A DNA stretch of 64,000 nucleotides, from assembly GCA_973895155.1 (NCBI GenBank), contig OZ316894.1, positions 22,787,867-22,851,866 of the forward strand. Reading direction: 5' to 3'. The DNA is from Marsupella aquatica. Lineage: Eukaryota; Plantae; Marchantiophyta. The first letter of the stretch is position 1, and every line of letters begins with the position of its first letter. Made by a program: the position numbers and the translations under genes. The notes beneath the pieces are model-generated. The model made no database searches. It saw only the letters and a list, made by a program, of their open reading frames with translations, and had not been told where the DNA came from. Below, piece by piece: positions 1 to 64,000 of the stretch.

Positions 1-3000
1 GTTGTGGCAAAGCCTTTGCTGAGGCCTACCAAAAATCAGGTATGTGCTGTTTTGTAGTGCCCTTGCATGTGGGCATCGGTTCTTGATTACAAAGAAGGAT
101 TTTTAACAGTTACCCGTCAGTTTGTTGGTTGCCTCGGCTGATAGTGCTCTCCTAGATAATTTGTATGTTCAATTTGTTGCACAATTTATTGTGACCTTTG
201 AAGAATTAACTCTAAGCTCTGTATGTAATTCCTGTTCATGAGGATCAGGCTTGTTCAAGGAAGTTCATTGAAGAGGGGGAAATTGTGTACATTGTTTACT
301 TAGTCAGATAAATGTATCAGATTCATCTTGTTACAAAGTGTGCTAGTTCCACTTTCACTTTGGTTCTGTGTTGGCTGCTCTTTGTTTTCATCTGCAGTTT
401 ATGAATTCAGAGTGAAATTTTACAGGACGTAAGTTGTTCAAGCACCATAATTTGAGTAATTCTTGGTGACATTAGCATGCTCTTTCCATGCATGTAGGCA
501 ATCTGGAAACCAGTTCTCGGCCGATTGAACTGGTTGTTGGTTGCAATACCCACATTTGGAGTCCAGCCTCAGAGCAAGCAGGGCTTCTCGTCAGAGGCAC
601 TGATGTCCTATGTTTCTCATGCCATTAATAGTCCCAATGGGGAAGTGAGAAATGCATCAGTGAAAGTGACCACAGAGGTTTACAAAATAATGGGAGCTAC
701 AGTGGAGCGATATTTGAAAGGCATAAAGCCCATGATTCGGGAGGTCTAATTCTATTCCTTGCATTGAGTAGACTCAATACTATCTAGAGTCTTGCTCATG
801 TATCAGTGTACTAGAGACTTTCTTTAGCAAATTGTGATTGCCCCAAAAATACTGATGTGTGAAATTTTTGGAAAGGTCTTGTTAATTGGTTTAGTTGGCC
901 CCAATCTCATTGCATCTTCATATTGTAAGGGTCATGTAGGTGCTACTCAATAATTTTGAAAGAGTTGCCACAGAAACCCGAAACATAGAGAGCGCTCTAA
1001 CATATGAGGAATTGGAAAGATTACCTGTCCCAAGAAGATCTCGAAAGGCAATTTATGACATAGACAAAGCATTGGAAGATGATATTCACAAAGCGATGAG
1101 CCAAGAACCTCAAATGGCCCCAGTGTATGAGTCACATGCCTTGCAACCAATGAAGAAAGGAAAGGAGGTTAAAGATGGGGGACTGCTCAATATGGTCGTT
1201 GAGCAACAGGACCGCCACAAAAATCCTGAGGTTCCGCAGACCATGTATTCAACTGAAGCAACTGCACCTGTAGAGAATTTTTCTCTGGTGTTGTCCTCTT
1301 TCACGTATCTGATTCAATCTGTGACAATTCAAGCAGAATATATGTAGATTCAAAAAATGTGGTTTTGGTTTAATTATTGCACATATTATACCATAGAAGC
1401 AAATAGTAGTCTTCTTCTGGATATGTTTCGAGAATGAGCTTAACTGAAGCCCTATATATCCATGTCAAGGCAGGGCAGGGGACCCTCATTCTTTAGCCAC
1501 CTCCTTTCCTCCTTTTCAAGAGATAGTAAATTGGTTTGTCCTAATATTCTCATCATGACTTTGGGTTGCAGTCCCCTAGTGAAGAATTGCGTGCCTCTGG
1601 TGAAAAAGCGGATTCAGAAGAAGCTATCTTGACACAACCATGGGCTTCCTTGCAAAATTGTGAGCCCCAGCAGAGTCATTGGTTGGATGAATGCACCGAC
1701 TCTTCAACGGAACGCCCCTCTGATCCTTCCAAGGCTAGGACCCACAAAATTTGAACCTCTTGCATTTTGTGTTATTGTCTGTCACTCTTATTGTCCCTCA
1801 GTCTATACTCAGATACTAGGGATTTGTGCCATTGTCATTGCAGCAGGCTCTAGCATGATTATTAAGAAATCTGGCATGAATATCAATATTGCTTACACAT
1901 TTGGAAAGTATGCATTCATTGACTGACTATTATAAGGCCTCTTACAAAATTGGGATCTTGGTTTTTGTTGGGTCAAGATGATGTATAAGCAATCCTTGCC
2001 AGCAAATCCAAGAGACCTAGCCCGATCCATTGACCTAATCTCTTGGTATTTTATGGTAGGACAGGACTAGTGAAGTTCTAGCACTACGATAGCTTCCCAA
2101 TCGAGTCCCAATCATGCTAGGCTTTTAAACCCTACAATTGTCAAAACTCAGCAGGTCTATAAATTTGTTGTCCTAGGATAAGGAAGTTGCACAGCTTCTA
2201 TCTTCTAAGTTTGATTTCTGATGATGTTACCAAACTGATTCCAGGATTGCATTGATGATGACTTTCAAGTCGAAAAGGATGACTTGTCAGATCAATGCCT
2301 GTTTTGTGGTTTACAAGATTCTAAATTTCTGGAGGAGGATAATCTGGACATGCATTTCTGTCAAAAATGCCCAATGCTTGTTGGCTGCTGTAATTGCAAA
2401 CAGATTGTTGAGATAGCCTCTCTAAAGGATCATTACCTGAGGGAATGCACATCTGGAAGAAGGTTACGAAATTTCTTTGTATAGTCTGAAATTTTCTGAA
2501 AGTATATATGCAAAAATTCATAACACATCAATCTTCAATAAGCAATACAAGGAGGGGGGTGTTACAACCACAAACAGGACTCAAAATGAAAGTGGAATGT
2601 AAAGAACCTAAAGAACCAAAAACAGAAATTGGAATGTGTTTGAACTGTCTCTCTAATAAATTTAACTTCTTGTGCACTAGACTTGTTCCAGTCTATTTCC
2701 GGTCAAGTTTCTGGTTCCATCCATGTTGTACAAGCTAAAGGCTTGGTAGTTGGTCAGAACTATTATAAGAACTTAAAATGATCAATTGAGGGATTTTCCA
2801 TCAAGCCAGTTGCACAGTTTCTTGAGAGTTTTTTTTAAATTAAATCTAACCTGCCGTACTTGCAGAGCTATAAGCTTGGGTAGGATCCCCATCCCACTGT
2901 TTTGTTTGGATAGCTTCCTAAGCTCAGATCGGATCTATGAAATGTAATGAGTTTTAGAGTTAAGGGAAACTATGACTCCTTAGATCCATAGGTCGGATCC

Positions 3001-3259
3001 AAGCTAACTGAACACTTACATGTTGAAGTTTTTCCTCGTGTGCAGGTATCTGGAGTGCTCAAAATGCTCACAAGCAATTCCTGCAGTGCGAATGACAATA
3101 CACCTGAAGAGTAAAGAGTGCCGCAGTGGAAAGCATTACAAAGCCTCTCGTTGCCCTCTTTGCCATCACACTGTGCTCCCTGGTGATGCTGGATGGAGAG
3201 AGCACCTTCTCAAACCTCCTGGCTGCCCCAAGAATCCCAGGACTAATTTATCATCGTAG
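1..3259 (+). CDS. CEP104: Centrosomal/ciliary-tip protein CEP104, 3' exons (TOG-domain end and C-terminal C2HC zinc fingers); 5' part lies outside the window
   Basis: Approximate exons: 1-39, 498-743 (AIWKPVLGRLNWLL...NGEVRNASVKVTTEVYKIMG, TOG-like), 940-~1290, ~1572-1733, ~2245-2462 (CLFCG...LDMHFCQKCPMLVGCCNCKQIVEIASLKDHYLREC) and 3046-3259 (CSKC...RCPLCH...WREHLL...CPKNPR*). These match my recollection of the CEP104 zinc-finger array. Middle exon borders are uncertain. Confidence 0.85.
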
Positions 3260-4767
3260 CATGATAATCATATAAACAGGGAGGATTAATCCCATAAAAA
3301 TGTAAACAGTAGCACTTGCTATACCTGAAAAGAAATGAAAAAAGTGCTGAAAATATTTGCTCCTCTACTCTGTGTACTTACTCTTTCCCAAATATGCTGT
3401 GTGTTCCAATGCAAAGTGAAACTTGACATCCCTTTTGGATGAATGAACTCAAAGGAAAAGGTTAGTTTTCAATTCCTCATCAATATCTGGTACTCTGCAA
3501 TTCAAGAGTGATTTTATTTTATTTTGGTTTGTTTCTGGGTTAGGTTCTTTTTTCCTTCAAAAATGTTGAAAGGAAAGCCCCAACAGACACAAAGTGGAGA
3601 CTTGGATGGGCAACCTTAAACTATAGTGCAACCAAGCAGGGAGCAAAGTGAAAATGAAGCCCGGGTGGATTGACGTTTCCTTGCCCAGCCCCATGGACTG
3701 AGTAAAGTCATCGGTCAATTTACACCAAAAAGTAGAAGTGGCCTATACATTTAAAAAGGGTGTTTTCACCCTTGGAAGGGAACCCCCCCTGCCAGCTGGG
3801 CCCGGGTTTATGAGATCTTGGCCCCCTGTGGTCAGCAAGCGTTGAGGGTTACCCAGTTTGAGGCAAAACTTTCAAGTCAAAATAGAGCAAAACTACAATG
3901 GGGGTACAGCGCTAGTGAACCTGGCCACTGCAGGTTACCCTACACCTATTTTGAGCCCTACACTCCAACCTGCGCATGATATGCAGTAAGAAAAGTTTAT
4001 CTTTGTCATCTCTACTTCCTTGATGCAGGCTCTAGCAACTTGCTACAGCTCCTTTTTGTTGCCAGTGCTTGTACTACATATCACTAATTTCTTGTTTTTG
4101 ATCCTTGCACATTGTAATTGCAATTAATGGCATGCTTTGAGCATTCTCATTTTTGTTTTTGGTTTTGCTATTTAGTCTATAGCTTTGTAGTAGATTAATT
4201 AAGTTTCAAGAAGCATTGTTGGTGCTAATTGTAACATCAATGACAAAACTCTTCAACAGCTGCAATCCAGTGATGAGAGGACACAACTGTGACTAGACTG
4301 TTATGTTATGCCTTGAGTACAACATATTTACTTCCATAGTACTCTTTAAGCTTTAGACTAGGATAACACTCATTTGAGTTCCAGGTTCCCATGGACAATG
4401 GGATGGGTTATATCCAAGGGAAACCCAAATGTGTGCTCACATTTGAAAGTTCAGTCTTTTGTGTGCAGAGGTTGGAGGGTGAGAGGGATCAGGTCATAGT
4501 GGAGCTTGTGGAGCTAGGCTATGGCGGATGTACTTTACATTCATATTTATTCTCCTCTCACGGCCGTAGACATAGCCCAGACAAAGTGAACCATGTACTC
4601 TTTGTGTCGGTGTAGATTCATTGTGTATGCTGGTTCTTTTTCTGTCATGTTGTCCGATTAGATCAGAGCTGGAATGTGAGCAGCTAATGGTTAGGAATTT
4701 TTGTGACTGACTTGTGATGTTTTGGTGGGCAGTGGATGTGCATACTACTTGAATTGATGCGTTTATT

Positions 4768-5364
4768 GAAATTGTTGTTCTCTAGTTCAGAAACATAAAT
4801 TTCTATTGGTAGGAAGTTCACAAGGGATGAAGAAAATTGTGTTTCTATTTCCAACTATTTTCTTGCCGGTTTGTGGCAATTTTCAAAAATTGAGGCGTCA
4901 ATGGGTGCAATAGTATGGAAATTGTTGTTCTCTAGTTCAGAAAACAGAAATTTCTATTGGTAGGAAGTTCACAAGGGATCAAGAAAATTTTGGTTCTATT
5001 TCCAACTATTTTTTTGCCAGTTTGTGGCGGTTTTCAAAAATTGAGGCGTCAATGGGTGCAATCGTATGTTTTCTTGACGGGGTTGTGATCTTGGCAATCT
5101 CTACCCAAGGTGGAGTAGAAATTGGATGAAGTGGGGCAGTAGCCGTGGGCGAAATAGGTTTGGGAAGTTGGTATTTACTGCATGCTTCCATAGCCAAAGC
5201 TAGAGGCAACGGTGTATGTTTTCTTGACGGGGTTGTGATCTTGGCGATCTCTACCCAAGGTGGAGTAGAAATTGTATGAAGCGGGGCAGTAGCAGTAGGC
5301 GAAATAGGTTTGGGAAGTTGGTATTTACTGCATGCTTCCATAGCCAAAGCTGCAGGCAACGGTG
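4768..5364. repeat. Two adjacent tandem duplications (~150-bp unit x2, then a 150-bp unit x2)
   Basis: gaaattgttgttctctagttcag...gggtgcaat at ~4768 and ~4918; gtatgttttcttgacggg...ggcaacggt at ~5063 and ~5213. Confidence 0.85.
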
Positions 5365-6796
5365 TAAGGAATTAAAGTTTAGTGTAAACTTTGGGAGACT
5401 AGTTGTGGGAGTGGCTTTCATAGTTCTGATTCCAACCATGTCAAGCAGGGATCAAACAGAGGTTCTGTTATGGAGATATGCTTGATAAAAGTTTTATATC
5501 ATTCCTTAAAATGAAAATAGAGGAGCGAATTGTGGGGGACGCTATTTTACACCAGGCTCATGTAGAATCTTGAGTGTTGGATTGGAGAAAGCCTAGACAA
5601 GTTGGGTTTGTGCACTTTTTTTTAGATGACGTATTATTTCTACACGATACTCTGTAGAACTTTGATTTGTTTGGGCTGATTTGTTTGGGCGGATAGGGCT
5701 TGGACAAAGGGGCCTGAGAACTCCTTCTCGAGGTGGAGATTCTACATGAGGGTTGTGTAGAGCTCTCCCTCTACACAAGCGTCGTGTAGAAATATGACTA
5801 GTTTTGTAGTGCAATTGTTGTTAGGTCCGTCTGTTATGTCCACAATGACACAAAGGACTCTTAGGAAATCACAATACATGGGTGAGTACGCATGTCCCTA
5901 GATACATGTCCTGTCCAGGTTGAGCGAGCTCAGGAACAACCCAGGCGCATGGTAGCTGCTGGTTCGTTCGAGAGCGAGAACGCAATTCAATGGCCACTCA
6001 TAATCTGCAAATTACAATCCTGAGCTCTTGTTCCTAGCAGCCATCCTCAACTAGGCGACAGAAGAGCTTTTGATGTAAATTAGAAGCACCGCATTCAATC
6101 CTCGAATGCAGATTACAGACAAGGCCGCATTCACCTCGAATGAGCCGCAGTCAAAGCCTCGAATAAAGGCTTACAGAACAAAACTGAGGATCGCCAAACA
6201 AGGATCGGCAGACGCCCAAACGACCACATTCAACATTTGCGCAGACTGGTATCAGGTCATGAAATGAGATAGCACCAGGACAGCGACTTGTGCGACACAT
6301 ATAGATCGAGACCACAGAAGCAGAATTTCTCAGCCTCCAGAAGTGAGCTTCACCTCTCTTTCGTCGGTAATATTTTGCTCCATTCTTAATATATTGCTAC
6401 AGAACCGCAAAATGTACAGGTAACAGCTCTGTAGAAACTACATCGCCTTAGCAAGACTTCCGTTGCAACCCAATTGAAAAGAAGTTGACGGATTCCTAGA
6501 CAACAAGGGGCACTTCAGGAGAAATGAGAAGTTCAAGTGTACTCCACGAATGCCAAATCAGGAAAGTGCAACCTCAACTTCACATTTCTATCAAGTCCAC
6601 CTTCCACAATATAATTAGCATAAGGCACACGGCATTAAAATTCATGCCCATGGCCGCTTAGCTCAGTATAATTGATTCCTAGCTCATTGCACAATTTGTG
6701 CAACTAATAAATATCTACAAAAGGTCTGGGATGTCGGAGACCGTAACGTTGAAGAGCCTTTCTCCAAGCTGGACCTCCCGCAATTTAGATTGCCAT

Positions 6797-6926
6797 GAGA
6801 TAGAAGACGGCATCCATTCCTATCCTAACTGAGGATGGCCTTGAGATAGAAGACGGCATCCATTCCTATCCTAACTGAGGATGGCCTTGAAATAGAAGAC
6901 GGCATCCATTCCTATCCTAACTGAAG
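6797..6926. repeat. 46-bp tandem repeat x~3 in the NAC 3' UTR region
   Basis: gagatagaagacggcatccattcctatcctaactgaggatggcctt at 6797, 6843 and 6889. Confidence 0.9.
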
Positions 6927-6988
6927 ACTAACGGTACGCAATTACTACAATGAATATTCACAATGTTGGTCTCAAAGTCGGAGGCGCG

Positions 6989-9900
6989 TCAAAATACAGA
7001 CGTGAGGACGTGGCTAGCTAATCTCCACAGTGCCCGGATCAACAAAAACCAGCACAGAGCTGACACAGCACCCAGCACAAATACAAAAACGAAGCCGCTG
7101 TTGGAACCACGAGTAACTCGTCGTTGTAGACCGACACTTCCGGTGCTAGGGTCGCAATTCACACAAAGTGGCTCCAATGTCTCGCTCCCCTTCGACTGCC
7201 ATGAACTGGACACAACCTGTTGGTACATACCTTTGGCATCACCTTCCACACGACAATCGGTGACAGCAGCTTCCACCTTCTGGGCACCGTCAGGTGAGGA
7301 AGTACAAGTAAGTGTCACAGAACTCAAGTGAAAGGAGCTGTATGAAGAAGCGATCTCTCCATTTGTCTGCAAAGGCTTCGTATCAGGTGCACATTCGGCA
7401 GCAGACGCAGGCAATGCTGGTAGGGATCCTAAGAGCCTCATAAGCCCTGCCAAAGGCTTTGACACAGGTTTGGCCTCTTCCAAAGGCCCAGCTTGAGGGG
7501 ACGGAGAAAAATGAGGGGCCTCAGACACGGCGGACTGGGAGTACTTCACCGGCTTATCGGGTGGAGGTACATTGACTTCTGAACTTCCATGGTCCCCAAC
7601 CAACTGAGGGGGGTCGGCGGGAGCAAACTCGCATTCCTCATACTCTGACGCCATATTGAGCAATTCATCGTCCAATGGAAAGTCGAAAAACTGGTCTTGA
7701 AAAGAAAACAAGTTATCTTCACTGGAAGGGACCCCAAATATACCAGAACCAGCTGTAGAGGCAGAGGCGAGGTCCGATGAAGATGGCGGTTGATTGATGT
7801 CAGAGTGATTGGAGGAGGATCCTCCAGGAGCTGACCGTGTCACATTTGAGGTTGTGCTGTCCTCCCTTGCTTGAGATGGGACCTGCATAGAATGTCAACC
7901 CAGATCCAGCCACATTTAACAATACTCCAAAGATAGTGTTTTTTTTTCTCGAGGGACATCCACACTAATCTACAAGAACTTGCCTCATCGTCAGGTTCCA
8001 GGCCAGCGACGATGGGTTGACGGCTACCTGACGATTAAAACTAGAATACATGCTCGTAACTTTGTCTCGATTGAAGGCTACATCCTCAAAAAATAATTAT
8101 TCCGACTACATGCACAGGGCTGTTGGGCTCCGGGGACGATGGGCTACAAGAAAAAAGCGAGTCTCCACAGAACCCTGTCATCATGCATCATCACACTTCG
8201 CTGTGAGCGCCATCAGCAAAGATGTCATCATAGCACTCACCTCAGGACCTCTGAAGTTCATGTTAGACATCTGTTGCTGAGGTATTGCTTCATAGCGGTG
8301 GAGGCCGTCGTTGCTGCTGCGAGCGCGCAGCTGAGCTTCTACAGCTGTAGGCTGCTGGCGCGCTGCTCGCAAGCGAGCTCTGGCAGGCCCGCGGCCACGG
8401 AGCTGCTGGTTTACATTCTCACCAAAGTTTGGAACACCAACCCTACCCTCCGAATCGTTCGGCAGCTTGTTCGACTCCAGTTCCTCCACCAACGGAGGTA
8501 GGACATCATCTGTTCCAAAAAGCTCTGACTGTAGCATATCAAAATACCCAACTCCTCCGTTGGGCTCATCCTCCTGGGGTTGTTGAGGCTGAGTCTCAGA
8601 ACTGCTCAAGTCAGAGCTCCACATCATGCCACTGGGAACGTCCGTCTCCCTATTCCCTTGCCAACCCCCAAAGAGCTCGGAAGAGGGCACCTGCTGCGCC
8701 AAAATATCCGCAGCGGCAGATGGAAGATCCAATTCTCCGGTGATTGAAGAGAAGCAGTCCCAAAATGGAGCCTCCTCCTCATTCTGCAAGTTCAGGTACA
8801 CATTCATGTCAGACGACTTGACTGATGAGCACAAGAAATTACGTACATGAGCTACTTTACGTGCCTCGAGAAAGACACGCTGAAGAATAAGAAACAATTA
8901 ATACAATGTCAGAAGACCGAAGGCTCTCGCAAAGTTTAGAAAGAAACACACACTCACCTGTGCGAACGTAGGCTCATCCAATATGTAGTCGTCCAAGGGG
9001 ACCACCGCAGGCACATCGATGACATCCCCTTCCTCCTCACCAGGCGCATAGTCGTCCACAGAGAGTGCAAGAACATATACTTCGCTGTCTTCACGAGGAG
9101 CAACCTTGGGAGATTCAATCGGAGCTGCCACTGCCACTGGAGCTGCCTCTACCACTGGCGCTGCAAGGGCAGGTGCGGACTCCGGTTCCAAAGCCTTCTT
9201 CACAGCCTCAGCGAAAGAGCCGGATGTTTCCTTGTCAATGTCGTCGTCGACGTAAGTCTGAGGACCCCGATCCTCCCCGCTTCTCGGTCCCACTCCGCTC
9301 TTCTTGAAAACCCGGCACAAGACGAACAAGTCCTGCAGACGCAATCCACAATCATGATCTCAGTATACAAATGGCAAATGACATGCAACAAAGCACTACT
9401 GGCCCAAGATAAGAAGGCTCAATATCTACAGACCTGAAACAATTTTGAGAAAGGGGCTAGACGCAGCTACACACCGCCAAAAATATGAGGGCGAGGAGTA
9501 GACATGATAGCATCTAGGAAAAGACATACCTGCGAGGCGTGCACTTTATCACACTCCTCCTCGTCCAGTCTGTATTCGTGCATAACCCAATCAGTTCTCT
9601 CTCCATGAGGAGCTCGCCCCCGGTAAAACACTAGGGTCTTCTTCATCCCCACGACTCGACCAGCCTTCTTCACGTTCCTGTCCTTCCCTGTTGCTTTCCA
9701 ATACCCAGCTTCTGTCGCTCGGTTGGTGCGCAACCCGTTGGGGTACTTCTTATCACGTGGACTGAAGAAGTACCACTCCATGTCACTTCCAGGCAAGAAG
9801 GATTTCTCTGCGAAAAGCGCAAGTGAGGCAAGAACCGTTCAGTCGTCGACACTAGCATCACAGCATCGGGATACTAATCAACAGCGAAAGACACATACTA

Positions 9901-10088
9901 GAGATCGGCAAAGCAACAAGTACTGAGCATGCATGCATACCTGGTAAATCCCATGGCTCTTGCCGGTACAAATCTATCTCGGTAATGATGTTGAACTCGA
10001 CGGTGCGGCCTGCAACCTTCCTCTTCAAGTAGTATGCCACAAGCTCCTCATCCGTGGGGTGGAACCTGAAGCCAGGCGGAAGAGCCAT
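6989..10088 (-). CDS. Membrane-bound NAC transcription factor (NTL type, NAC053/078-like)
   Basis: Exon 1 10088-9941 ([21 protein letters not shown]), exon 2 9807-9530 ([15 protein letters not shown]...GYWKATGKD...[26 protein letters not shown]), exon 3 9332-8958 (LCRVFKK), exon 4 8783-~8241, last exon 7882-6989 with [14 protein letters not shown] and a C-terminal hydrophobic anchor ([19 protein letters not shown]). Small exon(s) between 7.9 and 8.2 kb are unresolved. Confidence 0.92.
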
Positions 10089-10115
10089 CACTGCAACTTC
10101 GTCCGAAAAAACTGA

Positions 10116-10640
10116 CTGGCGTGCTTCCCAGGTCGATGTGTCAATCAGTGTAGCTCCCGTTTCCGAGTAACAAAAGCTTTGTCTCACCCGCTGCTATTAC
10201 TCCAACAACTACAAGGTCTGGCGTGCTTCCCAGGTCGATATGTCACTTCCCAAGTCGATGTGTCAATCAGTGTAGCTCCCGTTTCCGAGTAACAAAAGCT
10301 GTGTCACCCGCTGCTATTACTCCAACAACTACAAGTTCTGGCGTCTTTCCCAGGTCGATGTGTCAATCAGTTGAGCTCCTGTTTCCGAGTAACAAAAGCT
10401 ATGTGTCACCCGCTGCTATTACTCCAACAACTACAAGTTCTGGCGTGCTTCCAGGTTGATGTGCCAATCAGTGTAGCTCCCGTTTCCGAGCAACAAAAGC
10501 TTTCCGTCACCCGCTGCTATTACTCCAACAACTACAAGTCTGGAGTGCTTCCCAGGTCGATGTGCCGATCAGTGTAGCTCCTCTTTCCGAGCAACCCAAA
10601 GCTTTGCCTCACCCGGTGCTATTACTCCAACAACTACAAG
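10116..10640. repeat. ~102-bp tandem repeat x5, probably inside a 5'-UTR intron (10715-10091) of the NAC gene
   Basis: Unit ctggcgtgcttcccaggtcgatgtg...tactccaacaactacaag starts at ~10116, 10218, 10338, 10440 and 10540. On the minus strand there is a donor (gcaag|gtgcg) at ~10715 and an acceptor (ttgcag|tgATG) at 10091. Confidence 0.85.
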
Positions 10641-11094
10641 TTCGATGCTCCACTTTCCGATGCTGCTTCGGTCGTGCTAGGTTCCTGCGATCGATGATCA
10701 TTTCCTAGCTCGCACCTTGCCGCGAAGCAATTCGTCCCTTTCTGTGAGGCGAAGGCCCAGAAATACTTGTCAGCAGAACACGACACCAAAATCCACAAGA
10801 AGCGACTCCAAAATCTACGAGAAGCGACTCCACAATCGAGAGCAGAACACCCACCAGCAATCACAGCACTGCACAATCACTCCCTTCGTCGCGAGCAGCT
10901 CAGAGACTCGGAGGAGCGCGCAGAAACTCGGAGGAGGGCAGGGCGAGCGGAAGAAGAAGGAGCAAGATAGAGGTGACGAGGCTGCGTATCTATACGAGTG
11001 GACTGGAATGGAGTAAAGTGGAGTGGTTTGTGCGAACGAATGATAATCCTCTCATTGACTGGACTACAAGTTGAGGACGTGATTCACGCAACGC

Positions 11095-11335
11095 GGTCAA
11101 ATGGGGGAACCATGGTCAGTTATTAACACTCCCTTGTACTTCACAGTCACAAGGGGGAACCATGGTCAGTTATTAACACTCGCCTGTACTTCACAGTCAA
11201 AAGGGGGGACCATGGTCAGTTATTAACACTCGCCTGTACTTCACAGTGAAAAGGGGGCACCATGGTCAGTTATGAACACTCGCATGTACTTCACAGTCAC
11301 AAGGGGGAACCATGGTCAGTTATTAACACTTGCAT
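11095..11335. repeat. 50-bp minisatellite, left part (5 units), interrupted by the retroelement
   Basis: catggtcagttattaacactcgcctgtacttcacagtcaaaagggggaac recurs every 50 bp (11111 to 11311). Confidence 0.95.
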
Positions 11336-11372
11336 TATCATGCGGAGGGACAGTGCCTCTTATGCACATCGG

Positions 11373-11697
11373 CATGTCCCTCGCCTGCCCGCTAGGTATG
11401 TAGTTAGGGCTAGTGTACTACCTGAGTTAGCGACATGTTCTTGTAGCAAATCTGGGCCGTTCTTGAAGCAAATGTGCTTGTTAGTGTGACGCCAGGACTT
11501 TGCTTGCTTAGGGCATGTCTTTCTTTGTGGGTTTTCAGTTCTTCTTGAATCGCTGTGAGACAGAGTTTTTCAAAGGCTGCTCGTCGGTTCCGTACACGGA
11601 ATTCACACAGTGATTCGTTAGATGCTCCCAGCCGATCTTGGCATCTTGCCGGTTTTCGATTCGATTTCAGTACGTTTGTTTCTATCACGCCTTTTAT
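11373..11697 (+). repeat. Repeat A1 (325 bp), copy of A2 at 20792-21116
   Basis: Manual alignment at offset 9419 shows 5 mismatches, all transitions. Confidence 0.95.
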
Positions 11698-11709
11698 TCA
11701 AGAAGAACT
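11696..11709 (+). promoter_or_regulatory. Putative self-priming primer-binding site (Tf1/sushi-like)
   Basis: ATTCAAGAAGAACT is the exact reverse complement of AGTTCTTCTTGAAT at 11537-11550, whose first A lies in an Inr-like TCAGTT. No TGG tRNA PBS is present. Confidence 0.7.
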
Positions 11710-14700
11710 CGTCGAGATAGCAGTGAGGGGAAGAAGATTACTTGTGGCGGTTTCGACAATTTCTGGTGAAGTCATTGCAATTTCTTCGACGGACATCGGA
11801 GGGACGAGTTGAAATTATGAGTTTAATGTCACGTTATGTGTAAGTATACACATAAAGCTTCTATTGGAACCCAGCTTTTCCTTCCCAGGTGTGTCCGCGA
11901 TCCCTTCCGTTGAATGTTGCCTCCGTCGATTGCCGGCCGCAGCATGACCTACTTCCGACTGCCATTCGACTGCCGCGAAGTGGAGGCGACTTGCTGCTGA
12001 TCGACACATGCGAGGCCGTTTTTCGGTGTTTCCCAGCCAATTTCTCTCCTTTTTCCATTTTGTTCAGGCAGCTCCCGTCGCGAGCTGTTTCCCGGCCGCA
12101 ACCCCTTTTCTTTACTTGGCAACTACCGTCGCGAGCTACCTCCTAGTCCTGCCGTTGCCCTACCTGCAGCCTGAGTATACACATGCGGGGCTCATCAATG
12201 CCCAAAGCCGCGCATAGGGCCGCGCGCCCTCCCTTCACTCCTCCTTACTCACATAGGGGGGGTCCCATTTTTCTTTCGCCTCCCCCTCGCCTCGTTTTAG
12301 CCTCGACCTTCCGTTGCCAGCATTAAGAGAGGGGGGGGAGTACAGACTCCCTTCTCTTGGGAGTAGATTTTCGCACAAGGAGGGAGAGGGCACGAGGCCC
12401 TATGAAGCATTAAAAGCAGGGGGGAGGGGAAGTTGAGCACAACCTGTCAAGCCAGGGGGAAGCGAGTGCCAAGAGAGGGCTCGAGGCCCTAGGCAACATT
12501 AAAGCAAGGGGGAGGGGGAGTCGAAGCAGTAGCGCAAGGAGTGGGCACGAGGCCCTAAGCAACATTAAGGAGGGGTGGGGGAGTTAGTCGCTCCCTTCTC
12601 TTCGGGAGCACATCAGGAGCCAGGAGGGGGCGCGAAGCCCTATGCAGGGCCCGAGCCATTGATTGAATCACAGTGGTGTGTGCATAGGCTGTCTTAATTG
12701 GGGCCCCATTTCTTTTCTTTCGCTGCGCCCTCGCCTCACTTCCTCGCTTCGCCGCACCTTTTCCTCCTTAATTAAGTGCTCCGCGGCCTGTACGTACATA
12801 GGGTCTCGTCACTTTTCCAGTGTGCTTGATACTTCCCGGGTCCACATCGGGGCCCGATGTATACACTTAACCGAGCCCCATGTTTGTACATTTGCAAGGG
12901 CCCCATGTATACACTTAAGGGGGCCCAGGTTTACGTTTTTAAGGGCCCATTTTTTAGGATTTCTTTGCTGCCGCAACGTGTCATCTGCATAAAGCTGAGG
13001 GCCCGGCATATTCATCAGACAGACAATCCAGCAAGCATAACACCAATACAATTGGAGTTTTTAAGGGTTTTTTCTTCGCTGACGGTTTTTCTGTGTGTTT
13101 ACACGTTCGACACATTTCTGCCTCGCACCGTTTATTTCCTAGCCTTGGGGCTGCCATTTCTTTTTCTTGTCAGTTTCTTTCCCATTGGCACCCAGGTGAG
13201 CATGCAGCATGTCAGCCGACGAGCCAGGAGGTAGCAGCACATCGCCACCGACACCCAGGTACCATTTACGGAGTGATCCACGACCATTGGTGCCAATTTC
13301 ATTGGAGTCTTGGCAATTTGAACGACGTCCACAGATTGTAGCAGCACCCACACCACGCAATCCTTCTGCTCAATTTGGCGGTCGCTTCACTACTAACCCG
13401 AAGCCTGCTATCACTTCCTTGCCATTTACCCCTTCTGCATTAGTGGTTGTTCCAGCTTCACCGACATACAGCATGGATGCTAGCCACTCATCTGGCCGCA
13501 TTGAGCGCTTCAACGGGTGGCTAGGCACTATTTCTTTACGTGAGTTCAAATCCACTTTCTACACTGTCGTTTATGAATTGGAGTTGAAGTACGGCAGCAA
13601 TTTCACAAATGCTTTTGCATTTAAGCAGCTAGCCAGGTATGTGCACCACGAGGCTTTGGATGTGTATGAGCAGCACTCTCAACGGTTGCTTGCTATCACA
13701 CAATTGCCTAACCCTGCCTATGCGAGTGCAATTGCGGCTGCCTCACAATTGGCATTACAGAATGCCATTGCAGCCCATGCTGCTGCTCCTACCACTTCCC
13801 CTCCTACTCCAGTTCCTACCACTGCGCCAGTTACTCCCACTATCTTGGCACAGGCTACATCAGGCATTTCTCCCACCATTGATTCCCCTGCCTTTGCTGA
13901 TCCAGTGGCTGAGTTTTTCCAGGTTCTTGAATTGGAATTCCCCATCAAGAGTGCTGACAAAATCATGCAGTTGGCCACCTTTGTGAGGCAGCGCGATGAA
14001 ACATTGAAGATGATGTATCGCCGGCTTCTCAAGCTGAAGGAGGACACCCAGAGCATCACTGACCTGGAAGCTGCTCATCGCTATCTTTGCGCATTGGAGG
14101 GCACACTAGCTCTCCATTCGCAAGTGTTGCAACAAGTATTCTTAGAGTTTGGAGACAGCTACACCCTGCTCAATGTCTATGACACTGCTGAGAAACTTGA
14201 GTTGGCCTATGCACATTATGAGGCCAGTATTGCATGTCCACTGCGATCCAGGTACCAGGCTGCTGCCCCTACACTGGCCACCCCTTCCCGTGTGCCACAG
14301 TATGGTTCCAAGACCAAGCCAGCCCGTGCTGCTTTCATGCTGCCATCTTGAAACTACTGTGGTAACCCCAATCACAAGGCTAATGACTGTGATATTGTTG
14401 CTGAGGACCTGTCTTGTGATTTTGCGGGAAAGTGGGTCACTTGGAGGCAGTTTGTTTTGCCAAATTCCTAGAGAGGAAGCAGCTACGACAACAGGCCCCT
14501 CCTCCTACTCCTGCTTCCACTCCCCCACCAGCTAGGAGGGCTCCTACTGCATCAACTGCTCCTCCTTCCAGTGGCAAAGCATCCAGTGCCAACAAACCGC
14601 CCAAGCAGCAACAGAAGCCACCAGCTCAAAAGGAGGCTCACAACGCACAGACAACTCAACTCCAGTCTCTGATTCATGAGGTTGAGTCCCTACGTGCCCA

Positions 14701-16300
14701 ACTTGTCAACATCAAAGGCAAGTCAACTGCCTCTACTGGTCCTTCTCAACCGGCTGGTCACGTGCAACCCATCCCTGGCCCAGGCACCACAGACAGTTCA
14801 ACACCTCTACCCCGCTCTTTCTATGGCTTGCCATTTGATGCTCATATGGGTGAGTGTGTGTTGTCCTCTGCTCCACAGCCTGGCCTTACAGCAGAATTTT
14901 CAGATTCATTCTGCCCTTCCTATTTTGCTTACCAGCAGGCCAGTGCTGCTTCCCGTACTGCTCCCACCCGCCGCATTGTACAGGCTGATGGTCTTGCTGC
15001 TGGTCCTCTGACTAGAGCCAGGGGAGCTCGGGCTATCATGCCCCGATCCTTTCAGCCACTCACACTTGCTGAAGAGCGCACCTTGTTGGCGAGGGGGGAG
15101 GGAGCTGCAGCTACATCCATTCCACCACCAGGTGCTGCTGACATTTCACAGGGAGTTGTTTCTCCTGAGCTGCTTGAGCATTTCACCTCCGGTATGGCAC
15201 AAAGGATTCTTACAACTCCACTTTTCAGTTGCCATGATTTACAGCTGGATGCTAGAGCTATCCTCAGGGCGCTAGAGGGTGCACTACATTCTTCATCAGC
15301 CCCTGTGACACCGGTTTTGGAGATCCAATCTCATATACATACTGGACCTTCTTCTTCTCCTTTACATGTTTCCACTGGTTTGGCTGCCCCAGTACCGATT
15401 GCTGCTGAGTGTGTGACCAGAGCTACACTTGATTCTGGTCATGCTGCTCCATCTTTCCTGGCTATGTTGTTGAGTGGAAAGACCGTGGACACTAACTCCC
15501 TTCACAAGGTACCTCATCATTTGCCGAGAGTGGTGCCTAGTGACAGGACTTCAGTTTCCACCACCATTGCCATTGTTGACAATAGGAATTCAGTGGTCAA
15601 GTTGGAGGGTCACACTCCTCAGGTGGTCATGCTAGACACAAGTGCTCAACCAGTGATATTGGGCATTCAGTTTGCCAAGAAGATGGGACTGTTGACTGAT
15701 CATTTACAGCAATCCAAGTGGCACATTCGGACTGCTAATGGCACTGTGGAGGATGTGCTGGGTGAGAGTTCTACTTTACTCACTCTCACTTTTAATGGAG
15801 GTACAGATCAGGAACTGCATTTCCCAGTCAGATGTTTGGTTACCAATGCCACTACGTATGATGTGCTCATTGGCCAGGAGGCTTTGTTCCCACCAGGTTT
15901 TACCATTGACAACTGGCATGAGCATGCATACTACAGAGTTGATTGGCATACGGATGGCTCACACTTGGGATACATTCCACTTGATTTGCATGGTGCCCAT
16001 ACCCCTATGGCTCACCACTGTGTGTTGAAAGCAGTGCACACAGCTACCTATGTCAACCACCCATTGCAGGATTGGATTGAGGAGGATGATGATGAGGTGG
16101 CTACTGCACATGCTGTTGCACGTATAGCAGCACTTTCTAGCAACGTGGATCATCAACCAGAGGTGGTACAACGGCTCCAAGCAGCCCATGGACCTTTGGT
16201 GGCTGCATTGCACAAATTTGAGGACCTTGGGCAGCATAATGGACAACCAATAGCCCCAATCTTGAGCGCACCAGTTACATGGACTCCTCCTTTAGATGGC

Positions 16301-17260
16301 CTTACATTGCTTGAGCTTTTTGGTGGCATTTCTACAGGCCTGGAAGCTCTTCTAAAGTCTGGCATGGTGGTGAAGCAGTACATCTATGTGGATATTGATC
16401 CAAGTGCAAGGCAAGTGGCTGAATCCCGTCTGCTGGAATTTTCAGAGCGATTTCCTCAGCAGTTTCCACACAGTGCATGGAAGTCTGCATTTTCTTTCTT
16501 TCCTCCAAATATCCAGCTTGTCCAGCACCGGCACTTAACCCTTCTTGGCTCCCTTGATTTGATCATAGCTGGTTGGGAATGCCAAGGGTTTTCAGTTGCT
16601 GGTCACGGTGCTGGACTGCATGATTCTCGTTCTGGCCTTTTCACAACATTGGTTCAGATTCTCACCTGGGCTCAATCCCTTTATCCTGCTGTTGGTTATA
16701 TCATTGAGAATACTCCATCTCAGTTTGACCAGCATCCATAGGTCAAAGAGGATTTCAGTGTGGTCCAACACTACTTGGGACCACCCCTTCTCATTGATGC
16801 AGTGCACTGTGGTTCTTATGCACATCGTCTTCGTAACTTTTGGACTAACCTTGCACCACCTTCCTTGTTGGAGTTAGCTCTTCACCACACATCCAGGGAC
16901 ACTAACCTCACAGTGGACCAGATTTTGGATCCTGACAGTTCTTGCCAACTGGTTACACGGCAAGAGCTAGCACCTTGGTATCCAGCTAATACCATTGGAC
17001 AACCCCGTGCTGCTTGGCCTACATTTGTGTCCTTTCCAGGTGCACATGCTTTTCAGGGTGATGGTCCTGGCCTGGTTTATCGACATTCTACTGGTACATG
17101 GGATGAACCTAGTCCTGAGGAGAGAGAACGGGCTATGGGCTTCCAACCCGGTACTACAGGTCACACCAAAATCACCAGGCTGGCCAGGAATGCTTTACTT
17201 GGCAGGGTAATGGATCTTAATGCTCTCACTTGGCTTCTGGTCACTTGCATCCTTTTTCAG
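16301..17260 (+). other. DNMT3-like cytosine-C5 DNA methyltransferase domain inside Pol (one in-frame TAG at 16739)
   Basis: Motif I LELFGGISTG, II YVDID, IV AGWECQGFS (catalytic Cys kept, PC>EC), VI IIENT, VIII DAVHCGSYAHRLRNFWTNL, IX ERERAMGFQPGTT, X RLARNALLGRVMD. Motif order is canonical, not DRM-permuted. Confidence 0.9.
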
Positions 17261-20200
17261 ATGTACATTCATCCAGCATCAGGAGTTCCAGCCCTACCAC
17301 TCCATGGTGCTGCTACATGGCATCCAGACCAGGTGCACTTACCTCTGTTCAACACTCACCACTTCAGTCCAAGTGTTGGGGGGGAGGAGGTCCCTTGTAA
17401 TGTGGCTGACATTATTTCTGAGTTTCATGGTGTGGATCAGACCAGAGCAACAGATATAGCAGGCCTTGGAGAGGCCTCATCACCTTATCAGCAGCATGCT
17501 AGCAGCTTGGACAGTGGAGAGGCTGGCACTTCTGGCTCTTCAAGCACGAGTACATCAGGTCCTATTCCTAGTGTTGCCAACTACACATTCATCATGGGCA
17601 ACCACCTGAGTAAAATACAGAAGGACCAGCTGTTAAATTTGCTCCTCAAGCATGAGAATGTGTTTGCTTTCTCTATGAAGGACTTGGGTAAGTGCAAGAC
17701 TATGCAGTTCTCCATTGAGTTGGCTGATGAAACACCTATCTTCAGGCGGAGACACCGTTTGAGTAAGCATGAGTGGCAGCTGGTGGATGAGAGATGCCAA
17801 GAGCTCTATGAAGCTGGTCTTATTCAGCCCTCTACATCAGATTTTGCAGCAGCTACAGTGATGCCAGCAAAGAAGGATTCCAATGGATTGTGGACAGAGA
17901 AGCGCATGTGTGGGGACTACAGGCCATTGAACCTGGTACCACCCCAGGACAGGTACCCCATGCCACGGCCAGAGGAGCTATTTGACAGCATTGGAGACTC
18001 AGACATCTTCACTCTTGTGGATCTAAGGCAAGGCTTTAACCAGATTTTGCTGCTTGCAAAGGACCGCAAGAAAACAGCTTTCCATGGTAGTAACCAACTA
18101 TGGGAGTGGTTGGTGATGCCATTTGGCTTGAAGAATGCGCCCATATTCTTTCAAAGAGTCATGGACCAGGTTCTTCAAGGTGTTGAGTTTCTGAAATGCT
18201 ACATTGATGATGTGTTGGTCCACAGCAAAGGATTTGACCAGCATCTACTTGACCTTGAGGAGCTATTCATGAGGCTTAAGAAGGTGAACCTAAAGATACA
18301 CCCCAAGAAGTGTGAATTTGCTGTCAGATCAGTAGTATACCTTGGGCACCGCATTCTTCCAAATGGAACCATGGCTCACTGGGCCAAGGTGGTATCCATC
18401 TTGGAAATGCCCACTCCGACTGATGTTCACACTCTTAGGAGCTTTATTGGGTTGTGCAATTACTACCGGATCTACATCAAAGATTTTAGTACCATTGCAC
18501 ATCCATTGTACTCTTTGTTGAAAAAGAATGTGACTTGGACATGGAGTACAGATGCCGAGGCAGCATTTGCCACTTTGAAGGAGAAGCTCTCAGAATACCC
18601 GGTGCTGAGAAGACCTGATTTCAGCAAGGTCTTTGTGCTACACACAGATTGGAGTGCCCTTGGGATTGGTGCCATTCTGGGCCAGCATGATGAGGAAGGT
18701 AAAGAGTACGTCATTGCCTATGCATCCAGGAGCAACAATCAGGCAGAAAGTCATTATTCTTCTTATGAGGGTGAATGCCTTGCTGTTGTGTGGGCTGTCA
18801 TACATTACAGGCCCTACCTCTATGGGACCAGGTTTACTCTCTACACCAACCACCAGCCCTTGAAGTGGTTGATGACTAACGACAAGCTTACTGGCAAGCT
18901 TGCTCGTTGGGCACTCATCCTCCCGGAGTATGACTTTGAGGTAATTCATAGGCCTGGTTTGACACATCAGAATGCTGACACTATGTCCCACAGCCCTTTG
19001 ATTACCTCTGATGATTCCTCAGATGCACGGCAAGATTTTGACCAGGTTTCCATCATGCCTACATTTCATGCATCGACCTATCTTGCTTTGCTGCCATGCT
19101 ATGTTGTTGACCAACTGTGGTGGACATATGGGAGGACAACGACACTCTGAGATTTCTGTAGCATGGGGAGTACCGCACACATGTTACTACTGCCCAGAGA
19201 GACCAAATTCAGCAAAGGTCCAAACGCTACTTGTGGAAGGGAGATCATCTCGTGCGCTGCTTGCCAGACAGGGAAGTGGTGGTTCCACCCATTCATGAGA
19301 GGGTTGGCCTTATTCGTAAGGTACATTCTGAGCTTGGTCATTTTGGCGTTAAGAGGACTTACAGCCTCTTGGTCCCTCATTATCATTGGAGAGGCATGCA
19401 TGGCCAGGTTCGAGATGTTATTGCCCGGTGTGAGCAGTGTGATAGGGTAAGGACTTCTTTCACGTCTCGGCAACCCACACTTCACCCACTCCCTATTCAG
19501 GGCATGTTTTATCGTTGGTCATGTGATTTGGCTGGAGAATTACCCCTCACATCTCGGGGTAATCTCTACATCATGATCATGATAGAGCATTTCTCCAAGT
19601 GGATAGAACTTGTGGCATTGCCGGATAAGACCTCCCGTAGCACCAGCCAGGCATTCCTACAACAAGTTCTCAGCCGCTTTGGAGCTTGTGCAGAATATCT
19701 CACTGACCAGGGCTCAGAGTTTAGAGGAGAGTTCCAGGAGCTGCTTGATCAGGCCCTCATTGATCATCGCCGGACATCACGAGATCACCCACAGGCAGAT
19801 GGCTTGGCAGAGCGCATGGTTCAGACATGCAAGAAGGGCCTCCGGAAGATCTGCCTCACCAAAAACAAGGAGGATTGGGACCTGGCCTTACCCTACATTG
19901 CCATGGGGTATAGGATGTCCAGACATGCATCACTGTCTAACTTTTCTCCCTACTTCTTGTTGTTTGGTCGTCACCCAGTTCCACCTTCTGCTATTGCTGC
20001 TCACATGCTTCAGGTGGTGGACTTGGATTCAGCTGTGACTTGGTCTGATGTGATCTCTTAGAGGGCTGCCCTATTCAGGAGGGTTATGCCCATGGCCATG
20101 GAGAATTTGGCCATTGCACAACACAGGGACACACTGCGTTATGCACACACACGAGGGGGCACTTTTCAGCCCAAGGTCAGGAAGTTTGATGTGGGAGATT

Positions 20201-20418
20201 TTGTGTACTTGCAGCGGCAAGCTAACGACACCCTGGACACCTCTACCAGTCGTACTATTCTCAGGGTTAAAGCTATTCGACCGTCTGGAGTGCTAGAGTT
20301 ACAAGGGGCAGATGGGCGCACAATTGCTGACAATGCCAAGAATTGCGCCCCTTGTCATCTGCCTAACCTAGATCCCACCATTGTGACTTCTACTTGGATT
20401 CCACCTGTGGACTACCCT

Positions 20419-20556
20419 TGCAAGGTGTGTTTGCGAATTGATGATGCTGACCAGATGCTGCTGTGTGACAATTGCAATGGAGGGTACCATCTTTTCTGCC
20501 TTCGGCCTGAACTTACCCAGGTGCCAGAAGGGTTATGGTTTTGCCCTTCTTGTGCT
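20419..20556 (+). other. PHD finger (C4HC3) at the integrase C-terminus
   Basis: CKVCLRIDDADQMLLCDNCNGGYHLFCLRPELTQVPEGLWFCPSC, in frame with the integrase across a single TAG at 20059. Confidence 0.93.
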
Positions 20557-20603
20557 CCACGTGCTACCTGAATTTTCTTCAGCCCTCCTTTTGGCTGTGG
20601 TCT

Positions 20604-20610
20604 GGGGGGG
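20604..20610 (+). promoter_or_regulatory. Polypurine tract (G7) directly before repeat B1
   Basis: tctGGGGGGG|atacagagg; repeat B1 starts at 20611. Confidence 0.6.
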
Positions 20611-21291
20611 ATACAGAGGTTTACACCTCCACTACGTACATACCACTTCATTTGTTTTTTCTTGGCACTTGTGAATGTGATTGGACTTTTTCTATGCATG
20701 TTGGTTGCTAGCAGCTTGCACATATGCCTTGCCGGTGACTTGTATGTTTTCGATACACTATGGCTACGATACTATATGTCACGACAGCTGTCATGTCCCT
20801 CGCCTGCCCGCTAGGTATGTAGTTAGGGCTAGTGTACTACCTGAGTTAGCGACATGTTCTTGTAGCAAGTCTGGGCCGTTCTTGAAGCAAATGTGCTTGT
20901 TAGTGTGACGCCAGGACTTTGCTTGCTTAGGGCATGTCTTTCTTTGTGGGTTTTCAGTTCTTCTTGAATCGCTGTGAGACAGAGTTTTTCAGAGGCTGCT
21001 CGTCGGTTCCGTACACGGAATTCACACAGTGATTCGTTAGATGCTCCCGGCCGATCTTGGCATCTCGCCGGTTTTCGATTCGATTTCAGTACGTTTGTTT
21101 CTATCACACCTTTTATATACAGAGGTTTACACCTCCACTACTACATACCACTTCATTTGCTTTTTCTTGGCACTTGTGAATGTGATTGGACTTTTTCTAT
21201 GCATGTTGGTTGCTAGCAGCTTGCACATATGCCTTGTCGGTGACTTGTATGTTTTCGATACACTATGGCTACGATACTATATGTCACGACA
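20611..21291 (+). repeat. B1 (20611-20786) - gc - A2 (20789-21116) - B2 (21117-21291)
   Basis: B1 and B2 differ by one 1-bp indel and 2 substitutions, and both end in ATGTCACGACA. The B1/A2 junction reads CACGACA-GC-TGTCATG. Confidence 0.95.
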
Positions 21292-22008
21292 GCATGTACT
21301 TCACAGTCACAAGGGGGCACCATGGTCAGTTACTAACACTCGCATGTACTTCACAGTCACAAGGGGGAACCATGGCCAGTTATTAATACTCGCCTGTACT
21401 TCACAGTCAAAAGGGGGAACCATGGTCAGTTATTAACACTCCCCTGTACTTCACAGTCACAAGGGGGAACCATGGTCAGTTATTAACACTCGCATGTACT
21501 TCACAGTCAAAAGCGGGAACCATGGTCAGTTATTAACACTCGCCTCTACTTCACAGTCAAAAGGGGGAACCATGGTCAGTTATTAACACTCGCCTCTACT
21601 TCACAGTCAAAAGGGGGAACCATGGTCAGTTATTAACACTCACCTGTACTACACAGTCACAAGGGGGGACCCTGGTCAGTTATTAACACTCAACTGTACT
21701 TCACAGTCAAAATGGGGAACCATGGTCAGTTATTAACACTCGCCTGTACTTCACAGTCACAAGGGGGAACCATGGTCAGTTATTAACACTCGCATGTACT
21801 TCACAGTCAAAAGTGGGAACCATGGTCAGTTATTAACACTCGCCTGTACCTCACAGTCACAAGGGGGAACCATGGTCAGTTATTAACACTCACATGTACT
21901 TCACAGTCACAAGGGGGAACCATGGTCAGTTACTTCACAGTCAAATGGGGGAACCATGGTCAGTTATTAACACTTGCCTGTACTTCACAGTCAAAGGGGG
22001 AACCATGG
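21292..22008. repeat. 50-bp minisatellite, right part (~15 units)
   Basis: Same unit as 11095-11335, with one truncated unit near 21930. Confidence 0.95.
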
Positions 22009-25000
22009 CCGATTGCCACTGGCAACATGTAAGGTACCAGGGTCCCGGTAAATGCCCATCAAAATATGGTCATATATAAAGTAATGCGTCCCCTGATTGC
22101 ACATCAAAATATGACATATAGTGAATATTACATTACTCCATACCATGATAAATCTCATTTTATTCTTTAAATAAATGAGTGCACAATGTATGTTATCATA
22201 TTTTGATGTGTAATTATCGCAGGGATATATAAAGGGAAAGGGTTGAAGACTTTCAGTATTCACATTCCATTCGTTCTTCTCTTCCATGGTGCCATTTTGT
22301 TTCCCTATTCTGGAAAAAGTATACTGTTAATGGCAAAACCTGGTGGATCCAGGTTTTTTCATGGCTAGTATTTGTCTAACACAAATAGGCACTCAACCTG
22401 ACTCATGCCGCCATATCATAGAGTGAGAGAGCCTAGCCTGGAGCCCCTCATGTACTGGAGAAGTATACAAGGCAAGGGCCATACACTTTCTGGCCCTTGC
22501 AGATCCAGACCTCAAACTGCAAAATTAAACCAAAGCTCAAATGCAACATTTTGTTGAGAGGAGTGACACTTGCTGCAATGCCCTGTATAATCTTTAGTTG
22601 CAAAACACTATCACGCCAACATTTACATAGCTTTTCTAAACAAGTGCAATCTGCCTTTCACCAGCATCTTTAGGAGTGATAAGGGCCGGAAATTCGAGGG
22701 TTCTAAGGGTTCTCTCAGTTGTTAAGAGCCTTTTCTTTTAAGGCCCTTAACATTCCTCTAGCTAGGGGATAACGTAATTTAGATTATTGACATGATTTGT
22801 CATTCTATTATTTGTGAATTTTCTCTTGTTCTATTCTATTTTCAAGGTTACTGCCCTTGCCCTTGGTCATCCATCACATGTGTCATCAGGTCTGCCTAAG
22901 GAGGAAAATTGAGGAGGAAAGTCTCACTCACTGTATGAATGTCACTCATTCAGTTGAGGGCCGCAAACTCAAGGGCCACCCACATGCAAGACTACCGTAA
23001 GGGTGAACTCTTAACATTTTTACATTTCAAAAATATAGCTCAATTTGTTAAGTAATTTCTCAGATTCTAGTTTTTTTTAAAGCAATGACAATGAAAACTA
23101 GGTGTTTTTGTAGACTATAGATTGTAAATATTTTCATAAGTTCCACAAAAAGTAAGTACCATTTTTTCTCATGGACTCAAATTCTCTATAATTATAAAGC
23201 GCAAATGAAACCTAGGGGAAGTGTTATTGGTTTTTCACAAGCAAAGGACCTAATTGTTTAATTTCATGGAATCAATTTTCAATAATTCTTTACGGTAGTG
23301 TACTACACCAGGCCAGGTGGTACTGTACAGTTGTGCATGACAATGTATAAATAAAGCTTTGGAAGGTAAGCTTGTTGGGAAGGGTTATTGTGAAGTGACT
23401 TTGGGACCACACCTCACATGGGGGATAGAGTTAGTTGACAAACCTATCAATAAAGCGCAAACGAACCCTAGGGCAAGGGTTATTGAGCTAAGTTTGTAGG
23501 CACTGACTTTGGGATCACACTAACATTGGGGATAGATGGTACCCACCATCTGCTAACTAACGACTCCAAAATACACTATATTATTACATATATATACTAC
23601 TACATTTTTGTGAGCAGGCCAGTTCTACTCCATTGCTGTTTTGTTTTTTATTAGAAAAATGTTAAACCATTTTCTCTAATAGTATTGGAGAACATTAAAT
23701 GTTTCATGCAAGAGAAAAAAACACAGAAATGTACCTCATATGAAGTGCGATAAAAACAAATAAAAAGATGGGGGTGGAAGGTACAGGAAGGATGCTACAG
23801 ATCATTATGTTGTTGTTTCACGAGGTAATGTGGTACATATTGATATAAATAATGTAGTATACAATAGTTGTTTTGTGTTGACCAGAGGAGACGAGGCACT
23901 GCTCACTTAAATCCCAATAAAGTTTAAGTTCTCTCCATGACTCTGAATGATCATGCTAACTATTTAGCAGAGTGGTAGAAGGGAGCAGCAGTGCTGGAAG
24001 GTCAAGGGTTTGAAACTAGTTGAGTATCCTTTTCAGGAGCCTTGCAACTGAGACTCTAGAATGTGGGGTACTCATGCAACCTGGAAGACATGTACATGTT
24101 CTTGCAAAACAAAAGTAAAGAACAAAAAGCAAGTTGACCGGGGTTCCATCTATATTAAAAATTAAAAAACCCAAAGAATAGGCTCTGCTGAAGCTAATTA
24201 AAAACTAAATACTCACCTCTGAAAGGTAGCTCCCCTCAGGTGGATTGTGCCATAAGTGGAGGTCAAAAATATGTGATTGAAGTCTTCCTACTTTGTACAA
24301 TGAATTCTCATAAGTAGAGACAGGCATGAGGAGTCGAGTCGGGGTACAGGGAGAGCCTTTCCTATACATACTCAAAGGATATTTGAGCTAGTATTTATCA
24401 CTGCTAGACTTCTAGTTGGCACGTATCACTACGACACTACCAGACATGTAGTTAGCACATGGACTGATAAGAATTTCATTAGCATCACGAATATCATTTT
24501 TCTAGTTTCGGGAAAGGTATGTGAGTGATGAGACTTCACTCCTTCCTAGGACGTATTTCTTTCTTCAAGACTGTACTATCCATGTGAGCTATTGGATTGA
24601 TATAGATTTCAGGAGAACCATTAGATCTGGTGTTTTGATATGAGCAATTAGATTTCTCTAGGTCTATAGTGGACCATTAGATTTCAGAAACCCTCTTAGT
24701 TTAATAAAGATTTGGCTTGCGAAAAGGATAAATTTCATTAATTTTCTTTGTACTAAGTCACTGCCCCTGTCACCACAGCATTTTCTAGGTAAGATCGGAC
24801 TTATATGAGTCTAGGAAAATGGCTGATCACGTGTATTAGTCATGCCTCCACACTGCAGTCCCCCTATCCCAATGGTGGGTGAAGACCTGTCCAACAAAGT
24901 GTGTCAAAACCTTGTGATGGCAGGGCCCTATGGAGCTCCTTTGAAGCTGCTTTTTGTAAGCTTTCTCTTCCTCATAGCACAACATACAAGCAAGGTATCC

Positions 25001-28000
25001 ATAACAAAAAGTATCAAGCTAGGTCTGACTTGCTAGAAAAAATAGGGTGGCACTTCGGGTCTCTAGCCGTACTGTGCCTGTAACCCACCAGTCTGTGCTA
25101 TTGACAAATTATTGTATGAGATATACACAAATACCATTTATTAATGATTATATTGTGTCACGGCTGGCCATGTCCTTGTGACCATGGACTCCATTGGACA
25201 ACGATGGTGGCAGCCAACTACTATGCAAGGATGATCGGTGCAGTCTAACTTATTGACCACGGTAAACTGAAGGGTTAAGACTCCTTGTGACCATGCGATG
25301 CAACTCCCGCTCAAAAATTCCCAGCAATATGATATGCTCTTTCATATGCCCAATTATATTATATACGTAGAAATAAGCAATGGAGGTCACCCTTTGTACC
25401 GTATGTGGGCCCTGGCAAGCTTTTTAGTTTGTTTCTTACTGGAGTTTTAGTGCTTTTGCCCTTGCTGGGATTCTCCTACTTTTTGGCTCTTAGAGTTTCT
25501 TAGGTGTTTCTTCTGTTTTCTCCCCTTTCTTGGGCGGCCTTTCAGATCTTGTCTTGAGGTTTGTGTCTATCTGTTCTATGAAATTTTTATTTACACACTT
25601 TGAATGGGAATTTGAAACCCCCATTGACCACAAGGTTTGTCTCTAAAACCTCCATGGACTACATTTTCTAAAATCTGAGCTTATTTTAATAACTTGATAT
25701 TTATAAATTCCAATATTTTTTAGTGTTGGGGATACGCTGGAGGAGTAGCTACACTTCCATCAAAGTGACAGTAAAATTTTGGCTGCTTGGTTGGGTTTCT
25801 CATCGTAGATGCGAAAGGGTAAATTCTATGATATTATTTTCCCCGTGTTAACATGAATATTTGGGCTTGTGTGTTTATGTCTCCTCTTCTCTAGTTGCCT
25901 TGCAGGTGCAACACAATGAGTTAGTTTAGAACTCCTAACCACCAAGTTATTGGCCCCAAATTCCAATGGACCACATTTTGGAATTTGAAGCCACAATGGA
26001 CTACCATGTTGGACACAGTGTACTCTATTATTCTCTTATTATTTTTGGACTTTTGCCCTCTATTATATTATTCCCTTATTATTCTGGGACTGTGCCTTCC
26101 CTTCCAAGCCCTCTATAGTTTAGGAGGAAGTAGAGCCTTGATACAAGCGCCTCAATTGGCCGTTGAAATAATTGTGATTGAAAGTCATAAAATGCAATTA
26201 AATTATAGAAATAAAAACCATACACCACCCCAACCTCACACATAGCGAGCTAGGAACAAGTGATCAAGTTATGGACCCAACTCCCATGAACCACATTTTG
26301 GTGGTCTACACGAGTACACTATCCAACATAGAGGTCCATCCTGGCTTCACTTTGGGAACATGTGATTTCATTACTTCAGTTTGAAAGTCTACTTTCATTA
26401 TCCTCTTATTATTGTTCTCATCAAACGTGTAAGCCACAGCGTCTCCAACACTTTAGTGAGGAATTTCACAGGCAATAGCGCAACAAGACTTCCCTGGACC
26501 AAAGCTACTTAGACGTTGCCACCTGTCCATGCCTCTGGATTCCCGTGAATCGTGCGGTCGTCGAGTCTCCACTGACGGATGAGGGGGACGATGGACCGGG
26601 GTGTCAGAGTCAGACGATGGCCACTTTTAAAGCATGTCGGACTCTGGTGCAGCATGACAGTCATGCGTGGGCTTACTTCAGGCGTACACAAACATCCATT
26701 GGCTGTACGATGATTGATGAATTGGTCCATGGACGAACCGACCAACGGGGCCAATAGGGGTCTCAATAGGGGTCTCAATAGGGGTCGGTCTCAATAGGGG
26801 TCTCAAAGCGTTAGTTATGGTCAAGGACAAAAACAGTTATAACTTACCTACAGTAATTCACAGCGGGTCTCAACATTGTGGAGTAGCAGGTCTCAATAGG
26901 GGTCTCAATACTTCAATAGGGGTCTCAAAGCCTTAACTTAGGTTAAAGGACAAAGATCGTTATAATATTACCTAATTCCTACATTGAGACCCCTAGTGAG
27001 ACCCCTATTGTGAATTAGGTAATATGTAACATTGTTGTGTGGAGTAGCAGGTCTCAATAGGTGTCTCAAAGCCTTAACGTAGTTTAAGCACAAAAAATAG
27101 TTATACCTAATTGGTAGTCCATAACTTTATGCCATAAAATGTGGTCATATGTCATGAGACTGGTGAAAAATATCAAATTTGTTTTTCACATAATTCCATG
27201 AAAAAGTCGTGGTCATGTGCTTATGACCAAAAGTCATTATCTGTAACTTTGAAGTTTAAAACGCCCTAATAATATTGTGGAGGGCACTTTTCCCACTGGC
27301 ATGCAGAAATGTCCGTGAATGGGACAACTGTACTCAATCTTGGGCACACAATTTTGAGACTATATGCACTTGATGTTTGATGGACTTTGCTCTTGCCAAG
27401 ATGGCACTAAGCAACAACACATGAACATGCCGCCTCCCACTTCCTACACAACAATGGTCATGACACTATAGGGAAATCCTGCGGGCAGCTGGTGCGGATC
27501 ACCCTTGTGGGTGCCCATCCCATGTTTGCCTGGGGCTGTGAATGAGGTGTCACTGGGCCGTTGCAAAAATTGAGACCCCCAGTAGTAAAGTTACTCATTG
27601 TTCTAATATGCTCTTTCTCCTCCCTCCTGCATTCATGTAATAGGTTAGGGGCTTTTCTTGATTTGAGGGACTCTAGAAAAAATCTTTGTTGTGAGCCTAG
27701 TAGTGCTCTTTACTTGCAAGCTTTACTACCCTTTTCATTTTATTGGTCAATAGGGCTTTAATTATTTTGTTATAGGAGAGGACTCTTAGGTTGTTTGGTC
27801 TTCCTGGGTTTGTCCCTTGTTTTCTCCTCTTTGTTAGATCATCTGCCTTTGGGATCTTGTCCCCCAATTGGGCACAATTTGTTCTTGGCACTGTGTTATA
27901 TGCATAAACTAAGCTTTTCAGTTCACTAAGCTTCCCACTTGAATGTTCAATAGGGCTTTAGTTCGTTTGCTTTTGTAGGGGTCGCTAAGGCTTTTTGGCT

Positions 28001-29075
28001 AGGGCGGTAGTTCTTAGGGGACTCTAAGGACTTTTGGCTAGGGCTTTAATTTTTCTGTCTTTGTAGGCACTCTCATGCTTTTTGGCCATCCTGGTTTGCT
28101 TTTGTTTTTGGGTCTCGAGAGGGATTCTTCGTTGTTCTTTCTACCGTAGGCTTTGCGTTCGTGGATTCGTTTAGGTCCCTTTAATACTAATGCTCTTTTT
28201 GGTCATTCTTGCTGCTCGGCTTCCTTCCAAACTTCGAATTGAGTTCACTGCTTTTCAAGAACCAATTGAATGAATTTGCCAAGTCATGAACTCCAAAACA
28301 CTCATGATTCTGAGGTATTCTTATTCATCAGTCTTTTCAAATGGAGTTCTTCTTCCTTCTACTTCATGCTGTCGTTTTTTGGTCTCGAAAGGACCTTTTG
28401 AGCGTTCTCTTCAAAGTACATAGTAGCCTTTGCGTTCGTAGAGTGAAGTCATGGACACCAAAACACTCATTCGTCTGATGCGTTCTTCTTCATCCGTCGT
28501 TGTTTTTTTGGTCTAGAAAGGAATTCTCCATCGTACTTTTCAAAGTATACAGTGGCCTTTGCGTTCGTGGATTCTTCTTTTGAGTTTGTGTCTCTGAACC
28601 TCTTAGCTTTCTTTCGTTTCTTGCCTTGGAATCGAAAGGAGACCCATGGAATAGACCCATCGAATAGAGGATAGACCACTTTTGCTTTCTCACTCCATTG
28701 TACTTTTTTTTCGCCCTTTTTTGTAAATCGGTACTTTTTCTCTCTCTAGTCCTGTTGCTCTTTTTCGTCCTTGCTACGCGTATTGGCTTACTTTCAACTC
28801 CGCGACGTGCTTTTGAATAACCAATTTAATGAATTTGCAAACCTGTATGAAGATGAGAATCGTTCACCTGTTTGGTCCACTATGATCCAGCTCTTTGCTG
28901 CTTCCGAGACTCCTCTGGACCTCGATTAGATCGCCCAGCTCCAAAATATTCCAAAAGCTGCACCAAATCACCCTCTTAATGAGAGAAAGATCTAAAGAAC
29001 ATGAACACTCTGTCATAGCCCCCCAATGAAGTTATCGATTGCACCGTCTAGTCACCGCCCAATCTCAATTCTTTC

Positions 29076-30098
29076 TTTTTTGCCTCGAAAAAAACTAAAA
29101 GAATTCAATTCAATCAGTCAGCATACAGAGGGGCGGAGTCCCAGAAAGGAGCGTCAACCCAGGTGGACCGAAGGTCAAAAGTGCCGGGACCCCGGTGAAG
29201 CCGGGACCAGGTAAGAAGCAGGCCAAAGAAAGGCCACCCAAACAAGCTATTTGGAGTCTACACAGGAGCAGCACACTCCCAAAGACCGGCCAGTGATGAA
29301 GGACCGGCGGGGTCCCAAACAGTGGTTCCGTGATAAGAAAGAATCTATCAGTCTAAAGTAGTACAGCCTCTAAACCTGCAGACCAGAGGACATCATGGTG
29401 GCCGTGGTGGGACTGGTTGGACTTGGAGAATCTCTTCGTGAATTTGCCAGAGTCCATTCCAAGAACCATAATCCATTGCCAACTCATGCAGAGCTTCCCC
29501 GTGATTGATCTTCCCATTTTGAATCTTGGTTCTAAGCTGTTCCAGTCACGTCTGAGGTAGGTGCTAAGTCTATGCCATGCTTTCCTAATTACTCCGTGAG
29601 GATTGGGCCGAGTGTGCTCAATAAAATGTAAACATCGTTCCTTCCAGATGGACCAGCAGATGATGGCCCGAGAAACTTGCCATAGCTTCCCCGGAACGTC
29701 CCATTCGTCTGGTAGTTCATCCCCAACAAAGATATGAGCGGGTTGTAGATGTATCCGATACCCCTGAGTGAAGGTGCTTTGTTGAAGGATGGATTGTAAC
29801 CACGTCCAGACTATCTGTGACATGCTGCAATCCCAGATGCAATGAACGATGTCCTCATGCTTGTTCAATCCGCACCTAGTGCACCATGTAATCGGGTCGC
29901 CCGGTGGTAAACGTGGGAAACGCCAATGCTGTGTGGCCGGAATTCGATAAATTAATTGCCACAAATAACAATTTTCTCGAGCGGCGCGGAAGTTGAGCCA
30001 GGTATGAGACCAGAGTTGGCGTGGATTGGGGGTCCAATTCAGTCGAAGCGCCCACTTATGTATTGCCTTATGTAGGAATCCCGGGGCCCGACCTTGAT
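29076..30098 (-). mobile_element. 5'-truncated L1-like LINE (zf-RVT region and 3' UTR)
   Basis: ORF 29353-29964 contains WQLIYRIPAT...CTRCG...EDIVHCIWDC...VW. A 16-bp TSD caatctcaattctttc lies at 29060-29075 and 30099-30114, with a short T-run (A tail) at the 3' end. Confidence 0.85.
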
Positions 30099-32909
30099 CA
30101 ATCTCAATTCTTTCAGTGAGGAAATTCAGGGCCCAATCAAATCAAAAGAGCGGAGAACAGAAAGCGGAGAACAGAAAGCGAAGAAGAGAAGGAAGGAAGC
30201 GCGGGAACGGGAACGGGAGCGGACGTAGGACGAGGTCAACCCACAGTCAAAAAGAAAAAGACAGTCAACAAGGCCAGAAGCTGCAAATTATGGGAGGGAA
30301 TTGAATTGAAGACCGACATAAATTGAGGAATCAATCACGAGTCAATTGTTGGTAAATTCAGCGTCTTCTCAAACATCCATCAGACCACTTCAATTCTGGC
30401 TTAGACTGAAAACGAATTCTAGCCCAGAATCAGTAATTGACTCGTTATTGATTTGCTTTGTGTTGATTGAAAGACAAAATGTAGGCCGGAATCACGAAGA
30501 TCTAACTGAGTACAACCAAGGCCGTGTCTCTTCCTCAATCTGTCCTTCTCCAAATTGTTCGGACTAATTAGAAGAAGCTTCTGAATGAACAATAATCGAA
30601 ACAACAGATTACGCTTCAAACCTTCAGCAATCTGCCAGCTACGTTGTAAACCGGCAGCAACTCGTTGCAAATAGTGGTGCATCCGCAGTGAGAGAGACGA
30701 TCTCCGGCCGCCTCCGAATTGATGCAGAGATGAGCTGATTGAAGAGAGCAAAGCTGATACAGAACGAAGCGCCGACAAAGCACAGACTCAGCAAATTGTA
30801 CAGGACAGGCTACTGTATAATATACAGTAATTATTGGCGTTCCTTTTACAGTCATGATGATTTGCAGCGGGGAAAAATGGATTTGAGTCTCCCATGGACC
30901 ACAGAGTTAGTCTTTGAAACCCCCATGGATCACATTTCCCAGAACCGCACTTCCTAGAATTTGCGTTTAATTTTAATAACTTATATTCATACATTTAAAC
31001 ATTTTATAGTTTTGGGGATGTGCTAGAAGAAAAGGTAAATTACACTTCCATCAAAGTGACCATGAATGTTTGCGTGGATGAGTAGTTGATGTATTGGGGG
31101 AAGGATAATTTCCACTGGAGTAATTTTCTTTGTGTTAATATGAAATAATTGGGTTCGTCTTTTCTAGTCTCCTCATTCCCTAGTTGCTAGGAATAATCTT
31201 TAATGTAGCTAATGCCACGTTCGATGCAAGAGATTATGCTAAGAATTAAGATTTTCTTGCATTGCTTTCTGACTTGGAGATTTCACTAGTTTTGGATGGA
31301 TATTAAATCTTGGCTAGTAAAGTCTATGGCTAGGTGGAAAACTGGTGAATGGGAACAGAAACAGGAAAACCTGGTGAATATTATATATTGCACTAGCCCA
31401 ACTACCAGTTCTTTGAACATGAATAGAGATGAGGGTAAAAAAGTGTAGACCCTCAATGACACCAGCTGACCAAAGCTTCTTCAAATTCTAGAAGAAGAGC
31501 TGGCGGTTTCACCATAGCCCTCAACCATCTATCACACAACAGAACTCTTCACATGCGGCCCCTACTCCATGGACTCCCTTCACAGCCGGCCCTTACTCCA
31601 CCCCATTCCTATTTTTCACCCCCACCTCTAATTGGATTATTGTCCCCTAAGTCATTGAACATAAATAGAGAGCAAGACAATAAAGAATAGTGCAATAAAA
31701 ATGATTATATAATACTATTTCTGGTTCACTTTTGTCAATCTCTGTTTTTTGTTTTGTCCTTATTGAGACTTATGGTCTATAGTCTTCACTCTACAGAGTA
31801 ATCCTCAAAAGTAGCTTTGCATTGCACTTGATTAGTAAGATGTGGCTAGGTGTAAAACTGGTGAACATTTGGAAAACAGGAAGAGAAAACCTGGACGGTG
31901 AATATTATATATCAGAGTGCAAAGTAAAACCAGAAAGCGGGAGAGAGGGTTCTTACCAACAGTGACTAAACCTTTCTATGGAGGTCAAAACTACCAACTA
32001 GCAAGTTTTTGCCATTAAAAAAGGTTATTCTAGCATACATCTTGACATAATGATTTTTTTCTGAATCTCTTTTGTGGGGGAGTGGAATTGGCGACTATCT
32101 CAAGGATCAAGGAAGGAAAATAAGTAGGACCAACTTCAAGAAATTCATACATTTATGTATAGCCAATTTTCTCTAATCTTACAGACATCCATTTGATTGT
32201 CAAGGATGGGGCCTATAGAATTTAGAGTAAATTTGACTTACTTTTCTCTCCAAAATTTCTTTTGTAGTGTTGGCCCGTCCATGAAGTTGGGATGAACCCC
32301 AATGTGTAACTATGCAATTCAGATGGACCTACAATTGTTTTACTGGCAATAGCTTATTTTGCAAGGTAATTCCGTTTCCACCAGAGTGTGACATAGAGGA
32401 TTCTAATAAGATTCTTTATCTGATTTTAGTACTTATTTCTAAGGGTTAGATCTTCTTAAACCTTCAGATTCTGGAGAATAGGTTATTGCTAGGTGAGAAA
32501 CTGGCTAATGAAGACAAAAGACACCTAACAATTCTAGCTAAAAGTGTGGAATATTTTTGTGGGTGTAAGGGTGGTTTACAAGAACTTGGGGGCAGCCCTT
32601 CCTTTTTTTTAATGTGTGAGATGCAATCCACACTTCACTTCTAAATTTGGGGGCATGATCAAGCAAAACCATTACCCAACTTAGTCATCGATCCCCATTT
32701 TTTCTGGGCTCATGTGTACATATTTTTTTGTCAAACACTTATTACACCTCCTCTTGAGTTTATCTAAAAGATGGAGGAAGGGCAACTTCTTTTCATGGAT
32801 TTCATTTATTACCATTAAACAAAACCTGACACATTCTGGCCCAAACATTTTAACTTTAGTGTATGGAAGTCCCCCCACTCTAATGTAAAAACCCCCCTAA
32901 TACGACAAA

Positions 32910-33200
32910 CTAGTTCAATACCTGTGCGTTGCACGATAGATGTCCTTAAGGAAAAATATGTCGTGTTGCCCAAGATTCGTTAGGAAAAAAATTCATTTTG
33001 CCAAAGACGTTGTTATGTAAAAGATGTTGTTATGTGAAAGTTGTTGTTATAAGAAAGATGTAGTCAAGTAAAAAGATGTCATTAACAAAAAAAAGTTTAT
33101 TTTGCCAAAGAAATCGTTATATGGAAAATGTAATCAAGTAAAACTATTTCATCATTCAAGTAAAAAGATGTAGTTAAGAAAAAAAAGTTATTTCAATAAG
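32910..33200 (-). mobile_element. Helitron 3'-end fragment
   Basis: Minus strand reads cgtgcaacgcacagg-tattgaaCTAG|T, followed by the same degenerate aaagatgt.gtt repeats as the 38487 Helitron. The 5' end was not found. Confidence 0.6.
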
Positions 33201-34683
33201 GTATCCATTCAGATTCTTTCCTTTCAAACCTTAACTTCCCCCTCTTTTCACTATTTTTGGTCTCCTCTTTTTCTCATTTACCCTCCTTCCCCTTGCTCCT
33301 CCCCCCACCCACCCATCCAAGGCTAGAGCCCTTCGAGGCACTGCCCTACATAGCAAGTGTGCCCTCGCCCAACTGCTTGCCATCAATATATGCCCATGCC
33401 ATGATCTTTACTATGTATTTGGGCCTTATTGCTTTAGTTTTTTTTGGCACTGAAAATGACACAAAATATGAATGTATAAAATCACCCCAATAGTATCTCT
33501 AATTTGACTCTTAACAATTTACAGTGAGCTATGTAGTATCACTCTAGTGAGTATGTATGTACACCCTATTGAGTATACACAGTATTTCCTTACATGGACC
33601 ATGGAAGGAGTATCTTTCTCGATCCTCGTGTATAGTGTTATCGTGTTTATTGTTTGTTTATCGCATAAAAGTTACACCAAAGTTTATATACCAGGTAAAT
33701 AACAAAGTTTGTTTATCCCATTTGATTTCCTCTTGTTTGGATAATCGTGTGACTTTTTTTCATTCACACTCCAGTAAATTCACTTTTTGGCTTTATTCTT
33801 TACCAGATTTCTCAGGTTTTGTGTCCTGCAAATTTGAATGAAAATCAGAGTACATATTGGCACACCATGTTACTATAAATTTAATTTAACACCAGCCATG
33901 ACATGACTGTGGCTGCTGCTCACGTGAGCCCTACCAACTTTATCTGTGGCTTTTGGTGCTAAAACAGAGGGAAGCTTCGTGGACAGCCTTGGAGAAGCGT
34001 CCCTCTCTTTATTCATGCTTACAATCTACGACAATTGCAATCAGGCACAATCTGGTGAAAAGCCCAACTAAGGGAGGCCGACCCATCCATTGCCGAGCCT
34101 GGAAAATTGCTTTGTAGATGCCAAAAGCCCTTCGCTAGTGATCTAAAGATTTTCTGTCGTGGTAGATGAGGGTGATGAAATGCATGATGTCCGCGTCAGC
34201 TCATTGGGGTTTTAGAGCTGAGATCGATGGCTCTCGGCATAGACAAGTGTTGACAGATTTTAAAAAGATTTCTCGCCGGATTCTAGTGAGGGTTCGTTCA
34301 TCCGGTCCTGCTTTTGATCAGTGGCTCACGCCAGTGACAAGGTGCGGACGCGTATCTTGAGGATGTTTTTAAATTGATTGCATGGCTTCTCTCACACAGC
34401 TATATAAATTCTTGCACATGAACTCTAATCTGCATCCCACTCCCTCTGTCCTGAGGCTGATCCAGTGCGTCTTAAACATCCCCTCCGATACAGTGCATTT
34501 TATTCAACGTCGTTTAGTGGTCGTCTGCTCAAAATCTCATCATCATTCTGTTCACACTCCATTTGCCAAGTCTCTGTTGTCGTCCCACCTCAGTTACTGC
34601 CTAGTTTGAGCTAGAGACTGTAGCTCGGCTCAGTCGAGTACATCAGCTACAGTACAGTACTGATATAGAGTGGAGGCAGCATC

Positions 34684-37600
34684 ATGGCCGAAACAATTGG
34701 CAGAAAGAAGTTAGGCACGCAAGGGCTTGAGGTGCGTGTCTGATTCCTCTGTCCTGCCATTATGCGAAAGCATTCAAGACTGCCGTTCAAGAAAATCATC
34801 TACAGTTGCTGTTTACATAGAACAGGACCACTTCCGTTAGTGCTGGAATGAGTTAGAAAGAGCGAGGCCCACGGATACTTTTAGCTCAGCCAGTATTTGC
34901 AATGTAGGGATTGAATGCATGGAAGCTAGCTGCCTGCCAGTGAGTCAATCGTGTCGGTTTCCAGTGTCGTGAGATTTCCACAATCGGCAAATTTGGCAGC
35001 GGTGAAATGGAGATTTTCCGATACATTGAGCATTGATTTTCACCTGGTGTCTCATTCGAATTAATCTTGGAATGCGGATTTAGGAGTGGCATGGCAACAG
35101 TAGTAATGTGTGGGAAGTGGGTTTTAGGCTGGCAATCAAGATGAAGCTATTGAAGGGGAAGCTCAGGATAGTTATTAGAGTTCTAATTTCCTTTTCTCTG
35201 GTCTCATGTTTCTGCTTTTGTGCAGGTGTCAGCGCTCGGACTCGGATGCATGAATTTCGCAGGCTTATATCATAACAACGATATCATTCCAGACGAGAAC
35301 ACCATAAACTTAATTCATACGGCATACAGTAAGGGAGTTACTTTCTTCGACACTTCTGATGCATACGGCCCACACACCAGTGAGATCCTCATTGGAAAGG
35401 TATGTTCGCAACTCTGACAGTCTGTGTCCATTCGTGCACCTCAAATGGGGTTCAGATCTCAATGTTGGAATTTACAGCAAGGAGTCGGCGGTGCCCACTA
35501 ACTCAAAGCTGCTGCTTGAAATTGTCATTAGGCTATCAAAAGCCTTCCTCGGGAGAAGTTACAGATAGCTTCGAAGTATGGAATTGTTTATTTCGAGAAA
35601 CCTGACGGCACAAAAGCCGCGAAAGTCCGTGGAGATCCCGAGTATGTTCGGCAGGCATGCCTGGCCAGCCTCAAACGATTGGATGTGGACTACATTGACT
35701 TGTATTACCAGCACCGAATAGATGGTACCATCCCAATCGAAGTGACGGTGAGTGCCATCGTCAAGGCTGACTCTGAGCGTCGTCAGAGCAGCTAACTGAG
35801 CACTTGATGTACAGAGCATCGTGAAGTATTACTTAAAATTGATGGTGGTCTGCATAATACGGATATTGAGTTATTCAAATAGAAGGAGCCGATGTTGTGT
35901 GGAACTCTGGATATTAACGACGAACACATGTATGTACAGATGGGAGAACTGAAGAAACTGGTGGAGGAAGGGAAGATAAAGTACATTGGTTTGTCGGAGG
36001 CAGCTCCAGATACTATTAGAAGAGCACACGCAGTTCACCCGATCACAGCAATCCAGATAGAGTGGTCTTTGTGGACACGCGATGTTGAAGAAGAATTAGT
36101 TCCTCTCTGCAGGTTGGTAAAATTGGGTTTGCTCTGTTTTTGAGTTGGAATGCACGCCTTCGTGAAGAAATTTACAACATCGTACCTAGTTTTGTAGTTT
36201 TGGCGATAAACATACACTGTCTATCTCGCCCTTCAAGTAATACCTGGGTAGATGCAACGGCTCGAGCGTCAATACCTGAATTTCCGCTCCTTTCCGGCGT
36301 TTCCCTCTGTACCAAGCAACATGCGTAGGTACAGAAGTAGCAGCCAATAAATGACTACGCGTGGATGATATCCTTGCTGATATTCTGATTTTGTTCATAT
36401 GCAGGGAACTAGGGATTGGAATAGTCCCTTACAGCCCACTTGGACGGGGATTCTTTTCAGGAAAAGCTTCTCAGGAGACACTCGATGCGAAGGACGTTCG
36501 AGCCGTACGTATCTAGTCCAACAACTCACCGAAAGCAATTAGCGAACTGGCATTCACCAGAGTGTGTCATGGCTAATTTCGTGAGGCTAAATAATTTCAG
36601 TTCCGCAGTCTAAAGTGACACCGTTCATGTTTTGGTTCTTTTCTCGCCAACGGGATGGCTTTTCCTTAGTTGCTCGATCAAAATTGCTGTCTGATTTGGT
36701 CATCGTCTACTTGTTCTTAACGGAATGTGGACAATCCTACATCGGAAACTGTTGGAACTTTCAACAGCATGGACGGGCTAGGAATTGAACCTAGGACCTT
36801 CCGTGTACATCGTAGTGCTCTACCACTGAGCTACAGGCTCTTCGTTCGAGTGTGGTTCTTTTCCAACACCCACCCTTGAGCCGCACTCGCTACAAGGGAA
36901 ACTCCTTTTCTTTGGCTCTGATACCATGTTGGAACTTTCAACAGCATGGATCGGCTAGGAATTGAACCTAGGACCTTCCCTGTACATCGTAGTGCTCTAC
37001 CACTGAGCTACAGGCTCTTCGTTCGAGTGTGGTTCATTTCCAACAGAAACTGCGTTAGTATTTGTCATTGCCAAGATTGACAAACGATTGCTCCTGAATC
37101 TTTGCCTCTCGTATGCTGGATTGCAGAAGTTCTACCCCAGATTTACTCAAGAAAATGTGGAGAAAAACAAGGTGCTTTTCGAGCGTGTGTCGTCCCTTGC
37201 TAAGACGTATGGATGCACTCCCGGCCAGCTTGCGTTGGCGTGGGTGTGTAGCCAAGGGGATGAGAGCGTTAGTGTCGTACCCATTCCTGGTAAGTACTTT
37301 CCAAATTCAGATAGGAACGAACTGAGAAATCCTCTTGAAAGCTCCCTCCATTTCAACATATTAAGACTGGTCAAGACAAAACACCTTCATTTTGGTATTC
37401 ATAAACCTGGTGTTAAGCTCCTCTCCGTAGCTTTTGACTACTTAGATAAGAAAATAACGAACCGAGAAATCCTCTTAACGGCTCCTCCGATCCATTTCAA
37501 CATTCTAGAGACTCGTCAAGACATCACACCGCCATTTCTGTCAGCCTGAACATGAATTTCTGATGAAGAGTTTATCGCGCTTTGTTCTGCTCAGGTACAA

Positions 37601-37794
37601 CAAAGGTTGCGAACTTAAATGAGAACTTAGGGGCTTTGAAAGTAAAGTTGACGCCCAAGGAGCTAGAAGAGGTGGCAGCTGCTGTGCCAAGCGCGGATGT
37701 GGCAGGCGGTAGATTTTCCGAATCCCATATACTGAACTTCACCTGGAAGGATGCCGTCACACCGCCTTTGGAATTGACTTCGAAAACCGCATAG
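34684..37794 (+). CDS. Aldo-keto reductase (plant AKR13/perakine-reductase-like), copy 1, 7 exons
   Basis: [16 protein letters not shown]|VSALGLGCM...FFDTSDAYG...ASKYG...YYQHR...[10 protein letters not shown]...YSPLGRG...PIPGTTK; the D/Y/K/H tetrad is intact. GT-AG introns; TATA at ~34400. Confidence 0.93.
36750..37045 (-). mobile_element. TRIM (296 bp) with 119-bp tRNA-derived LTRs, in AKR copy 1 intron 5
   Basis: LTRs 36750-36868 and 36927-37045 (TGTTGG...CCAACA); 5-bp TSD GAAAC; minus-strand PBS TGGTATCAGAGCCA (tRNA-iMet) and PPT AAGGGTGGG. The empty site is at ~48189 in copy 2. Confidence 0.95.
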
Positions 37795-37876
37795 AAGTTC
37801 TCAGGCCAGACCGTGGGGCAAATAAAAATATGCCATTGTTCTGCAGGACCCTCTGCCAATTTCTGCTGTCTGCAGG

Positions 37877-38330
37877 GTCGTCATTTTGCAGAATAGGCGA
37901 AGTAGCTGGCGGTAAAATTCTCCTAAGGACCTTCTCGATCAGGATCCTCTTGTTGGGCTAGAAATGTAGTCCCTAACGACTCCAGAGAGTGATTGTGGCA
38001 CCCTTTCAGCCAGCTCTCGGAACAGAACGTCAACATTGCTTTGGCAATCATCTCATCATCGATCATGATACTGTCAAACATGACGTACTTGAGAGCGTCA
38101 TTTTGCAGAATAGATGGAAGTAGCTGGCTGTCTACACACCGGGTAAATTTCTCCTAAGGATCGTCTCGATCAGGATCCTCTTCTTGGGCTAGAAATGTAG
38201 TCCCTACCGACTCCAGAGAGTGATTGTGGCACCCCTTGCAGCCAGCTCTGGGAACAGAACGCCAACTTTCCTTTCGCAATGATCTCATCATCGATCATGA
38301 TACTGTCAAACATGACGTACTTGAGAACGC
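37877..38330. repeat. ~218-bp tandem duplication downstream of AKR (also at ~49015-49468)
   Basis: gtcattttgcagaatag...catgacgtacttgag occurs twice in each duplicated block. Confidence 0.85.
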
Positions 38331-38486
38331 TTTATTTGTAGAAGTGTATGAGGAAATGACACAAACTGTTGGATTTGAGCCTTTTGCCTGTACCCACTTG
38401 AGCTCCATCCTTTGGTGGAACTCAAGTTATTCTTGAATAAGAGATTTTGATACACTACTGTCACTTGCACTTTACTTTATGGTGAA

Positions 38487-40567
38487 CTAGCTCAATACCC
38501 GTGCGTTGCAGAAAAGAAGTCGTGTCGGCCAAGATGTTGTTGAGAAAAAAAGATGTTGAGTTGGCCAATCGGTTGTTGAGAGAAAAAATGTCTTGTCGGC
38601 CAAGATGTCGTTGAGAAAGAAGATGTCATGTTGGCAAAGCCATCGTTGAGGGAAAAGATGTCGTCTCAGCCAAGATATCGTTGAGGGAAAATATCCGTGT
38701 GTTGCACAAAAGATGTCGTTAAGAAAAAAGATGTTGCCCAATGAAAATGTCGTTAAAATAAACATGTTGTGGTGCCCAAGATATCGTTAAGAAAACAGAT
38801 GTCTTGTCCCCCAAGATGTCCCTAAGAGAAAAGTGTGTGGCGCCCAAAATGCTGTTAAGAGAAAATATGTTGTGTTTCCCAAGAATGATATTCTTATGTG
38901 AAAGATGTCATGAAGTAAAACTATGTTATTAAGAAAAAGAAGTCATTTTACCAAAGATGGCATGTTGCCTAAAAGGTCATCAAGTAAAAAATTGCCGTCA
39001 AGTAAATAGATGCCATGTCGCCAATGATGTCATTATGCCAAAAGTGTCGTTAAGTATTAAGATGTTGTTAAGTAGAAAATGGTCAATAGATAAAGTATGT
39101 CATTAGTGAAAGATTTTGTTAAGCTTGGGGGGGGGGGTTCACTTCCATGAAAGTGGCACATCACGTGCGACGAAGTATAGGCTTATTTAAATGGGTGTGG
39201 CCAAAGACTTCCAAAGCTTGGTGGAAGAACACATAGGGCATGTTTTATTAACTGGTCAACTTTAAAGAACACATAGGCCTATTTAATTGTAAAAAATACT
39301 TTGTTTAAAGTTTTTAGGGGTTTTTTTAGTAAAAAATGACAAAATTTAAAGAAAGAAAGGATTTTGCAAAAAACAAAATTTCACTTATACGTTAGGGGGG
39401 TCAAACCCTAAAACGTCGCACGTGATGTATGGTACTCCATATAGTGACCCCCCCGAGTTGTTAAGTACATCTTGGGCCTGATACCTGTGCAAAAATGATG
39501 CATGTTGAGGCGAAAATATGTCAAGGTGAAAAAAGATGTCGATGAGAGAAAAACATTTTGAGCTGAGAAAAATATGTCAAGGAGAGAAAAGATGGCAAGA
39601 TGAGAAAAAAATGTCGATTAGAGAAAAAAATTCTGAGATGAAAAAAATACGCCAAGGAGAGAAAAGATGGCGAGATGAGGAAACATGTCAAGGAGAGAAA
39701 AGATATATGTCGGGGTGAGAAAAGATCTTGAGGTGAGGAAAATATTTCAAGATGAGCAAAGATCTTCATATGAAGAAAAGATGTCAAGATGAGAAAATAT
39801 GTTCTATATATTTTAGTTATATTCAAAATTATTTTTAAAGTAGAATTATTTATGTATATATGAATAGATTTATTTAAAATTTGATTAATTTTTTCATTGT
39901 GGCAGGTATGGGAAGGTTAAAGGGTAGCTTGGGCATTTTTAAAAAGGGGTGTATGATAGATCTGACAGTGTGGAAAGAATTATGTTTTGATGAATATTCA
40001 ACATTGATTCTCACTGAAACATTGTTCTCCATTTTCATTCACAATATGGATTTTTTTGGTTTTATTCCTTCTCGTTGGTTAGATTCTTTCATATTTTTCA
40101 TGTTTGGGATATTACAAATTTGAATGACTACCATGCTATAAAAAAGTAACATTTTATTATAGCTTTTGACATTCTCCCTATCATCTAACCTATTGTGTTT
40201 AATTAACCTATTTTAATTAAATTACTACCATTATTATTTTATACAATATTGTAATACTTGCAATAATATATAGTATCACATACATTATATATTTTTGTAT
40301 TTCTTGTGTATAGATCAGGAACCTACTTAATACTCATGCATGTGCATTCGCTCCCTTGTTTTGTGTGTCCCATTGGCTCCCTCCTTTGTGTGTCCCGTTT
40401 GATTCCCCTCTTGTTTGATTCTCCTAAACTTATTACTTTTTTGGTGCACACTAAATTTAATATAGCCTTTATTCCTTCTCTTTCATATGATTAATGTTTT
40501 TTGGACACTGCAAATTTGAATGACCACCACTTCAAAAAAAGGCGCAACCTTGTATTATAGTTTAGGA
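38487..40567 (-). mobile_element. Non-autonomous Helitron (2081 bp)
   Basis: Minus strand reads A|TCCTAAACTATAATA ... tgcaacgcacgggtattgagCTAG|T. It sits between A and T with no TSD, and the empty site gtgaa|tgacgagc is at ~49623. Confidence 0.88.
39127..39454. mobile_element. MITE-like element nested in the Helitron
   Basis: Imperfect TIRs: Gn-ttcact...catcacgtgcgacg and cgtcgcacgtgatg...agtga-Cn. Confidence 0.6.
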
Positions 40568-40771
40568 TGACGAGCTGACTGATTGTGAGCATTACGTGTA
40601 TTGTATCTGAATGAGTCCGAATGATACATTTCTAATTGTAACTTGACTTAGTCGTGAATGACGAGCAGAGTGGTCTTGAGCATTACGTGTATTGTATCTG
40701 ATTGGGTCAGAATGACACCTTCCCCATTGCATGTGTGTTGTTTTGCAATATATGCTTTCAAGCAGAGTTCT

Positions 40772-41993
40772 TGAATATACACATACTTTTTACAGAAAAA
40801 GGCCAAATAGAGTACAAAAGAATAAACAAGAGAGGTCCCAAGTGGACAAAACCAAACGCAAAAGAAGTGAGCAAAAGGAAACCCTAAAAACCAAGAAAGA
40901 GGAACTAAAAGAAGTGAGCAAAAGGAAACCCCTAAAAACCAAGAAAGAGGAACTAAAACTACCGCAAATGGACCGAGGTCCTCATCATACCTAGCAAATG
41001 TGGCAACAAGCTAGTGGTCTACATCAAGTGTCGAAACTAGATCGGCAAGTGGGACAGGAATGTCCTCTAGGGGGGCTAGCCGCTGCGGAGTCACACTAGC
41101 ACCCACTGTCAGAGATCGACGATAGACGGCCCGAGCTTGAGCACGCTGTAAGGTGACTGAAATGCGTTAGCGAAAGTGCGTGGTCAAAAAAGATAGCGGG
41201 GGCCCGGTGGGACCCATCCGGCCGTGAACATCCCGAGCAGCTTGGCGAAGAAGCCCGTCGAACTGATGATGGAGACGCCCAAATATCTCAAGAGCAAGGG
41301 GCAGGAAGCTATCAGATGAAGCTCGTGCAGCATATTTGGCCTCCTTCGTTGTTGCTGCTCGTGATGCTGCTGCCCCTGTCGTTGTTGCCGCTGTCCCAAT
41401 GATGTCTTGGCGCAATGGGTTTGCCACCACTACATCTGCCAAAGTACGGTGACCTTCACGGACCATGGTAAGATCCACCCGTAACCGCTGTGATGGAGGA
41501 CCAGGTAACTCGAGCACCACCTCCCGCCGCGCGCAGACCAAAGAGCCAGAGAGAACCTGAGCAGTCGCATCTCTCACAGTGTCGTGAACAAAAATGGTTT
41601 CGCCGCCCAAACTGCATTGAAAAAGATGGACACCTGTGGCATCACAAGGCTTCCCACAAGTGCAAGTAGGAGGTAAACCAGCAAGAAGTGGGTGGGGCAA
41701 GCCCATACGAAGATGCATGGCTGTCACAAACTCCGCTGAAGACATCCGCAGGTGAGGAATGACTGGATTGGCCTGAAGCCAGCCTCCTGCGCCCTTCCCT
41801 CCGGAAGAAAGAATCCAAGCTCGGTCCGTGTTAGGTGTCTCGGTGAGGATGCTGGAAAGGGTGAAAGCGTGCATACGCCCAACAAGGTCTGCCTGAAGAC
41901 GGACGGGGTCCAAGGATAAAAACTCCTGGAATGAAGGTAACGCAGCTCGAACAGGATCGGGTAATGATGACCGCGCCGTGCGCAAATGAATTT
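40772..41993 (-). mobile_element. 5'-truncated CRE/R2-type non-LTR retrotransposon (zinc knuckle plus restriction-like endonuclease)
   Basis: ORF 41167-41985 contains AGGWL...LRMGL...CTCG...HLFQC...HDTVRD...RVDL...ADVVV...KEAKY...FLPLALEIFG and continues past a TAA (RISVTLQRAQA). It is absent from duplicate copy 2; possible TSD agttct. Confidence 0.78.
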
Positions 41994-44900
41994 AGTTCTA
42001 TTTAGTTCAGTTGTGTTTGTGAGATTACTAAGGTGAAAGAATAAATATATATACTGCTACAATTTGTGAGCAGGCCAGTTCTACTCCATTGCTGTTTTGT
42101 TTTATTAGAAAACAATTAAACCATTATCTCACATAGTATTGGAGAACATTAAATGTTTCATGCAAGAAAAACCTACACAGAAATGTACCTCATATGAAGT
42201 GCGATAAAAACAAATAAAAAGAAGGGGGTGTATTGGTGGAAGGTACAGGAAGGGTGCTATAGATCATTATGATTGTTGTTTCACGAGGTAGTGTGGTACA
42301 CATTGATATAAATAATGTATGACACACTACTGTAGTTGTTTTGTGCTGACCAGATGCGACGAGGCACTGCTCACTTAAATCCCAATAAAGTTTAAGTTCT
42401 CTCCATGACTCTGAATGATCATGCTAACCATTTAGCAGAGCGGTAGAAGGGAGCAATGGTGCTGGAAGGTCAAGGGTTTGAAACTAGTTGAGTATCCTTT
42501 CCAGGAGCCTTGCAACTGAGACTCTACAATATGGGGTACTCTTGCAACCTGGAAGACATGTATATGTTCTTACAAAACAAAAATAAAGAACAAAAAGCAA
42601 GTTGACCCGGGGTTCCATCTATATTAAAAAAACTTAAAAATCAAAGAATAGGCTATGCTAAAGCTAATTAAAAACTAAATACTCACCTAGGAAAGTAGCA
42701 CCCGTCAGGTGGATTGTGCCATAAGGGGAGGTCAAAAATATATGATTGAAGTCTTCCTACTTTCTACAATGAATTCTCATAAGTAGAGACAGGCAAGAGG
42801 AGTCGGGGTACAGGGAGAGCCTTTCCTATGCATACTAAAAATATATTTTTAGGTAGTATTTATCACTGCTAGACTTCTACTGTAGTTGGCACGTATCACT
42901 ACCAAGACATGTAGTTAGCACGTGGACTGAAAAGAATTTCATTAGCATCACGAATATCATTTTTCTAGTTTCGGGAAAGGTATGTGAGTGATGAGACTTC
43001 ACCCCTTCCTAGGAAGTGTTTCTTTCTTCAAGACATCCGTACTATCTATGTGAGCAATTGGATTAATATACGTTTCAGGAGGACCATTAGATCTGATGTT
43101 TTGATATGAGCTATTATATTTCTCTAGATTTATGGCGAACCATTAGATTTCAGAAACCCTCTTAGTTAGATAAAGATTTGGCTTGCCAAAAGGAAAAATC
43201 TCATTATTTTTCTGTGTACTAAGTCACTGGCCCGGTCACCACAGCATTTTCTAGCTACGATCAGACAGGCAAGGAAAATGGCTGATCACGTGTATTAGTC
43301 ATGCCTCCACCCTGCAGTCCTGCTATCCCAATGGTGGGTGAAGACCTGTCCAACAAAGTGTGTCAAAACACTGTGATAGCAGCTATGGAGCTCCTTTAAA
43401 GCTGCTTTTTGTAAGCTTTCTCTTCGTCATAGCACAACATGCAAACAAGGTACCCATAAAATAAAGTGTCTTAGCTAGGTCTGACTTGCTAGAAAAAATA
43501 GGGTGGCACTTCGGTCTCTAGCCGTACTGTGATTGTAACCCACCAGTCTGTGCTATTGACAAATTGTTGTATGAGATATATGCAAATAACATTTATCAAT
43601 GATTATGTTGTATCACGGGTGGCCATGTCCTTGTGACCATGGACTCTATTGGAAAACGATGGTGGCAGCCAACTACTATGCAAGGATGATCGGTGCAGTC
43701 TAACTTACTGACCATGGTAAACTGAAGGGTTGGACTCCTTGTGACTTGGAAGGGAGAACTTTATGCCATAAAAATTGGTCATATGCTATGAGACTGGTGA
43801 AAAATATCAATTTTGTTTTTTACATAATTCTATGAAAAAGTCATGGTCATTTGCCTGACCAAAAGTCATAATCTGTAACTTTGAAGTTTTGAGACACCCT
43901 AGTAATACTGTGGAGGGCACTTTTCCAACTGGAAAACCTGGTGAATATTATATATAGCACTAGCCCCACTACCAGTTCTTTGAACATGAATAGAGATAAA
44001 GGTAAAAAAAGGTCAACCCTCATTGACACCAGCTGACCAAAGCTTCTTCAAATCGTAGAAGAAGAGCCGTCGGTTTCACCATAGCCCTCAACTATCAATC
44101 ACACAATGGAACTCTTCACAAGCAGCCTCCCTATTCCATCGACTCTCTTCACATGTGGCCCCTACTCCACGGACTCCTTCACAGCCGGCCCTTATTTCAG
44201 ATGCGGTGCAATACTCCCGGCACTACTCCACCCCATTCCTATTTTTCACCCCCACCTCTAATTTTGAACATAAATAGAGAACAAGACAATAAAGAATAGT
44301 GCAATAAAAATGATTATATAATACTATTTCTTATTCACTTTTGCCTATCTCTGTTCTTTGTTTTGTCCTTATTGAGAGTTATGGTCTAGAGTCTTGAGAG
44401 TTATGGTCTATAGTCTTCACTCTACACAGTAATTTTACACAGCAGTCCTCAAAAGTAGCTTTGCATTGCACTTGATTAGTAAGATGTGACTAGGTGCAAA
44501 ACTGGTGAATGGAAAACAGGAAAAGAAAACCTGGACGGTGAATATTATATATCAGAGTGCAAAGTAACTAAAACCCCAAAGCTGGAGAGAGGGTTCTTAC
44601 CAACAGCGACTAAACCTTTTTATGTCAGTCAAAACTAGCAACTAGCAAGATTTTGCCATTAAAAAAGGTTATTCTAGCATACATCTTGACATAATGATTA
44701 TTTTCTGATTCTCTTTTGTGGGGGAGTGGAATTGGCGAGTATCTCAAGGATCAAGAAAGGAAAATAAGTAGGACCAACTTCAATAAATTCATAGATTTAT
44801 GTATAGCCAATTTTCTCTAATTGTACAGACACCCATTCGATTGTCAAGGATGGCCCAACTGCTTGCCATCAATATATGCCCATGCCATGATCTTTACTAT

Positions 44901-46132
44901 GTATTTGGGCCTTATTGCTTTTGCTTTTTTGGCACTGAAAATGACACAAAATATGAATGTATAAAATCAGCCCAATAGTATCTGCAATTTAACTCCTAAC
45001 AATATAGAGTGAGCTAGAGTAATATCACTCTATTGAGTATGTACACCTTTCTGAGTATACACATATTTACTTACATGGACCATGGAAGGAGTATATTTCT
45101 TGATCCTCGTGTATTGTTTGTTTATACCAAAGTTTATATACCAGGAAAAGAACAAAGTTTGTTTATCCCATTTGATTTCCTCTTGTTTGGATAATCGTGT
45201 GACTTTTTTTCATTCACACTCCAGTAAACTCACTCTTTGGCTTTATTCTTTACCAGATTTCTCAGGTTTTGTGTCCTGCAAATTTGAATGAAAATCACAG
45301 TACAAATTGGCACACCATGTTACTATAAATTTAATTTAACACCAGCCATGACATGACTGTGCCTGCTGCTCACTTGAGCCCTACCAACTCTATCTGAGGC
45401 TTTTGGTGCTGAAACAGAGGGAAGCTTCGTGGACAGTCTTGGAGAAGCTTCCCTCTCTTTATTCATGCTTACAACCTACGACAATTGCAATCAGGCACAA
45501 TCTGGTGAAAAGCAAAACTAAGGGAGGCCGACCATCCATTGCCGAACCTGGAAAATTGCTTTGTAGATGCCAAAAGGCCTTCGCAAGTGATCTAAAGATA
45601 TTCTGCCCTGGTAGATGAGGGTGATGAAATGAATGATGTCCGCGTCAGCTCATTGGGGTTTTAGAGCTGAGATCGATGGCTCGCGGCATTGACAAGTGTT
45701 GACAGATTTTAAAAAGATTTCTCGCCGGATTCTAGTGAGGGTTCGTTCATCCGGTCCTGCTTTTGATCAGTGTCTCACGCCAGTGACAAGGTGCGGACGC
45801 GTATCTTGAGGATGTTTTTAAATTGATTGCATGGCTTCTCTCACACAGCTATATAAATTCTTGCACATGAACTCTAATCTGCATCCCACTCCCTCTGTCC
45901 TGAGGCTGATCCAGTGCGTGTTAAACATCACCTCCGATACAGTGCATTTTATTCAACGTCGTTTAGTGGTCGTCTGCTCAAAATCTCATCATCATTCTGT
46001 TCACACTCCATTTGCCAAGTCTCTGTTGTCGTCCCACCTCAGTTACTGCCTAGTTTGAGCTAGAGACTGTAGCTCGGCTCAGTCGAGTACATCAGCTACA
46101 GTACAGTACTGATATAGAGTGGAGGCAGCATC

Positions 46133-48932
46133 ATGGCCAAAACAATTGGCAGAAAGAAGTTAGGCACGCAAGGGCTTGAGGTGCGTGTCTGATTCCTCTG
46201 TCCTGCCATTATGCGAAAGCATTCAAGACTGCCGTTCAAGAAAATCATCTACAGTTGCTGTTTACATAGAACAGGACCTCTTCCGTTAGTGCTGGAATGA
46301 GTTAGAAAGAGCGAGACCCACGGATACTTCTAGCTCAGCCAGTATTTGCAATGTAGGGTTTGAATGCATGGAAGCTAGCTGCCTGCCAGCGAGTGAATCG
46401 TGTCGGTTTCCAGTGTCGTGACATTTCCACGATCGGCAAATTTAGCAGCGGATAAATGGAGATTTTCCGATAGATTGAGCATTGATTTCCACCTGGTGTC
46501 TCATTCGAATTAATCTTGGAATGCGGATTTAGGAGTGGCATGGCAACAGTAGTAGTGTGTGGGAAGTGGGTTTTAGGTTGGCAATCAAGATGAAGCTATT
46601 GAAGGGGAAGCTCAGGATAGTTATTAGAGTTCTAATTTCCTTTTCTCTGGTCTCATGTTCTGCTTTTGTGCAGGTGTCAGCGCTCGGACTCGGATGCATG
46701 AATTTCGCAGGCACATATGATAACAATGATATCATTCCAGACGAGAACACCATAAACTTAATTCATACGGCATACAGTAAGGGAGTCACTTTCTTCGACA
46801 CTTCTGATGCATACGGCCCACACACCAGTGAGATCCTCATTGGAAAGGTATGTTTGCAACTCTGACAGTCTGTGTACATTCGTGCACCTCAAATGGGGTT
46901 CACATCTCAATGTTGGAATCTACAGCAAGGAGTCGCCGGTGCCCACTAACTCAAAGCTGCTGCTTGAAATTGTCATTAGGCTATCAAAAGCCTTCCACGG
47001 GAGAAGTTACAGATCGCTACGAAATATGGAATTGTTTTTTTCGAGAAACCTGACGGCACAAAAGCCGCGAAAGTCCGTGGAGATCCCGAGTATGTTCGGC
47101 AGGCATGCCTGGCCAGCCTCAAACGATTGGATGTGGACTACATTGACTTGTATTACCAGCACCGAATAGATGGTACCATCCCCATCGAAGTGACGGTGAG
47201 TGCCATCGTCACGGCTGAAACTGAGCGTGGTCAGAGCAGCTAACTGAGCACTTGATGTACAGAGTATCGTGAAGTACGACCTAAAATTGATGGTGGTCTG
47301 TATAATACGAATATTGAGTTATTCAAATAGAAGCAGCCGATGTTGCGTGGAACTCTGGATATTAACGACGAACACATGTATATACAGATGGGAGAACTGA
47401 AGAAACTGGTGGAGGAAGGGAAGATAAAGTACATTGGTTTGTCGGAGGCAGCTCCAGATACTATTAGAAGAGCACACGCAGTTCACCCGATCACAGCAAT
47501 CCAGATAGAGTGGTCTTTGTGGACACGCGATGTTGAAGAAGAATTAGTTCCTCTCTGCAGGTTGGTAAAATTGGGTTTGCTCTGTTTTTGAGTTGGAATG
47601 CACGCCTTCGTGAAGAATTTACGTACCTATCTTTGTAGTTTTGGCGATAAACATACACTGTCTATCTCGCCCTTCAAGTAATACCTGGGTAGATGCAACG
47701 GCTCGCGGGTCAATACCTGAATTTGCGCTCCTTTCCGGCGTTTTCATCTGTACCAAGCAACATGCGTAGGTACAGAAGTAGCACCCATGAATGAGAACGC
47801 TTGGATGATATCCTTTGCTGATAACAGTTTCTGATTTTGTTCATATGCAGGGAACTAGGGATTGGAATAGTCCCTTACAGCCCACTAGGACGGGGATTCT
47901 TTTCAGGAAAAGCTTCTCTGCAGACACTCGATGCGAAGGACATTCGAGTCGTACGTATCTAGTCCAACAACTCACCGAAAGCAATTAGCGAACTGGCATT
48001 CACCAGAGTGTGTCATGGCTAATTTCGTGAGGCCAATAATTTCAGTTCCGCAGTCTAAAGTGACTCCGTTCATGTTTCGGTCTTTTCTCGCCAGTGGGAT
48101 GGCTTTTCCTCAGTTGCTTGATCAAAATTGCTGTCTGATTTGGTCACCATCTACTTGTTCTTAACTGAATGTGGACAATCCTACATCGGAAACTGCGTTA
48201 GTATTTCTCATTGGAGGATTGGCAAACGATTGCTCCTGAATCTTTGCCTCTCGTATGCTGGATTGCAGAAGTTCTACCCCAGATTTACTCAAGCAAATGT
48301 GGAGAAAAATAAGGTGCTTTTCGAGCGCGTGTCGGCCCTTGCTAAGACGCATGGATGCACTCCCGGCCAGCTAGCGTTGGCGTGGGTGTGCAGCCAAGGG
48401 GATGAGAGCGTTAGTGTCGTACCCATTCCTGGTAAGTACTTTCCAAATTCAGATAGGAACGAACAGTGGAATCCTCTTGAAAGCTCCTCAATTTCAACAT
48501 ATTAAGACTGGTCAGTCAAAACACATTCATTTTGGTATTCATAAACCTGGTGTTAAGCTCCTCGCCGTAGCTTTCGACTACTTTCGAATAGATAGAAAAT
48601 AACGAACCGAGAAATCCTCTTAACGGCTCCTCCATTTCAACATTCTAGAGACTCGTCAAGACAACACCGCCATTTCTGTCAGCCTGAACATTAATTTCTG
48701 ATGAAGAGTTTATCGCGCTTTGTCCTGCTCAGGTACAACAAAGGTTGCCAACTTAAATGAGAACTTAGGGGCTTTGAAAGTAAAATTGACGCCCAAGGAG
48801 CTAGAAGAGGTGGCAGCTGCTGTGCCAAGCGCGGATGTGGCAGGCGGTAGATTTTCCGAATCCCATATACTGAACTTCACCTGGAAGGATGCCGTCACAC
48901 CGCCTTTGGAATTGACTTCGAAAACCGCATAG
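46133..48932 (+). CDS. Aldo-keto reductase, copy 2, 7 exons
   Basis: Near-identical paralog of 34684-37794 with reading frames apparently intact; lacks the TRIM. Confidence 0.93.
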
Positions 48933-49619
48933 AAGTTCTCAGGCCAGACCGTGGGGCAAATAAAAATATGCCATTGTTCTGCAGGACCCTCTGCCAATTT
49001 CTGCTGTCTGCAGGGTCGTCATTTTGCAGAATAGGCGAAGTAGCTGGCGGTAAAATTCTCCTAAGGATCTTCTCGATCAGGATCCTCTTGTTGGCTAGAA
49101 ATGTAGTCCCTAACGACTCCAGAGAGTGATTGTGGCACCCTTTCAGCAAGCTCTCGAAACAGAACGTCAACATTCCTTTGGCAATCATCTCATCATCGAT
49201 CATGATACTGTCAAACATGACGTACTTGAGAGCGTCATTTTGCAGAATAGATGGCAGTAGCTGGCTGTCTACACACCGGGTAAATTTCTCCAAAGAATCG
49301 TCTCGATCAGGATCCTCTTCTTGGGCTAGAAATGTAGTCCCTAACGACTCCAGAGAGTGATTGTGGCACCCCTTGCAGCCAGCTCTCGGAACAGAACGCC
49401 AACTTTCCTTTCGCAATCATCTCATCATCGATCATGATACTGTCAAACATGACGTACTTGAGAGCGCTTACTTGTAGAAGTGTATGAGGAAATGACATAA
49501 ACTGTTGGATTTGAGCCTGATGCCTGTACCCACTTGAGCTCCATCTTTTGGTGGGACTTTGTAGAGTTATTCTTGAATAAGAGATTTTGACACACTGTCA
49601 CTTGCACTTTACTTCATCG

Positions 49620-50125
49620 TGAATGACGAGCTGACTGATCGTGAGCATTACGTGTATTGTATCTGAATGAGTCAGAATGAAAAATTTCTAATTGTAACTT
49701 GACTTAGTCGTGACTGACGAGCAGACTGGTCTTGAACATTACGTGTATTGTATCTGAATGGGTCAGAATTATACCTTCCCTATTGCATCGTGTGCATGTG
49801 TGTTGTTTTGCGATGTATGCTTTCCAGCAGAGTTGCATTTAGTTCAGTTGTGTTTGTGAGATTACTAAGGTGGTTGAAGAGCTGACTGATCTTGAGCATT
49901 ACGTGTATTGTATCTGAATGAGTCAGAATGATAAGTTCCGTAAGTCAAAACTTGACATTGTCGTGAATGACGAGCTGAGTGGTCTTGACCATTAGGAGTA
50001 TTGTATCTGCATGGGTCAGAATGATACCTTCCCTATTGCATCGTGTACATGTGTGTTGTTTTGCGATGTATGCTTTCAAGCAAAGTTCTGTTTAGTTCAT
50101 TTGTGTTTGTGAGATTACTAAGGTG
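49620..50125. repeat. Degenerate ~90-bp tandem repeats (also at 40568-40770)
   Basis: tgacgagc.gactg.tc.tgagcattacgtgtattgtatctgaatg.gtcagaatga recurs 4 times. Confidence 0.75.
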
Positions 50126-50959
50126 TTCTAATTTTCGGAGGACCCCCTATCCGAATACACTACCCGTGTCTAACTTCCGTGCCTCATCTACTGTAGAGGA
50201 GGCCACAGAGGTTGACATTGCCCATCTTGCCTTTTGGAAAGAAATTGTTCTACAGTGTCGGTCGCAAATTTTCTGGTTCTCAGTCCACCGTCGTCTCTGA
50301 TTTGGATCAAGCGGAACACATTAAGGGTGGGTGCCTTAGATTGAATTCTATTATCAAGCAACGAGCCAGCATATGAGCGAGCCAGATGCATACAATTTTA
50401 ATTCTAAGCAGAGCTTTGAGAACGTATATCTCAGGAAATGTAATACTAATAGGTACACTCGCTTCCCAGATTGAAGCATTCCACATACAGATTGAAGCAC
50501 TACACGCACATGCCCCTTTCGTAGTTTACAGTTAATATTCATTTTCCGCCAAAGGTTTGAATAAATGTATTATTTGGAATTCTGTTTTGCACGATCTTTA
50601 ATAGGGGATTGGGAAATTAACCCTCGGGCACAATTTTATAACATTTCTTGTCGATCGTTTTTTTACGGAATATTTTATGAGCAAAAATGGCTAAGTGTGG
50701 GTCTCTATGTTCGGCAATCTCTATGTCAAGCGAGCTTCTTAGCTTCAGTCTAGACAGCACCGCGAGTTACTAGTTTCTCAAATAGAAGAGTTGGGGTTTC
50801 CTGGTAGAGCTAGTTAGCCCAACCATCAGGCTGTCAAATCAACACTGGTTCCTAGTTCTAGGCTCAATGAATGGAGAAACAAAATTGTGGGTAGGAGTCT
50901 CCCAAAATCCAAGAGTAGAATGTAATTTCATCCGGCTCTAGATCCGGACTCGGAATCAG

Positions 50960-53242
50960 TCACTCCCGATGGAGATTCTTGAGTCTAGAAGAAAGAGGGG
51001 GGTTCAAAAATCGACCATTCTCGCTAGTGCTGGTGGTGGATGCAGGCCAATCAGGGCGTTTACAAGATTGTCTAGAATTTTGCTTAGGTGAGGAGGTTTG
51101 GCCTTGTGCATCCTTCTTATTCTCCTTGGCACCCTGCAATTCGTCGCTATCACGTTCACTATACTCCACGTTGTTGTCAGAATTGTCTACTATGGTGGCT
51201 ACTTTCGTGATTCGAGGTGTTGACCGTGGTCTTGCTCGAGCTGAGGGATAGGGATTGTCGTCTGGGGTGGCGACTTTTGTGATTCGAGGTCTTGCCCGTA
51301 GTTTTGCTAGAGCTGGGGGGCATTTTACAACTGGAATAGATTTACGGTGATTTGGAAATGACGTGACGGCATCGCAGCTACAAGGTGTACTAGGCGGACC
51401 TAAGCTTTGAGCTTTTGGGCTTGCGAAATATTGACGTTCAGTTGACCGCCCTCTAGGTTTTTGAGAACTTCGACTTCTGCTGACCGTCTTCTCAAGGCAT
51501 TGGCCCATCTTCCGCCTCTTCAAAGAGCTCCGCAGTCCTCGACGTCTCAAGCCCAAGCTTTGAGATCTTGGGCTTGCAAGGTTTCTATGTTCAGTAGATC
51601 GTCCTCGAGAGGTTTGACAAGTTTGCCTACTTTGCCTTCTACGAGACGGGCCTCGCTCAAATCCTTTTAACACGCGCCCCAATCCTCGCAAACTCGAGCT
51701 TTGGGATCTGGGGCTAGCAAGGTTTCGACGATCAGTTGATCGTCCTCGACAGTTGTGATGAATTTGACTTCTACTTCTTGTCTTGTCACTGGACCGGCCT
51801 CGCTTGAATCTCCTAAACACTCTCCCCGGTGCTTGCCGCAAACCCGAGCTTCGGGATCTTGGGCTTGCAATGTTTCGATGTTCAGTTGATCGTCCTCGAG
51901 AGTTTTGACGACTTCGGCTTCCATTGATCGTCTTCTCAGAAGACCGGCCCCGCTTGGATCTCTTGAACACTCGCCCCAATCCTTCTCCCAAACCCGAGCT
52001 TTGAGATCTGGGGCTTGCACTGTTTCGATGCTCAGTCGATCGTCCTCGAGAATTTTGACGACTTCGATTTCTACTGATCGTCTTCTCACGAGATCGGCCC
52101 CTCTTGAATCTCTGAAAGACTCGCCCCAATCCTCGTCTCAAACCCGAGCTTCGCGATCTTGGGCTCGCAGGATTTTGATGTTCAGTCGACTTTTCTCCAG
52201 AGCTTTGACGACTTCGACTTCTATTCAAGCTCTTCTCAGGTGATCTGCCCCTCTTGAATCTCCCAAACACTCCCCCAAATCCTTTGGGTTTTTGGGATGT
52301 TTGATCAACCTTTCCTTCATTGCTTGCACTTGGTGTTGGCCATAACCAACCTGTGAAGTTGCCAGTGGCACCCTTCTTGTGGGGGGTACTGGCTCCAGAC
52401 CCAGTATCCTGATTCTCCCCTTGAAGATTGGGTTCAGACTCGTCTTGGGAAGTGGATTGAGTATCAGACCCACCTCCAAAACCAAACCAACTTTCAGTGA
52501 GGGACTTGGACTTGGGTCCTTTCTCTTTAGACTTGGATCCACTCTCGCCCCGGGCCGGTTCACTCGCCAACTCGAACTTGGATCCACTACCAGAGCCACT
52601 TCTACTACCAAACCAACTCTCAGTGCTAGACTTGCACTTGTTTGATGGTTTGGGGTTTAGTGACCCTGATCTGTGGTTCGGGGATCTTGATCGGTGGTGC
52701 GGAGATCTTGACCTGAGGTTTCGAGACCTTGACCTCGGGTGCGGAAATCCACTCTTACAGCTATCATGGCTATGGCTCCTATTTCCTTCACTCATTTCTA
52801 TGCCAGAATGACTATTGGCGTGACCATTGACAACCTTTTGCCTTTGAGAGTGCTCTACAAATTTTGGGCTGAGAATGTATTTGGTATTTCTTTTTCCAAT
52901 AGGGATGAGTTTGCCTTGACGCACCAACTTTTCCAAGCTAAGTTTCAGTTTAGCATCAAACTTCTTCCCCAACCTCATGTCATAGTGCTTCTCAATGTCT
53001 CTAGCTATGGCCCTCTTGCTGGAGCCACGGTGTCCGAACGGGAAGGATGCACAGTTGAGGCGGAGAATTGCATCGTGAATGAGATGTGCAAACGTTCGAC
53101 GGCGACACCCTTTTGACTTGGGTGTGGCCTTCCTTTTCTTTTTATATTTCTCTTCTGCTATCAGCTCATGCTTTTTCTTTGAGTGTTTTGCAATGCCCAT
53201 GTCCTCCAAGGAGATGGCTTCCTCCATCCCTTCTGCTGGCAT
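50960..53242 (-). CDS. Divergent linker-histone H1 (winged-helix) protein with a long Arg/Ser-rich repetitive tail; protamine-like/SNBP candidate (760 aa)
   Basis: TFAHLIHDAILRL...GSSKRAIARDIEKHY...KLKLSLEKLVRQGKLIPIG...KYILSP, followed by 50-aa RS/SPR repeats. Single uninterrupted ORF. Confidence 0.75.
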   Translation of the reverse strand: MPAEGMEEAISLEDMGIAKHSKKKHELIAEEKYKKKRKATPKSKGCRRRTFAHLIHDAILRLNCASFPFGHRGSSKRAIARDIEKHYDMRLGKKFDAKLKLSLEKLVRQGKLIPIGKRNTKYILSPKFVEHSQRQKVVNGHANSHSGIEMSEGNRSHSHDSCKSGFPHPRSRSRNLRSRSPHHRSRSPNHRSGSLNPKPSNKCKSSTESWFGSRSGSGSGSKFELASEPARGESGSKSKEKGPKSKSLTESWFGFGGGSDTQSTSQDESEPNLQGENQDTGSGASTPHKKGATGNFTGWLWPTPSASNEGKVDQTSQKPKGFGGVFGRFKRGRSPEKSLNRSRSRQSSGEKSTEHQNPASPRSRSSGLRRGLGRVFQRFKRGRSREKTISRNRSRQNSRGRSTEHRNSASPRSQSSGLGEGLGRVFKRSKRGRSSEKTINGSRSRQNSRGRSTEHRNIASPRSRSSGLRQAPGRVFRRFKRGRSSDKTRSRSQIHHNCRGRSTDRRNLASPRSQSSSLRGLGRVLKGFERGPSRRRQSRQTCQTSRGRSTEHRNLASPRSQSLGLRRRGLRSSLKRRKMGQCLEKTVSRSRSSQKPRGRSTERQYFASPKAQSLGPPSTPCSCDAVTSFPNHRKSIPVVKCPPALAKLRARPRITKVATPDDNPYPSARARPRSTPRITKVATIVDNSDNNVEYSERDSDELQGAKENKKDAQGQTSSPKQNSRQSCKRPDWPASTTSTSENGRFLNPPLSSRLKNLHRE
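51400..52290 (-). repeat. 150-bp coding tandem repeat (~5.5 units)
   Basis: aacccgagct at 51841, 51991 and 52141; unit GLGRVFxRxKRGRSxEKTxxRSRSRQNSRGRSTEHRNxASPRSxSSGL. Confidence 0.9.
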
Positions 53243-54353
53243 TTAGTTCAAAAAACACCCCTGTCTAGATACAAGTGTGCTTGACATCTCAAAGATGTAT
53301 ACACTACTGAAGTTTTGAGAATTGAACCTGTGGAGGATCACCAGAGCCGAAACAGTGGATAATAAGACTTTTTCCCATTTTGAGGAAATGTAAGAAGCCT
53401 ACCCAACAGTGCCTCCCTAAAACAGTCTCCCTTCTTTGGAAATTTCTTTTCATTTAATCATTCCGTATGATTACCATTCAGAACATCATAATTGTAAATA
53501 GTCCTTTCAAACCAATGTGAGACAACTGCAGAAAACTGTTGACATATCTTGTGCTATGAAACGAGGACATGGAGCTTGAATTCTCTTCTGGTTATTAACT
53601 ACAACCATCTTTGAACCCTCTATAGTTTCCTTCAAGCAGAGTTTGTCCATAAAGCGTACCGAAATAATTATGAAGACCAAAGACCTCGGAAGTGACTTTC
53701 TACGCTTATACACCGTTGGAAGGAAGAAAAAGCATACATGTTGAACAAAACAAACAATAATCCCTTCAAGATCAAGCATAGTGGTCCCTACAATAATCCG
53801 TATAGGGGTCTCTTCAAGGTCCGCATAAATTGGATGCATGTTCCACTCTCGAGACCTATTCAAAAATTGTATTTCATGGTCATTCCTTTGGTTGCTTGGG
53901 TGCTGAAAAACCATTGTAATGTGTGATGCGTCCCATGGTAGGCCCCCCTCCCCACCCTCACTCCCCTTTCCAACAGTCATGCATGGGCAACGAATAAAAC
54001 TCAATGAATGATGAGAGATAAATCAATGTGTCGTTTCATTTTCCAAGATGCCCCTTCATGATGAGTGCAACCCTTTGCACGACGGTTGCATTAATTTAGA
54101 AGTTGGTCATGGTCTATACGGTCCAAAAAGACGCACATCTTGAAAAACAAAACGGTGTACAAAAATGTGAGCTGCGAGCACCAAGACTGATGATCCAACG
54201 GCAGATAATGATATACAAGATATAATTGTCAAACAAACCGATCATGTTGGAGTTGATGTATCTTCGAAAAGGATAAATACTTACGTCAAATAAATCCATT
54301 TATCGATGATCGTGACTTTTCATGATTTCGAGAGAATTTTGTAATTAAGACCG

Positions 54354-54382
54354 TCGGATTGACGCCACGTCAGCAATCCGAA
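54354..54382 (+). promoter_or_regulatory. Histone-promoter type I-like element (Hex plus reverse Oct) within a palindrome
   Basis: CCACGTCAGCAATCCGAA versus the consensus CCACGTCANCGATCCGCG (15/18), embedded in tcggattg...caatccga. Confidence 0.45.
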
Positions 54383-54719
54383 GTCCCCAAGCGTCATTGG
54401 ATGGTTTGGGAATGTGAGGTTTGCCAAGAGGATTTTGACAGTTTTCAAGCTTAACCCAAGGCTAAGCTCATGACTGAGGAGGTGTGAATTGATCCATGTG
54501 CAAGGAAAGGAACGAATGGGATGATTGGGCATCAATTCTAAAGAGTGGCTGCAGCCAAGGATTTTTTCTATAATTACATGCTCCATACCATCCCGTCTAG
54601 TTTGTGGGGTCCTGTGTCATGGTTAGGAGATGAACTATGCTTAAATTTTAGGCCTGCCCCTGCACCATTTCTCAGGTCTTTCACAAGCATGATTGGTTAG
54701 AGGTGCACCAGTTGTCACA

Positions 54720-55391
54720 ATGAGTGTTAAGGGGGAAGACGATTTGATGATTGGGGAGCCCTCTGGGTCTAAGGGGGCAGGCAAAGTCTTACCAACTTAC
54801 AGTAGCTTAATTCACGATGTCATTAGTACGCTTAAGCAACGAGGGGGGTCAAGTGCTGTTGCAATTCGCAAGACCATTGAACAAAAGGTGGGCCCAAAGT
54901 TGGGACCTAACTACAAGAAGATTGTTGGCTCCACACTGTCCAAGTTGGCCAAGTCGGGGAAGTTGATCAAGACTGGCAACACTTTCAAGTTGAGTCCACA
55001 ATTCAAGCAAGAGAATCTTCGTCGTCGGAGGCGCCATCGACATAAGAAGGGTCGAAAGAGGCGCAGGAGGAGACGTAGAAGAAGAAGACGTGGGAGGAGA
55101 AAAGGTCGCAAAGGGAGGAAGCATAGGAGGAGGAGAAGGAGGAGGTCTAGAAAAGGTAGGAAAAGAAGAAGGAGAAGAAGAAGAAGAAGGTCAAGAGGCA
55201 GACGATCAAGATCCAAATCCAGATCAAGATCACCCCGTCGTCGTCATCGTCGCCGTCGCCGTCGGAGAAGAAAAAGCCGAGGAAGAGGAAAATCCCATGC
55301 AAAATCACATGGAACAAAAAGAGTTAGACATGCATCACATGTCCACATTCATCAAGCTAATTCAGAACAAAGTTCTATAGGGGGAGATTAG
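54720..55391 (+). CDS. Protamine-like protein: H1 globular domain plus poly-arginine tail (223 aa)
   Basis: PTYSSLIHDVISTLKQRGGSSAVAIRKTIE...LSKLAKSGKLIKTGNTFKL, then long runs of R with RS/SP motifs. The ATG is at 54720, after a splice acceptor at ~54675. Confidence 0.88.
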   Translation: MSVKGEDDLMIGEPSGSKGAGKVLPTYSSLIHDVISTLKQRGGSSAVAIRKTIEQKVGPKLGPNYKKIVGSTLSKLAKSGKLIKTGNTFKLSPQFKQENLRRRRRHRHKKGRKRRRRRRRRRRRGRRKGRKGRKHRRRRRRRSRKGRKRRRRRRRRRSRGRRSRSKSRSRSPRRRHRRRRRRRRKSRGRGKSHAKSHGTKRVRHASHVHIHQANSEQSSIGGD

Positions 55392-58300
55392 AGTCCCCTT
55401 ATCCATCCTTAGTTATCAAGCAGACAATTCTTGTAGGGTGATGCACTTTAAATATATTAAGTGTTAGCCTTCTGGAGATGTCTGACTTGAACAATTTTAG
55501 CCCTTTCAGAAGTCTGGAAATCATTTCTCATGGCTACAAGTAATTCCAGGCAGAAAGAAAGTGAATAAACTTAATTTATGCATATGTTTTAATTTGCTTA
55601 GTAGCTTGAAAACGTGATGGAGCAAGCTAAGCCCACATATACACGGTGTCAATCCTTGTTTCACTATGCAACATGGTGGTGAGCATGTGACAGCTACATA
55701 CACTCCTGGGAACAATTGTACTTCTACATGGTCGGTTCAAGAAAAACCATCCAAAGTTTAGGAGCAATTAGGTTAACTAGCTAGATACCAGCCAAACCAG
55801 GACCCAAACATGATTCTCAACAAGGTACCTGCTACATTGATCATATGAAAATAAAAAAATTAAATAATGCACTTGTTTGGTGAAAATCATAAGTTGAATG
55901 TACATCTTCTACCCTTTTATCAAGCATGGTTAATGATTAGTTCAATCAACTGGAACTCACAAGAGCCCAAGGGCTACACAGACTTTTGCACAGATCCTGA
56001 TATTCATGCTTCCATAGGTTTTGTTGTCTGCCAAGGCAACTCCTACATGATCTATTCTGCACCTCTTTTCTGCTTGTTGCTGAGCTGAACTAGAGTGGGC
56101 CTGCCTAGCTGATGACCATCCTCGTTCTCGTCTTGAATTTGGAGTGATCCCTCAATTTACCCCTTGATGTTTTTGAAGTTGCCTTGTTGTTTGTTGGGTA
56201 AGTCGGTTCTGTCTTGCTCAAAGTAAAGGTTCCATGCCTATATAATTGGCAGTGCTTTTCTCTGAAATAATATATCCTGGTTTCCTTTTCAACCCTCTTA
56301 GATGGATCAGCTGCTGGCATCCCGGTCCTATTGATTTTCAGTTATAGTACATTATCTTTGAATTGTTAGCAACCCTGGCCCTGAACAACATTCTCTACAA
56401 CGATGAAGGCTCCTGTGATTGAGTTTCACCATGCCTGCTGAGCATCATGCCACACGGAGTGCTTGCAAACACTATTCCTTCAATCACCTGTCCAGGATGA
56501 GTTTTAACATAACAACTTTTACGGACTCACTGTGTGCTGGCAAATTTGTTGGTGGACTTGGTTTGGCTTGTGTTAACTAAGACTCTTGAATCGTTATTGT
56601 TGGTTTGTTTTTTGTTGGTGGATACCATGATTTTGTGGCTGACTAGATCCCACTCGAGATCCAATCTGGTCTCTTGTTCCTGACCAGCCTGCCCGTGGGT
56701 TAGGCTGCGGCTCTTGCTTGTGCCGTCTCCCTGAGTGTGGTCATTCTCGGTTTGTATATATGTCTGTTTTCAGTTGCCCTGTTGGTTGTGGTTCTTGCCG
56801 CTCCTAGCTTGGATATAAAGTTTGCTCTGAAATAGAAGTTAGGGGAAGTCATTTGACTTCAAGTTCTACCATCCACTAACATTCGTGGTTACTTCCAGTC
56901 ATTGATCTGCATGGCTGAGATGCAAAGCATCTTTCCCTATGAAACTAGGCTAGTCCACTTGGATATTCAATTGGGTTCCTAATCACTGATATTGTTTAAA
57001 TTTGGGTTTAAATATCTTAATTTGAGGCTTATTCTGTTCAGGGTAGTGACTCACCAGCTACGCAAAGACTTGAACTTTATATCTAACATTTGCCATTGGC
57101 AAGTCCATGTCAGTCCCTAGTCCATAGGTGGGTGCATCGGTTATTCTTAAAGTGTGTGAGAGATATATGTAGCTTTTGGGCAACTTCGTTAGAACTCTTA
57201 CCTTCAGTATTGTACCTCTTTCTGGACAAACCAAGAGTATTATGTTTTAAGTACAAGTCCAACAAAATGAATAGACAAAAATATGTACAAGTCCAACCTC
57301 ATATCCATGGATGGATCCAGCATGTTCACTGGATTCCAAACCCCATGCAACCAAAACGGGCAGCCAATTTACATTAAAAAATTGTCTGTATGTCTGCTGA
57401 ATTAATCAAAGATGCTATTTCATATGAAGAGAGGACCAAGATTGAAGGCCAAATGAGAAATGTATGTCATCCTTAAATACCCTAAAGTGTGTGTAAGCTC
57501 AGCTCCATGATCAAATGAGTGGTGATAATGGGCTACATTACAGTACCCAAAAGCAACCACAGTTAAGGACTTTTCGCAGCTCATAATCTAAACAAAGCCC
57601 TTGAACCAGTACCTTACCCTAGTCAAAGGGTTGAAACAATACAGGACTCTAATTAGAAGAAAACAAAAGCCACAAATATTCAGCCTTGAATGAGAACTAG
57701 GAGTAGAATCGGGAGTAAAATTAACCTTAACTAACATTTCCTGAGGAGCCCGTCCAGCCAGAGGTTTCACCCCAAAAGTTAACCTACCAACTAACCAAGT
57801 CTTCTTCTAGGGTATTCATTTAATTTATAAGCAGCTTCTTTACAAGTAGCTAAAACTCTTTATTCTATATTATTTTGACCCCAATCTAGACAAGGTTGCT
57901 CATAAATTACAATAAATAATATTAGCTACCAGAACAAGTTGAATGATGACAGGAAGAAACACTGCAGTATTGCTGTCCTAGATGGCACAGGCCATGCAAA
58001 AGATATTTTTTATTTTTTATTGCAGGAAATAAGACAACGCCAACAAATATTATCCTGTTTAAATCATTGGAATTTAAAAACATTGCAGACACTGAAATGT
58101 CAGTGTTTACACCGCATGTTTAGACTGTTCTTAAAACTTGCATAATAATTGTTTTTTCAAAGTTACACAAATGCTCTAAAATATTTTGTTGGTCAGGTCC
58201 AAAATTTGTAAGTGTTATATATTTATAGCACGATCCCCATGGGACTGCTGTACTACACACCACCAATATTCTTGTGAAAGTATGTTCCTATTGTGGATTT

Positions 58301-60191
58301 GTTTATAAGGAGTCTGTAGCATTAGTGGGGTAAGTAGTGCCACATGTACCTAACATCTGTAAAATGGGTTTCAATCTTAGTTTGGCAGCCTTGCCATATT
58401 TAGTACATGCCTGAGTACATGTGAGCCTTGCGACCCTTTATGGTCCATTATTTTTGAATTACAAAGTGATCTCACACTGCAATGGGAGATCAACAAGTCT
58501 TATCTGGGTGCGCACAAGTTGGCCAGCTTCGCTACCTGACCATGGACAACCTGTAACTACGCCACAAGTGAAGTCGTAAAATTTATCCAGAACTATGACC
58601 TTCATAGAAAAATGATGAAGTTCAAAAGGTCACCAATACCTGCTCAACATTACCAGCTGAGCAAGATGTTCTGGTTGCTAGAGGACAATGTCACTTTGGA
58701 GTTGCAAGGGAAGCTGTTCTTTGACTCTTTGGGCAAGCGGGAGAACAGGCATACTGTGGCCTCCTGCAAACCAACTAATTATTGCGCTGCACTTTCAGGA
58801 GCCAAGGTTGGAGATCTATGTGAGTCAGATTGTGTGCGGGATTGTGTGCATGGGGGTGCCCAGCTGCGGAGACCGTGATTCCGGCATGTTTGATCTTGTT
58901 GCTGACCCCAGAGTGGAGTTCTTACAATCCAAGTTTTTATCATGGAAAACCATGAGTGGATCTTAGAAGAATCTGGCAATGAGACTTGATTGGGGCTAAG
59001 GACAGCCAATTAGTTGGCATCCTTCAAATTACCTTGGAGTACTGCAGAGAGCACCTCCAGGGCCAGGATGACAATTTGAGGAAGTCAAAAGGAGATGCTC
59101 AGAGTTAAGAGGAGCACTTTTGTGTACATACACATCACTACACAACATACATTGTGTGTCACACACATCCAAATTAAAGTAGGCACAAACAAGCATAGGA
59201 GAATGGGATATAAGTGGAACTCATGTCCACACATGTCCAAAACCCACAATAATCTTCACAAGAATCAAACCACAATTGATGCCAACAACACACAACCGAT
59301 CACGTTTGATCCGATCACACACGTATGCTGAGCCATGTACACGCACCTTGCGTTCAAGGAATCCATGTTTATGTATACAAATCTGGACGGCCACACCATA
59401 GCTGCCAAAGCTCATGCTTGAAGACTCAACATCAAAAGATGAGGCCTCCAAGCCGCCACAAGGGATAACTATCCCAGCCTTCAAACGTAGAGAAACCCTA
59501 AAGTGCTCAATAACACACAGTCATATGAAAGCTCTAAACTCAGACAACATGATATATTCTAATAGTGTTCATAATGGTGTGACAACGTATTGTTTTCATA
59601 ACAGGCAAGCAATATTTGCATATTGTGCCAATATTATTTCTAGTCAAAGTGGTTTAGAGGCTAGGCCTTGTTAGAGGCTAGGTTGAAGATAAATTTTCTA
59701 AAATTCCACACTTCAAATAAAGTAGGAGACACCATTTAGGTGGTGCTACACTGTCTATTGTTTTCTTAGCCTTACATTGGAACATCCAAGTGATCAATAT
59801 ATGCATCTAAGCACCCTTTCTAAAAAATTCCCAAGTATACATAGCTACTCTATTAATCTGTTCATGGTCTCCACATCTGAAGCTCCATATTTAAGTAAAG
59901 TAATTTGAAAGCCACAAGTAGCCACAAGTATTGGCAAAATAGCCAAATGAATACAAGTATAATTTACTTTTATGCCATGCAAGCTCTTGAAATGTTGCAT
60001 ACTCATGCAAAAGTAGTCTTGAACTCTTGCAAGTAAAGACTATGAGTAAGAGCACTCTACAAGATTGACAAGCCTTGGGGATGTAAACTAGGATCTCTTG
60101 GACAGATGGAATACTCTCCGTGACCATTGAGATAAACCATTCAGTTAGGATATATGAGACTCAACATGAGATCTTCTAGCTAGACTTGGAT

Positions 60192-61742
60192 TTAATTAGG
60201 GCTGGCAGAAGGCTCTGAAGTCTGAGGCCCAATATCTAAAGGTCTCTGAGTACTAGAAGGGGTCTTGGAAAAATCTTGAGGCCTGGAGGGGCCTCCCTCA
60301 CAAGTTGTAGTACTTGTACGGTCGGAGCCAAAAGCACCACGAAGAGAATCCCTAACTTTCTCCAAAAGACTTCTCCGGCTTGGAAGACCTCTACTTCTCT
60401 CCTTCATAGCATGAAATCTGTCATGCTCCTTCCTAGACCTATTTTTTACCATGGGCGTGCTGCCTTCTGATGTTGTGTTGCTCATGTCCTCATCAGCATC
60501 CTTGTCGATGTCAGACATTGAACTGGGAGGTGTTTCATAATGAAAGTTGTCAATGGGATCCAGGGAGCCTTCAGAAGCCTCACTTGCTACATAGTGAGAA
60601 TCCACTTTTGACAGGTGAAGGGATCCCATTGGAGTAAGTAAGACAGGTTTCTCCTGACGCTCGCGGATTCGAAGCCTCTGAAATTTACCGTACCTTGATC
60701 CCTTTGCACAACCATTTGAGTCTCTACCAGATTTGTAGTTCCTTTTTTGAGACATGGGCATGTGCTTCCATTTCCCTAGCATGTGTTTGCTATAAGTTTT
60801 CCTCTCTTCATTGTGGGCCTCAGCTTTAGCATTTTTTTCGCCTTCAACTTTGTCTTCCTTGGAGGGCCAAAGCCACTTTCTTATACTACCCCCAAAATAA
60901 TTGCTGCTGGATCCCTTCTTTGACTTTGTCTTCTTGCCACGATGGCGAGCTCGGCCATGTGCACGATGTTTTGTCCTCGTCCAACCCCTCCCCCTTTTTC
61001 TCCTCCCTCTCCTCTTCCTTCTCCTCCTTCTCCTCCTTCTCCTCCTACTATGAGACCGCCTCCTATGAGATCTGCTCCTACTTCTACCCCTGCTCCTACC
61101 CCTACTTCTATATTTGCCAATTTCCACTCCATATCGGAGGTTTGCAGCTCCATCAATGACCTTGAGTCGTGCAATTTTTTTCAGAAATGCTACACTTGGT
61201 TTGTACTTCAAGCCCTTGTTCTTGCTACCAATAGAGATAAGCAAGCCTTTTGCCACAAGCCTTTCAAAACTCAGTTGTAATCTCACTTTGAACTTCTTCC
61301 CAAGTTTCAACCTGTAATGTCTTTCAATGTTCTTTAAAATTTGCTTATGGCTGTATCCAGAGCGGTGAATGTGGGAACACTTGAGGCGGAGGAAAACGTC
61401 ATGAATGAGATGAGCAAATGTTGCATGGTGATGTCTAAGCATTGACACTGTGGATTTTCTCTTCTTCCTCTTCCTCTTCTTCTTCCTCTTCTTTTGCGAG
61501 CTCTTACTCCATACCTTCCGCCACCATGATTTCTTCTTCACTTTGGTCTTCTGTTTGGCCATAGCTTTTGTTTTTATGACTGGGGGCAGCGATTGCTCTA
61601 ACCTCAGCTCATCCTCCATTTCCTCCTCTTTTCCATCTGATTCGGGTCCTGGGGAAAATTCTGATGTTGACTCATATTCGATGTCATCAATGGATGCATT
61701 TTCCGAACATTGGTTACCTCGAGAGGCAAACAATGATGACAT
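60192..61742 (-). CDS. Divergent H1-domain protein with poly-Arg/Lys tracts; paralog of 50960-53242 (516 aa)
   Basis: TFAHLIHDVFLRL...GYSHKQILKNIERHY...LQLSFERLVAKGLLISIG, then RSRGRSRSRSHRRR...RRRRRRRRRKRR; acidic N-terminus. Confidence 0.75.
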   Translation of the reverse strand: MSSLFASRGNQCSENASIDDIEYESTSEFSPGPESDGKEEEMEDELRLEQSLPPVIKTKAMAKQKTKVKKKSWWRKVWSKSSQKKRKKKRKRKKRKSTVSMLRHHHATFAHLIHDVFLRLKCSHIHRSGYSHKQILKNIERHYRLKLGKKFKVRLQLSFERLVAKGLLISIGSKNKGLKYKPSVAFLKKIARLKVIDGAANLRYGVEIGKYRSRGRSRGRSRSRSHRRRSHSRRRRRRRRRRKRRGRRKRGRGWTRTKHRAHGRARHRGKKTKSKKGSSSNYFGGSIRKWLWPSKEDKVEGEKNAKAEAHNEERKTYSKHMLGKWKHMPMSQKRNYKSGRDSNGCAKGSRYGKFQRLRIRERQEKPVLLTPMGSLHLSKVDSHYVASEASEGSLDPIDNFHYETPPSSMSDIDKDADEDMSNTTSEGSTPMVKNRSRKEHDRFHAMKERSRGLPSRRSLLEKVRDSLRGAFGSDRTSTTTCEGGPSRPQDFSKTPSSTQRPLDIGPQTSEPSASPN

Positions 61743-62306
61743 GTTTCAATCCCGGTTTGATTTTTAATCCTGGTGAAACTGGTGACCACCTGTAATCCAA
61801 TTTCTCTTGGGAATTCAGTTTGGAAACTAGCATGAAATGTGAGTACTGTGTCTTAAATTTTGTAGTGTGCCAACTTTTCTGACATTTCATGTATAGCCTT
61901 GCCAGAATTATCACCCCTTTCAATGACATAGGGATGTCAAGAGGACCAAAGAGATTATTTGGCACCTATTTCACGGGTCTTAACAGATCAGGCTCTGTAA
62001 AATGTAAAATTTGGAGGATAGTTAACCAAAAAAAAATTGATTCTGCAAAAACAAAGAATGAGTCCCAAAGTGCTTGGAAGTGGCCAAGCTCCACGGTAAT
62101 TTTTTTGGCTAGGTATGATTTATGGTCAAACTGATAACGTGATCCTAAAAGGACTGAAGCAATAAAGGCCAGATCATCAACTGTTTAGTACACTTAGAGG
62201 AAAGTCCCTAAGAATTCCCTTAATATGAGAGCTTATTCATGTGTCAATAGGGTATAATTATGTTGAAAACAGAAGCAACAACCTGTAACAATAGCAGATT
62301 TTATCG

Positions 62307-62309
<3 letters not shown>

Positions 62310-62337
<28 letters not shown>

Positions 62338-62338
62338 A
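62310..62338. repeat. (TAT)n microsatellite
   Basis: tattattattattattattattattat. Confidence 0.9.
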
Positions 62339-64000
62339 TTTTATTTGCCTCAATTGAAAAACATGCAATCAAGTATGAAACTCTCATGAGCCTTCTCTGC
62401 TACCGAGACAAACCCCCACCCACAAACCCCCACCCTTCCTGATGAATATTTTAGTAAATATTCACAAAAGTATCAGTAAGTAGCTAAGTGGCCTTAAGAT
62501 ATCTTGGTAAGAACAGCTTTAATGATCTTCCCAGTATAAGAAGGATGCAATGAAATCTAGCTTCTTATGCATCAATAAAAGCAGAATCTGTGAATTAATC
62601 TCACTTTCAGATTCTACAGTAAAGCAGCACGTGGAGAAGTCATCAAGCATTGTGGATACCAGGCCTACATGTTTTATTCATGTTTTTGTATAGTTTTGAA
62701 ATGTGTGCCTTGTTGAATTTTGATGTCCTTAATTTCTACCTGTTCCAACCCCTGATTTTACCTTCTGTATACTTCCAGCAAGCCAAACTAGAGGCATTGG
62801 GCATACACAATCCTTCACAATTTCCAATTCTGACTAGGACCGATTTGGATGCTACAGTTTCCAGGCCTCTGGTACCCCTCACGTCTAAGGAGAATGAAAT
62901 CTTGATCATCTCGAAGAATGATCATAACTCTTGAACTCAAAATAATAATTCAATTCAAACAGCATCATTGTGGAATGGGGAATGTCAAAGCAACCTCAGT
63001 TGAAATAGCACGAGCACAAATGGCGATGGCTATTCACACAATCAATTGGACCTACATGACTTCAATGTTGTTTATTTCCCTTGCAATTTGTCCTTCCTGA
63101 CGTTGGGTTTGGTTTTATTTATCTGCCAACAAATTGGACACATTGACCATTACTTGTTGCCAGTTACACCTTTTTCATTAGAATATGCCTTGTGATGACT
63201 TTTCAGTTCCCACAATCATCCACCCACTAAATTAAGATGATGCAATTCAAGTTCTTTCTGGGATTCTTTCCAATCTAAGTTGTCGGTGCCAGGTTCCATC
63301 ATTCTCCTTCTGCCTCAAGGATAGGCGCTTGCTAATAGGGCTCCTCCATTGAGTTCCTACTTGATGATTATCACTGACTAGCTTCTCTATCGAGCGAGCC
63401 ACAAACATCCCATTGCACTTCGTGCTTGTCCATGCACAGTTATAGATCCTGGTGACATTGGCCACACTTTGGGACTGCAAAACCAAATCCTCCCACTATT
63501 ATTCTGACCATTTGTTGATGGTACTCTAGTTCAGGCTTACTCGTTGGTGGCTTTTCAAAGATGCCCCAATATTTTACCACTGTTGGCATCCTTTGGATGA
63601 GAAATTCTGGCGTGACCTCATGTGGAGACCCCTAGTCACCAGAATGCAGGCACCCCTCCATTGGACAAAGGTAAACCGCAGGAAAATTAAATGAGGTGTG
63701 AATGGGAAATTCTTGCATGGGAAGCCAACAATTGCAACAATTGGTACTTTTGTTACCAAATTTTCTTCGATTCTCTCAATAAGTCTCCCATGTTTGCGGA
63801 TCCTGATCACAAAGCTTACAAATCCCCTTAACCTCTCTAAGTTTGGGGACTGTTTCTTGATTCAATTGGGGTTCTCAACCTTCTTCAGCTCACAATGGCT
63901 GGCCGCAAATAACCTTTGTGAACTAAAGTAGGATTTACATTTTTCATATTGTTCTGAGTACAAATACGGTGCACATAATTTCCTTAGATTAGATAGTAGT

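Follow-up and report, generated by a model that had tools for sequence, protein, structure and literature searches.

A Ty3/Gypsy retrotransposon of the liverwort Marsupella aquatica has its inserted ends at a CA-NN-TG palindrome within U3, and it likely transposes by way of a circle in which the two cDNA termini are joined. The element was found in a stretch of 64,000 nucleotides of contig OZ316894.1, here called the window. We hold it to be very probable that the internal site is used and that the cDNA termini become joined to each other; that the end-joined circle forms before integration is the order we favor, with a good deal less assurance.

Results

The window element spans positions 11336-21291, is organized as A-ORFs-B-A-B and is bordered by a 4-bp target duplication. 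Its features, in window coordinates, are as follows.

11332..11335, + strand: left target-site duplication GCAT, in a 50-bp tandem array
11336..11697, + strand: A1 in its true extent, with integration end TATCATG, distal U3, R and U5 of the reverse-transcribed LTR
11339..11388, + strand: predicted stem-loop beside the left end; the 34 nt flanked by CATG repeats form its 5' arm, and the fold z is -2.3 to -2.7
11537..11548, + strand: likely start of the transcript and self-primer, able to pair with the priming site
11698..11709, + strand: primer-binding site of the self-priming type, adjoining A1
13200..14351, + strand: gag-like ORF, assigned by position and conservation in relatives; no Pfam match
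14420..16741, + strand: pol part 1, with aspartyl protease (~15596-15886) and the first half of a C5 cytosine methyltransferase (from 16310); Pfam PF13975, PF00145
16742..19150, + strand: pol part 2, with the remaining methyltransferase, reverse transcriptase (YIDD at 18200) and RNase H; Pfam PF00078, PF17917
19162..20061, + strand: DDE integrase with H2C2 finger (D122, D182, E217; D-34-E spacing); Pfam PF00665, PF17921
20062..20571, + strand: integrase C-terminal part with PHD finger (Pfam PF00628), separated from the core by a stop
20604..20610, + strand: polypurine tract G7, adjoining B1
20611..20786, + strand: B1, proximal U3 of the reverse-transcribed LTR, ending in CACGACA
20780..20795, strand not assigned: internal attachment site CACGACA-GC-TGTCATG, with a 2-nt spacer
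20789..21116, + strand: A2, which with B1 makes a complete 506-bp LTR (20611-21116)
21117..21291, + strand: B2, end-to-end with A2 (TTTTAT|ATACAG), with right integration end CACGACA
21292..21295, + strand: right target-site duplication GCAT

The split repeats reported in the preliminary description are real. A1 (11373-11697) and A2 (20792-21116) differ at 5 of 325 positions, every one a transition; B1 and B2 differ by two mismatches and one 1-nt indel; the palindrome lies inside the B+A LTR, and GCAT stands at both ends, both copies within the tandem array. Inverted ends are joined to host DNA, as had been proposed, but the left one, read earlier as TGTCATG, is TATCATG in the window and thus deviates from the TGTCATG of its relatives. 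A1 had also been started too late, as it carries 34 nt more than A2. The additional 34 nt are bounded by two CATG and are absent from A2, and the longer form of A is a family variant, present at the internal B|A site too in public runs. A single template would not give this difference in U3, unless A2 lost the segment later. The stem-loop effect is modest, with a median z of -1.84 across 44 A copies versus -0.48 to 0.17 in the rest of A; it does not fold in several old A copies.

The coding region is that of a plant Gypsy-type retrotransposon, in a copy that is young yet broken, pol part 1 being closed by an in-frame stop. It has gag followed by the order PR-RT-RH-IN, with a Ty3-type RT and a DDE integrase whose best match among solved structures is the Ty3 integrase (7q5b, E 8e-21); a methyltransferase domain (PF00145) is placed between PR and RT. 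A priming site behind the 5' repeat, a polypurine tract ahead of the 3' LTR, and TG...CA ends with a duplication in the 4-6 bp range (4 bp in 14 of 15 copies) are likewise those of Ty3/Gypsy elements. The element departs from the group in lacking two whole identical LTRs and in having cDNA termini that are not its integration ends; it is therefore Gypsy by descent and enzymes, not by canonical structure. Its integrase spacing is D-34-E in place of D-35-E, and this is shared by 63 of 64 homologues at ≥40% identity and by 58 of 60 related loci, versus D-35-E in 103 of 104 more distant homologues. No tyrosine recombinase was matched by Pfam in the 13 of 24 listed ORFs that were scanned, the others being alternative frames over identified genes or lying in flanks or repeats. 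The window element likewise gave no Pfam match to a chromodomain, and has the PHD finger instead.

The reverse-transcription signals are placed as the preliminary description had them. The G7 tract directly precedes B1 and a priming site directly follows A1, although the latter is of the self-priming type, not a tRNA site: 11698-11709 is complementary to 11537-11548 inside A1. Together these signals define B+A as the reverse-transcribed LTR, so that integration uses the internal CA-NN-TG site, and it is the site of the 5' LTR that supplies the integration ends. To the base, the A|B joint lies where the polypurine tract and the priming site place the ends. The pairing of self-primer and priming site recurs at 20 of the 27 related 5' ends, spelled in other letters, so that self-priming is kept though the letters differ on both sides between the window and the loci. 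Most loci have a TATA box ~25-30 nt upstream, and GGGGG precedes B1 in 35 of 46 loci.

Related copies were collected from short-read metagenome contigs and also sought in public runs. The contigs yielded 80 loci with RTs 69-83% identical, and 52 distinct insertions with repeats were retained after leaving out 19 loci without a match to A or B and 9 duplicates of an insertion already counted. A methyltransferase landmark used in these loci is out of frame and serves only as a rough marker. Viral contigs gave nothing with a single-protein query and only distant RTs with an alignment query, the genome contig set gave no matches, and a longer protein search was crowded with unrelated polyproteins.

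The layout proved to be family-wide and not a one-off, since A-ORF-B-A-B is repeated in six distinct two-ended relatives. None of the 26 5' ends with room for a B ahead of A1 had one, and in all 80 loci the stretch from A1 to gag is free of B matches. At 3' ends, B-A-B was found in 18 of 38 and B only (A-ORF-B) in 19 of 38, the solo A-B being excluded from the 38; the one-sidedness (no B at 26 5' ends versus B-A-B at 18 of 38 3' ends) has a Fisher p of 1e-5. Among independent insertions, 14 of 15 two-ended copies carry the expected duplication of 4 bp at TG...CA, which is exact in 9 of 15 and exact or altered by transitions only in 14 of 15. Duplications of 5 or 6 bp fit none of the 15 and 3 bp fits one, so the 4-bp match is not a chance effect; L060, with a truncated B, was excluded from this count, and L024 is a two-ended copy without a duplication. 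Apart from the attachment site and the G-tract|ATACA border, A and B of the window have almost no sequence in common with those of the loci, and the 7-2-7 form of the attachment site is present in 18 of 18 related B-A-B insertions. The ends, spacer, duplication, priming signals, layout and one-sided site use can thus be read from the sequences themselves.

The window's own family was followed in public runs. There, dissimilar flanks follow the B end in at least 13 contigs (X1) and at least 11 (X3), with agreement of 0.41-0.42, as counted in the 24 listed of 104 loose ends. Among the matches listed, the A end continues only into the priming site in all four runs. The junctions to host came from a query with short stretches; a query with the whole element showed none among the matches listed.

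The two internal junctions behave differently. Of 18 A2|B2 joints, 10 are exact, one is unclear, five have gained or lost 1-2 nt and two carry long deletions; the joint is therefore variable in 7 of 18, whereas the length of the B|A spacer is altered in 0 of 18 (both junctions were scored by eye). By plain distance a copy's own B1 is nearest to its B2 in only 6 of 18, a weak pairing because methylation-type decay dominates, and a rare-state test, which is the stronger one, was used in its place. B1 and B2 of one insertion have 2.11 rare states in common, against 0.37 across insertions (permutation p 5e-5), and B2 copies form no separate lineage. This sharing could also come from gene conversion after insertion. 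With its variable joint and a B2 akin to its own B1, the A2|B2 junction looks as though it was made anew in each insertion, in line with the earlier proposal. One locus, L037, is inverted internally, with its breaks exactly at the end of A2 and 15 nt into B2, as expected if the A2 and B2 ends were once free.

Discussion

In the cycle that we infer, transcription would begin inside A1, and self-priming at the adjoining site would lead to a cDNA of the form BA-ORF-BA. The free ends of this cDNA would be ligated, by host end joining, to give the A|B joint. Integrase would then cleave both strands at the 5'-LTR palindrome, the 2-nt spacer being dropped, and insertion would follow with a 4-bp stagger. 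The product, A-ORF-BA-B, would retain the promoter in A1 and a full LTR at its 3' side, which would allow the cycle to repeat. A plain circle leaves the non-use of the 3'-LTR site (0 of 26) unexplained, as two identical sites need an extra assumption. Speculatively, the 5' site would win because it is a stable duplex directly after the second strand transfer and may then be bound by integrase, while the 3' LTR would stay displaced and single-stranded until plus-strand synthesis crosses ~9 kb; the stem-loop beside the site could fold in that single strand.

A-ORF-B-A-B also results if the free cDNA ends join after strand transfer. Integrase could cut the 5'-LTR site of linear cDNA, keep hold of both new ends and insert them, leaving host repair to close the A2/B2 break, by end joining to A-ORF-B-A-B or by B1-B2 annealing to A-ORF-B. 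We consider this order possible but distinctly the less likely one, even though it explains one-sided site use without a circle, and accounts for small indels at A|B and, as well as or better than a circle does, for the B-only 3' ends (19 of 38) and the L037 inversion; A-ORF-B copies also carry 4-bp duplications in six of seven tested. Against it, 10 of 18 A|B joints, the majority, are exact, and each insertion would mean a chromosome break. B-only copies, moreover, look slightly older by CpG content (median 9.9 versus 13.3 per kb, p 0.02), which fits later deletion, although this is one of three age proxies and GC and stop counts show no difference. That reverse transcriptase itself made the joint, by jumping from one end of the minus strand to the other, or across to a second cDNA, and so producing a concatemer cut at alternate sites, is improbable: three of 18 joints (L032, L059, L064) miss 2 nt at a shared AT, as a microhomology clamp would give, but 10 of 18 retain both AT dinucleotides, and a second molecule as template would not liken B2 to its own B1.

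The order of the repeats is that of PAT, Ngaro and VIPER (PMC4157794, PMC6681497), and a comparable cycle can be imagined in which transcription covers the entire A-ORF-B-A-B, RNA passes on the A2|B2 joint and the internal repeats only restore the ends, with a DDE integrase in the recombinase's place. We think this very improbable, given that the joint matches the polypurine-tract and priming-site ends to the base, that A|B varies while B|A is constant, and that B2 copies have no lineage of their own. A one-off rearrangement, a nested solo LTR or an assembly artefact of an ordinary element, with an LTR of A+B or B+A, is refuted by the family-wide layout, the end flanks and the 4-bp duplications. 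Only the 34-nt difference between A1 and A2 and the short-read origin of the contigs speak for it, against the missing B before A1 (0 of 26) and between A1 and gag (80 loci), matching duplications at both ends (14 of 15), the numerous host sequences that border the B end in the window's own family, and the same layout independently published in Klebsormidium (PMC5890265).

That last report also shows that A-B-A-B repeats do occur in DDE elements, which the preliminary description had denied. The layout was noted in 2018 for KnitGypsy-Dnmt3 of Klebsormidium nitens by de Mendoza et al., whose Fig. 4c legend likens the repeats to those of DIRS elements, given there as A-coding-B-A-B (PMC5890265). 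Like the window element, KnitGypsy-Dnmt3 combines a Gypsy pol containing a cytosine methyltransferase with A-ORF-B-A-B; the article text consulted describes neither ends nor a target duplication, and neither priming signals nor a mechanism, to which its figures beyond the legend may add (PMC5890265). The repeat layout is thus already known, from a legend that offers no mechanism. In a quick tree from which the KnitGypsy-Dnmt3 sequence itself is absent, Klebsormidium RTs fall inside the wider clade around the window RT, and a 31-row group includes Klebsormidium, Closterium, Marchantia and Calypogeia (SH-aLRT 86). Three Klebsormidium proteins, all without the methyltransferase part, are 47-51% (two) and 45% (one) identical over the RT-RNase H query.

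Tf1, Tj1 and the plant Tcn1 elements share PR-RT-RH-IN, a DDE integrase, self-priming, a polypurine tract, a short duplication and TG...CA with the window element, but their cDNA termini are their integration ends and both LTRs are whole, neither of which holds here (PMC4600332, PMC6317226); the window element also has a PHD finger in the chromodomain's stead and a D-34-E core. A PHD finger is also carried by the active Gypsy-7a_cRei of Chlamydomonas, whose left LTR is without the final 8 bp of its right LTR (PMC9940879); should that element prove to be a member of the clade, it would be ready for experimental use. PAT, TOC1, Ngaro and VIPER, as described, have A1-ORFs-B1-A2-B2 and open an internal copy of the junction on insertion (PMC4157794, PMC6681497), whereas in the window element no tyrosine recombinase was found; it encodes a DDE integrase, ends in TG...CA, loses a 2-nt spacer and is bordered by a 4-bp duplication. 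Retroviral integrases cleave palindromic LTR-LTR junctions in vitro (foamy virus, PMC1180852; HIV-1, PMC1905944), and here too integrase would act on a palindromic CA-NN-TG duplex. In retroviruses this palindrome arises by joining of cDNA ends, on a side route (PMC1180852, PMC1905944); in the window clade it is inherited within U3 and is the sole integration end seen, the end-to-end joint being a different, inert site. IS911 and ISCth4 resemble the cycle proposed here in that their DDE enzyme inserts a circle whose two ends abut with a short spacer between them, but they are DNA transposons whose transposase makes the junction in each cycle, not a copy made by reverse transcription (PMC7780238). 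No account of the mechanism was found in the literature searched, whose coverage excluded most subscription papers, repeat-database reports and figures.

The chances seem to us about even that these elements form an old green-lineage Gypsy clade (PHD finger, D-34-E) whose attachment site has moved into U3, with an obligatory end-joined 2-LTR circle as substrate and a built-in choice of the 5' site. The main plant survey required two whole LTRs with TG...CA and a duplication (PMC6317226). Tools that demand whole LTRs miss such elements, so that bryophyte and algal genomes probably contain a larger share of them than has been counted.

In the textbook view, reverse transcription makes the ends that LTR elements and retroviruses integrate, and circles are regarded as by-products; the use of a closed junction by integrase has been disputed since 1984. 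Panganiban and Temin reportedly proposed the circle route for retroviruses in that year, and Lobel (1989) and Ellis and Bernstein (1989) reportedly deal with the retroviral 2-LTR circle junction. The clade described here keeps cDNA termini and integration ends apart in every copy examined. This separation provides an integrase from nature that normally appears to act on an internal palindrome left unbroken, and it allows a simple test of whether end joining by the host is required. If the proposed cycle is true, this would be the first natural retroelement on the circle-integration route proposed for retroviruses in 1984.

Organization of the window element

The preliminary description placed the split repeats of the Gypsy-type element correctly, in the order A-ORFs-B-A-B:

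11336: TATCATG, left end
11373-11697: A1, differing from A2 by 5 transitions in 325 nt
11698-11709: complementary to 11537-11548 inside A1
19162-20061: integrase
20611-20786: B1, adjoined by a seven-G run and differing from B2 by 2 mismatches and one indel
20792-21116: A2
21117-21291: B2

The few differences within each repeat pair indicate that the window copy is young. CACGACA-GC-TGTCATG lies between B1 and A2, and the pairing after A1 is of the self-priming kind reported for Tf1 and Tj1 (PMC4600332). GCAT is duplicated on both sides of the element, within a 50-bp tandem array (11096-11335, about 4.7 units, on the left; 21292-22008, 13 or more units, on the right) that keeps its register across the insertion. 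The left end had been given as TGTCATG, but is TATCATG, followed by 34 nt absent from A2. This longer form of A also occurs directly 3' of the B end in the public sequencing runs X2 and X3 (joint 21291 to 11338) and after the B end as loose ends in runs X1, X3 and X4; it is therefore a family variant, and the 34 nt were most likely lost from the window A2 between two CATG repeats.

The element encodes, in order, a gag-like ORF, aspartyl protease, C5 cytosine methyltransferase, RT, RNase H, an H2C2 finger with the rve integrase core, and a PHD finger. Its pol is broken: two stops interrupt it, at 16741 and 20061, and the frame changes near 19150. None of the 13 ORFs scanned matched a recombinase; among solved structures, the integrase is closest to that of Ty3. 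Thirty-four residues separate its second D from the E (D-34-E), a spacing shared with 63 of 64 homologues of at least 40% identity, Tetrabaena and Tetraselmis proteins included, and with 58 of 60 related loci; the spacing is 35 residues in 103 of 104 more distant integrases. D-34-E runs through the entire PHD-bearing group, from its liverwort to its chlorophyte members.

Elsewhere in the window, two long minus-strand ORFs have weak linker histone H1/H5 matches (50960-53242, E 8e-5, including about six 150-bp repeats; 60192-61745, E 4e-4), and 23585-38486 and 42042-49623 form a local segmental duplication of several blocks, 81-95% identical.

Layout and target duplications in related insertions

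We collected 80 metagenome loci with RTs 69-83% identical to that of the window; 61 carried A or B repeats, representing 52 distinct insertions. The recurrence of the layout across these insertions rules out a one-off rearrangement, and the structure is real, family-wide and non-canonical for Gypsy elements. The 5' side carried A alone in 27/27 cases, 26 of which have 250 nt or more of upstream sequence, and the 38 3' sides comprised 18 B-A-B, 19 B only and one B-A. The preliminary description had proposed looking for independent insertions with A-ORF-B-A-B and 4-bp duplications, and six complete copies are visible. Among 15 two-ended copies (the window, these six, seven A-ORF-B and one solo), the 4-bp duplication at TG...CA was exact in 9 and, with transition-only differences allowed, present in 14; 5-bp or 6-bp duplications occurred in none. 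A solo A-B unit in a flank (L027:16885-17363) is bounded by TG...CA, with CAAT exactly duplicated on either side.

Within the window's own family, at least 13 and at least 11 contigs of two runs (best 24 of 104 matches) continue from the B end into unlike flanking sequence, and the A end leads only to the priming site in four runs (among the matches listed, best 24 of 104). Between the window and locus repeats there is almost no similarity outside the attachment site and the G-tract border, which marks these motifs as the ones kept by selection. In several loci (L019, L025, L026, L047, L058) B ends in short CACGACA sub-repeats. Some copies stop at the second-last, L026 thus ending with an exact TGCA duplication; in L019, B1 and B2 are one unit apart.

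Among named sequences, the window RT is closest to that of the liverwort Calypogeia fissa (83% identical). A quick tree placed the window in an 11-row group (SH-aLRT 100) whose other members are one Calypogeia protein, two JGI proteins and seven metagenome loci; around it lies a weaker 31-row group (SH-aLRT 86) that also takes in proteins of Klebsormidium, Closterium and Marchantia. On these affinities, a bryophyte is the probable host.

cDNA ends and integration ends

In LTR reverse transcription, the priming site and polypurine tract set the cDNA ends. GGGGG precedes B1 in 35 of 46 loci, and 20 of 27 related 5' ends have a self-priming site after A1 with at most 2 mismatches, its letters unlike the window's on both pairing sides; a TATA box lies about 25-30 nt upstream in most loci. 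By the standard scheme, the cDNA would be BA-ORF-BA. Judged from sequence, the inserted form is a circular permutation of this cDNA, opened at the B/A site in the 5' LTR, where the 2-nt spacer is lost. This spacer is 2 nt in 18/18 cases (GC 7, GT 4, AC 3, AT 3, TA 1).

By eye, the A2/B2 joint falls exactly on both cDNA termini in 10 of 18 cases; five others gained or lost 1-2 nt, two were removed by long deletions and one is unclear. Within an insertion, B1 and B2 have 2.11 rare states in common; the figure across insertions is 0.37 (p 5e-5). B2 copies do not group as a lineage of their own, although pairing by plain distance is less clear (B2 with its own B1 in 6/18). Locus L037 (L037:7594-13950) contains an internal inversion; one of its breakpoints coincides exactly with the A2 end, the other lies 15 nt inside B2, and the element has lost about 650 bp of gag-pol. 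Together, the joint positions, shared rare states and L037 breaks indicate that B1 and B2 were made from one template and that A and B are joined anew.

Mechanism of integration

That the internal site is used and the cDNA termini are joined is very probable. The best reading, and a reasonably probable one, is that the termini would be end-joined into a closed circle, which integrase would open at the 5' B/A site. Its chief rival, that cutting and insertion come first and the A2/B2 break is repaired afterwards, accounts for the many A-ORF-B copies, although one of three proxies makes these look slightly older; we consider it rather unlikely. Template jumping by RT as the source of the A/B joint fits worse than a circle and is improbable, and a PAT-like cycle, in which the joint would be inherited through RNA, is another worse fit and more improbable still.

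The main gap in the circle reading is the asymmetry between the 5' and 3' sites: A-B-A-ORF-B, the product of cutting at the identical 3' site, was found in 0/26 cases versus 18/38 for the mirror form (p 1e-5). Integrase might load on the 5' site once this is first stably duplex, and such timing is a plausible cause. A predicted stem-loop starts inside TGTCATG in both families, with differing sequences (median fold z -1.84 in 44 copies; -2.7 in the window A1); speculatively, it could hide the displaced 3' site.

Relation to known systems

The layout had been thought new to DDE LTR families, but the Fig. 4c legend for KnitGypsy-Dnmt3 (de Mendoza et al. 2018; PMC5890265) already gives a DIRS-like repeat arrangement with Gypsy domains. 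A keyword search of three files of its supplement returned nothing on target sites or circles, and only one other paper in the literature searched names the element. The active, PHD-bearing Gypsy-7a_cRei, whose left LTR is missing the terminal 8 bp of the right one (PMC9940879, Fig. 6 legend), is possibly a short-B form of A-ORF-B-A-B. Split direct repeats otherwise define PAT, Ngaro and VIPER elements (PMC4157794, PMC6681497). In vitro, LTR-LTR palindromes are cleaved by the integrases of foamy virus (PMC1180852) and HIV-1 (PMC1905944), and the substrates that copy-out/paste-in transposases integrate are circles with abutted ends (PMC7780238). A search of literature outside most subscription journals found no paper combining split repeats, Gypsy domains and circle-junction cutting for this clade. 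The layout has one prior mention. Apparently undescribed are the separation of cDNA ends from the ends used for integration, the use of only one of the two sites, and D-34-E as a marker. Searches for this split-repeat Gypsy clade, whose mechanism is directly testable, could use the D-34-E spacing as their marker.

What the first reader, a model, noticed from the sequence alone, without database searches (positions are those of the whole stretch)
16301..17260. Retrotransposon carries a DNMT3-like cytosine methyltransferase between protease and RT
Seen: a complete C5-MTase motif set (I, II, IV, VI, VIII, IX, X) in frame with PR and RT. AHRLRNFWTNL, ERAMGF and RLARNALLGR resemble DNMT3 rather than circularly permuted DRM or MET1/CMT. 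Motif IV is GWEC instead of GxPC and motif VI is ENT. Known, from memory: DNMT-bearing retrotransposons have been reported in dinoflagellates and the alga Klebsormidium; I do not know of one described in a land plant. Inference: the enzyme is packaged with Pol and may methylate the cDNA or circle (self-marking, host mimicry or self-silencing).
Basis: partly seen in the sequence, partly recalled or inferred. Interest (0 to 1): 0.88.

Follow-up and report, generated by a model that had tools for sequence, protein, structure and literature searches.

The report
Liverwort retrotransposon carrying a DNMT3 methyltransferase
This is a dead copy of a liverwort jumping gene whose polyprotein includes a DNMT3-like DNA methyltransferase, a kind of element described in a green alga; the enzyme likely methylates the element's own DNA copy, and the rearranged end repeats suggest that the element inserts by cutting inside its repeat rather than at its ends.

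Summary
Confirmed. Bases 16301-17260 encode an unpermuted DNMT3-type C5 methyltransferase between protease and RT of a decayed 9,956-bp Ty3/Gypsy element (11336-21291). The host is most likely a leafy liverwort (neighbouring NAC exon 97% identical to Calypogeia). The model matches DNMT3A/B (Z 30). The catalytic Cys is invariant, and GWEC is a family trait, not decay. Relatives occur in Sphagnum, Calypogeia, Closterium and Klebsormidium, with dN/dS near 0.1; a second group (one named source, Scenedesmus) carries the domain between RNase H and integrase. So this is a land-plant member of the published KnitGypsy-Dnmt3 kind; activity is untested. The ends are more surprising: layout A...B-A-B, TG...CA termini, 4-bp target duplication, self-priming site after the first A, purine tract before the first B. 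These place the reverse-transcribed LTR as B-NN-A, so integrase likely cuts an internal CA-NN-TG palindrome and the cDNA ends are rejoined. Only the left site is used (0 of 21 mirror forms). I found no paper on land-plant copies or on this route. This scan noted both features earlier on other DNA.

The parts
11336..21291 (+). Whole decayed Gypsy-DNMT3 element, 9,956 bp
   Evidence: Ends and target duplication read; repeats
11332..11335 (.). Left copy of 4-bp target-site duplication (GCAT), in register with the 50-bp satellite
21292..21295 (.). Right copy of the target-site duplication (GCAT)
11336..11697 (+). Repeat A1. Starts TATCATG (family: TGTCATG) and holds a 34-nt extra stretch (11343-11376) absent from A2
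   Evidence: A1/A2 98.5% over 325 nt; relatives' ends
11537..11550 (+). Predicted self-primer arm (likely transcript 5' end), complementary to 11696-11709
   Evidence: 14-nt perfect complement; best of 1000 shuffles 12; in the MFE and centroid folds
11696..11709 (+). Predicted primer-binding site at and just after the end of A1
   Evidence: two compensated differences against L003
13473..14351 (+). Gag-like region, ended by a stop in this copy; in frame with Pol in P0010 and P0071
   Evidence: no Pfam hit
15596..15886 (+). Aspartic protease
   Evidence: PF13975 E 2.5e-6
16301..17260 (+). DNMT3-like C5 cytosine methyltransferase domain; catalytic Cys codon 16580-16582; broken by TAG at 16739-16741
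17903..18355 (+). Reverse transcriptase core
   Evidence: PF00078 E 7e-28
18542..18931 (+). RNase H
   Evidence: PF17917 E 3e-36
19288..19791 (+). Integrase: H2C2 zinc finger and DDE core
   Evidence: PF17921, PF00665 E 6e-14
20419..20553 (+). C-terminal PHD finger
   Evidence: PF00628 E 1e-12
20604..20610 (+). G7 polypurine tract directly before B1
   Evidence: a G run or purine-rich stretch precedes B1 in 12 of the 14 loci printed, L077 and L079 are degraded
20611..20786 (+). Repeat B1, ends CACGACA
   Evidence: B1/B2 97.8% over 182 nt
20780..20795 (.). Internal attachment-like palindrome CACGACA-GC-TGTCATG
   Evidence: 2-nt spacer in 23 of 23 loci with B followed by A
20789..21116 (+). Repeat A2, starts TGTCATG
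21117..21291 (+). Repeat B2, joined directly to the end of A2; ends CACGACA
11096..11330 (.). 50-bp satellite, left part of the target array
21295..22008 (.). 50-bp satellite, right part of the target array

Best explanation
This is a dead copy of a Gypsy-DNMT3 retrotransposon whose single polyprotein includes a conserved DNMT3-type methyltransferase that likely methylates cytosines in the element's new cDNA, and whose integrase likely cuts an internal palindrome of the terminal repeat instead of using the cDNA ends. Steps: (1, shown) Gag-PR-DNMT-RT-RH-INT-PHD is one frame in intact relatives. (2, inferred) The protease frees the methyltransferase inside the particle, where it meets the cDNA and marks it, most likely at CG, so that a new insertion arrives looking like host repeat DNA. 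(3, inferred from sequence signals) The RNA starts inside A1 and primes itself on the site after A1; the plus strand starts after the G tract. This gives a linear cDNA B-NN-A...B-NN-A. (4, inferred) Integrase makes a staggered cut at CA-NN-TG of the left repeat, which yields two CA-3' ends with 2-nt overhangs, and inserts them 4 bp apart. (5, inferred) The original cDNA ends are joined by host end-joining, before integration (a 2-LTR circle) or after it. The product is A...B-NN-A-B, as seen.
For: Domain identity. Constraint: Cys in 76 of 76 aligned loci; dN/dS 0.10 (L001-L003, dS 0.96) and 0.09 (L003-L004, dS 0.15); median 0.11 for window against 68 loci; G99, C102, S106, G113, E144 invariant in 50 diverse sequences. 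One frame: P0010, P0071. DNMT and RT distances track each other (Spearman 0.64, 43 elements). CG precedent: SymbioDIRS-Dnmt3 methylates CG in yeast. CpG observed/expected is 0.19-0.38 in the coding parts and 0.68-0.78 in two LINE-like fragments of the window, CHG not depleted. Ends: 4-bp duplication perfect at 7 of 10 distinct both-ended sites, one mismatch at 2, absent at 1. Internal junction has a 2-nt spacer in 23 of 23 loci, while the A2|B2 joint is exact in 8 of 16 and altered in the others, with the three 2-nt losses apart on the tree. Self-priming helix. Retroviral integrase can cut a palindromic LTR junction (PMC1180852, abstract).
Against: No activity data; the Klebsormidium enzyme was inactive in yeast. 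Motif IV has Glu where Pro is canonical. dS between window and most loci is saturated (pS about 0.71), the linker-plus-RT-start control gave 0.15, not far above the domain's 0.11, and one close pair gave 0.37. CpG loss can come from host methylation alone; an H1-like host gene in the window is as low as 0.38. A free 2-LTR circle has two equal palindromes, yet the mirror product A-B-A...B was seen at 0 of 21 distinct 5' ends, so an unexplained asymmetry is needed. The primer region as a whole folds no better than shuffles (z -0.68). No cDNA, circle or RNA was observed.
Confidence: 0.6

Rival explanations
1. The domain binds DNA or chromatin but does not methylate: it is kept as a shield or tether for the cDNA, and the Pro-to-Glu change reflects relaxed catalysis.
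For: EC in place of PC in 48 of 90 domains, with SC and DC in 7 more; no activity of the Klebsormidium enzyme in yeast.
Against: The nucleophile Cys and the motif VI Glu are invariant in the 50-sequence alignment; motif I glycines and motif VIII arginines are kept; EC and PC switch at least 6 times on the tree while Cys stays; the Klebsormidium protein has PC and human DNMT3B also failed in that assay.
Confidence: 0.15
2. The enzyme is active, but its job is self-limiting: it silences new copies or sister copies and so spares the host.
For: Offered in PMC5890265 Discussion; plant host DNMT3b acts on heterochromatic repeats (PMC6453930 passages); decayed copies carry many C-to-T and G-to-A changes.
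Against: The family is abundant: thousands of contigs at 90-99+% identity in three of four runs laid and 152 loci in one scan. The decay pattern is explained by host enzymes.
Confidence: 0.15
3. The split repeats are copied as in PAT/Ngaro (DIRS-like) elements: the RNA spans B2 and both joints are templated, with integrase standing in for the recombinase.
For: The layout A1...B1-A2-B2 is that of those elements; half of the A2|B2 joints are exact; it would explain why only one permutation is seen.
Against: Primer site and purine tract sit at the end of A1 and the start of B1, which defines an ordinary LTR B-NN-A; A2|B2 is exactly the two predicted cDNA ends and varies, while the internal junction keeps its spacing; 4-bp duplications and a DDE integrase are present, no recombinase was found.
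Confidence: 0.12
4. A chance capture of a host DNMT3 fragment by this one copy, now decaying.
For: This copy's domain is broken by a stop; only 2 of 80 loci have no stop in the mapped domain.
Against: Same position in Pol from Klebsormidium and Closterium to mosses and liverworts; 1,518 clusters at E<=0.001 (not all inspected); no introns; dN/dS about 0.1; the stop position is a sense codon in all 77 loci that align there.
Confidence: 0.01

Closest known systems
KnitGypsy-Dnmt3 of Klebsormidium nitens (de Mendoza et al. 2018, PMC5890265; called Gypsy-DNMT3 of streptophytes in bioRxiv 10.64898/2026.05.21.726589)
   Same: Gypsy Pol with an intronless, unpermuted DNMT3 under purifying selection; DIRS-like repeat layout. 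A K. nitens protein (P0145, GAQ93235.1) has the domain after the protease, 37% identical.
   Different: Host here is a land plant and the family is abundant; motif IV is GWEC against GFPC in P0145; the paper's text that I read gives no target duplication, priming site or integration route. I could not see its Fig. 4c or supplementary figures.
SymbioDIRS-Dnmt3 (same paper)
   Same: DNMT3-type domain in Pol; split repeats; shown to methylate CG de novo in yeast.
   Different: A DIRS-class element of dinoflagellates, an independent capture; here the integrase is DDE and target duplications are made.
Tf1/Sushi and plant Tcn1 chromoviruses (PMC6317226, PMC4600332 passages)
   Same: Gypsy domain order and predicted self-priming.
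   Different: Two whole LTRs and a chromodomain there; here permuted repeats, a PHD finger and a DNMT. Placement against REXdb clades was not tested.
Host DNMT3 (human DNMT3A/B; moss PpDNMT3b, PMC6453930 passages)
   Same: Fold, motif order and catalytic residues.
   Different: Only 20-27% identity; no PWWP/ADD or other accessory domain; no introns; part of a polyprotein.
Integrase cleavage of 2-LTR circle junctions in foamy virus (PMC1180852, abstract)
   Same: Integrase cutting an internal palindromic CA/TG junction to give processed ends.
   Different: There the palindrome is formed by joining the cDNA ends and is a side route; here it is encoded inside the repeat and appears to be the normal route.

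Membership tests
Gypsy-DNMT3 (KnitGypsy-Dnmt3 kind) | Gypsy Pol order PR-RT-RH-INT | tested here: met
Gypsy-DNMT3 (KnitGypsy-Dnmt3 kind) | Intronless, unpermuted DNMT3-like domain within the Pol frame | tested here: met
   one frame in P0010, P0071
Gypsy-DNMT3 (KnitGypsy-Dnmt3 kind) | DIRS-like split repeats A1...B1-A2-B2 | tested here: met
   19 loci with B-A-B at the 3' end
Gypsy-DNMT3 (KnitGypsy-Dnmt3 kind) | Purifying selection on the domain | tested here: met
   dN/dS 0.09-0.11 in most comparisons, 0.37 in one close pair; distant pairs saturated
Gypsy-DNMT3 (KnitGypsy-Dnmt3 kind) | Common descent with the K. nitens elements | tested here: inconclusive
   P0145 falls on the same 23-row side of a FastTree branch (support 95) but without a root or host DNMT3 outgroup
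DNMT3-type C5 methyltransferase | Motifs I-X in unpermuted order and DNMT3 fold | tested here: met
   Z 30, rmsd 2.4, 270 residues; bacterial enzymes Z 24-26
DNMT3-type C5 methyltransferase | Catalytic Cys (IV), Glu-Asn (VI), RxR (VIII) | tested here: met
DNMT3-type C5 methyltransferase | Pro before the catalytic Cys | tested here: not met
   Glu here and in 48 of 90 family domains; Pro in 30
DNMT3-type C5 methyltransferase | Branching within the DNMT3 clade against host DNMT3 and DRM | not tested
   No host DNMT3 sequence was returned by my searches; only ranked scores
DNMT3-type C5 methyltransferase | Methyl transfer to DNA cytosine | not testable with these tools
   needs an assay
DIRS/PAT/Ngaro (tyrosine-recombinase) retrotransposons | Tyrosine recombinase in place of a DDE integrase | tested here: not met
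   rve and H2C2 present; no Pfam hit in 16 other frames of 100 aa or more within the element
DIRS/PAT/Ngaro (tyrosine-recombinase) retrotransposons | No target-site duplication (recalled) | tested here: not met
   4-bp duplication at 7 of 10 sites
Canonical LTR retrotransposon | Two whole LTRs at the ends, PBS after the first and PPT before the second | tested here: not met
   PBS and PPT bound B-NN-A, but the inserted ends lie inside that unit; no B upstream of the 5' A in 28 of 28 loci
Tf1-type self-priming elements | PBS complementary to the transcript's own 5' end | tested here: inconclusive
   Complement present and conserved; transcript start and cleavage not observed

The most novel reading that the evidence does not exclude
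A green-lineage-wide retrotransposon clade integrates only through a palindrome inside its LTR, and its own DNMT3 works like the methylase of a restriction-modification pair: it marks one of the two identical CA-GC-TG sites of the cDNA so that integrase opens only the left one, the one cut that leaves a copy able to replicate again. This would tie the two odd features together and explain why the mirror product was seen at 0 of 21 sites.
Probability: 0.12. Interest if true: 0.92.

Novelty: new member of a known kind. Interest (0 to 1): 0.58.

Why it matters
It extends DNMT3-bearing retrotransposons from one alga to abundant families in liverworts and peat mosses, with relatives in Closterium and, in a second domain order, in chlorophyte-type elements. 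That points to an old, stable partnership and means bryophyte methylomes and DNMT gene counts may include a transposon-borne enzyme. The natural Pro/Glu switch before the catalytic Cys is a ready test of C5-methyltransferase chemistry. The ends give a testable answer to an oddity that the 2018 paper noted without explaining, and bear on an old question: whether an LTR element can integrate routinely from end-joined cDNA by an internal integrase cut.

Tried and rejected
No whole genome is held for this window, so copies in the same assembly could not be counted. Viral contigs held no relative of P0021. No RNA holder was listed. Whether the closest copies share the stop at 16739 is open: one search showed 40 of 668 difference rows and none at that place. 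An IQ-TREE run did not finish, so all trees are FastTree, unrooted, without host DNMT3. Rejected: GWEC as decay; DRM or MET1/CMT; a hidden recombinase; a 5-bp duplication (4 bp fits, 5 does not); a preference for satellites as targets (flanks of the other loci are unlike each other); a 5' end at 11375 (no duplication there; 11336 restores the satellite register). Dropped before counts: L050 (damaged ends) and loci with one end from the duplication count; one stray match in L060 from the junction count; repeated sites were counted once for duplications and 5' ends but not in the 23 junctions or the 80-locus residue tallies. About 12 loci end in a single B; two distinct sites with both ends are A...B with a duplication, which fits either a 1-LTR circle or later B1-B2 recombination and was not used as evidence. 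Paper searches; none reports land-plant copies or the permuted route, but most subscription journals, Repbase reports and theses are outside the library, and the supplementary figures of PMC5890265 and the preprint's supplements could not be read.

Full report
Observation. The frame 14420-19150 encodes protease, a C5 methyltransferase, RT and RNase H in one register, with a TAG at 16739-16741 in the methyltransferase. Integrase and a PHD finger follow. The copy is dead: further stops at 14349-51, 19159-61 and 20059-61 and frame changes near 14419 and 19114. A1/A2 are 98.5% and B1/B2 97.8% alike, so the insertion is fairly young, of the order of a million years if the rate is near 1e-8 per site and year (assumed).

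The domain. Read with X at the stop, its best PDB sequence hit is DNMT3A, collinear from motif I to X. A profile of 50 family members ranks DNMT3A (E 1e-23) and DNMT3B (6e-20) above 4onj (2e-11), M.HhaI (2e-9) and DRM2 (9e-8). The model has mean pLDDT 97; Foldseek and VIA-align put DNMT3A/B first (TM 0.73; Z 30, rmsd 2.4 over 270 residues; bacterial enzymes Z 24-26). Motif IV is EC in 48, PC in 30, SC in 4, DC in 3 and unparsed in 5 of 90 near-full domains (this includes the window and three near-duplicates), and EC/PC changes at least 6 times on the tree. The Cys is invariant in the 50-sequence alignment and in 76 of 76 loci aligned there. I could not place the family in a tree with host DNMT3, since none was returned.

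Host and distribution. The neighbouring NAC exon is 97% identical to Calypogeia fissa and 86-91% to Riccia, with the seed-plant hits shown at 84% or less: most likely a leafy liverwort. Named relatives of the domain come from Calypogeia fissa and Sphagnum, Closterium and Klebsormidium nitens. Half of the domain finds 1,518 clusters at E<=0.001, of which I saw 150. Two orders occur: PR-DNMT-RT (window, bryophytes, Closterium; PR-DNMT in the partial Klebsormidium protein) and RT-RH-DNMT-INT-PHD, the latter with one named source, Scenedesmus. The window groups with Calypogeia and the Sphagnum-like proteins (support 100). DNMT and RT-RH distances correlate (0.64 over 43 elements; 10 of 40 splits shared), which fits long co-inheritance but does not prove one capture. 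In metagenomes 152 loci were found and 80 kept; they are probably moss host DNA (inferred from likeness to the Sphagnum proteins). Thousands of contigs at 90-99+% identity cover all 30 bins of 11330-20600 in three runs and 748 in a fourth; none of the 15 joints shown, of 70, skips the methyltransferase alone.

Selection. Window against 68 of 71 well-covered loci: median dN/dS 0.114 for the domain, 0.055 for RT, 0.092 for protease, 0.153 for the linker plus the start of RT; dS is near saturation. Less saturated pairs give 0.10 (dS 0.96) and 0.09 (dS 0.15); one close pair gives 0.37 (dS 0.05). Most loci are decayed (2 of 80 without a stop in the mapped codons), with changes typical of methyl-C deamination.

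The ends. The repeats are A1 (11336-11697), B1 (20611-20786), A2 (20789-21116), B2 (21117-21291). The element sits in a 50-bp satellite with a GCAT duplication that restores the satellite's register. Relatives begin TGTCATG and end CACGACA; a 4-bp duplication is perfect at 7 of 10 distinct both-ended sites (window, L003, L015, L034, L047/L068, L056, L079), has one mismatch at L028 and L070 and is absent at L013. B-A-B ends occur in 19 loci and a single B in about 12. The B1/A2 junction is CACGACA-NN-TGTCATG with a 2-nt spacer in 23 of 23 loci (22 by pattern, L074 by eye). A G tract lies directly before B1, and the sequence at the end of A1 is the 14-nt complement of 11537-11550; 1000 shuffles reached at most 12. 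L003 differs at two positions in both arms and keeps the pairing, at the same offset in A; 17 of 24 5' ends keep 13 or more of 15 pairs, 5 keep 9-12 and 2 were not found. Self-priming of this kind is described for Tf1-type and plant Tcn1 elements (passages). The region as a whole folds no better than shuffles.

Mechanism. These signals define the reverse-transcribed LTR as B-NN-A, so RT should give B-NN-A...B-NN-A (inferred from the standard LTR cycle). The A2|B2 joint is exactly the predicted right end joined to the predicted left end. It is exact in 8 of 16 copies and shows losses, a gain or an unclear base in the other 8; the three 2-nt losses need three changes on the tree. That contrast with the fixed internal junction suggests end-joining made anew each cycle. 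A staggered cut after CA on both strands of CA-NN-TG gives the usual processed integrase ends. Foamy virus integrase cuts such a palindrome at 2-LTR junctions (abstract of PMC1180852). Against a simple free circle: a cut at the other palindrome would give A-B-A...B, and this was seen at 0 of 21 distinct 5' ends (28 loci; three sites have under 270 nt of flank). A plain explanation is timing, one LTR being double-stranded and bound first; a bolder one is methylation of one site. For the enzyme, the simplest role is marking the cDNA in the particle. CG is the likeliest context: SymbioDIRS-Dnmt3 methylates CG in yeast, moss DNMT3b acts de novo at CG and CHH (passages), and the coding parts are CpG-poor (0.19-0.38) but not CHG-poor. 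The last point is weak, because host methylation gives the same.

Known and new. De Mendoza et al. 2018 (PMC5890265; I read the abstract, passages of section 9 with the Fig. 4 legend, sections 10 and 11, and searched three supplements; the supplementary figures were not readable) describe KnitGypsy-Dnmt3 with a Dnmt3 in Pol, Ka/Ks under 0.2 and DIRS-like repeats, and found no activity in yeast, inconclusively. A 2026 preprint (first fifth and passages) and PMC12344493 (passages and table rows) refer to it as a streptophyte element. This window is a member of that kind. Ten paper searches found no report of land-plant copies, of the second domain order or of the integration route. Earlier notes of this scan describe the DNMT in a peat-moss copy and the permuted repeats in other genomes; I reached my reading before the look-up, and those notes are not independent support.

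Verdict. Real and well supported as a DNMT3-bearing Gypsy element (about 0.95); an active enzyme in live copies about 0.75; acting on its own cDNA about 0.6; integration through the internal palindrome with end-joining about 0.75. New member of a known kind, interest 0.58; the reading in which the methylase chooses the integrase cut site has probability about 0.12 and would merit 0.92.

Noticed in passing
window 6989-10088 (-): Intron-containing NAC transcription factor gene about 1.2 kb from the element's left end; exon 9530-9808 is 97% identical to a Calypogeia fissa protein and 86-91% to Riccia. It ends in a hydrophobic stretch, as membrane-bound NACs do (inferred). Its leader holds a 101-bp tandem repeat (10124-10643).
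   Followed up: partly
window 50960-53242 (-) and 60192-61745 (-): Two related long frames with an H1-like domain (PF00538, E 8e-5 and 4e-4; Atlas 0.84, a lead only) followed by Arg/Ser/Lys-rich tracts; the first has 150-bp tandem repeats. They resemble liverwort sperm protamine-like proteins (recalled, not tested).
   Followed up: partly
proteins P0016-P0024, P0033-P0173: A large sister group has the same DNMT between RNase H and integrase (56 of 90 near-full domains), mostly with GWxCQD; the only named source among 12 looked up is Scenedesmus. P0015 looks like a PR-DNMT-RT protein nested in this group, so the domain may have moved more than once.
   Followed up: partly
window 11343-11376: A 34-nt extra stretch in A1 bounded by a CATG duplication, with an 8-bp inverted match (GAGGGACA/TGTCCCTC) to the sequence that follows; absent from A2.
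   Followed up: no
window 29353-30141 (-) and 41167-41991 (-): Two fragments that read like the C-terminal parts of non-LTR retrotransposons (my reading; no significant Pfam hit).
   Followed up: no
window about 31900-38300 against 44500-49500; 23860-25276 against 42328-43731: Large local duplications at 89-99% identity with spacings near 11.1-12.6 kb and 18.5 kb.
   Followed up: no
L024/L026 8404-8564, L058 4538-4913, L061 2865-3240: Pieces of other copies of the same family lie inside or next to these elements in the opposite orientation.
   Followed up: no
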